Source of the DNA: Catajapyx aquilonaris
Taxonomy: Eukaryota
Reading direction: 5' to 3'
DNA: 48,542 nucleotides
Assembly (NCBI GenBank): GCA_000934665.2
Contig: JYFJ02002951.1
Location: 1 to 48,542 of the forward strand
The notes under the pieces were generated by a model, which was given only the letters and a program-made list of their open reading frames with translations, was not told where the DNA came from and did no database searches. Position numbers and translations under genes: made by a program. Numbering within the stretch: the stretch's first letter is position 1; every line of letters starts with the position of its first letter. Shown one piece after another: positions 1 to 48,542 of this stretch.

Positions 1-271
1 GGCATTGTCGGATAATCCGAGGAGCAAAGGAAAACACAACAAGAAGCATAGAAAATCATCAAATAATGTACAATACAATATTATGCTTATCTAAGAAACA
101 GTGAAGTATTTATCTTTACATACACTCTCTGCTGTTTAAAATTTAACTAAGGTAATACAAAACAAATGATTAGTAGGCGGCATTACAGTCTTTGATGAGA
201 AAACTTACATTCATTGCTGGAGCGGGACAGTCGGATAAACCGAGGAGTCGGGTAAACGGAGTTCTACTGTA
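1..271. mobile_element. Right end of a pogo/Tigger-like non-autonomous DNA element
   Basis: Repeated CGGATAA(T/A)CCGAGG subterminal motif (9-22, 232-245) ending in GGAGTTCTACTG-TA. Confidence 0.5.
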
Positions 272-793
272 TTTTTGTCATCTCAGGCAACTCAGGCATG
301 AAGAGTAATTGATACTTTCAACTAATAAAAATAACACATTTTCTAGAAAGCAGTTAAATAATCAGAATTTTTGTAAGTGAGGCTTTTTCCTTGTTGGACA
401 ACCTTGCATATCACATTGGCATTAGAAACTTTTCAATTGAAGAAAGTTCATTTTCCATGTTCTTTGCTGATCCCAATTCTTACTGTGCTGCTGCCACTTG
501 GTGGCCACAGTATATGCAGTAGAGCAGAAAATGAGCAAATAACACAATTAGAATGGACTTCCATTTGCGCAAATTTTTTTGCCATATTACATGTTCCTTG
601 CTGTGATGTATTACCCTGTTATATTGTCCATAGAGTATGTGTTAACGAAATCAGGAATCAATATATGCAATTACATACACACCTCCCCATGACTCCCTCC
701 CCAGAAGCACCAGCACAAGAGGTGGCAGTGGTCAGCTCTGAACAAGTCGAAAATTGGCTGTAGCAGCAGACTGTCATTTCCACTCTTTATGTA

Positions 794-970
794 CAGTGAA
801 ACCTGTGTATTGTGGAATTGCATGGGACCCGAAAAATTTGCCCTAATGGACAGGTTTCTGCTAACTCCTTCAAAAAAATCCATTGCATGTCCCACGCACG
901 TTCCCAGAAATAATTCTGCAGTTGACCAGTTTTTGCAATACTCAGGGTCCTTTGTGAACAGGTTTCACTG
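794..970. mobile_element. pogo/Tigger-like MITE
   Basis: Terminal inverted repeats (TIRs) TA-CAGTGAAACCTGT ... ACAGGTTTCACTG-CA; a related right end occurs at ~33400-33449. Confidence 0.65.
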
Positions 971-1599
971 CAGTTCCTAAGGTCTTTGACATACTCAGAG
1001 GAAGTGAAAAGAAAAATAATAAAGTTATACAGTATCTCAATTGCAAGTACACTATCGGTATCTGCCACAGGTTGAGTGTGCTTCATGAATTATTATATTC
1101 CATGTGAAACTAAACAATACTGGTGCAAGAAACACTTGCGAGATCCTCTTTATTGCAGGTGCCTCTTAGGACGTTTTCAAACTATCATGTATCCACTTTT
1201 GAGTAAAACTAAAGTTTTTTTTTCTTTAATGGCAACTATTCTTTGAACACATTGACCTTACAAAAAATAAGTGTGGGAAAAGCAGGGACAATCTGGTGTT
1301 TGGAAGTCTTGTTGGAACATAACCAGCCACAGTAAAATAACCTCAAACAAAAAAAGGCACTTTTGATGGCCTCAACATCTGAATCACTTAAATAAACTTC
1401 TGGTTTCCAAATCACCAAAAAGGCACTCTTTTGTAAACATTCTCTAAGTCAGCTCTCTGGAATGGCTTGAAATGTTCGTACAGAAGCATCCTCTCTCATT
1501 CACACTTGCACCCACACAATAATTAAGAATATTTGCTATAAGAAGGATGGATGGGGGGGTGATGACTGGGGGGGAGGCCTTGGGATTGTTTGTGAACCT

Positions 1600-4500
1600 C
1601 TAGAATGCGCTGATCCACCCACTATGGACGCAGTAGTCAACGATCTTCTGCCAGTGACTTTTCTCAAGTCCCTCGGGTGCCACCGACCTTACACACAATC
1701 CCTTTCTCCTCTGAAGATGATCCTAGCAAGGTTTGTTTCATCAGATCCATGTCCAAATTTCAGTTCTTTTAGGCTACGGTACATGACTGATAATAATAAA
1801 TCCTGTACAAGTGTTACTAATGGTTACTAATACAGTTCAACCACTTGGTCAGGATATCAATCATGCACCCAAACCTTTAAAACTAAAACTTCAATCAAAA
1901 CACCAAATACCTTGATAAGAACTGTCTTGATGGTAACATAATGAGATGGGTTCAGATTCAAGGCAGCACAGAGCTGGAAAAAAAAAAGTAATCATCATCA
2001 TTGAACTAAATAAGTGACCACTCCTTTCTTTCCTACCTTCCTTTCTTGTGATGAAAGCAGTGCAGAAGTGCTCGCATATTCCTGCTCTAGTACCTCCAAC
2101 CCACTCACCACCTCCCACTTCACCCCTCCAATGCTATCTTCTCTTCCTGTGAGATGTGGGAGCATGTATCTTCTTTCGGGAGAAGGGATGCCGCCCACGG
2201 CGCTTTTTTCTCTACAAAACATGAAGATAAATGTTAGTTTCAATGATTAGTTCAATGCATGTGTAAAAAATAAATTGGTTTTCAACTCACTCGATTTTGA
2301 ATGCCGTTGACTGAGGGGACGGCTGTACTCCACTGCTGCCCTAGGTGAAAGTTACACTGATAAAAACTGATACATGCAGACAACTAGCCCTTGCCAATGC
2401 CTTGGTTTGATTGGCCATTCAGAATTGCTTGCTATAAAAATAAAGTGGTACAAAAAAAAGCAAAAATACACACCATACCAGATACCATGCATATTGACCA
2501 CATGACACGACATGACAGCAAGAGTGCAGCTACTAGACAAGAATTGCATGGGCAATTCCAAAAATTAATACATAACCCAAATATTTATAACAATTATTCC
2601 TCTTCCTCAACCAATAATTGACAAAGTAATAATAAGTAGCAATTTAGTGGCAAATTTTGTTAGCTACTAAACTCAGTTGCAACACCCAGTATACACAATT
2701 CAACCCAGACTTACAGATTTTTTCTCTCGGCGCCTCTCTCGAAGATATCTGGCCTTCTCGTAATCTATGCACTCCTCGTTACGGGTCAATCCCGCCCTCC
2801 TGTACCTGCAGAGTTCCCTAACACGAAACTTAAGGTCCTTTTCCTTCTGCAGGTTTTGAAGAAATTGCTCATGCTCCTGAGCAGTATGAAACTGGGTGAA
2901 CACTCGTAATCTCTCAGCTAGGTCTCTATCTTCCTTGCTGCCGCTGGATGATGCTGCTGCTGCAGCAACTACTGTAGCTGTTGGCTTTCGCTTTCCTGGA
3001 GGCTGCAGAGTTGGCATCGTAGACTGCGTCGGCTGCGACGCTGCAGACATTGCATTGGCAAGCACTGGCGGTCCAAAGACTTTCTCCTTCCTGGCACTGC
3101 CAAAAAACTGGCCCACCAACTGGAAGTCACGCACAACACGCTTTCGTCTAGCACGCTCACGTAGTGATCGCGTGTACATATCCACATGAGCCAACTTCAA
3201 TGCAACATCAACATCATCATCCTCCACACTGTTCACAAACAGCTGCGACACAAGTGTCTCAGCCTCATTGTCATATTCGCGCTCATAATCATCTCGGTGT
3301 GGCATGTAACCAAGCTGTGACGCTTCCTCTTGACTGATGTCTAGCGGTGGTAATCTTGCAGTCAAACTTGGTGATAAGGGACCCTGATCTGGACATGTAT
3401 GGTCTTTTGGACGTGATGTTGGGACCACACCAGACCAGGTGGCACGACCAATATTCCCATCAATGTATCGACCTACATACTCCTCCTTGGCTTGGTCAGG
3501 TGTCTTTGTCTCTATGTGCTTTGAAATGTCTTCCCAGTTCCCAAAGCCATACTGCTCAATGGCATCCAGCAAACGTACTTCCTCACGGGCAGTCCAGGTG
3601 TCACCTGAGCCAAATATGGGGAAGCCGCCAGTATCCTGTAAAGGGGATGCCTGTGAAGCCACACCCAAGTATTTGGGGGCCAACACAGGTGGGCGGGGTG
3701 GGGGGGCAGGTTTGTGGTGGGGGGTGCAAAAAAGGGGTGAAGGGGTACAGAGAAAAAAATAGACCGGTGGGTGGGGTTAGTGCGGTTGAAAAGCTGCTGG
3801 CGAGTCTTTCCCGATTTGAGGTCGGGTGTATGAGTTGTGAGTGATTGAGGGGTTACATGCAGCATACATAAAGCTCTTCCCCATTGACCACAACCACATG
3901 GGTGTAAATAAATGCTTGCACAAAGTAACTTGAAACATAATTATCTCTAATACTGATTGCTGCCATTAGTCTACATCTGTAAATTCATAACATAACTGCA
4001 AGAAAGTGTCAAGTCCATGAAGTTCCAGAAATGTAGTAATGATTAGAAACATCCTATGTTGACCTTCAGGATTTGAGAGAAACTTGTGCTTTTTGCCCTT
4101 TGGATGAATTGGAAGCATAAATTGTTGTTCGTCTCTAAGAGCTCTGCAGAAATGAAGCAACTGTATTACATCAAAATTTCTAGAACATTATGCACACAAC
4201 AGATAACGGCATACAATTGATTCATAAATGAGGAGGCAGCTGCCAAATGTGCTATCTTTGATTTTTGTCAATTTTGAGTTAACACCACCATTAAAATGTT
4301 CATGTAAAGCCGCACCTAATGAGCCAAAGAGCCAGATCGAAAGGATTTTTTTGGGAGCCATAACAAAAGTATGAAATCCGGAAATCCCATTTACAGCCAT
4401 ACAAATCGAATCTACAAAATTGGCATTTTCTTGGAATATGGTTCAGAGAAAATAGCCGCTTTTGGCGGCCACATCCTCAAATAGATCATCACAGCAAGTC

Positions 4501-7500
4501 CTTAAAATACCATGCCTCCATACCTATCAGGCTTCCCTTATCATCTCAGATTGGATATCTATGCAAATACTAGCTTGATTCTTAAATCATTTGTATGAAA
4601 TGAAATCACTACAAAATGCATTTACAGTTTTGTTGGTTAAAATAAGATTACATGCACAATGAGTAACCAAATGCTCCAAAATCATATAATAAAAGTTATA
4701 AGCCACGTTTTAACATGCCCCTCCCTTAGGCCTCCTCTGAATGAATTTCAAGGTCTTTCTGGAGCTTTTACAAATCTAGATGTATTAATAATGCCAGTTT
4801 TCAAGTGTACAAATATTTAAAAGCTTTTGATTTCAATCGTTAACTGAATTTTCTAATGAGCCACAATATTTGTAATTGAGTCATTGGCAAGATTCCAGCA
4901 CTTACAGCAGTTATTCACACCCATTCCTGTAGATCAAGCAGAATTTCGTCAGGCAAGGATGGCCTGAAATTCTGCATGACCAATGTGCATAATTATGCTA
5001 CACACATGATAAGCACGTGTAAGGCAGCAGGAGGCATTTCTGTTAGAGTAACTACAGAATGTTATGTGCAATGAAAGACTTTAAAAAAACAACCACATGC
5101 TACATACTGCTTTCCTGTCATTTCACACGACTCACCATAAACTGGTAGGCATGGTCACTTTTATGTGGCCCGATCTCAGCTCCACATGCAAAACACTGCA
5201 AGTACAAGTTAAGCATAAGAAACATACACATGGGGACAAAATCACAGGATTGTGCCTGATCCAAAGACATAGAAACCTCCAAAAAGAATCATTATTCTTT
5301 CAGATAATGGGAACAAAAACCTCCCACATAGCACAGCAACCTACCTGCAAACAAAGATTGAGATCTTCACATTCACCACACCTCACTCCCAGCTCCCGGA
5401 TGTCCTCTTGGCAGTTGGTGCACCGGTATGAGGCAAACAAATCTGCATTCAAAAAAATCACATAGTAGTAAATGCAGGGATTTACAAAATTTGCTACTGT
5501 ACTAAAATTTGCCCAACTCTCATTGAAAACTAGAATCACCCATGACAAGCCTGTATTACCTGATTTAGAATGTTTGAGTCCAAATAATTAATAAAACGAA
5601 TTCCATAACCGTCTGATGGAAATACACTTCTCAGTAAAATTCCATCTTTTACTCATCTTTATGCCACCAAATGGGCTCGATTTGACCAAAAAACTTTCAT
5701 CACTTTTCAATCAGTATGGATGACGGGTAATTTTTGACCACAACTCTACCTGACTTCACATATTCCCAGTTCCAGATTTCAGACTGCGAAAAAAAATTTA
5801 AGAGGAGAGCGTTTGAAAGCATGACACCAACAAGATACAGGCACAGGATACCATTCTAAATCAAAAAGTCCTATGAAACTTTTCTGTATAAATTACGTCC
5901 AAGGTCCCTGCAACAATTTTGGAGCAACTCAAACATAAATTATTACAACAAAATGACACAGGACTTTTTCATTCAAAAATTGTGCCTTCTGCCTGTGGCA
6001 TCACATATTCTAAGCATCATGTGTATATCTATGGAAGAACTGACTTTAGAACGCACATGTCATCTTAATCAATTTTAAGCTTACAAGGGTTAAAAGCCAC
6101 AAGGTAAAAAATGGACTCATCATGTGCATGTAGTACTACTTTCCCAAGTCCAAATCCAAATACGCAGTCAGTTTTAAAATAGAATGACACATACGCAAAA
6201 GCATGCTTTCAACGGACTGAAGCTTGTGCAACAGCTATTTGGTGGCAGCTACAGATAATTACGAACTGAGATTAACCAACCAGTTTGTACAAAAAATTTA
6301 TGTATTTTACCAGGAAAAACATTAGCGTGACACTTACTCTAGACATCTCGAATCTAGACTCTTAGGAGCGAACTAGGCCCATTTTCCTGTTGAAAACACA
6401 AGTTGGGAGCGGTCTTACTGGCTAGCGTACCAAATGGTATTTCAATGCCACAGTGAAGCTCTTAATTAACCCGACGCCTACAGACATCATAAATATGATC
6501 CTTCCCTTTTTTTGAATCTGGCGGCAAAGTGTTTACATGCAGAAGGCAAAGTTTGCAGGTCAAACTCCTTCTGCCATCTAGTGGATGGTGACTCGGCACC
6601 CACAAACTGGGATTCCTATATTTAGCTCGTGCCCTTGAAAGGTAAACAACCCCCCACGCTCCTGACAGTTAATGTAAAAATGAGGCGTAGTTACAGGGTG
6701 TCCCATAAGTCAGGACTCTTCGGAATTCGTCATGTACAGCGTTTTAGAATTACTAAGTAACCATAGTAACAATTTTATAGCGACTTAAAAAATTAATTTA
6801 AATTAAATTATATTTAAAGTTAATTGCATTTTTAAAATTCTGGAACACCCTGTAGATGAATTTTTCGGCATTTCACATTCAAAAGGACGACCATGAGTTA
6901 CATTGATAAATATTGGAGCATATTGTTTTTCATTAATATCACTCCTACTACAAATTTTGGACAAAAAAAAAGAGAAGAAAACTAGCCAAAAAACTCTGGC
7001 CTCAAAGGGTTAATATACCCATATGCAACAAATAACACTTGTTCATTGTTGCTTTCTGACTATAAAGGGCAAAATAGAGCCATATAATAGGACGAAACAC
7101 AAGTAGGGAATGCTATTTGAGAATAGTTCAGTGAATGCTGTTCTAGGCCATAGCAATCTTGTGGAGGGGGCCAATCGATATCAACAGAACTTTGGTACAA
7201 TAAAATATATAAATGATTCATGATCCATGCATACTATGACCCTGGCATGCAATCCTGCATGATATGCTTACCTTACTGCACCACTGCAGATTTCACTTGA
7301 AACCTGCAATGTTGCAACCTAGCCTTAACATTTCTGGATGGTCCAGGGAAGCAGCACCCATTAAAAATTCATCAAACCTGTTTTTCTCATTCATCACCTG
7401 ACCTAGCTACTCTAGGGCATGTTAGAGCAGCTTTCAAACGCTTACAAAAACAAGTGTCACCCCCTATCCCCGACTTGAATGACACTCATGTTTACCAATC

Positions 7501-7906
7501 TGCATAATTTGCTGAATTAGCATGTTTGATAAACCAGTTTCCAATACAAATCCATATTTATTTTTCCAAATGGTTTAGTGTTCAGGTGACCATCAGCATT
7601 TTGCGTGAATGTCCTTCCTCATAAAACATGTAAAAAGTGAAAAACTTCGCAACATGGCCCCAAAACCGCGCTTTTCAAACCACCTAAAATGTCACACCAT
7701 GATTTTTCCTAATAGTACAGGCAGATGTTCCACGCTAGTCAATCGTGGTTGGCACTGCAACTACTTGTCAACTGCAGGTGCCCCCAATCCCCTCCAAAGC
7801 CCACCCACGACAAGGCAGCCTCCCCCTCCCATCCTCTCTCCACCTGCCTACCATCCTTATCCTCAGTCTCCAAAACAAACCGCAGAACGTTCTTCTCACC
7901 CGCCAT
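1600..7906 (-). CDS. TADA2B: Transcriptional adapter 2-beta (SAGA subunit Ada2b), ~498 aa long isoform; exons 7900-7906, 5345-5442, 5136-5195, 2715-3635, 2291-2340, 2037-2211, 1911-1973, 1600-1722
   Basis: Spliced translation MADLFASYRCTNCQEDI...CGECEDLNLCLQCFACGAEIGPHKSDHAYQF (ZZ finger), WTAREEVRLLDAIEQYGFGNWEDI (SANT), DHTCPDQGPLSPSL, LGYMPHRDDYEREYDNEAETL, and a SWIRM C-terminus (LLSSQERKLCAALNLNPSHYVTIKTVLIKDHLQRRKG...SGWISAF*). All junctions are GT-AG and phase-compatible. Confidence 0.95.
6694..6852. mobile_element. Tc1/mariner-type MITE
   Basis: TA-CAGGGTGTCCCA ... TGGAACACCCTG-TA: inverted ends with TA duplication. Confidence 0.7.
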
Positions 7907-7939
7907 GTTCCCCCGACAGTCTCTTGTTTCCCTATCCAC

Positions 7940-8280
7940 AAAGATGGCCGCCCTGCAACCCTCTGACGTCAGCTTGACGTCACCCGTGGCCGTCGAGCCG
8001 TTGCGTAAAGAAAGTCCCGCCCCTGGTCTCCTCAGCGGGCCTCCGCTCTCCTGGTCGGCCCCACCATCCCGCCTCCGGGCCTGGGAGAGGATCAGTGGGG
8101 CCCCGTGCCCTTCCTGGGCCCCTTGGCTGGCCGATGATTATTGTGGGCTTGGGCCGCGGGAGATGTCCGCCGATCGAACGCTCAAGCCCAGGACGCCATA
8201 TTTGATTTGAGAAGGAAAAGTGGGAAAGGGGGAAGGGAAGGGGAGAGAGGAGAGAGAGGGATGGGAGCTGACGTCACGAC
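7940..8280. promoter_or_regulatory. GC/CpG-rich promoter region of TADA2B with three palindromic CRE/ATF sites, a YY1-like motif and a GC box
   Basis: TGACGTCA at 7964-7971, 7975-7982 and 8269-8276; AAGATGGCCGCC at 7941-7952; CCGCCCC near 8017; directly upstream of the first coding exon (ATGGCGG|gtgag at 7906). Confidence 0.6.
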
Positions 8281-9300
8281 CGGTGATGCCACTTTTCGTA
8301 TGGGTGAATCCGACCCTGAACGTGACAATGATTACAGTGCACGTGCTTTTGTTGTTTCAGGGCATTGCTCGATTTTGAAACATTTTGCTTCACAAAATGT
8401 TTCAAAATGCTGTGGGACGAAAATAGGATGCAATAACAGCACTTGACCTATAGTGAACCTAAAGAGAAATATCGACTGTTCGGTCCCCTAGTATAATAAT
8501 AAGCTGGTATAAGTAGAGAGCAAATATTACTCATTTATTCAGGAGTCTGCATTTTAAAGTATGTTCACCCATTATGTTGTTAGCTTAAGGGTGATTATCC
8601 AGGGTTCCAGGAGTTTATTAAACTTATGGAAATAATTCTCCCGAGGAATTTTCCTTTCAAAAACATCTCTCGTAACACTCGAATACATTATGACAGAGAG
8701 AATTCTGGCCAATGTTCCTATTTTTTTTAGAACAAACATTGTAGAATGTCGCCAGAAATAAGTCATCATCATCAATGATTTCGGACTGGCCATTTTGACC
8801 AAGATTTTGACTCCTGCTGGGTAATGCCATAATCCGTAACATACGCGTACATACAGTAACAGTACTTATCGCAAAAGCAAAATGACCGCGAACCTTCGTC
8901 CGTGGATCGTTTGACATAAATTATCAATGGCGGCGCAAATATTTGTTTCAAAAATTGACGCGCGAAAAGATATTGCTGATATGGCAACGTCCCATCAGCT
9001 GTCGAATGAAGTTCACCAATCACACACCAATGAAGCATAAAGTTCAATACATCGTAAACACGTTTACTTTAAGTATAAAGTTACATGCCAAATAGTACAG
9101 AAAATTCTTAGAATCTGACTTTTCATTTTATTTTTAATACCTGTTTGATCCGATTTGACCTAGCTGATGTGCACCTGGCAACCATGTCGTCCTCGGCCAT
9201 TTTTTCATAACGCGTGACGTCACATCTTGAGAATTGGTTGCTGGAAGAACGTGCTTGGAACGAGACCTGGAAGCCGCCTGATTCTCTCGAGTCGTCCAAG

Positions 9301-9867
9301 ATGAACCGCATCAAGGTATGGCCACGGAGGATTATGGCAGTACTGCACTTGAGTCGAACAAGTTGCGTTGTCGGGCGCCTTTAATCCTGGAAGCATGAAC
9401 ATGGTGTCTGTTCCATAACACATTTGCAGGGTATCCCAAAGTTTAGTTGCACTGTGGTATAGCAGGTCACAATGTAAATGACTCCTCTCACAGGCTGTTG
9501 GTCAGCTGGCACGTGTTGGGGTTCGCTCCATCACCACTGCTCCCGTTAGGAACCAGAAGCAGGTGCACGAAGGCTACAAGAAGCTGAAGACCAAGCAGGA
9601 GTTCTACCAGGTTAGTTTCATTATTACGAGCGTTGCAGTTAGAGATGACATGAGATGAAAACCACCTTTCTGACCATTTGCCAATTTTGTCCCTGCTCTG
9701 GACAACTCTCTTCAAAAAACTTGCAGCTCAACGATGGTCGCCCTTTGTACATGAAGCGTGGTAGGGACATGCTTATGGTTGGCGTGACTTGGATATCGAT
9801 CTTCGCTGGGACTGGCATGGCGTTTCAGTTTTTCTATGAGATGTCGATGCCCAAGCCCAAGGAATAA
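9301..9867 (+). CDS. COX7A: Cytochrome c oxidase subunit 7A-like, 90 aa; exons 9301-9315, 9494-9610, 9727-9867
   Basis: MNRIK|AVGQLARVGVRSITTAPVRNQKQVHEGYKKLKTKQEFYQ|LNDGRPLYMKRGRDMLMVGVTWISIFAGTGMAFQFFYEMSMPKPKE*: mitochondrial presequence, the Q..FQ...G.P..LK.G..D pattern of COX7A and a single TM helix; phase-0 GT-AG introns. Confidence 0.88.
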
Positions 9868-11002
9868 TGGACACTTGTGCTTGTTTCTGCAACACCTCCT
9901 TATTGACCTTGTGCCTTAATTTCTGTGTGACAAACCCAATGGAAAATTTTCATAACTGATTGAGTGTTTCCAATAACAAGCAGTTAAACGGAATTTGTGT
10001 TGTGTTTTAAATCTGCCGAGTTGCAGGAATTCGTGGCTGGAGAAACTTCAACTAGAGTGGACCCCCAAATTATTCACACCAATTTTTTAATTACTTATCT
10101 ATTTGCATGCCTTTTGGACTAATCCTCTTTCTTGTTTCTACTAACTCGCATTACCATTATGTGAAGGTCCACATATATGTGACTATGCGGCTAATCTTTT
10201 TTTGATTTAATGTTCTGAATGATTGGAAGTGAATTTCATTGAATTTTCCAAATGTGATTGATTGTCAATCAATGTGTGCCTGCAGTTTGGTCACATACAT
10301 GAATCTGCGCAATTGAGTCAGTGATGTGTCATGTTATTTTCTAATACATAGATGCCACTGCTTTTCAGGTTGATAATGGAGTTCCAATCCACTTGAAAGG
10401 TGGATTTATGGACAAGTTCCTCTTCCAAACAACAGCCCTGTTGAGTGCAATTGGACTCGTCCTCTGCATCCAGTTCTACATCCAAACAGCCTACCCAAAG
10501 AAGTAATGCCTTCTGTCTCCATTGCTGTGCCTTGAGAATGTATCGAGATTTGACATCCAAGACTTGTATGTAGTAACAATTCCAATAGATCAGGGTACAA
10601 TAAACACATTTATTCTCTAGATGGTTTTACAAAAAATTTTACAGCAGGTAACATCTGATTTGTTTCTCTGACTAGATTGAAAATCCTTTTTTTTGTGTCT
10701 AAGTTTTGTCAAAAGGCACGATTATCACATTATTTCCCCTGACATTTAAGTCCAAAAAAACACTTCAGTAGAGAAAAATGTTGAGAGAAAAAGAGCTGCA
10801 TGCAATTAAACACCCCTAAAAACAGTTGGCTTGAGCTTTTTTTTAAATATAGATAGAAGGATTGGCGTCACATTTTCCTAATCTGGATTAAAATATATTT
10901 ATATATGAATACCATTTTAAACTGACTGATATCCTAGCATGAATTAATGCTGGAAATTTCTGGAGAAGAGGCTGTCTTGCAGTTTGTGCTTTACTACTTT
11001 GT

Positions 11003-14000
11003 TCACAAGTCCTGCCTCACTTTGGCAAAGTCATCATTTGGCAAATCTTGTTCATCAGATTCAGAAATCTCTTCATCCGAGATCAGTGTGTCTTGGTCAG
11101 TGTCTCTGAAACCACATTCAGGGTCATCGTCAGCAGCCTGCCTGCGACTCACATGGTAATCAGGTTCTCCCTCATTCTTTAGCTGAGCTTTTTGATGACA
11201 ATAGCGTTGGTGTGCCGACTCAGTTACTTTAGCTTCTTTTCTTTCTTCTGAATCATCATAGTGGTACTGCTCATAGTCATCATCCATTATCCCCTTTCCC
11301 CAGTCAATATCCTCCTCAACAGTGTTTCTCAGGATAAACACTGATGGCTTGGTCTTGATCTTGACTGGAGGGAAGCTAAGGTAATTGAGGTGAATGTGGG
11401 AGAAGCCATCTACGAAGTCAAGTATCTCGTGTGTTTGCTGGTAGTGCTTGAGTGAGTATGAGTGGCGGCTCTTGCCCTCAATCAGAAGGTGGGAGAAACT
11501 ACGCATGTCCTGCCCCCCGGCCTCCAGCTGCTCTGTCTTGTTGTACCTGCAAAGCCCTTCATTAGAAAAATGCCCTGTTGTGACTTTGATACGCGGACTG
11601 TGTAGCTAACAAACCTCCAGTTGGGGTTGATCTGCAGAAATCGAGAGGCACCAGTCTGTGCAGTGAAGACATCAATATGAATGCTGTACATAAGGTGTGG
11701 ATCTTCCATCTGGTGGAGGGTGTGCAGGGCCACTCCACCAGGGTAGTTCGAGTGGGACACGGCCAACAGGAAAGTTGAGAAGAAGGCGTTAACCACCAGA
11801 TGACTGCACATGCAGAGAGCAGCCACGGTGTGCCAGCCCGATTTCAGACGCTTGATCCATCTTAAATGAACATGGAAAGAAATGAAATCATTATTAGCCT
11901 GGTACTCACTTTTTATTCTGCTGTGTTCTTAACCCTCATGTATTGGAGTGAAAAATACTAAGGTTCTGAAGTGGTATTTTCAGAGGCAATGCTCTTATTT
12001 TATTTTAGAAAATTTGATTGTTAAAAATATCACAGACTATGAGGAAAATTTACTTCCTATGTTGAAGATCCTGCCACTGCACTGGTTAGGAGAAATGAAC
12101 ACCTCTAGAAATTATGGTGCATGCGTGAAGCATTCTCTGCAATTGGCCACCTTTTTCCTTCACCCTCATTAATTTTTATGTCTGCTGTAGGCTACTAATG
12201 GCAAACTTGAAATTTTGGCATTTATTCCCTTTTTATGTTTATTTTGAATTGGGCACATAATGTCTTCTTTTCTGGCAGCAGGTTGCAAAACTGGGCTGGC
12301 ACACCATTTGGCAGGAGGAGCTCAATTGAGGTGTAGGTAGTACTGCTCTAAAATATAGCCTGCACAGGAATATAGCAATGCTGCCTACACCTCTATATCG
12401 CCTTTGACCTTCTACTGCCAAGCAGTGTGCCTGCCCAACTTCCCACCTGGTGCCAATAAAGAAGACAGTGTGACGTTTTGAAGTCCCATCCATGGAAAAC
12501 TATCAATTTTAATGTCGAAATTTTGACCTTGCATATTAGAGCATATTTTTAGTGATTGGGGCCATGGTGGTCAAGTGGTTGTGTCACTAGCCAGCCAAGA
12601 GGCGGGGGGACCAAATCTCACCCCCATCAACTTCGCTTGGATGGGTTGTTTCCCCACTTTTCTATGGATGAGCCTAGGCATAATTGTAGTTTCTTTTCTG
12701 CCCAGGGCCAAGAGAAAGGCCTTTAATTTTCAGAGATCTGACATGACTCAAAACTCCACCCTTGGGAAAATTCCCTTCTCTTGTCCTTTCCGTGTGTGCA
12801 CACTTGTAACAACAATAAATAAAGGTTCATGTGGTATCAAATGAATACTCACATGCGATGACAGGCTGCAGCTGCTGCCGCATTGAGCAAGGGGAAGACA
12901 TATATGATGAATCTCAGCTCCTTATGTGGCAAAAAGGAATACATCACGATGAACATTAGAGCAGGAGCTGCTATTGGCAGGACTCGTCTGTCCAGGTAGC
13001 AGCCAATTGGTAGCAGGATGATAGAGGTGCCCATGGCCCTGGGCAGTGCAGAAGTGAAGTACCACACAAAAGGGGAGGTTCCCCATTCCCCAGAGCGGTT
13101 GTCCACCACATTAAACCAGAGGACCTCTCCCTCAGGCCACAGTGGTCGGGCCCAAAACACCGAGTCGACAACTACTGTCAGTGCCAGGCTGACCAATCCA
13201 GCAGGAATTGAGTATTTGATTGCCCTGGTGAAAGCAAGTCGTCCAGCTGCTAGCTCACACAGTAATATCAGGCCTAGAAGTCCTGCAAGTTCAGATCGAA
13301 ATACCAGAATGGCAAATGCTGAGGCATAGATGAATTTGGCATGGCTTTGGGACATCCAGAAGTGGAGGGCAAGAAGGGTTGGGACAAGGGCCATTGTGTT
13401 TGTCAAAGGGCGACTCAGGTAGAAGAGGAAGTGGAACTGGGATGCTGTGATGGCGACCAACCAGACACCCACACGGATGCCCAACATAGACTCAATGCTG
13501 CGACGATATAGGCCAAATGCAGCTAACACACATAGGCCTAATACTCCTCGCACTGTAATAATAAGAAAAAGGTATGTGATTGCATGCCTGCTGGTATGTA
13601 ATGCTGTTTAACCAGCCTTACCTACATACTGGGCGTAAACTTTACTGATCTGCAGCACATGAAGTGTGGCCACAAATGGTGCCGAGATGGTTGACACTAC
13701 AATTGGGCCAATGAACGTCCGTGGCACTACTCCGGGAAATTCAAAGTGGTCATACTGCAAAACCAAAACACAGCATTGCTTAATTACTGCGCTGCCACCG
13801 ACATTAATTATATCAGAAAACTGAAGACAGTACTTGGCTCAAATCTGTCCTGTGGTACAGCAAATCATGTGCGGCCTGCAGGTTGAAACTCTCCTCGACT
13901 TTGGTGTATGGGCAGTACAGCAAGTGAAGCGCCGCCACTGCCACCAGTATGAGATCAAGCTGGAAAAAGACGCCAGTGTGAAGCAGTGTTCCCTGCGATA

Positions 14001-14083
14001 TTAATACAAACGTGCCCCACTTTTAATCCCTTCAGCTTCTCTCCCAAGGGCGTCTTCTCCACTTTGGGCACAGCTTTCGACAT
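11003..14083 (-). CDS. ALG12: Dol-P-Man:Man7GlcNAc2-PP-Dol alpha-1,6-mannosyltransferase (GT22); exons ~14012/14021-14083, 13834-13959, 13622-13754, 12853-13552, 11615-11860, 11003-11546
   Basis: Motifs [93 protein letters not shown]. The first-exon donor position is uncertain. Confidence 0.95.
12557..12790 (+). mobile_element. tRNA-derived SINE, family A (degenerate), in an ALG12 intron
   Basis: GGGGCCATGGTGGTCAAGTGGTT...CTAGCCAGCCAAG...CCCAGGGCCAAGAGAAAGGCC matches the copies at 27395-27660 and 32270-32960. Confidence 0.65.
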
Positions 14084-14546
14084 GGTTCAACCTTTTATCC
14101 GCGTGTCTTCAGGTGTTTCCAATTATGAGACTCTCCCAGAACAAGCTGCATATCAGTATTAATCCAGTCGGCAGCTGCGGGATGCCTACACAGGTTGGGC
14201 AATGAACACTAGAAACTCGAAAAGAAAGGACTACGTGCAGGTTGCCATCTTTGATTGTTACCAGGAGAAGCTGATCACTCCTTTGGAAGGTATCACTTTG
14301 GAGGTATTTAAAAGATATCTGTATTATATTCTGCATCTCATCAATATTTATTATCATTACCACCACTTAAGATGTGTAATGCGGGGTAATAATTTGAGGC
14401 CAACCTGCTGTACACATCAGGGTGCTCAGGCGTTTCCAACTATGATGGCGACGGAAGGGTTGGTCTCCTTTTAATTTCTGTCGGAGCAGTACAATCGTAA
14501 TTATCTCCACTCCCTGCTGAGGTACTGTTGGCCGAGCCGAACGAAG

Positions 14547-16588
14547 ATGCCCCTGTACGAGGGTATCGGCCTGATCAGCGAGAAGTACGCGGTGGTCTTT
14601 GACTTCGGATCTGCCTATACCAAGTGAGACCATTCATTCATTACCTGACCTCGCTTGTGAGGGAAGTATTTTCAACTGTTGATCCCTGATTGAAGGTGCG
14701 GGTTTGCTGGTGAGACTGGCCCCAGATGCATCGTCCCAAGCCAGGTGGATTGCTCCAGGTCTAAGAAGAAGCGGCAGCTGTTCCAGTACAAGGACGAGGA
14801 TGACCTTTACCATATGCTCATTGACTTCTTGCACTATCTCTACTTCAGGTAAAGGGAGCACTGACACACCTGTTGGCCTGCACTGTACATCAGATGCACG
14901 CATATGGGGAACATGGCGTTAAACCCACATGATCACATCAGTCTCAGAATATAAAATTGGGCACTTTGACTAGCCCACACCTAATTGTGTGCCAAGCAGT
15001 AACTCCAGCTGTGAGCCTGTATTTACACTCTGTTATTGCTTCGTAGGCATCTGCTCGTGAATCCGAAGGATCGTCGCGTGGTGGTGGTGGAGTCCCTTCT
15101 GTGCCCTACCATATTTCGAGAGACCCTGGCCAAGGTCCTCTTCACTCACTATGAGGTGTCCTCTGCTCTGTTTCTTCCCTGCAGCCTAGTTGCACTCTGC
15201 ACTCTGGGAGTGGAGACTGCTCTTGTGGTGGATATGGGATACAGGGAGGCCATTGTTATACCTGTGTACAGGGGAATTCCTGTGCTCCATGCCTGGCAGG
15301 CCCAGCCCCTCGCTGGTGAAGCTATTCACAGGTTGGTTCTTTAACTGCAAGTTGCCGTTGATTTATTTCACTTCCGGGTTGTAAGAATGAAGCCATTCAA
15401 CCAGATGTGAGGTAACATTATTATTTTGTGATAACTATGAAAAGTTAGTGTTTGAAAGTAACTTCTTAAAAATTAGCAATGCAGTGCCAAAAGCATGCTA
15501 AATGAAATGGACACATCACTTGCAACATGCTGTGCTTTATCTGATTAGGATGATGCCATGTTCTTCTAGGAATCTTGACCGTTTGTTGGTCGAAGGTGGC
15601 CAGATGAGAGGAGAAGGTGATGAGCTAGTGGAATATGGCAGCTTATCGGAAGAGACAGTTGAAGACATAAAGGTTCGCACATGTTTTGTGACACGAGGAG
15701 ACAGGGGTAGCAAGATCCAGACTGCACGAGAAACCTGGGAGGCACAAAGGAGTTCATCAGGGGAGAAATCACCCAAGGCGGATGCTGTTGCTATTGGAAA
15801 GGAGGAAGAGGCCTTGCTGCCCACCCCCAGCCCTTTCCCAGTCACATATCCACTTGGGGGCAGCCAGGTGATGCAGATAAAGGGATGGGTTAGGGAGGCA
15901 GCTACTGAAATCCTATTCCACCGTGATGCTGATGACATATCCCTGTCTACAATGATTTTGGATGCAGTTCTTAAGGTACAGTGAGCAGATAATTGCTTTG
16001 AAGTTGAGGCCTATGTTTGTGATGCAAAGAAAAATGTGGCACTATAAGTTTCTTGACGAATGGGTGCTACACAATAATAATTATCAATCTTCATGGCTGG
16101 GTCAAGAGCAATATTGATTATAGAATTTAAAATATTTATTGGTCATCTCACAGTCTTACGCATTATGCAGGAGGTTTGTTTGGAAACAATTTGTTATAAG
16201 CATATTGCCTTTGCAGTGTCCACTTGACATGAGGCGTGAACTATGTGAGAACATCCTCCTAGTTGGTGGGACAGCCATGATGCCAGGAATGGCATCCAGG
16301 ATCCAGGAGGAGCTGCGTCTGCTGGTTAAAGAAGCATCTGATCACCCTTCCTCCAGACACAGAGCATCGTCAGCACTCCAGACATTCAAGTTCCACCATC
16401 CTCCTGCTAAGGAGAACTATGTATGCTGGCTGGGAGGAGCCATCTTTGGAGCCACTGATGCAGTGACCACAAGAAGCCTTCCCAGGGAGGTCTATCTACA
16501 GCAGAAGTGTGTCCCTGATTGGGCTAATCTGAGGCACAATTGCCCACCTGCTACCCGGGGAAATCTGAGTGAGGAGAAGAGTTTATGA
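14547..16588 (+). CDS. ACTR10: Actin-related protein 10 (dynactin Arp10/Arp11); exons 14547-14623, 14696-14848, 15047-15331, 15570-15975, 16217-16588
   Basis: [114 protein letters not shown]; phase-consistent GT-AG introns. Confidence 0.95.
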
Positions 16589-18444
16589 ACTGTAATATTC
16601 TGGGGGAAGGAATTTTGACTGGAAAAAGTCACATTTAGAGGAAATTTAATATTATTTATTTCTGTCCCAATGGTTGCCTCATTTTATGAACGCATTTTCT
16701 ATTAAATTCATCAAATAATGGCTTGCAAGTGAAAGTGGCTCTGTGATCATTTGAAATCTTTGATCCAGTATAGGGGAAATAAATGTTAATTGCTTCTGTA
16801 CATTTGGCTTGTCAATGCCTGCAGATATTTGTACAGGAAGCCCTCCTGCGATTTGGTGAATGGGACAGGGAGGGAAGGGAAAGGAGTGCCTGCAGTGCAT
16901 ATGACATGTACACTGTCTTTAAAACAAAATTTTGATCTTTTTTCCTTGGCATGAAATAAAGACTTTCAGTGTGGACTGGAATGTCCTTTTAATTTACTGT
17001 AAGAGTTGGTGCTGAGAAAATTACTGTAAAAAGAGAGAGTTTCTATAAATGAACATAAGAAACTGCCAAGTCTCTGCCAGTTTGACTAATCCTATCCCAT
17101 TTTCAACGCAGAAGGAAAGTTCAATTTGATCCATGAAAGGAGGAAGAGCTTGGAGATAAACCCGCCCACAGCCATGTTCTACGGCCTACGTAGTTTTTGA
17201 CAGCATGGACATTTTGCGATGACAAATTTACTTCAAAACAACTCTTCAATATCTGCATGTGGCAAATGAGCAGGTAAGAGCGACACATTTTATCAGTCTC
17301 CCCTAGATCATAAGCAATATAAATGGAGGTCGGAGGTCCACTTTTCACAAAGGCAGAAGTTAGTTATTGGAGTGAGTAATTTACTCTGTAAATGTGTGAT
17401 GAGACGACTTTGTGCAAAAAAAAACCTACAAGAGGTTGCAATGATAGGATTCAATGAAATGTCAAATGTGCATTATTACGAGCTTGTCAGTAGATAATAA
17501 GGCTATAATCAGCTATAATATAGTCGAGTCTAGCGCAGTGATTGCACACATCGATTTTCGAAGCTCAAGGTTTTTCATAGTCACAAGACGGATGCAATTA
17601 GGTGTGGCAGTGGTGGAAGGGAACTCGTGGGGATTTCCCCTGGTGCAAACCGTAGCCTGTTTGTATAATTTTATTGACAGACTGTCGACGCCTCTTCTTC
17701 ACTGTTGTGTTCGGTATTGAAGCGGCATGTGGCGCCATCTCCAGGGGAATCATCAAATTACCTCCTTGCTGGCTTTCATCATTGACTGACTGGGGGACGA
17801 CGTAGTTGCAGCAACTCCCACCAGAAGCCGCATGGGGAGTCCCTGGTGTCAGCTTGGAAAGTTACTTGATGAGAGGGAAGTTCAGAGGGAATGTCTATTA
17901 GTTTTTGTCTTTGATCAACCAACTTTGAGAGCAATGGGCGGGCGGTCCTCATCGCTACTCCAGTACTAAGGAGACTGTCCCTTTCGGTCCCTTTGCCAGT
18001 TTGCTGGAGTTGGTTGCGTGAGGGAAGAGTTGGTGTCTGTCCGGTGTCACTTCTGCAATCACCCTGCTGATGGTATGGATTACAGCTTTCGCTCTGTCAT
18101 GATTTCATATTGACCTGTTATTGTACAGAATGTTGGTGGTGTAGAATGTTTCAAGGGAATTTCACTGATAGCTAGTAGGTTATATATTGTTTCCCATTGC
18201 AAGAAGCTTCGAACAGCTGGGTGTTACATATTTGAAAAATGACCATGTTAATATTTACATATCAGTATGTGTACAGTAGTAATGGGTATGATATTGAGAG
18301 TTCTTCTGATGCATATTAATGAGACATTGATATTTAAGAAATTACCAGCGTGCATCACATTAGCAAGAACATGGGGAAGAAATGTATATTTTCTCATCAA
18401 AATACAAAATGATATTACATGTAGTAGCCCGTAGTAGCCTATGT

Positions 18445-18808
18445 ATTTTTATTATTTATTTATTTATTTTTATTATTATAAATATTTATTTAACCCCATG
18501 ATACAACTTTAAGTTGTTATAGGGGGGTGGCACACCACCATCAATTTTCTGGTAATTTTTACTTTGCTCTCCGGTGCAAGGAATACTAGGAATTGGGGAA
18601 AGGGTTGGGGTTTTGGGGAGGGGACACAGGTGCAAGTGCAGGTACGGAAATGGGTCATGTGCAGTCCCCCAGGAGGCCGGTTGCCAAGACGCCTCCTTAG
18701 GCGCGGGCCAGAGACCCACTGAGGCAGGCGAAAGGTATCTCCCGGGCGGGGATTAGAACCCGAGACCTTTCGCACAGCAAGCTGAGATTTTACCATCTCA
18801 GCCACCCC
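18445..18808 (-). mobile_element. tRNA-derived SINE with AT-rich (TAAA)n tail
   Basis: Minus strand GGGGTGGCTGAGATGGTAAAAT (A box) ... GGTCTCGGGTTCTAATCCC (B box), a body, then a TAAA repeat tail. Confidence 0.6.
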
Positions 18809-19836
18809 ATCTTCCTCGTAGCCTATGTATTGTACTGTACAGTGTTGGACATAAATCGAGGCAACTGCCAGCAACATTTTCCAAAGCGGCAGAAAAAGGA
18901 ATCTTACTCGCCTGGCTTGCAGCATGCTTATATCTTTGATTCCTTCTTCTGCCGCTTCGGAAAATGTCACTGGCAGTTGCCTCGATTTATGTCCAACACT
19001 GTACTATGTAGGCCTACACAGTACATACCGTGCAATACATACTACATGATTTCGTTTCGTGTTGGCATAGTTAAATATTGTAAATATAGTACAGTAGACT
19101 TTGTATGTAAACTTAGATGAACAATATTTCTTAGAAATTACCGTAACACAGCATTGCACAGTATTTCATGTTTTAGATTTTTTTCCTCCTCTTATTAACA
19201 TCTGACCTTTTTGTGTTCCGACCATGTCGCAGTCTCGTGGGTGACAAATAATTGAGGTTCTACTGTGTATAGTTCATCATAGTGGAATTAATAGACAATG
19301 TTACTCCTAGATATTGCGTACTTATGCTATCAGTTGCATTCAGGGATTATTTATCAATTCCTCGTCATGGCAATCAGCAAAAATTTTATCAGGAGTACAT
19401 AACTAGTTATTTGTTCCTGGCCCTATTTATTGGCAGTATTGCAGAATGCTGCATTTTAAATTCACATTTTAAATTTTGTTCTAATTTAAAATTGGCACAG
19501 GAGGCTCCAGAAACCTGACATAATTTTCATGTTTATGGCAATGATAGATGGCTGATCTTTAGAGTTGCCTATTTTTCACACGAACTGGAATTAATCTATC
19601 CGAAAACACGGTTCCCCGTTGTGTTACCCTGGTACTTGCAGGGGCCTTATACTGTGTAATCCGTATTCCAGTTATTTATTTTATTAATCTTACTTTTGTC
19701 ATTGCTGGCTACCCCATGCTTGGGACAATGCCATGAAGAAATGAATGAATGAAAAAAATATGTCACTTTTAGTTTAAAAAATGAAAGATTTAAAAGCACA
19801 TTATTTTTCTTGTTATAAAATTTTTATACAAAACAA

Positions 19837-20469
19837 CTATACTAGGGGCAAGATAACTCATGCATTTGGGGAGGTGGCTTGTGACCTTGGCAACCATAAT
19901 TAGACCCGCCCCTTGCTGAGTTTTTTGTATGGAATTTAGAACGATTGGTGTGGAAATATTTCCCCTCTGCTTGGTTACCAATTGCGTTAGTGTAAACAAA
20001 CTCATCTCATTCTAGAGGTTTTAGAACACAACGCCCATCTCCTTTGAAATCGAATCCTGATTGGTTGACCGGTAGGGGGCGGGGTTAATTAGTTGATTGC
20101 CAAGGTCACAAGCCACCTCCCCAAACGCATGAGTTATCTTGCCCCTAGTATACAGTAGGGAGAAGATAACTCATGCTTTGGGAGGTGGCTTGTGTCCTTG
20201 GTAACCATAATTAGCCCTGATGCCCCCTATACTTGTCAACCAATCAGGATTTGATTTCAAAGGAGATGGGCGTTTATGTTCTAAAACCTCAAGAATGAGA
20301 TGAGTTTGTTTACACTAACGCAACTGGTAACCAAGCAGGGGGGAAATATTTCCCCACCAATAATCATTCTAAATTCCACACAAAAAACTCAGCATGGGGC
20401 GGGGCTAATTATGGTTGCCAAGGACACAAGCACACTCAAAACGCATGAGCTATCTTGTCCCTAGTATAG
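19837..20469. mobile_element. Two inverted copies of a ~315-bp MITE forming a ~630-bp palindrome
   Basis: Each copy has TIRs TATACTAGGGGCAAGATAACTCATGC; the internal sequence of 19837-20152 is the reverse complement of 20153-20469, with scattered mismatches. Confidence 0.85.
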
Positions 20470-20764
20470 GGCTACTCGTGTCTCCAATGGCAACTTGTAA
20501 TACAAAAAATGTAAGATTACAAATTCTGATTTCTGCAGTACCAGAATAGATTGGACAAAACTGAGTTTCACTTTTCATTTTACATGATTTCACTAAAACT
20601 TGTGATGTTCCGAGAGAAAAACAATCCTGGCAGAATCCTTTGAGAATGTTGTAGTCTATGAAGTATAAAAATTATATTTGTGACTGCACTATTCCCATTT
20701 TGTGTTCATTTTGGTGGATATCATATACATTCATAAATCATTCCAAAAATATGATGGAATGTTT

Positions 20765-20785
20765 TTATTATTGTTGTTGTTGTTG

Positions 20786-20869
<84 letters not shown>
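20765..20869 (+). repeat. Compound (TTG)n(TTA)n microsatellite
   Basis: About 6 TTG units followed by over 25 TTA units. Confidence 0.97.
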
Positions 20870-20939
20870 GCTGTTTACCCCAGTAGTATGATGGAATGTT
20901 AAAGCTATTGAATACTTATTTACTTGCAGTCCAGCTAAC

Positions 20940-23900
20940 ATGGCTCACAGACAACAGGCAGACCACATATGCTCAGTGGATCTACACTTCCAAGAAAAAG
21001 GGGTGGCAGATAATAATGTTGTTGTCAAGGGTATCCTTGACATCATGCTCGTGGATGTGCAATACATTTTGTCCAGCATTACAAGTGATGCCTCAAGGGG
21101 AATTGTTACTGCCAGGATAAAGTTGGAATCCCGCAAAATACAACATGAAGCAATGAAGAGACTGCGCGAAAAGAAATTTTCTGATGTGAAGATAGTAGCA
21201 AGGGTGATGAAAACAGATGGTGGGTTATGCCCTCCAGAAGAGCTAGACAAGTTTATTCAGCGTTTCAATAGAGAGGTCAAGAAGTCAGAGTCAAAACATC
21301 GACATAAAGTATTGGAAGTTGAAGAGAAGATGAATGGTGTCAAAGGGAATCTAGAGATCATCCAGGGCTCAGTACCCAAAAAGGCAGTGGAAGTTTCCAG
21401 CTGGAAACTGAAGCAGCAATCACAGTATGAAGAACTAAAAGCACTCCTGGCAAAAAAATCTGAGCTAATTGAACAACAATGGGTGTTTGTTAGTAAAATT
21501 GATCAGCTGAGAGAAAAGGTTGACTCTGATCTGGCTGGAAGTGGAAGCGACTGGAAGAAATGCTTGAACAGCATTGACTTGGAATTCAACTGGGAGTTGA
21601 AGGCCCTGGAATCAGCCCTCCCAATTTTGGCTTACAGATTCAAAATTTTGGATATGGTGAGGGACCACCAAGTGTGTCTGATCAAGGCTGAAACTGGGTC
21701 TGGAAAAAGTACTCAGATTGTTCAGTACTTGTACAGGTAAGCATTTTTCACTTATGCAACTGTCTGTATCATTTGGCTAGTGGCATCTACAGAATCACTT
21801 GACTTTGGAGGCAGATTTGTATATGCAGTCAAATACTTTGGAGTCAAGTGCTGCTTCACAATTTCTGGTACCAGTTTTTTATAGTGTATATAGAAAATAC
21901 AAAAATTGAGCATTTGTGATGATTTTGCCACATGAAAACTGCTGGTTCTGTACTTTAGTGGGGGCTTAACGTCGGCCTATTTCTGCCGCGAGGCTCAACA
22001 CCGACGCCAGGGGGTGGTGCTCCTCCTGGAAATTTGGCCACTCTGGGGATCTTTAACGTGCTGGTTCTGTACTGTAAAATTTTCTAACTAAACTGACTGA
22101 TTTAAAAAAATTGCTAATCATTGGTGATACCACTGAGGTATGATCAAGTATTAATGTTATCCTATAGTTACAATGTTCTCTTAATCTAGGTCTGGGTTTG
22201 TGTCAGGAGAAAAGAAGGTTGTGTGTACTCAGCCACGTAAGATTGCTGCCAGTAGCCTTTCTGAACGTGTGACCAATGAAATGATGATTGGGGGTCTGGT
22301 GGGTCACCGACTGATGGCAAGGGGAAGCAACAGGCGATGCAGAGAATCAATCCTGTTCCTGACTGATGCACAGCTTCTTCGACATGTCTCTGATGATCCT
22401 ATTCTGACTGACTTTTCCTGTGTAGTTGTGGATGAGGCTCATGAGAGGAGCCTTCATACAGATCTGCTATTGGGAATCCTCAAGGGAATATTGAAGAAGC
22501 GGAATGACTTAAAGGTTGTAGTCACTTCTGCAACATTGGACACTCAGAGGTTCCTGGACTTCTTTCCTGGATGCCCTCTAGCTCTGGTACCTGGAAGGAC
22601 TTTTCCAGTGGATGTGTTTTGGGTGGAGTCTTCTGATGTTGGAGAGAAAATTGGAGGAGATTATCTCCACAAAGCAGTTGAAAAGGCTGCATGGATTCAT
22701 CACAATGAACCAGAGGGTGACATTCTAGTTTTTCTGGCTACACCACAAGACACAGAGAAAGCCAAAGAAATGTTAGAAAACAAGGTATGTTCATTATTGG
22801 ATACAGTGCATTACTGTATTATTTTATTAATATGATGATAATAAGGAAGTGATACACTCCACATTTTCTTTACATTTTAAAAGGCAATCATTTTATCTTA
22901 TAAGTACAATGTGAATGTCACTTTTGTTTCAAACTCATGAGGAGTTTAAAAATTAAACTTCTAAGAGTCACTTTCCTTGTTGCAATTTGTAGAATACAGT
23001 ACTAGTAGTCTTACTGTGATCTGGAAGAGTTTATGATACGAAAAAGAAATATTTTTATATACTAGCTCATAAGACCTACCCCAATCTAGGTGATGCTATT
23101 GAATTTAATTGAAACCCCAATAAAACAAGGGCCCAATTTCAACCAGGAAAAATCAGTGGGTGCCATATCACCATAATATCACCATAATAATAGACATTTG
23201 AGCTACGTGTGTAGTAATAGTTCATATTATTGGAAAGGTGGTGCAAGCGTCTGATCAAGGCTTTTTTTGTGAGGTAACAAGGAAGCAAGACATTCTTGCG
23301 GCTGTTTCCAGTTATAGCTGGCACTCCTATTCAGAGTCAAGCCATGATGCAAAGCTTGTAAAGTTAGTAAAGGAATGGTTGTGACATCATGATTAATAAT
23401 TTTTACACTGATGGGATGTACTGTACAGTTGTTGAATAACGTGCAGTTTTGCACTTTTGAGTTGGGATCTTATTCTGTTGTCTGATATTTCAACAAGAAA
23501 ACATCCACAGCATAATATGCCAACCCACTGTTTTCTGCACTGTTAGTCACGTGAATGACATGCTTCTGAACTCTAACCCGACCTGCACAGTCTGTGGTAA
23601 TTTTCTTATTATTAGGTGAATTTACATGAAGTATAGAGATTGCAGTGGTGATAATTAGAGCATTACTTTTATGGATTATAAAGATTAAGCTGCCAATGTT
23701 ATGTTTTGTCAACTCATCCTGATGAGTTATTCCTGATGGGTTATTCCCATTCGGAAAGGCATTGTAACTCGCATGTCAGAGCTTAGATAAATGATTTAAT
23801 TTGACTTTTAGTTAGTATTAGCAGGCAATATAATCACCGAAAGTGATGAACAAGTAACTCTTTAAAAATTACCAGCTTATGTCAAAAATTATGCACCACT

Positions 23901-26900
23901 TTTGGCGTTTCATTGTTACTGAAAATTATGCACGAGAAGCAAGTGAAAGAAACTGATGGTTTAAAAATAACTGGACAACCTGTCTCTCTTCATGATATTT
24001 GTTGTACTGTAAATTTAGGTGATAATTTTTATGACGTAATAATTCCCTTTGATGTGTGTCATTGTGTTTCATTTGTATTGTTGTAGCTGGCTGGAAATAA
24101 GGTGCAGGTTCTGCAATTGCATGGGAGGCTCCAGCAACATGAGCAACACCTGGTCTTTGACTCTCCAAGAGTGGGCTACCGAAAGGTGGTGTTTTCCACA
24201 AACAGTGCAGAGACATCTTTGACTATACCTGGGATTGTCTACGTGGTAGATGCAGGGATGGCCAAGGAATGCCGATACAATGCAATGCATAACACCTCCA
24301 GCCTTGTTCTTGGACCAATCAATCGCAGCTCTGCAGAGCAGAGGAAGGGCAGAGCAGGGAGGATGACTCCAGGGAAGTGTTTTCGCCTCTACTCTAAAGA
24401 AGACTATGAAGCCATGGAGGAAGCAATGGTCCCAGAGATACGCAGGACCCATCTTGGTCATGCCATACTTAGACTTGTGCAGCTTGGTGTTTCCAAGCCA
24501 CTGAAGTTTGACTTTCTGGAGAGGCCAAGTGAAGATGCTCTAGAAGCTGCCATGTCCAGTCTCACATCTTTAGGGGCACTTGCTTATTCTCCATATGGAG
24601 GTGTAGTCATGACAGCTGTGGGCAGAGATCTGGTGAAACTGCCCTTGCCCCCACCCCTAGGCCATGTTTTGTTGAGGGCCCTGGAGCGAGAAGAAGGAAG
24701 ATTTGAGGCCCTTTCATGTGTGTGTCTCTTGGGGGCTCTCAGTGGTGCTGTCTTTTTTAGAGCAGGTTCTGAGGAGCTCATCCAAGAAGCTGACTCGAGG
24801 AGGATGCCGTTCTGTCAATCCAGTGGTGACCTAATGACTTCCTTGGAAGTGTTTTCGACTTGGTGGCAACAGCCTGATGAACAAGCTAAGCGAAAGTGGT
24901 GTGGGACACACTATGTTAACGGGAAATCTATGAAGGTAACATCCATGATACTTTTCCCACATTGTCACAAAATGACAAAAATTTGAATTATTTTAGGCTG
25001 CCAGGGAATTGATGAAGGAAGTGGTGGATGTATTACGCCAGGAGTTTAACATAATTATTGAGCATAGCTATAACAATGACATTCAGCAAAAGATGATGAT
25101 ATGCAACTTTGTGTGTTGTCTGCTTGCTGAGACTCAGGTCAAAAACCTCTGTGTTTATCGAGGTAACCCTAGGATGGGGTACATTCTGGTAGATAATTGT
25201 GACATTGTCAAGATGCATCCATCATCATCATTCAGCTACTTGGGAAAACACCCTCAGTTCATTGTCTTTGATCAGGTTTGTACACTTTGCTCACTGTTTA
25301 AATGCTGCAGAAAATCTTGTGCATATTGTGAAATGAATTGCTTGGTCTAGGTTCTCAAGACAAGTCAAGATTTTATGCATGGTGTTAATGAAGTGAAGCA
25401 AGAATGGGTTGAGCGTCTGCTGATGGAGGGGAAAGTGTCGAGGGAGAAGCTGGATAGAGCCCAGGCTTTGTGTGTACTGACAAAGAAGTATCGAATAGGC
25501 TCTTGTTTTCTGATTATTATCAAGGATGTAAAAGCTGAATTGAACCAAATTCTGGCATCAGGTGACAACACTGATGATGGTGCAACCAGGTACAACCTCG
25601 ACTTTTCAAAGGTGAAAGGTATCCTGAAAATTGATACGACAGCATCAACCCAGAGCATTGTAAGTACAATGGTATATGATAATGGTTTTGTGGATTGTAG
25701 AGATATACAGTATAATAATTAATTCCAGATACAGCCATATTTAGATAAGGCCCTAATGGAATGTAAGGAACAAGTTCTGTCAAAGCAAAGGAGACACCCA
25801 CTAGCGGGACTGGTTCACATTACCCTTATATTTGGCAGTGGAGGAATTTTGGTGGATGTACTACTTCCTGGGGATTTCTTAGCCATTGACCTAGAGTCAG
25901 TTCCTCCTGAAACAACAGACACAGATGTTAAGAAATACTTTCCTGAAGCCACCTCCATTTCTACTTCGGAAGTAGTCAGAGAAGGGGAGAGTTCTGCCAG
26001 GAAAATGCACATAAAATTCCGCTCTGTGCTTGAAGCCAAGACTGCATTCCACAGGTCAAGCAACTTGCCATACAAAATAAAACCACATGGAGTAAGGGGA
26101 GGTCCCAGATTGTCAGCTGTGTGTATTCTGCACGTAGGGTGGGCCAGAAGGAAATGCACCGGAAGAGGGAACATCAAGTTTACCAATGTGGTTGACTTTT
26201 TCAATGCCAGATCTTGCCCTCCCAATATCTGTGTGACGAGTGCAGGAGGCGTCACAAGTATGGTAAAGTGGAAAATAAGCTTCAAAGAACCAAACTGCAT
26301 TTTTATACCTGGAGGTCTGCATCCCTTGACCACTAATGAAGACTTGACAGAGGCAGTTAAGAAATGGTTTTTTGGAGAGTTTGAGGAGGCTCCAAATGTG
26401 TATGTGCAAAGTGATCGTTCTGATGAGACACCTGAAGTAAGTGTGAAGAGGAAGTTAATTAATTATCACGGGAGTAACAGGATGCATGTTTACTTTCAGA
26501 TGGCCAAAAGAAAATTAGAAAGCCTTATAGAATGGGAAGAAGAGAGTGATACTCTAGTAGAAGTGTATGGTGGGGAAAGGTCATTGCGGTGGAAAGGAAG
26601 GGTGTACATTAATGATCCTTCATTAGGACCAGAGTTGTTTAGTCGCTTGAGCAGTATCAATGGTGTGGATATGGGCCTTGGAATCTGTGTGCCATTCACG
26701 TGCAAGCTGGAGGTACTGTAACATGTGCATGAAATTCTTTTTATAGGGTTCATTCAAGTCTGACTGTGAGCAATTTTTACTTTTTAGATGCAGGCTGACC
26801 ATTATTGCTCAAAAAGGGTATATAACAGTGTGAAGGAAGAAGTGGAATCTATGCTTCAGGAAATGAAAAAGCTGTTTGGAAAAGCAAGTTTACATGTTAC

Positions 26901-29900
26901 TTGATATATTAATTTTTATGCACATATATTTCATTACCTGTCATTTACAGGATACTGCAGAAAATTTGCGTGTGGAAGACAAAGAAATGAGAAATGGAGA
27001 AACTATGTGTTTGAAGATAATTGCTTCTAACAATAGCCTACTTGGCAGGGCCTCTTATGCACTTGGGAATATTCTATGTGGTACGCTGGACTCCCTCCCC
27101 CCTCCACACACACACACACACCCTGAACCACTTTTCACATTCATACCCTTAATATTATATTGAAATTGCTTTTGCAGGAGAGCATTTTCCATATGTTGGG
27201 AAACCAATCCTTGCAACTCTAGTGGAAAGTTTAGAAGACAGCAATGATGGCTTGCTAAAGAAAGTTCAACTTGATACCAGTACTACAATGCAGGTTGACA
27301 GTAGGAAGAAGCTTTTGATGATATTTGGTACCAAAACTGCAATTTCAAAAGCAACATGTGAGATAAACAAGTATGTATGCTAGTTTTTTTTTTGTTATCC
27401 CGTGATAGGGCTCGAGGCCCTCTTTGGGGGGAAGGGGAAGTTCCCAGGGGAGGGCGCCATGAGATAGCCATTTCTGACATTCTTTAACACCAGGCCTTTT
27501 CTCCTGGCCCCGAGCAGAGAAGGGAGTGCAATTCTGCTCCAGCATGTCGGGTGAAAAGCGGAAAAAGACCCAGCCAAGCAGAGGTGACGGGGACGGGATT
27601 TGAACCCGGCCTCCCACTTGGCTGGCCAGTGACGTAACCACTAGACCACCATGCTGCCCTCATATGTATTCTAGTTTAAATTAATGATTTTATACAGGGA
27701 CTTGCTTCACTCACATTTTTCTATGGTGCAGGCCTAGAAAGCTATTCACTTCGGTCACTTGTGTCAAGGCCTGCAGCCTGTGGTGGTGGAGGCTGTTTTG
27801 TTAAGCCATGTTTGCATGTGAGTGATATGATCAGTGTTGTCATTCCTCAGCGATTAATCCAATTGTGTGGGGTGAAAGTAACAATCATGGTAACCATTTT
27901 TGCTCCAAACAATTGTATTCATCTCCCAGCGATGACATCTCTCAAATCGCTCACGTGTAAAAGCGGCTTTAATTGCTTCGGGCGTAGCCAGTGATGATGC
28001 CCATGGATCAAACAACCATGCCTAAACTCCCCTCCACCCACCCCCTGTCTCCTCCCAAGGTGCAAAGTAGTGCTGATGATGGATCTGATTGTGGCTCCAA
28101 TGCAAGATGGCCAAGTGAGTCTACGGCATGGTCTATGGAATGTTTTGTGCAACAATAGAAGGCACTTGTATCCCCCACCCCTGTTACTATGACTCTGTCT
28201 CCCCCTCTCCCACCCCCACACTCTACCGCCAAATAGAATCGAACATTGAATCGAACGTTTGAACATCGACCACTGAAAACAAAATTGGCTTGAAAACCTC
28301 TGCGTTCGAATGGTGGCTGTGCCATTGGTTCTAATGAATCTTCTAAACTCTAAAGCAGTTACATCAATATTATGGCATCATTCGAAAAGTCATACGTACG
28401 TTTCTACACCCGTGCATATGGCCATACCCAGAGACCAATTCAGCAAACCGTCGCATCACGACGCTGCAAAGGAGGGAAGGGTGGATGGGTCGAGGAGGGG
28501 GAGGGGTTGAGGGGATGGGGAGAGCCGCCACCCGAGATGTGCACCTGTCGGGAATGTCGGAAATGAAGAGGTCCCACCCCCATTGCACATGCTCGGAACG
28601 AGGCCTAATAGGAAGGTGGCTGCAACAATATGAGGCAGACCAATCAGAGAGCATATAACCATGCACGTCCATTACGATTTCAATATGATAGATAAACACA
28701 ATGATCTTTAATAATTGGCCTAGTTTGAGTTAATCTCAAATCACTGAACTAGTGAACAAGTAGTACAGCTTGAGGGTGATTTATCTTGAAACCCAACTTA
28801 TTAAATAGCAAATTTTGGTATTGATATTGTATGTTAGTGGGAATTTGGTTTAAGGGTCATGGGAAAATTCATGACTAAGGTAGCCCCATCGAATGTTTCA
28901 AGAAAGTTGGGCTTGAAGAGTAGAATAAGTCATATGCATTCTTTTTTTTCATGCATTTTTAAATCATTGGGACATTTTAATGCTTGTTATTGTTGTTGGA
29001 CCACCCCATGTAATTGTTTCTTCATATTACCAGAATTATGGACAGCATAGGAGATGAAGGAGTGAAAGAAGAAGTGATAGTTGTGACTTCTGGAACCATT
29101 ATAAGGTCCTTGCTAGCTCAGCAAGGTCCAACTCTGCCAGAAGTGGCAGCTAAGGCTACGGCAAGCAAAGTTCGCATGCAGCTGTACCCAAAGCCAAGTG
29201 TACATGTCATTGGGAATCCGGATTCTATCCAAAAAGTACTGAACTGCCCCTATATTATTAGAGAACAGGGGTGGGTTTTTCATCTGCCTGCTAAAGTTAG
29301 CAGATTACCTGCCAAAAATGGGAATCCAGAAAACCCATGAGAATCGTCAAGTAGATTTAGCAGCAGGATTAAAAACTCACCCAAATTTTTACGCAAAATG
29401 ATTTTCCTTTTTTTTTTGTCAATAGTGTGACTGAATGGATATGTCTAGCCATTTCCTAATTCCATTACTAAATAGCCATTTTACTGTGTGAAAAAACATG
29501 TTTGAAGGTTGTGGAACCTATTCTACCATTTGCATTTTCTTAAAATCACTTCAGATTCGCCTTAGCTTTATTTTTTAATCAGTAGATCTTTTTTTGATAT
29601 GCTTGTCCTGCATAAGGCTTTCCCATTGATAAATAGAAACATGCAATTTCCCTTCTACATCGGGTGCTCATTTTCATGATTGAAATGAATTAGGTACTGA
29701 CATTACAAAATGAAAGAGTGACTTGTGACAGTATCAACAAATGATACTGGCAATTCAAGGTCTCAGTTTTGTCAGTACCCAAGTTCCTTTGTTGTGATCG
29801 TACTCCATGAAGTTAGAGGAAATGAAATCAGCAAAAACTTATTGAAGAAGCTGTGGATTCAGGTCCACAAGAACTGAATATACTTTGCCAGGTCTGCTGC

Positions 29901-30887
29901 AAGAAGATAGAATTGGGTTACAGACAAAATTGTTAAAACTCTTGAAGTACAGGGTTACTACTTGCTCTCTGAATGGATATGTTAAGTGAGGAATCTTTAC
30001 GAGTGTCTCTTTTACAGGTTAGACAGATGGTAAGCGAACTGGAGAGTCAAGTTCAGGACAGGGAAAATGGGGAAACAGAAGATGATCTGGAGTGTGGAAT
30101 TTGCTTTACTCCTGCAGAAAAATGTACATCACTTAATGTATGTGGACATGTGTACTGTGCTGAATGTGTCCAAAGCCAAATGGAAGCCTGTGATTTACCC
30201 CTCAAATGTGCTCGAGAGGTTGGTAGCCATATAATTGTGCATTTAACAGCTTATTAGTAAGAAGTGATACTTTATTTGCAGGAATGTAGGGAGGACTGGG
30301 CTGTAAAGGATATATTTGATATATTGGGCAAATTATCAAAAGATGCAGAAGAGAAGCTTACAAGAACTGCTCTGGAAAAATTGATAGGAATTCAAAATCA
30401 AGACAGCAATTTTCAGCTAAAACACTGCCCTTCACCTAACTGCACTGGACTTTTCCGCACAAGCATGCATTCTGATGGTAATGGCGCACGATGGAGATGC
30501 CCATTTTGTTCCAATATGCTCTGCACAAGGTTAGCCTATTTTGTAAATGCCTATTTAAAGGTCTAGTGTCGTTAACACATATAATAATGAATTCTTTGTT
30601 TATGCAGGTGTAAGGTACTCTTTCACCATGGAATGACCTGCAGTGATTATGCTTGCACACTTAACGATGAAGACTACATGTTTAAGAAATGGTTGCGTGA
30701 AGATCCTGACAACCGTAAGCTATGCCCTGTCTGCAAGACGTATGTTGAAAAAATTGATGGTTGCAACCATATGAACTGTGGAAAATGTTCTGCACATTTC
30801 TGCTGGAGGTGCCTTATTGTCAAGCCCACTGGAGGAGAAATATATGCTCATCAACCATTTTGTCGTGGAGATGTTCATATCCAGTAG
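20940..30887 (+). CDS. DEAH-box RNA helicase - HA2/OB - RRM/KH-like - RBR (RING1-IBR-RING2) E3 ligase fusion, ~1,700 aa (plant DEAH11/DEAH12-like architecture); exons 20940-21736, 22190-22784, 24087-24935, 24997-25275, 25351-~25671, 25729-26436, 26500-26712, 26788-26883, 26951-27080, 27179-27372, 29034-29235, 30018-30218, 30282-30529, 30608-30887
   Basis: Helicase motifs I AETGSGKST, Ia TQPRKIAA, II DEAH, III SAT, IV LVFL, V STNSAETSLTIPGIVYVVD, VI QRKGRAGR; OB-fold MHPSS; RING1 CGICF...CGHVYCAEC...PLKC; IBR CPSPNC...CPFCSNMLCTRCKVLFHHGMTC; RING2 CPVCKTYVEKIDGCNHMNCGKCSAHFCWRC. The frame stays open across all 14 exons. An acceptor at 20929 suggests a further upstream exon. Confidence 0.92.
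27395..27660 (-). mobile_element. tRNA-derived SINE, family A, in a helicase intron
   Basis: Minus strand GGGCAGCATGGTGGTCTAGTGGTT...GGCCGGGTTCAAATCCC (A and B boxes) followed by a body shared with 32805-32960. Confidence 0.8.
27801..27971. mobile_element. PIF/Harbinger-like MITE (same family as 46133-46319)
   Basis: TAAGCCATGTTTGCATGTGAGTGATATGA ... TCAAATCGCTCACGTGTAAAAGCGGCTTTA: imperfect inverted ends. Confidence 0.55.
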
Positions 30888-31985
30888 TACATAAATATGG
30901 CCTAACTACACAAATGTAAAGGTTCATGTGGTGTTATTTTACTAACCTGAGTAGGATGATTTTCAATATCATTGATAGGCCCTAATAATTATAACAGAAA
31001 ACTTGCAGTTACAAAACCTTTCACTGAACAAAAGGGTACAAACAAGTAAATCATGTATCTCTAATAAGACACCTGAGGCAGAGTGGTGCTGAGGAAATGC
31101 ATGCACCCATGGATGTAAGGATTCCTGGCTCTATCCCAAGCCCAAGTCGACAACTCTGTCATCTTGGGTGGAGTTGGGTCATTTCTGGCTTTGTCTCAGG
31201 TGGGATTCTTTGAGACTAACCACCTGGGGGAACTCACAAAATGGCCTTTAATCACATTGCACTTTTGCCTTGCATCTCCCTGTAAAATCACCCTGCCCTG
31301 CCCTCTGGAGTCTGGACGGGGCATTTTACGGTCAAAAATGGGCACACAAGGGACAAGAAATGTCTGTGCAAATATCCTCCTTGAGGTATGCACTGTACCC
31401 ATTTATTATTGTTATTAATAGATTCTGGATTTTTGGGTAAATGCCTATTTAGTTCCTGTACAGTTTGGTTTTGTGAAGAGATGATGTATTCGTTTCATAA
31501 GTGCAGGATGTGGAAAATGTAGGTTTTATAGTGCCTAAAATTGCCTATTGTGGTTTTTTGCGACTTTCGTGCCTGCGCTGCCTATTTTGGGATAGTTTTT
31601 GAAGCAATTTCAGTACTTTTTGGTCCTATTCTGGACCTATGTTTCTTCAGAGGCATGTTTGTTTTTTGTGAAGGATTTTATGTGCTCCTGAAAGGACCAC
31701 AATCATTCAAAGGAATTAGTTTCACTAATGAAAATCTAGAAAAAATCTGGTAATATACTGAACAAATGGAAACGGGCTATAAACGGTTGAGCCCAGAGCA
31801 AGTTATAGTTGCTTGCACTTGGTGTCTTTAGCCCAAGTTTTGTGATGTTCTGTCAGTTTATCATTGTTATTCCGTTTTTGCTCTGGTTTGTGACCTTATA
31901 TTTTGTACTTTAGGCATATCAAATTTGTCTAGCTATTTTTTATCTTCTGTAGCATTATCTCAATATGACTGCAAAAGTAAATTTT

Positions 31986-32060
31986 CTGTGCCTATTTCAT
32001 GGTTTTTTCGTGCCTATTTCAGGGTTTTTTCGTGCCTATTTCAGGGTTTTTTGTGCCTAG
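31986..32060 (+). repeat. 22-bp tandem repeat (~3.3 copies)
   Basis: Unit GTGCCTATTTCAGGGTTTTTTC. Confidence 0.7.
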
Positions 32061-32269
32061 TTATTAATAAGGGCGACTGGGAGACTGGCATGTTAATGGA
32101 AAGTGGAATGTAGAATAATTATGTTGTATGTGGTAGTTGCAAAAGATTTTTGGCCAATTTAATATATTTTAAACATTTTATTATAAGTTGGTGTAGTTGT
32201 AGTGTAATAATGGGGATAAGGAATTCTTGATTGTTGTATATTAGAGTAAGTAATGTATGTTTCCTAAAG

Positions 32270-32960
32270 GGGGGCATGGTGGTCTAGTGCAGGGGTATTC
32301 AAGTAGTTTATGACAAGGTCCACTATTTACCTTTCCTGGGCCATTCAAGGTCCGGACACCNCCCCCCCCCCCCGGGTAAAGATATGGATTTTATATTTTT
32401 ATATGGTACCACAGGGCTCATTTTTGAAAATAGAAACATGTGCAGCAAGGGTAGAAGGGTCTATCAAGACAGGACATATTAAGACATTTTCGCCCTTTAT
32501 GATGTACTGTACAGACGCGTAGGCAGAAAATTTCAGAGGGGACCTCATTTCATAAGCACAAGGGGAAGAAGCCGTAAAGGGCGGGGAGCAAGCCCGCCGC
32601 AGGCGAAATTTTTTGGGGGGGTAGAAGGTCACACGAGCTTAGGTGAAAGTGGGAGATTTGAATGGGTGTGTATTTGATAAAATTGGTAGCACTTTTTCCA
32701 AAAAAAAACATAAATTAGTGATTTCTAATGCTATTTCAAACTGTCCTGTATATCGTCGCGGTCCGGACAAAATTACGGCGCGGGCCGCCAGTTGAATATC
32801 CCTGGTCTAGTGGCTGTGCTACTGGCCAGCGAAGCGGGAGGTCCCGGGTTCAAATTCCGTCCCGATCACCTTTGCTTGGTCGGGTCTTTTTCTACTTTTC
32901 ACCCAACATGTCTGAGCAGAATTGCACTCCCTTCTCTGCCCAGGGCCAAGTGAAAATGTC
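32270..32960 (+). mobile_element. tRNA-derived SINE, family A, split by a hAT MITE
   Basis: The 5' head GGGGCATGGTGGTCTAGTG at 32271-32289 resumes at 32805 with GTCTAGTGGCTGTGCTACTGGCCAGC...CCGGGTTCAAATTCC. Confidence 0.8.
32290..32804. mobile_element. Non-autonomous hAT (Buster/Charlie-like) element, 515 bp
   Basis: TIRs CAGGGGTATTCAA / TTGAATATCCCTG (12 of 13 match) and a perfect 8-bp TSD GTCTAGTG (32282-32289, 32805-32812) with central TA. Confidence 0.9.
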
Positions 32961-34537
32961 TGCTATTTAAGAGGGTCTGAAATGACTAAAAACTATTTAA
33001 GAGTGCCCTCCCTTGGGAACCTTGTATAAATCAGTAATTGTTTTGCTCCAAGAATTATACCAGATAATATTGACACATGAGTGCAGAAATTCAGTAAGAG
33101 AGAGGAGGAGTGTAGCATTCCGTGAGGGAGAAGCAAGATGCAGTGAAGCATATTTACGATACGAATAATTCTGCTGTGCAAAAACCTTCCGTACTGAACA
33201 AGTTTTTGTTATACTGTTGCCCGATTGCACCAACCGAAAGTACCGATCCAATAGCTCCTAATGGATCGTTAGGAGCCCATTTAATGTGTGCGAACGATCT
33301 GTTACGAGCTATCGAATCTGTAATTTCGTTGGAGCAATCAGGCATGTATGTGACAATATTACATTGATAACTCTCCTTTGGGACCAAGCCAGAGTTGTGT
33401 TAGGATGTGTTCACTATAGTCAGGGTCCATTATAGAGAGGTTTCACTGCATATGCAAGGTGTATTAGAAGATATTTTCACAGTAGGCTATACCAATTGTT
33501 TCCAAAGGTTTTCTCAAGTCTGAATATAGGTAAAAATCTTGCACATTCCACTCCTTGCTGTTGTCTTACCTGCAATTTAGGCATCTAGTTAAACACATTG
33601 GAAAGCTCACTTAATGCACTTCTCAATAATTGTGTGTATGATTCCACTCAAACCTTGGAGGAGAGGTCCAGGGGGTAAGAGGAAATTATTGATAGTTGTA
33701 GTTAGGTTTTTACCTATATGAATGTGAACCAACTTATAGACCATGTGGTATGTATAGTACATAGACTCCTATTGTTCCCTCCTATATGTTCACAATGCAT
33801 GCTAACAAAAGAGTATGTTATTTTGTAAAAATATGTGAAGTCTATCAGCCTTCTTTGGTTTCTGGCTGTGGCGCATTGTGAATTACATTTCAGTGTACTG
33901 TACAGTGCTTATATGCTGGCTATAATAAATTAAAAATAAAGTGGATAGCAATTCATTTTGGAGTGAACTCTGCATATTGTGTGCATGTCTTAAGTTGGAT
34001 TCCGTAGACCATGCGAAGAAGCATGAATTCATATGAATTTGTCTACAGCACCAATGAAGAGTCACGGACACCCTAGTTATCCCACATACTTTCACAGTAT
34101 TGTGCATTATAATGTGACAAGAGCAGCTCCTGTGGAAAAGACAATAAGGCAAGTGCATTTGGTATATACAAGACTGTAAAAACCGCATATGACTGGTAGA
34201 AGCATGTCACTGAGAGAGGTAGCACTAAATAATTATGCACCTGGTGAAAAATCTGTAGGCCCTACTGTATGTCAGAAAGCTGGGATTGTATTGTGCCTAC
34301 CACACATTGTAGTAGGAACTACAGTCATGTAGGCCTACTGTACTGTATTATAAAGTACTGGAATACATTGTAGTGTGTGGGGCAAGGAATTTATTGAAAT
34401 AAGTAAGGATGAGAACTGCTTCCATTATGGCAGAATGACCTCCAAAAAACTGAACATCATGTTGTATACTGTAGCGTAGCCTATCTACCTCTGCTAGATT
34501 AGTTAGCCATTATTACATTATAATTATTATCTTTGCT

Positions 34538-34760
34538 GGGCGACATGGTGGTGTCGTGGTTAGCGCCACAACCTTCCACCTCTGAGGTCGCGAATTCGAT
34601 CCCAGGTTCAGACAGAGGATACTTATGTGGATAGAGTTTCGATGGGTTCTCTCCGTATTCGCGTGGGTTTTCTTGGGGTTCTTCCGTTTCCTGCCACTAT
34701 CAAAATCCATCACAGCACAGGCAATGATTAAAGTCGGTTCACGAAAAGATGATCCCCTCA
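34538..34760 (+). mobile_element. tRNA-derived SINE, family B, with V-SINE-like central domain
   Basis: GGGCGACATGGTGGTGTCGTGGTTAGCGC (A box), GAATTCGATCCC (B box), core TTCTCTCCGTATTCGCGTGGGTTTTCTTGGGGTTCTTCCGTTTCCTGCCAC. Confidence 0.75.
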
Positions 34761-35445
34761 GAAAAGTTCCTAAGTCCACCTAAACTTCTCTGCAGACACA
34801 AAAAGCTATTTAACTTCTGAACTGATAAAAGTAGGCTTAACCCATTGGACAGGAAGACCTGATATCTGGTCATTCTCTAAGATTTTGTGACTGATAGGAC
34901 TTGAGAACTTTACATTTTCTCCTTTTATAACTGTTATAACAACAATAACCAACTTGTTTTGTGTTCTGCCATGTAATAGTCAAGGGAAAAATTGGCAAAA
35001 TACAGGAATTGATGACCTTTGGTTAGGTAATGAACAACATTATTATTTTTTGCTCTCATCATCAAATGTACCCATGACTTTCAAGTTTCAAGTCATACAA
35101 CACTGTAGGTATGGAACTGCACACGTCCAGCAGGGAACAAATCCTGGCCAGCCCCCTGATCCCATGTAAATTCTCATGTTTTTTATGATCAGGATAAGCC
35201 ACGTGGAGTGGTCAGCTAGTTAGATTTGTTCATCCTAAAATTCAATTTATATCCGTTTCTCGCCCATTTTTCTGGAAATACCGGTGCTACATTAGATGTC
35301 TAATAAGCAAGATAAGCCTATTGCTTGTATTGAGTATTATACGCACGTTTATTATTTACACTTCAACTACAGGTAATTTGTTTTAATTTAGTTTGAATAG
35401 TTTTAAAGATGCCTTGTTTGTCTTACGCGAGTCTCATGAGGAGTT

Positions 35446-36936
35446 TTAGATCATTCTTGTGTCTCCCTTCATGTAGATGCGGTTTGCCTCAGCAGTGCTT
35501 ATGTTCTCATCAAGTTCATCGTTGTCAGTGCTCAGCCACTCATGAGACATAACCTGATCTATGGGTATCCGCTCTGTAATATCTGGCTCAAGCAATCCCC
35601 TCAGCAGGCATTTGAGGTTGTAAGAGACTGTGGCCTCTATCTTGCTCCGGAAGCACCAGTTCCGGTTCATCTGATCCTTGAGAAGACGCTTCATATTGGA
35701 GTCGTCAAAGGGCATTGTGGCATTGATCATGATGAAGAGGACGATACCAAGAGACCACAGGTCGGTCAACTTGGGGTTATACGGGATGCCGTTAACCACT
35801 TCTGGAGCAGCGTATGCTGCGGATCCGCAATAGGTTTGGCTAAGGATTCGCCGACCATTGTTGTCCAAACAGCTCCTAAAGGACCAGAATGGGCATGTTA
35901 CATATCTAGCTGATAAATATGTTGCCAAAGACAAAAGTCCAACCTAGCAAACCCAAAATCGGCGAGCTTTACATTCCAATGCCTGGATAACAGGATGTTC
36001 TCGCACTTGAGGTCTCGATGGGCGATATTTTCCGAGTGCAGGTAGATCACGGCCAACGCAAGCTGACGGAACCAAATCTTGGCTTGCTTCTCCCCAATCA
36101 TCCCATGTGTCTTGATGTACTCCAGCAGGTCCCCATTCTCGGCGTATCTCATGAATATGAAGACCCTTGGACCCCGCTGCAGGATGCTGTGGATCTGAAC
36201 AATGCGTGTCTCATTCTTGAGTCATAACTTAAACATCTGGAGGGTTGTTTACCTGGACGACATATGGGTTCTCAATCTTGGTCAGGATGTCTAGCTCTCT
36301 GGGAAAGAACTTTTCCAGGAAGTCCTTGGGTGCCTTCAGTTTGTCGAAGATCTTGCAGGCCAACTTGACAAAGACTTGACCCTCTTGGTAGTCAGCCTGA
36401 TGGACAGTGGCGTATGAGCCCTGTCCAATTTTCTTACCAATTGAGTAGCCCTTCTTATGCAAGGCCCACAACTCTGAAGTTTTGTTGATGACCGGAGTAG
36501 GAGCCATCAGAGGTCTCGATGGAGGAGGGAGATAGTAAGACCCACGAGGCATCCGGAAAAATTTTTGGGCCGAAAAATACCGAACTGGCGAATTACTAGG
36601 CGCCCATGTTAGGCGACCGGGGTGTAAGGCAGAGCTGGGCCTGCCCGGGTCGCAAGTTGGTGGTGATGGACGCCTCACTCTTATGGAATTTACAGAGACA
36701 TTGAGCGTTGCTACGCAAACTTGCTATTCATTGAGCAACAATCCATGCAAACATTACAAGCTTGCCAATGGCGCAAAGCACTTGTTGTTGTTGAGGAGTA
36801 GTGCAGGGCGTGCAGGGGTCACTGAATCACAGAGTGGTTTGTATTTTAGAAAGTCGAGGAATTGTTGCGCCTGAATTTGAACAGATAGGGCAAAACGCCT
36901 GCTGTGCAGGTTTCCTGTTGAACAGGAGGGGCTCAT
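35446..36936 (-). CDS. Testis-specific serine/threonine kinase (TSSK family); exons 36758-36936 (tentative), 36253-36679, 35944-36194, 35446-35875
   Basis: [89 protein letters not shown] are TSSK-type signatures. The start may instead be the Met at ~36553. Confidence 0.88.
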
Positions 36937-38182
36937 TGGTTACATAACTGTAAGGATGAGTTTCGGGCGTGGTTTCAAGGTTGTGGAGTCACCAAACTTG
37001 AATGAGGAGCATGTCAGATGTTGCTATGAAGAATGAAGCATAAAAAAGAAGGACAAGAAAGCTACTGAGCTTGGCAGGAAACTGGGATAATGCCAGCTGT
37101 GGCTGCATCAGTATACTTGACTCAAATGTTATTGCCATCTTGCATATCAGTCATGATCGTCCTGATGTTACAACATCCCATGATCACAGAAATGCTCTTA
37201 CCATACTTTCCCAAGATGATGATTCTTTTGGTATGGGTAGAAGGCACTGGGCACATAATATAAACACAACCGATCAAGCCCATGAGCTGCAGGGGGAACC
37301 AGACAGGCTGATGTATTTCACCGTTACAATGTGAAATGTGTCCTGGATTTTTAAAAGTCCCAGTATCCCAAAATACTTGCCACAAATCATTAGCCAAATT
37401 GGCATACACTAATTCCTTATCCTAATACCGTCAGTACTAATCAGTACAGTGAAGGTGAACTCATACATGTGTTGATAGTACATTTGCAGGTCAGACTGAA
37501 GATTAAGCATCCAGAAGGTCATGAAACCTATGCAGATATGGTCCTTCACCTTTGGGCTAAGAAGAAAAATGCTTTAGTTCTTCACTAAAGGCAGCTCCAC
37601 TTCATGCGCACACACGCAATCCAACTTTTGTCCTGTCTTCATCACTGACTACCCATTCATGGGAAATGTTGGGTTGTAATTAATTAATTAATTAAGCAAA
37701 ATAAGTATGCACATTCTGATCAATTTTTTACCTGTCCTTTGCAGGTGACAAGGCATGTTCAGGTGCCGTAGAGGTAACAGTGAAGATTGAGCCAGAAGAA
37801 CCTTAATGAAGCTGTGAAGATAGATTAAGGTGTTGACTATGCAAGTTCACGACTCTCTCCAGCAATAAGCAAGTTCTCTGCCATAGGAGCATCAAATAAT
37901 AAAGTGAAGGTATTCTTACAGCAAAGCCATTGAGGCAATTTTAGAGGAGTGATAATGTAATGTTCCAAGGCCACAGTCAGTTTAGTTGGATGTGCTAATA
38001 CAGTACAAAGAAAAATTAATTTATTATGGATACAAGTTACAGGCAGCAAAAGAGGAACTTGCACCAAAGATGTTAGTTCTGAAGACATAGCTGAACTATT
38101 ATAACATATCAGCAAAATCATGAACAAGTTTAATTTTCTGCAGTAGCAAGTGTCTGTTTGGGAACAATAGGTCTTTCTACCG

Positions 38183-38480
38183 AAGCAGTAGTGGTGTAGT
38201 GGTATGGTGTCCGACTGCTAATCGGGAGGTCCTGGGTTCGAATCCCGGAGGCCGGCGACTCTGACCATGGTTTTCTGTGGTTTCCCATGGTCCTTGCAGG
38301 ATAATTCCAGGGTCGTTACCGTAATATAGGCCACAGCCGCCTCCTTCCTTCCCTTTCCCTGCTTCATTCCGGAGATGAGAAAAATAGTAAAAATGGAAGA
38401 GTTCCAGACAAAAAATTGGGAGAAATCCCCCCCTAGGAAAGCCCGTAGGCTGATAATGGGGTATCAAATTATTATTATTA
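38183..38480 (+). mobile_element. tRNA-derived SINE, family C
   Basis: AGTGGTGTAGTGGT (A box), GGGTTCGAATCCC (B box), then the insect-SINE-like body GGTTTTCTGTGGTTTCCC...GGCCACAGCCGCCTCCTTCC and an (ATT)n tail. Confidence 0.75.
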
Positions 38481-38984
38481 TTAATAGGTCTTTCTAGAGT
38501 TTATTATGAATGTGCATACAGGTTTGGTACATACTGACTTGAGACAAGAAAATGTTAAAATAATGAACACTTCCCATTTTATGTCAATTATACACTGTTG
38601 TGATGAAATAAAATGCTATAAAACAGTCTTGAAAGAGCTCATACAATAGATATTGTTCACTATATTCTGGTGTTTTGGGACAATTTCCGAGACACTGTTC
38701 AGAACTGATCACAAAATAGGTCAGGGAACTAGCCATAATCAGACAAATTAGCTCATAATATTGCTCTTCATGCAGGGTGTCATTAAAATATGATGCGATT
38801 GTGACATTGTAGGTAATAAAAAACATCCTAATCAAAATGTTTATCCAATTATGACAGAGAATGTCTCTATATTACCATGTAGAAACCAGAATGAGTCAGC
38901 AACTATTTCTCAAGTTCAATAATTCATTAGTGTAAATTACCAGGAGATAAGATCACTACAGTACAATAAATAGCACTATTTGAA

Positions 38985-39150
38985 GGGTGGCAAAGGGGTT
39001 GAAGTGGTTGGCACCAAGACCTCTGAGGTCCAGCATTCGATACCTGGATCAGACAGAGAAATTCCTCATGTGGAAAGCATTTCAGTGGGTTCTCCCTGGT
39101 GGGTTTTCTTGGGGTTCTCCCTCCTGTTTCCGCTAACAATCCAAATCTGT
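38985..39150 (+). mobile_element. tRNA-derived SINE, family B (degenerate second copy)
   Basis: Shares CCTCTGAGGTC...TTCGAT.CC.GG.TCAGACAGAG...ATGTGGA...GTGGGTTTTCTTGGGGTTCT with the copy at 34538. Confidence 0.7.
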
Positions 39151-39457
39151 CACAGCAGTGTCAACGAATCAAGTAACAGGACATTCACATTTTTCTTCTT
39201 GGTACTACGAGGGCATGGAGACTTACAACTGTGTGACACACTGGACCAGTGATGCATTTCTCAGTCCTTGCTTGACATTGGGCTTGGACAAATCACAGCT
39301 TCGGAAAATTGCTATTAGGAACTGCGTGCCCAACCTTTACAGAACTGTAGCATCTCATGTGTAGTTTTGTGACAAATCCCAGAGCACTCTTTCATTCAGA
39401 ATAATGTCCTCTACCATGGCATCACACTCGTTTTACATTATCATTATATCCCACCTC

Positions 39458-40581
39458 TCAATGTACACTGCCTGGACCAGAAGTAGGCAGAGAAGCTGGG
39501 TCCATAAACACAACGGCTTCCGGAAAAGAATCTCGGACTAAAATGCCTTTTGCCTTTTTATCATCTGTCAATGTATCCATACACCCATACCAGTAGATGA
39601 CCAGACCAGGCCCAAACCGATTCCAATAACTCCAAAGTTGCTCCTGGAGGTAGGTCTTGTGGGTATCCTCATCCCCAAAGAGTGCCTTGCTCTCCACCCA
39701 ATTGACTACACGTCCATTTACACCTATGGGGACATCCAGCTTAAAGTCAGGAGTTTTATCATATCCACTTGACCTCAGTTGGAGTTCACTTATAAAGGTC
39801 AGCCCCAGAGAGTGAAGGTGATCTGCCAGCTGATGCTCACTTTCTGTGCCAACTGAATGTTTGACACACTCTGCCCAAGGGCCATATTGGTCATCACTTA
39901 TTAAAGCCTGCAAGAGTAAGAAACATAAGAATGACATGGATACAATCATGACTTCAGCTCGAGTCAACTTACAAGATGCAGCTCAGTTGCTAGACGTCTG
40001 TCAGGAATTTGAGTAGTATCCCTCAACAGACCTGTGAGCTGCGCCTTGGGTACAGAAGATCCCTCTTGTTCTGGGTCTTTCTGCTGTCCCTGCAGGTATT
40101 GCTGCAGTATGGCTCTAGCCAACAGTGCTGGAGGCAATCCCCGGGCGTCAGCCATGCGGAGAAGAAACCCAGTCGGCTCTCCATTGCAGATACTGTCATT
40201 GTATCTGCAGGTAAATTCATGTTAGCAATCCCAGATGTTTCCTGAACTCTGATAAAAACTACCTTTCCCAATACTCCTGCACTGCTTCCTCAGAGAAGAG
40301 GTGAGGGTTCTTCTTCATCCGTCGTTGCAGCTCTTGTGCATAGATGCTTCCCAAGGTGCGGGAGGCCACACTGGAACAATACCATAAATGATTGCAAATC
40401 TGACTTGTAATAATATCCATCACAGATGTCATTTAGAAGTTACATTCACAACATGCGGTACCGGTACTTGTAAAACTGACTGTGGGAACTTCTCCGTGAG
40501 TTGCTCTACCACTGCGCTTGCCCTGGTGTTCCAGTTGGCCCGCACAATTCTTATGATTGCTTCATACTCCTCAGGCTTCAT
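39458..40581 (-). CDS. CDIN1: CDAN1-interacting nuclease 1 (C15orf41 homolog, PD-(D/E)XK fold), 296 aa; exons 40481-40581, 40263-40370, 39973-40204, 39458-39907
   Basis: PALLARAIL, DDQYGP, GYDKTPDFKLDVPIGVNGRVVNWVESKALFGD, QLWSYWNRFGPGLVIYWYG; the exon lengths sum to 891 nt in frame. Confidence 0.93.
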
Positions 40582-40816
40582 CTTGGAGGGCTGGCTGGAG
40601 GGCAGGAGACACTGGTGGTGACACCACAGGGAGACCCTCTTGGCAATGGCACGCGCTACTTTTGTTCCTAAGTTTTGTTCCTAGTCCAATTCCGCTCCGT
40701 TCCTACGTCATTCACTGGCAATATGGCGGCGCCTATGGCCCGTGAAATAATGGCGACCGAGTAGTTGAGTTTTTGGGAGGCGAAGGGGGCCAGAGAGAGC
40801 CGTGTCGAACAGGGGG

Positions 40817-41803
40817 ATGGCGCACGCGGCCTTCCCGGCGGCCAAGCTGGGGGCCCTGCTCCTCAAGCAGATCAGCAAGCCCATAGCCAACATAGTCAAG
40901 TCCAGGGCCAAGAACAGTTACTTCTTTCGGACCTACATATGCATGCCCCCAGCTCAGTGTGAGTAAGGTTATTTTATGACTTATCAGTCAACATCTGCAT
41001 ATTTTGCGTCGTGTTGACAAGTAAACTGGGGCACTCGCAATTGGCACTAACCAGTACCCAGAGAGGTATTCTTGACTTGCATAATGCTTGGACTCAATTC
41101 AAGGTCACTGCTGATTGTGAGTTGAGGTAGTGCTCTTACAAGTACTGGTTGGCATTATGAATTCAGTTATCTTAATACCTGCACACTCTCGCTGAAGTGG
41201 GCCGTTGTTCTAAATAAAAAGCCAGGTAGCAAGGCATCAATGCAGCTTTTGAACTTAAAATTTGGTCCTGGCATAACATTGCAAAATGAGCCTTTAGACT
41301 ACAAAAAAAAAACCCATTCATTATTTCTAGTTTATCACTGGTGGGAAGTGAAGCTGAAAATGTGGGTGATGAACTTGGGTCGGCCTATCAACATCCCCCC
41401 ACTGAATGAAGCAATGGCTATTGAGCTTGGTGCCAGCCTACTGGGGGAAGGGATCATGTTTCTCGTGGCGGCAGGAGTAATATCTAATGAATATGCCCGA
41501 AGCGCACGAAAAGAGGCTGCGAAGGAGGCCGCCAGAGTATCTGAGCAGCAATTTCATGATCAGCGGGTGCGCCAACTTCACTTTGAGACCGAGAAGCAGC
41601 GAGCCCAAATCGAGGAACTTTCGAGGCTTGTGTATCATCTACAGTCACATGTTGTCCACACTGAGGCTTGTGTGGAGGCTCTCCAAGAAGAGGGGAAAAC
41701 AGGAGAAGATGGCAGCAGTAGGTCCAATACAGCCAGGCACATACATGTTCATGGGTTACTCCCACGAGCTCTTGCCTCTCTTGGACTCATTCGTAGTGTA
41801 TGA
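40817..41803 (+). CDS. OPA3: Optic atrophy 3 protein homolog; exons 40817-40958, 41331-41803
   Basis: [64 protein letters not shown]...[22 protein letters not shown] followed by a coiled coil. Confidence 0.95.
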
Positions 41804-42193
41804 TTGTGTATATACCGTTTTTAATGCGAAAATGAGCCAATTAATTGTATTGTTGGATTATAACACACTCTTTTGTTGTCACTGTCACATCTTGTTATTT
41901 GAAATCCAAGCCTCCCTGGAGCATTTTCTGAAGCTTGCGGACACACTCTTCAGCTTGCAGGAAGTCTGTCATTGACATACCTGCAATGGGAAAGTTACTG
42001 GAGTTGCAGGGGCAGTATTTATGTATGTATTTATGATATGATATGAATTCCGCAGACAATAATGATAGTATCGGAATTATATATTACATTTGATTAATGG
42101 TAATAATTAATAAATATTGTGACAGATTTTTCCATGTCAATAAGTCTCAGTTGAAACCATGTCACAACCTTGCACCTCTACATTGCAGCCTCA

Positions 42194-42362
42194 AGGCCCA
42201 TTCACACAGGCCGTCGACGGTTTTGGTTTTTGGTCTCGTCGACGCCGCGGACCAATCAGAACGGGCCCTCACGTAAACAACGCGTCATGGTTACCGTGAG
42301 GGCCCACTCTGATTGGTCCAAAACCAAAACCAAAACCGTCGATGGCCTGTGTGAATGGGCCT
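42194..42362. mobile_element. PIF/Harbinger-like palindromic MITE
   Basis: TIRs AGGCCCATTCACACAGGCC / GGCCTGTGTGAATGGGCCT, a nearly fully self-complementary interior and 3-bp TCA/TTA flanks. Confidence 0.8.
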
Positions 42363-43589
42363 TTAGAGTAGTTTCACAACATGGAATTTCCAGTTATTGG
42401 GCCTATTATTCTGATGTCCTTATATTCACTTGAATTCAAATCTTAAAACGTTACATTTCGATTTTTTCATATTACATCACTGACATCCAAAAGGCAACTC
42501 TGTTATTTTGACTGAGTTATAATCTTGTGAGATACATTGTTGTGGGGAAAAAGTTATGCACAGCAACCTATCCAGTTTTGATTCCAGGCATCAAATTGAA
42601 AGTGGATCATTGCCATGCGTAATTTCTCTCCCACCATTGTTTCCTCTAGAAGTCTAGATCATACCTCAGGCCACAAGGAATGCTTGTACAGTAATTATCT
42701 TGTGGTAAATGAAAAAAGATATGGCATCCAATTCTATAAGAAAAATTGTAAGGATGAGGAGACAGGCACTTTTCAAAAATGAAAAGGATCAGCTACAGAT
42801 GCGCCATGCCACATGATCATTTTTAGTTGCCATTGTTCCTAATAGTGATAGATGAAAGCTCAGTTTGTCATTTAGAAAGTTGCAACTTTGTACGATTTTT
42901 CAAATTTCATGTGGCATACGAGGCATTTGGAACCTCCAAAAGGTTTTTGTTTGAATTGGTCTGGATTGATTGATGAAACTCAATTTTTAAAGTTGTAGAT
43001 TGGTGCCTCATACTTCGAAATTAATTTGTTCCAGGAGGCCATTCGAACTCTGTATTGTTCGAAGTTCTAAACAATTTTCCTTATTAAAAATTATGGAAAG
43101 TTAATTAATCTGTTCCCAGACTGTAAACAATCCTCGTTTCGATAAACTTAGACTGAAAATACACATCATTTAAGGTGAAAATAACACAATTAAATGCCCC
43201 AAATAATAAATTAAAACATGAAAACAACAAATAAAATACATAAATACTGCATAATAAAATGAAAATAGAATTTGCTGTACCTTTGTGAGGAGTGGTGAAG
43301 TCCCGTGTAGCTGGTGGACAGGAAGGTGGAGAAGAAGAGAAAGGTTACTATTTGGAAACTGTAAGAGTCGCTTTCCATTAAGTTATGTATACAGGGTGAC
43401 TGGGAACAACACCCACAAACTTCGTGGAGTGACAGAGGGTACCCGGCTTGGCAATTTTTTACAATAAACCGGTGGTTGGAAATGCCTCCCGTCGATACTG
43501 TTATGGAATGTAAATGTGCCATATTAACTCCTGCTGATAGGCAACCCAGGGCACACATGCCAGCGTAGGGTTGGCAGTTCTGTAGGTAT

Positions 43590-43851
43590 TTGCAAATGTG
43601 TGCTGCAAACTCGACCCATTTATTGTGCCTGGTAAAGGACAGGTAAGTGGTAAGGATCAGTAGCAGTTCTGCGACTTCGTAATTTTCGTTGAAATTAAAT
43701 TAGCTGGGTTTGCTTTTTGTTGCCAGTAAGAATGTAGTACACTCCCATTATTTAGTTTTGAATTAAAATAATGCAGAACTGCTACTGATCTGTACCAGTT
43801 ACCTGTCACTTGCCAGGCACAATAAATGAATCAAGATTGCAGCATGCATTC
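43590..43851. mobile_element. Foldback/MITE with ~80-bp imperfect inverted arms
   Basis: CATTTATTGTGCCTGG...GATCAGTAGCAGTTCTGC (43617-43672) is mirrored by GCAGAACTGCTACTGATC...CCAGGCACAATAAATG (43773-43828). Confidence 0.65.
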
Positions 43852-44014
43852 GCCGAGTATGCATGTACAGGCAGGCCTTGTTTTATGACTTTTCATTTTG
43901 TAGCCCAGTTTTATTGGAACCTTATCCTATCATAAAACGGGGCTTACCTGTAGAGCCTTGATTATCTGAATATTTACAATCTTTTTATTATTTAAATACT
44001 GTATATATTTTTAC

Positions 44015-45619
44015 CTCTATGAGACTGGCTGTGACTCCTCTCACTGTTCAATTCCATACTCCCTGTGATGCTTTGGCTGCTCCTCCTCATAGGTGACAGA
44101 GGAATACTGCTCTTCTGCATATGTGTCTTGCAATGTGACCTTTTTTCTGATTTGGACGATGTGGGCGTAATATCCTCTAAGCGAGCCCTCAGCTTTGCTT
44201 GCACTGCCTCCAACTGAGCCACCTGCTGGGAAAGGTGCACATTTTTTTCCCGTAGCTTGCTATTTTCCTGCTGTTGCGCTCTTAGGACTTCCTTGAGTTG
44301 TGCATTCTCATCCTGCCATTCCACACCAAGTGGATATGCTCCAGACAAGACCTTTTGCATGGCATCTACTTCACCTTCCAGTTTGACTACCTTAGCCTGG
44401 AGAACTTTTGCATCTGGTAGCCCTGCATATTTCAAGAGGAGCGGATAGTAGACTCGATCAAACTCTGCTCTGTAGGTGAGAATGAGGTAACGCCTGTCTG
44501 GGTCATCCAATGGATGGGGTTCCCTATTAATCTGTGGAGATGGTTGCAGGTATGCTGAGCGGTGAGCCATGCGCTTGTTGTGCAGGTCCTGAAGCTCTGC
44601 ATAGGTGAAGAGATCCAGGCCCAGGCTACGTGTGTTCTGAAATGTGGTGTGGATAGTAATATTGGTGTTCTAGTTATGTCAAAGTAGGTTTTGTAATCTT
44701 GCCAGAAATGGTGGTTGCAGGTGAATTCTGGTTGCAAAATAAGCTAATCCCCATCTTGTTTTTTAAAAGGCATTAATTGTGATTTTTAGCATGGCAAGAG
44801 CACATGGTGAGAGTTCAGAGAATGTGATTATTTCATAATTTAAATTAGTTTTTAAACACCAGTTCTCATGAAGTTGCCAACCCCAGGTTTTGGTTGTCAT
44901 ACATAATGAAGAGATATTGCTAACCTTTTTAAAATGTAGGGAGGGAAATATAACTTGCTATTTTCACGTCACAACAATTAAACATCACAAAGTGCACCTG
45001 CTATTATTGATGAATCATGTCATCTTGTAATATGTGGCATGGTGGTAAAAATAGAGTTGGCCAGTACACAACAGGGTTTTGTCTATATTTTATCAGCAAA
45101 AAGCTACAGCAAAACTATCATTGAAGTCCCTATACCAGTAAGAAATATTTGCTTGAAAACCTTTTGCTCTAACACGTTCATAGCAGTTACACTCCATGTG
45201 GTATTACAGTGAAAGGTTTCCAGGCCTGGAGGGATTGATACTGTACAGTACCATGATGTCATTATGGATGATGGGACAATTATTAAACACTAACCTTGAG
45301 CAAGGCAGCTTGAAGCATGGTAACAAACACATGGAATTCCTTGCTACTGCCAGTATGTGCAGCCATTTGTTCAATTCCTGAAATTTTAACAGTTAGAACC
45401 ATCGCATAGTCAAAAACATTCCAAATGCCAAGAGTAGGTGAAGCCGTTTCATGTCCTTTTACCTGCTTCGCTATATTCACCACGCCATTCTTCGGCTGTA
45501 ATTTTGTCCACAAGGCATAGATGGAACATATTGCTGTCTGACACCACCTCCATATTAATGACATACTCCTTTCCACAAAAGGTCCATGCTGTCACCAACT
45601 TGCCTGTGTCACGCTCCAT
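44015..45619 (-). CDS. CCDC61: Coiled-coil domain-containing protein 61 (SAS6-like head, centriolar; VFL3); exons 45463-45619 (or from 45709), 45295-45377, 44015-44636; 3' exons unresolved
   Basis: DKITAEEWRGEY, IEQMAAHTGSSKEFHVFVTMLQAAL, LGLDLFTYAELQDL, RRYLILTYRAEFDRVYYPLLL, then heptad coiled coil. The donor at 44014 implies more exons toward ~42500-43350. Confidence 0.88.
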
Positions 45620-46132
45620 ATTTGTGTTATTTGAAACTAGACCTGTTTCATTTTTCTTTTTTTTTTTCCTATTGCTTTGTTCCAAGAGTTCCAAGACTTG
45701 TTGACTCATGTGGTTGTCTAGGATACGAGGTCACAGTGGGTAAGTACAGCAGAGAAGTTCTGTTACTGAAATGAGATTTTATAATTACAAGAATAATTAT
45801 TGTTTTTGTCCACTGGCAAGTAGGAGAGTTTGAATAGCCTCCAGAGAAGTGACTCTCCTCTGGAGAGAGACTAGATGTCTCCCAATGGGTTGCTGCAATG
45901 CTGCCAGATGCCGATCAACAATGGGGTTGAATTTTTCCCACCTTGTTGAGCTCGTCCACCGAACAACGTGGTCTGAGCTGGAGTGATCATTGAGAACTTT
46001 CTGTAGGTGACTTGTGAATCCATATGCTTACCTCACTATCATCACTATCACCCTCTTTGCTTCTTGGGTTGGGGCAAAATGGGGGTATGTAGGGAGAAAG
46101 AACTGCTCATTCTTTCACAGCTGAAATTTTCA

Positions 46133-46319
46133 AGCGGCGTTTACATGCGAGCAATTTGACAAGCAAAGCGGAGCGAAGTGATTGCCGAGTGACGTAACCA
46201 ATATTGTTTGAGGTGAAAGTAACAATCGAATTTCGCCTCAAACAATACCGGTTACTCAGAGTTGTTATCACCGGTGATGACATTGCGCTATCAAATCGCT
46301 CACATGTAAACGCATTTTA
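46133..46319. mobile_element. PIF/Harbinger-like MITE
   Basis: GCGGCGTTTACATGCGAGCAATTTGA ... TCAAATCGCTCACATGTAAACGC inverted ends, with inner hairpin TATTGTTTGAGG...CCTCAAACAATA. Confidence 0.65.
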
Positions 46320-47319
46320 TAGCATACAGGAAGAACTCTGTGTTATGCATATTAAGGGTTTTATTCATTTATTTTGCATTTTGGCATGCCCAGCACAGAC
46401 AATTACGTGTAATATAATTACGCTAGAACACTCTAGACCTGGACTGATCAATTCAGCATTTTCTGCCATTTTTCATCGTAACCTTATTTAGAATGGTACC
46501 AGAAGTATTCCAAAAATTTTCACAATATCAAAATTATGGAAATCTACCTTGGTTATTGTGGCATGCTGGTTGACCTCGTTTTATACCACATGCTGCTTTA
46601 AGTAAGGTAGTATGGTAGAATGTTTAGGGAATAATGACAAGAAGAAAAGTTTGTGCATGTTCAGTACAGATGCAACCATTAGGCCTAACTCCGTCACACA
46701 GAGCAGCACCAATGTAACATTATCATTCTGTCACCACTTAAGATTTCATTCCTTTAATGACCTGAAAGAGAAACATACAAGTAAAACATACCATGTTTAA
46801 AATACATTTACATACTGTAGAATTCAAATTAAAGTTTCGCTTTTCAGAACGTTCTGGATTTTCCTCCCCAAATATTTTCGATCTGCAGTTGGTTGGTTGA
46901 ATTCACAGATGTGGAGTCGGGGAATGCAGAGGGCTGACTGTACTTGTTTTTTTCAATTTTGAACATTTTTGTGATTTTTACTGCATTTTAAATTTAAAAT
47001 TGATTACTTTTTTGTAAATATAAGGTGTTTTATGTTTCATATTTGAATTCTACATGAAGCATATTTTTTGTGTTCTGGATTTTTGCCTTGTGGGGAGTTT
47101 GTAGAATTATCCGTGGAGTCGAGTATTTTGTAAACAGTATGTATTGGAATTGTATTTAATAATTTAGTCACTGTCAGTAATATAACTTATAATTATACGA
47201 GTTAAATATTTCTTTCCAGGATGTTAGAAACTCACCTGACCTTACATCTTCATGAAATAACTGGACCTTAAAGGGAGAAAAGATTAAATTGTACTTGAGT
47301 ATATGGTCCCAATACTGTC

Positions 47320-47913
47320 ATGAGCAAAGAACGCAAGTACGTTGATCCACGAGCCCGGGATGTGGTCACTGTGAACCGCTTTTCCTGGTGGGAGGTGTTG
47401 ATATCCATTGTAACACTCGTTACTTATGGACTATGGTGGTATGAGGCTGCCTTTGTGGTACCCACTGAATTCAGATTGTTGACACTCAACTATGCCTGTG
47501 ATGTGATATTTATAATTGACGTGATGCTAGACGTCTTTAATTGTGGGGTTGTTCCAAGGGTTTGGATTCACATTTTAGCTGATGGTATTTCTATCATACC
47601 TGGGGAATTTTTGTACTACAATGAAGTCGGGAAGTATCATATGGGTGAAACTGAATTATTTGTGATGACCCTGCTTCGTGCCAACAGACTGATCAGGATC
47701 TACAGAGTGTTTGTTTTACTGAGTTAGTACATATTACTTGCTCGCTGGAGTTATGCATATTACTGAAAAGCAAATAATGGTTTATTTTTACTAGGAAAAA
47801 TGAGTCACAACATGCATATTGAACCACTGCACCTGTTCTTCTTGAATTACTTCGTGAGGAGTGTAATTGTTGTCCACACTGTGACAAGCTTGTGGAAATT
47901 TGTTGGATGCCCA
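47320..47913 (+). CDS. 5' part of a cyclic-nucleotide-gated/HCN/KCNH-like ion channel (S1-S5); exons 47320-47722, 47795-47913; remainder not resolved in this window
   Basis: S1 WEVLISIVTLV..., S2 NYACDVIFIIDV, S3 ILADGISIIP, S4 LLRANRLIRIYRV, S5 SVIVVHTVTSLWKFVGC; the phase-1 intron joins correctly. Confidence 0.72.
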
Positions 47914-48542
47914 GTAAGTTAATTCTTTACCTTTTTAAATATAACATGGGAAATCATGTTTTGGCATTTCAGATTACTTTTAGTTTGTACAGGGTGGGCT
48001 GGAAGTCACCATACCCCTCACGGTATGAGGACGGTATAATAGATTATTGAATTACTTAGGCTATAATCATCTATTCTTAATAGAAAGTATATACCTTTAT
48101 AGCTATATAGTCTGCATTCACTTGATTTTACTGTTTCTTAGTTCAATGGGTTTGTATGAGCACCATTGTGATCCACACACAAAGCGACTCGTCTCCCCGT
48201 GCTTCATGACAAGCGACGGAGCAGTTCCCAAATCATGATGGGTGGTGGATTACTTTCCAACTTTTCTGCTTCATGAGGATTTCTCTTTGCCCAAAAGACA
48301 GCATTTCTGGCATGCAAACTGCAGTAAATTGCACATTCTTAGGAAATAATAGCCTTTGCATGGAAACTTTCAATTGTGAATTGGTCTAACAAAGCATGGC
48401 AGGATGCAACGTGAAGTTTCATGTCTGTATATGATAGTTCATACACAGGGGCGGTTTTACATAGAGGCACATGTAGCACGTGCTACGGGCCCCGCGCTGA
48501 TAGGGGCCTCGCGCTGATGCGTATACACTTGTACTCTGGCTA

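Follow-up and report, generated by a model that had tools for sequence, protein, structure and literature searches.

Among the RBR ubiquitin ligases, the Helicase/Plant I subfamily is described, in the available excerpt of Marin (2010) (PMC2904391), as an ancient subfamily with repeated losses in animal lineages and, as it occurs in both unikonts and bikonts, as one of only three RBR subfamilies traced to both. Its plant members are Arabidopsis DEAH11 (At4g01020, DCS4) and DEAH12 (At5g10370), soybean HELRP1/2 and cotton DEAH12. Arabidopsis DEAH11 is identified as the spliceosome-associated protein DCS4, which co-precipitates with Prp8/DCS3, and is called 'apparently plant-specific' in the excerpt of this report (PMC11180117). 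Cotton DEAH12 binds the NAC transcription factor NAC072, in a paper whose main text mentions ubiquitin once (PMC13407882). Functional data on this family are found only for plants, whose proteins have the spliceosome and NAC072 as known partners. Neither ATPase nor E3 activity is reported for any Helicase/Plant I member in the available excerpts of the family literature, and these excerpts include no study of the function of this family in an animal. Animal DEAH12-like proteins with the same Pfam domain set are those of Lingula (P0004), Mizuhopecten (P0075), Acropora (P0020 and P0021) and the krill Meganyctiphanes (P0022), all of which fall in the same clade as the Catajapyx protein; NCBI names the full-length Lingula and Mizuhopecten members 'ATP-dependent RNA helicase DEAH12, chloroplastic-like'. 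The spliceosomal DEAH/RHA helicases DHX16/Prp2, DHX8/Prp22, DHX15/Prp43 and DHX38/Prp16 are the closest solved helicase cores and have the same motif set. They rely on G-patch or other cofactors and, unlike the Catajapyx protein, have neither an RRM/KH array nor an RBR after the OB fold. The Ariadne-type ligases ARIH1, ARIH2 and CUL9 share the GCNHM catalytic motif and the zinc-ligand pattern with the Catajapyx protein, but the Catajapyx RBR ends a helicase and is accompanied by neither the Ariadne autoinhibitory domain nor a cullin link.

The window analysed here is a stretch of 48,542 nucleotides of Catajapyx aquilonaris (contig JYFJ02002951.1), and the gene lies at 20940-30887 on its + strand. 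When the gene model is rebuilt from the DNA, the coding sequence of 5112 nt spans 14 exons and specifies a protein of 1703 aa; its sole stop codon is the terminal one. This model agrees with the 14-exon, phase-consistent reading frame of ~1,700 aa in the preliminary description, with segment coordinates within 1-2 nt. All 13 introns have GT-AG ends and are 55-1663 nt in length. The intron between exons 6 and 7 (26437-26499) is 63 nt long, in-frame and stop-free, its splice sites (GTAAGT and TTTCAG) are strong, and its removal raises the family-profile score by 5.3 bits. The late gaps at 27371-29033 (1663 nt) and 29236-30017 (782 nt) could fit a terminator and a promoter, and some database relatives (for example, P0003, P0015 and P0065) are without IBR, maybe as partial models, so that exons 1-10 might form a helicase/RNA-binding gene and exons 11-14 or 12-14 a separate RBR gene, with the phase match as a leftover of an ancestral fusion. 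However, the splice phases agree across both gaps, and the match to the family profile runs unbroken along the joined protein. In the gene model, neither exon 10 nor exon 11 ends with an in-frame stop, and exon 12 has no plausible start codon upstream of RING1. In addition, relatives of 1585-1738 aa (P0006, P0018, P0041, P0045, P0057 and P0086) are found on Logan contigs of 5.5-7 kb; because these contigs leave no room for introns, these relatives are probably single mRNAs. The presence of two genes is very improbable. The locus is predicted from its sequence to be one intact protein-coding gene, with the helicase, the RNA-binding domains and the ubiquitin ligase module in one protein, and we infer a single transcript that joins all 14 exons.

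Of the 120 listed relatives, the 72 with a length of 1550-1800 aa were used to build the family profile. The spliced Catajapyx protein matches this profile in one stretch (residues 6-1699 against profile positions 17-1658 of 1660) with 1306.2 bits. When eight full-length relatives, including the Arabidopsis-type protein, are used as tblastn queries, collinear matches are obtained from the N-terminal region to RING2. The order of the Pfam DEAH11-specific domains in the relatives is that of the Catajapyx protein, and the Arabidopsis-type P0118 has an identical domain order and is collinear with it. At the 210 columns that are at least 90% conserved in the family, the Catajapyx protein keeps 186 residues, and the 24 that differ are mostly conservative substitutions; the lowest and median numbers among the 72 relatives are 157 and 206 respectively. 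The Catajapyx protein is almost certainly a member of the Helicase/Plant I RBR family (DEAH11/DEAH12), to which its architecture had been assigned in the preliminary description. It shares with the plant members the order N-terminal region, DEAH core, HA2, OB, two RRM-type domains, KH and RING1-IBR-RING2, and is collinear with them at 1703 aa as compared to 1767 aa. The identity to the plant members is ~41-43% in the helicase exons and drops steeply in the middle domains, to 10-14 identical residues per mapped domain.

Exon 1 (20940-21736, aa 1-266) contains the start codon, the N-terminal region, for which no Pfam family is matched at 20940-21638, and the start of RecA1 with motif I, AETGSGKST (21687-21713). 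Exon 2 (22190-22784, aa 266-464) contains RecA1 motifs Ia, Ib, II (DEAH, 22431-22442) and III (SAT), as well as motif IV, which opens RecA2. It matches Pfam DEAD with an E of 4.5e-5, and in tblastn it is 44-49% identical to animal relatives, as compared to 41% for the Arabidopsis-type protein. Exon 3 (24087-24935, aa 465-747) contains RecA2 motifs V and VI and the winged-helix and ratchet parts of HA2; it matches Pfam Helicase_C with an E of 5.8e-11, and its search gives 4059 matches at E <= 1e-10, the best with 48-49% identity. Each of motifs I, Ia, Ib, II, III, IV, V and VI occurs once in the protein. The closest solved chains to the RecA2-HA2 region are those of DHX16, Prp22/DHX8, Prp43 and Prp16 (E 1.5e-47 to about 1e-40). 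Exons 4 (24997-25275) and 5 (25351-25659) together encode aa 748-943 with the end of HA2, the OB fold (~aa 786-864) and a linker. HA2_N, HA2_C and OB are located by profile alignment to the Pfam-defined domains of P0020, P0022 and P0118, in which 18-30 residues out of 75-78 of the OB fold are identical; the Pfam OB_NTP_bind match on exon 4 alone has an E of only 0.078. The sequence shows a complete DEAH/RHA motor, consisting of RecA1, RecA2, HA2 and OB, as described earlier, with HA2 and OB placed by positional homology.

The middle domains were examined with sub-profiles cut from the family alignment, with 500 shuffles as a background. The RBD, RRM, KH2, RING1, IBR and RING2 sub-profiles score 19-54 bits, as compared to 6.0 bits or less in the shuffles. 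Exon 6 (25729-26436, aa 944-1179) contains the equivalents of RBD_DEAH11 (~aa 964-1063) and RRM_DEAH11 (~aa 1082-1172), which score 27.7 and 19.3 bits as compared to at most 4.1 bits in the shuffles. The AlphaFold model of this exon has a mean pLDDT of 82.7 and two beta-alpha-beta units, and its best Foldseek matches in the PDB are tandem-RRM proteins, with E of 2.6e-3 and weaker and none at 0.001. Exon 6 matches Pfam RRM_1 with an E of 0.0063; the Pfam RBD_DEAH11 (PF24475) and RRM_DEAH11 (PF24637) models are unmatched on this exon alone, and no relative is found when it is used alone as a query in large sequence searches. Exon 7 (26500-26712, aa 1180-1250), for which no Pfam family is matched, may be a linker or a further RRM remnant. 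Exons 8 (26788-26895) and 9 (26951-27080) together encode aa 1251-1330 at the position of the first KH domain, KH_DEAH11_1st (PF24638). The sub-profile score at this position is weak (10.2 bits over 28 residues, as compared to 5.3 bits or less for shuffled sequences), and weak tblastn matches from several relatives are located at 26806-26886 and 26933-27142. This KH position is absent from the segments listed in the preliminary description.

Exon 10 (27178-27370, aa 1330-1394) encodes the second KH domain, KH_DEAH11_2nd. Its sub-profile scores 27.7 bits on the protein and 34.9 bits on the raw frame, ~30 relatives match 27252-27377 in tblastn, and Pfam KH_DEAH11_2nd (PF24641) and PF24471 are matched with E of 0.0032 and 0.0041 respectively, both below the curated cut-off. 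Exon 11 (29034-29235, aa 1394-1461) is assigned to the position of the third KH domain, KH_DEAH11 (PF24471), by the family alignment alone. It has no Pfam match, the family sub-profile of KH_DEAH11 gives 3.1 bits, and no better exon is detected when 27000-30100 is scanned with this sub-profile. The single-sequence AlphaFold model of exon 11 has a pLDDT of 60.4 and is unusable. A recognizable KH_DEAH11 domain directly before RING1 is not found in the Catajapyx protein, in contrast to the animal DEAH12-like proteins, in which this domain is clear (62-78 bits), and to the plant members, from which the Catajapyx protein also differs in a first KH domain that is weakly recognizable. Exon 11 encodes a domain of the right length at the third KH position that is unrecognizable as KH. 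These results support the presence of two RRM-type domains, as proposed earlier, and of at least one recognizable KH domain (exon 10). Of the two KH-like segments proposed, that at 27179-27372 is retained, whereas that at 29034-29235 holds by alignment position and not as a recognizable KH domain.

Exon 12 (30018-30218, aa 1462-1528) contains a linker and RING1 of the C3HC4 type (CGIC at 30093-30104), and matches several Pfam RING families with E of 7e-4 to 1e-2. Exon 13 (30282-30529, aa 1529-1611) contains a helical linker and most of IBR, and matches Pfam IBR with an E of 3.2e-5. Exon 14 (30608-30887, aa 1611-1703, stop codon TAG) contains the end of IBR and RING2, and matches Pfam IBR (E 9.4e-9) and IBR_1 (E 1.7e-8), both above the cut-off. 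The RING1, IBR and RING2 sub-profiles score 37.3, 36.5 and 54.1 bits respectively. The closest solved RING2 domains are those of ARIH1, ARIH2 and CUL9 (E 8.5e-7 to 1e-4). All zinc ligands of RING1, IBR and RING2 are present, as is the catalytic cysteine, Cys1663, in GCNHMNC (aa 1662-1668, 30759-30779), and every motif of the full RING1-IBR-RING2 claimed in the preliminary description is found. The sequence features required for E2-dependent ubiquitin transfer via a RING2 thioester are present, and this activity is predicted.

The highest identity of the Catajapyx protein to any relative is 31%, to the krill protein, over 1515 kept alignment columns. Its branch, the longest in the family trees, carries 1.62-1.79 changes per column, whereas the median is 0.36-0.54; this very long branch, about three to five times the median, also sets it apart from the animal DEAH12-like proteins. 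The long branch, the unrecognizable third KH position, the weak KH1 and the failure of exon 6 alone to find a relative might suggest that constraint is relaxed and the gene is heading for loss, with the helicase and RBR cores still intact-looking and the middle decayed; the family is often lost in animals, according to the excerpt of PMC2904391. However, neither a stop nor a frameshift is present across the 5112 nt and 14 exons, all splice sites are canonical, and all zinc ligands and catalytic motifs are intact. The number of conserved columns kept is under the median but above that of the lowest relative, and the divergent exon 6 is still predicted to fold as two confident RRM-type domains. 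It is hardly credible that this gene is decaying. The gene is quite likely an intact, divergent Helicase/Plant I helicase-RBR gene, whose product probably acts in a nuclear RNP setting.

DEAH/RHA helicases and RBR ligases are well enough established for the steps of a mechanism to be proposed. The helicase would hydrolyse NTP and pull single-stranded RNA within a ribonucleoprotein, the RRM and KH domains would select or hold the RNA or RNP, and the RBR would load ubiquitin from an E2 onto Cys1663 and transfer it to a protein in or near the RNP. A functional coupling of the helicase with the ligase on RNPs is moderately likely. The cellular setting would be pre-mRNA splicing or other nuclear RNP remodelling or quality control, rather than pathogen sensing; a nuclear RNP setting is likeliest in view of the homology to Arabidopsis DEAH11/DCS4 and of the spliceosomal nature of the nearest solved helicases. 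That this setting is specifically the spliceosome is a tentative proposal, as the link was drawn in a single plant study and might not hold in animals.

A single-chain, RNA-activated ubiquitin ligase, in which foreign or aberrant RNA switches on the RBR, had been proposed to act in antiviral or innate immunity, or in ribosome or RNA quality control. The architecture permits this role, as a single chain combines an RNA motor with RNA-binding domains and an E3, and fast evolution, seen here as a long branch, and patchy retention are traits often found in immune genes. In mussels, the presence of several Mytilus entries is a hint of multiple copies, and the available excerpt of the literature on ZNFX1 reports this other helicase to be an immune E3. 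However, the long branch could equally mirror the lineage as a whole, and the proposal rests on an analogy with RNF213, ZNFX1 and RIG-I with RIPLET, which share with the Catajapyx protein the general idea of a nucleic-acid motor and ubiquitin ligation. To our knowledge, these proteins are not homologous to the helicase-RBR family and differ from it in motor class and E3 module. The sequence searches return DEAH/RHA helicases and Ariadne-type RBRs, with no immune protein among the matches, the titles and abstract openings listed for DEAH11/DEAH12 and the Arabidopsis gene codes assign no immune role to the gene, and the findings in plants favour splicing and transcription control. DEAH12 also served as a single-copy nuclear marker in a clam study, according to the excerpt of PMC8765752. 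The immune role is improbable. It is likewise quite improbable that, in this arthropod lineage, an ancient helicase-RBR has been re-used as an RNA-triggered ligase that marks proteins bound to aberrant or foreign RNA, and has hence been kept and evolves fast. If it were so, this ligase would serve in cell-intrinsic RNA surveillance or as an antiviral device, which insects and vertebrates lack, and the remodelled domain at the third KH position would reflect a changed RNA or partner specificity.

Among the matches listed, the named full-length relatives are from a brachiopod, corals, molluscs, ferns, angiosperms and one arthropod, the krill, whose protein P0022 has the same domain set, and the sponge relative is a partial entry. 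The full-length relatives in corals, a brachiopod, molluscs and crustaceans, and the partial one in a sponge, bear on the description of DEAH11/DCS4 as plant-specific in the excerpt of PMC11180117. The patchy retention in animals noted in the preliminary description is consistent with the excerpt of PMC2904391, but the novelty of the fusion in animals is not upheld, with the Helicase subfamily already described and DEAH12-like animal proteins already named in NCBI; the observation itself stands, and its interpretation stands for architecture, arthropod genome and patchiness but not for novelty and immunity. In the maximum-likelihood tree, the Catajapyx protein is located within the bilaterian clade (SH-aLRT 92), and a clade with the krill group is not rejected by the AU test (p 0.344). 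The Catajapyx protein is a divergent orthologue in a pancrustacean-type arthropod, that is, an unusually divergent member of a known family and not a new kind of protein, and the locus is otherwise ordinary. An intact arthropod copy is an extra data point for the patchy distribution of the family, and possibly a route to arthropod genetics of helicase-RBR proteins, if the species is tractable. That the genome is of a pancrustacean arthropod type is indicated by a neighbouring TADA2B-like exon, for which every named match among the best 93 listed is from an arthropod.

Helicase, RRM, KH and IBR pieces are visible in the stop-to-stop frames of the plus strand between 20.9 and 30.9 kb. To join these pieces, frame-compatible GT/AG pairs were enumerated, with tblastn of relatives as a guide. 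The resulting gene model consists of 14 exons on the plus strand, which are exon 1 (20940-21736), exon 2 (22190-22784), exon 3 (24087-24935), exon 4 (24997-25275), exon 5 (25351-25659), exon 6 (25729-26436), exon 7 (26500-26712), exon 8 (26788-26895), exon 9 (26951-27080), exon 10 (27178-27370), exon 11 (29034-29235), exon 12 (30018-30218), exon 13 (30282-30529) and exon 14 (30608-30887). The coding sequence of 5112 nt contains a single, terminal stop codon and encodes a protein of 1703 amino acids. All 13 introns have GT-AG ends; nine of them are 55-97 nt long and four are 453-1663 nt long. The spliced protein was compared with a family profile, for which the 72 relatives of 1550-1800 amino acids were taken from the 120 listed. 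It matches in one stretch, in which residues 6-1699 correspond to positions 17-1658 of the 1660 profile positions, with a score of 1306.2 bits. The open reading frame, exon count and coordinates proposed in the preliminary description are confirmed, because the gene was rebuilt with 14 exons and its product matches the profile from end to end. The candidate intron at 26437-26499 is 63 nt long, in frame and stop-free, and has strong GTAAGT and TTTCAG sites. Its retention would insert 21 residues after the second RRM, ahead of exon 7, and lowers the profile score to 1300.9 bits, so that its removal is favoured by 5.3 bits. An acceptor-like TTGCAG is located directly 5' of the ATG, and given this site a 5'-UTR intron is possible.

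Exon 6, when used alone as a query, finds no relative in a homologous-protein search, nor among 1.84 billion representatives searched exhaustively with HMMER; the middle region of the protein is evidently too divergent for single-sequence searches. Exon 3 was adopted as the query for this reason. At E <=1e-10 it retrieves 4059 proteins, while its ESM Atlas matches are confined to generic helicase clusters. The best 120 of these 4059 proteins are mostly 1550-1950 amino acids long and contain DEAD, Helicase_C, OB, KH_DEAH11 and IBR domains together. Full-length relatives named among them are from the animals Lingula, Acropora and other corals, Mytilus, Mizuhopecten, Mercenaria, Dreissena, Littorina, a chiton and the krill Meganyctiphanes, and from ferns and angiosperms. 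An Arabidopsis-type protein is among the angiosperm relatives, and the relative from the sponge Geodia is a partial entry. Pfam holds five DEAH11-specific domain families. Marin 2010 (PMC2904391) treats the Helicase RBR subfamily as ancient and repeatedly lost among animals, and a soybean RBR survey concurs with the published account (PMC3904995). The primary source for the animal Helicase RBRs is Marin 2009, which both papers cite. The helicase-RBR fusion is thus an already known, ancient family, of which the gene is a member, rather than a novel fusion. Relatives of 1585-1738 amino acids come from Logan contigs 5.5-7 kb long, which can hardly hold introns, suggesting that a fused helicase-RBR mRNA exists in other animals. 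This lends indirect support to a single transcript at the present locus, which is predicted from the gene model. Several distinct family entries are present in Mytilus (the database relatives P0025, P0026, P0047, P0056, P0064 and P0081), with two LOC numbers in M. trossulus. In contrast, DEAH12 is treated as single copy in a clam study, the available text of which uses it solely as a nuclear marker (PMC8765752). The DEAH12-like gene may have undergone a lineage-specific duplication in mussels.

The constituent parts of the protein are identified from its sequence. Helicase motifs I (AETGSGKST), Ia, Ib, II (DEAH), III (SAT), IV, V and VI (QRKGRAGR) occur once each, and the ligand patterns of RING1, IBR and RING2 are all found. 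The GCNHMNC sequence in RING2 predicts Cys1663 as the catalytic residue. Projection of the Pfam domains of four relatives onto the protein through the profile alignment places RecA1 at residues 234-384, RecA2 at 430-557, HA2 at 619-716, OB at 786-864, RBD_DEAH11 at 964-1063, RRM_DEAH11 at 1082-1172, three KH positions at 1253-1328, 1329-1405 and 1406-1472, RING1 at 1486-1519, IBR at 1556-1622 and RING2 at 1646-1687. With sub-profiles cut from the relatives alone, for which 500 shuffles give scores of <=6.0 bits, the protein scores 27.7 bits for RBD, 19.3 bits for RRM, 10.2 bits for KH1, 27.7 bits for KH2, 37.3 bits for RING1, 36.5 bits for IBR and 54.1 bits for RING2. The fold of exon 6 predicted by AlphaFold from an alignment with 34 relatives, which misplaces three residues at the start of exon 6 and one late in it, has a mean pLDDT of 82.7 and contains two beta-alpha-beta units. 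The best PDB matches of this model are the tandem-RRM proteins HuD, nucleolin, PABP and SFPQ/NONO, at Foldseek E values of at least 2.6e-3, and no PDB match is obtained at E <=0.001.

The third KH position, which is encoded by exon 11, differs from that of the relatives. The relatives have a clear third KH domain (PF24471), which is their best-conserved middle domain (62-99 bits), whereas none is recognised at this position of the protein. Exon 11 has no Pfam match, scores 3.1 bits against the family KH sub-profile and has no usable match in the ESM Atlas. Its 67 residues were scattered across full-length relatives by MAFFT, and that alignment was discarded. Its single-sequence AlphaFold model (pLDDT 60.4, pTM 0.21) is too poor for a structure search. 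A hidden alternative KH exon was rejected, because a profile scan of the three forward frames of 27000-30100 gives none better.

The gene adds to the known family an arthropod member of unusual divergence. A TADA2B-like exon is located 17 kb upstream (2703-3599, minus strand), and the named matches among the first 93 listed for it are all from arthropods, namely insects and, among crustaceans, branchiopods and decapods; the first non-arthropod is a fish at row 94 with 48% identity. These matches support the description of the genome as arthropod-type. The best identity is 59%, and the database contains no close relative. Two trees were built from rows picked from the 120 relatives, one of 43 rows with FastTree and the other of 24 rows with IQ-TREE (quick, LG+G4). 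The protein has the longest branch in both trees, at 1.79 changes per column in the first (median 0.36) and 1.62 in the second (median 0.54), and its identity to any tree row is <=31%. Its position is within the bilaterian clade (SH-aLRT 92), where it has no firmly placed sister, and a clade with the krill group is not rejected by the AU test (p 0.344). At the 210 columns conserved in >=90% of the 72 relatives, the protein keeps 186 residues, as compared with 157-210 (median 206) in the relatives themselves. The changes at the 24 lost columns are mostly conservative.

Arabidopsis DEAH11, also named DCS4, is a cop1-6 suppressor and co-precipitates with Prp8/DCS3; in PMC11180117 it is regarded as part of the spliceosome and called 'apparently plant-specific'. 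This label is contradicted by database sequences, among which full-length animal proteins with identical domain order are plentiful. Cotton DEAH12 binds NAC072 and blocks NAC072 activation of HOX3, according to PMC13407882, and a red-coral preprint places the gene under spliceosomal terms. No enzymatic test of the helicase-RBR family was found in the available texts on DEAH11/DEAH12. The solved structures closest to the helicase core are spliceosomal DEAH enzymes, and those closest to RING2 are Ariadne-type. This literature and these likenesses suggest that the protein may be an RNA-dependent DEAH motor, which would be directed to an RNP by its RRM/KH array and would ubiquitinate a protein of this RNP through Cys1663. 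The helicase and ligase activities would thereby be coupled, most likely during splicing or some other process of nuclear RNPs.

The preliminary description instead proposed an RNA-activated ubiquitin ligase, with a possible part in antiviral defence or in ribosome/RNA quality control. The fast evolution and patchy retention of the gene are compatible with an immune role but not specific to it, and the proposal draws its analogy from non-homologous helicase/E3 systems. No immune study of the family is found in the literature retrieved for DEAH11/DEAH12, their Arabidopsis genes and arthropod RBR helicases. An immune gene cluster is not suggested by any of the seven neighbouring genes in the window, which look like ordinary housekeeping genes. 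Besides the TADA2B-like gene, these encode an Alg9/ALG12-type mannosyltransferase (12849-13607, minus strand), an actin-related protein (16124-16588, plus strand), a Ser/Thr kinase (35446-36723, minus strand), a TPD-motif protein (PF14811; 39458-39982, minus strand), OPA3 (41126-41803, plus strand) and an ion-transport protein (47299-47727, plus strand). An immune function has no support in these findings and is improbable. The earlier interpretation stands in part, its arthropod-type genome being borne out and its immune role not, and the gene on which it was based is real.

Several repeats are present around the gene. A (TTA)35 microsatellite (20765-20869, 98% matches) ends 70 nt 5' of the start codon. 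Inverted-repeat arms of about 155 nt at 19877-20031 and 20274-20431, which are 93-94% complementary and 242 nt apart, precede the gene by about 500 nt, and smaller similar pairs are located at 18837-19004 and 43592-43853. These pairs look like MITE-type hairpin elements. Rfam has no match in the window, and neither AATAAA nor ATTAAA is found within 1.6 kb 3' of the stop codon (30888-32500). A 145-nt repeat, probably a dispersed short element, is present in inverted copies at 27465-27609 in intron 10 and at 32844-32988 (83% complementary), and a 22-nt tandem repeat of 3.5 copies is located downstream of the stop codon at 31982-32059.
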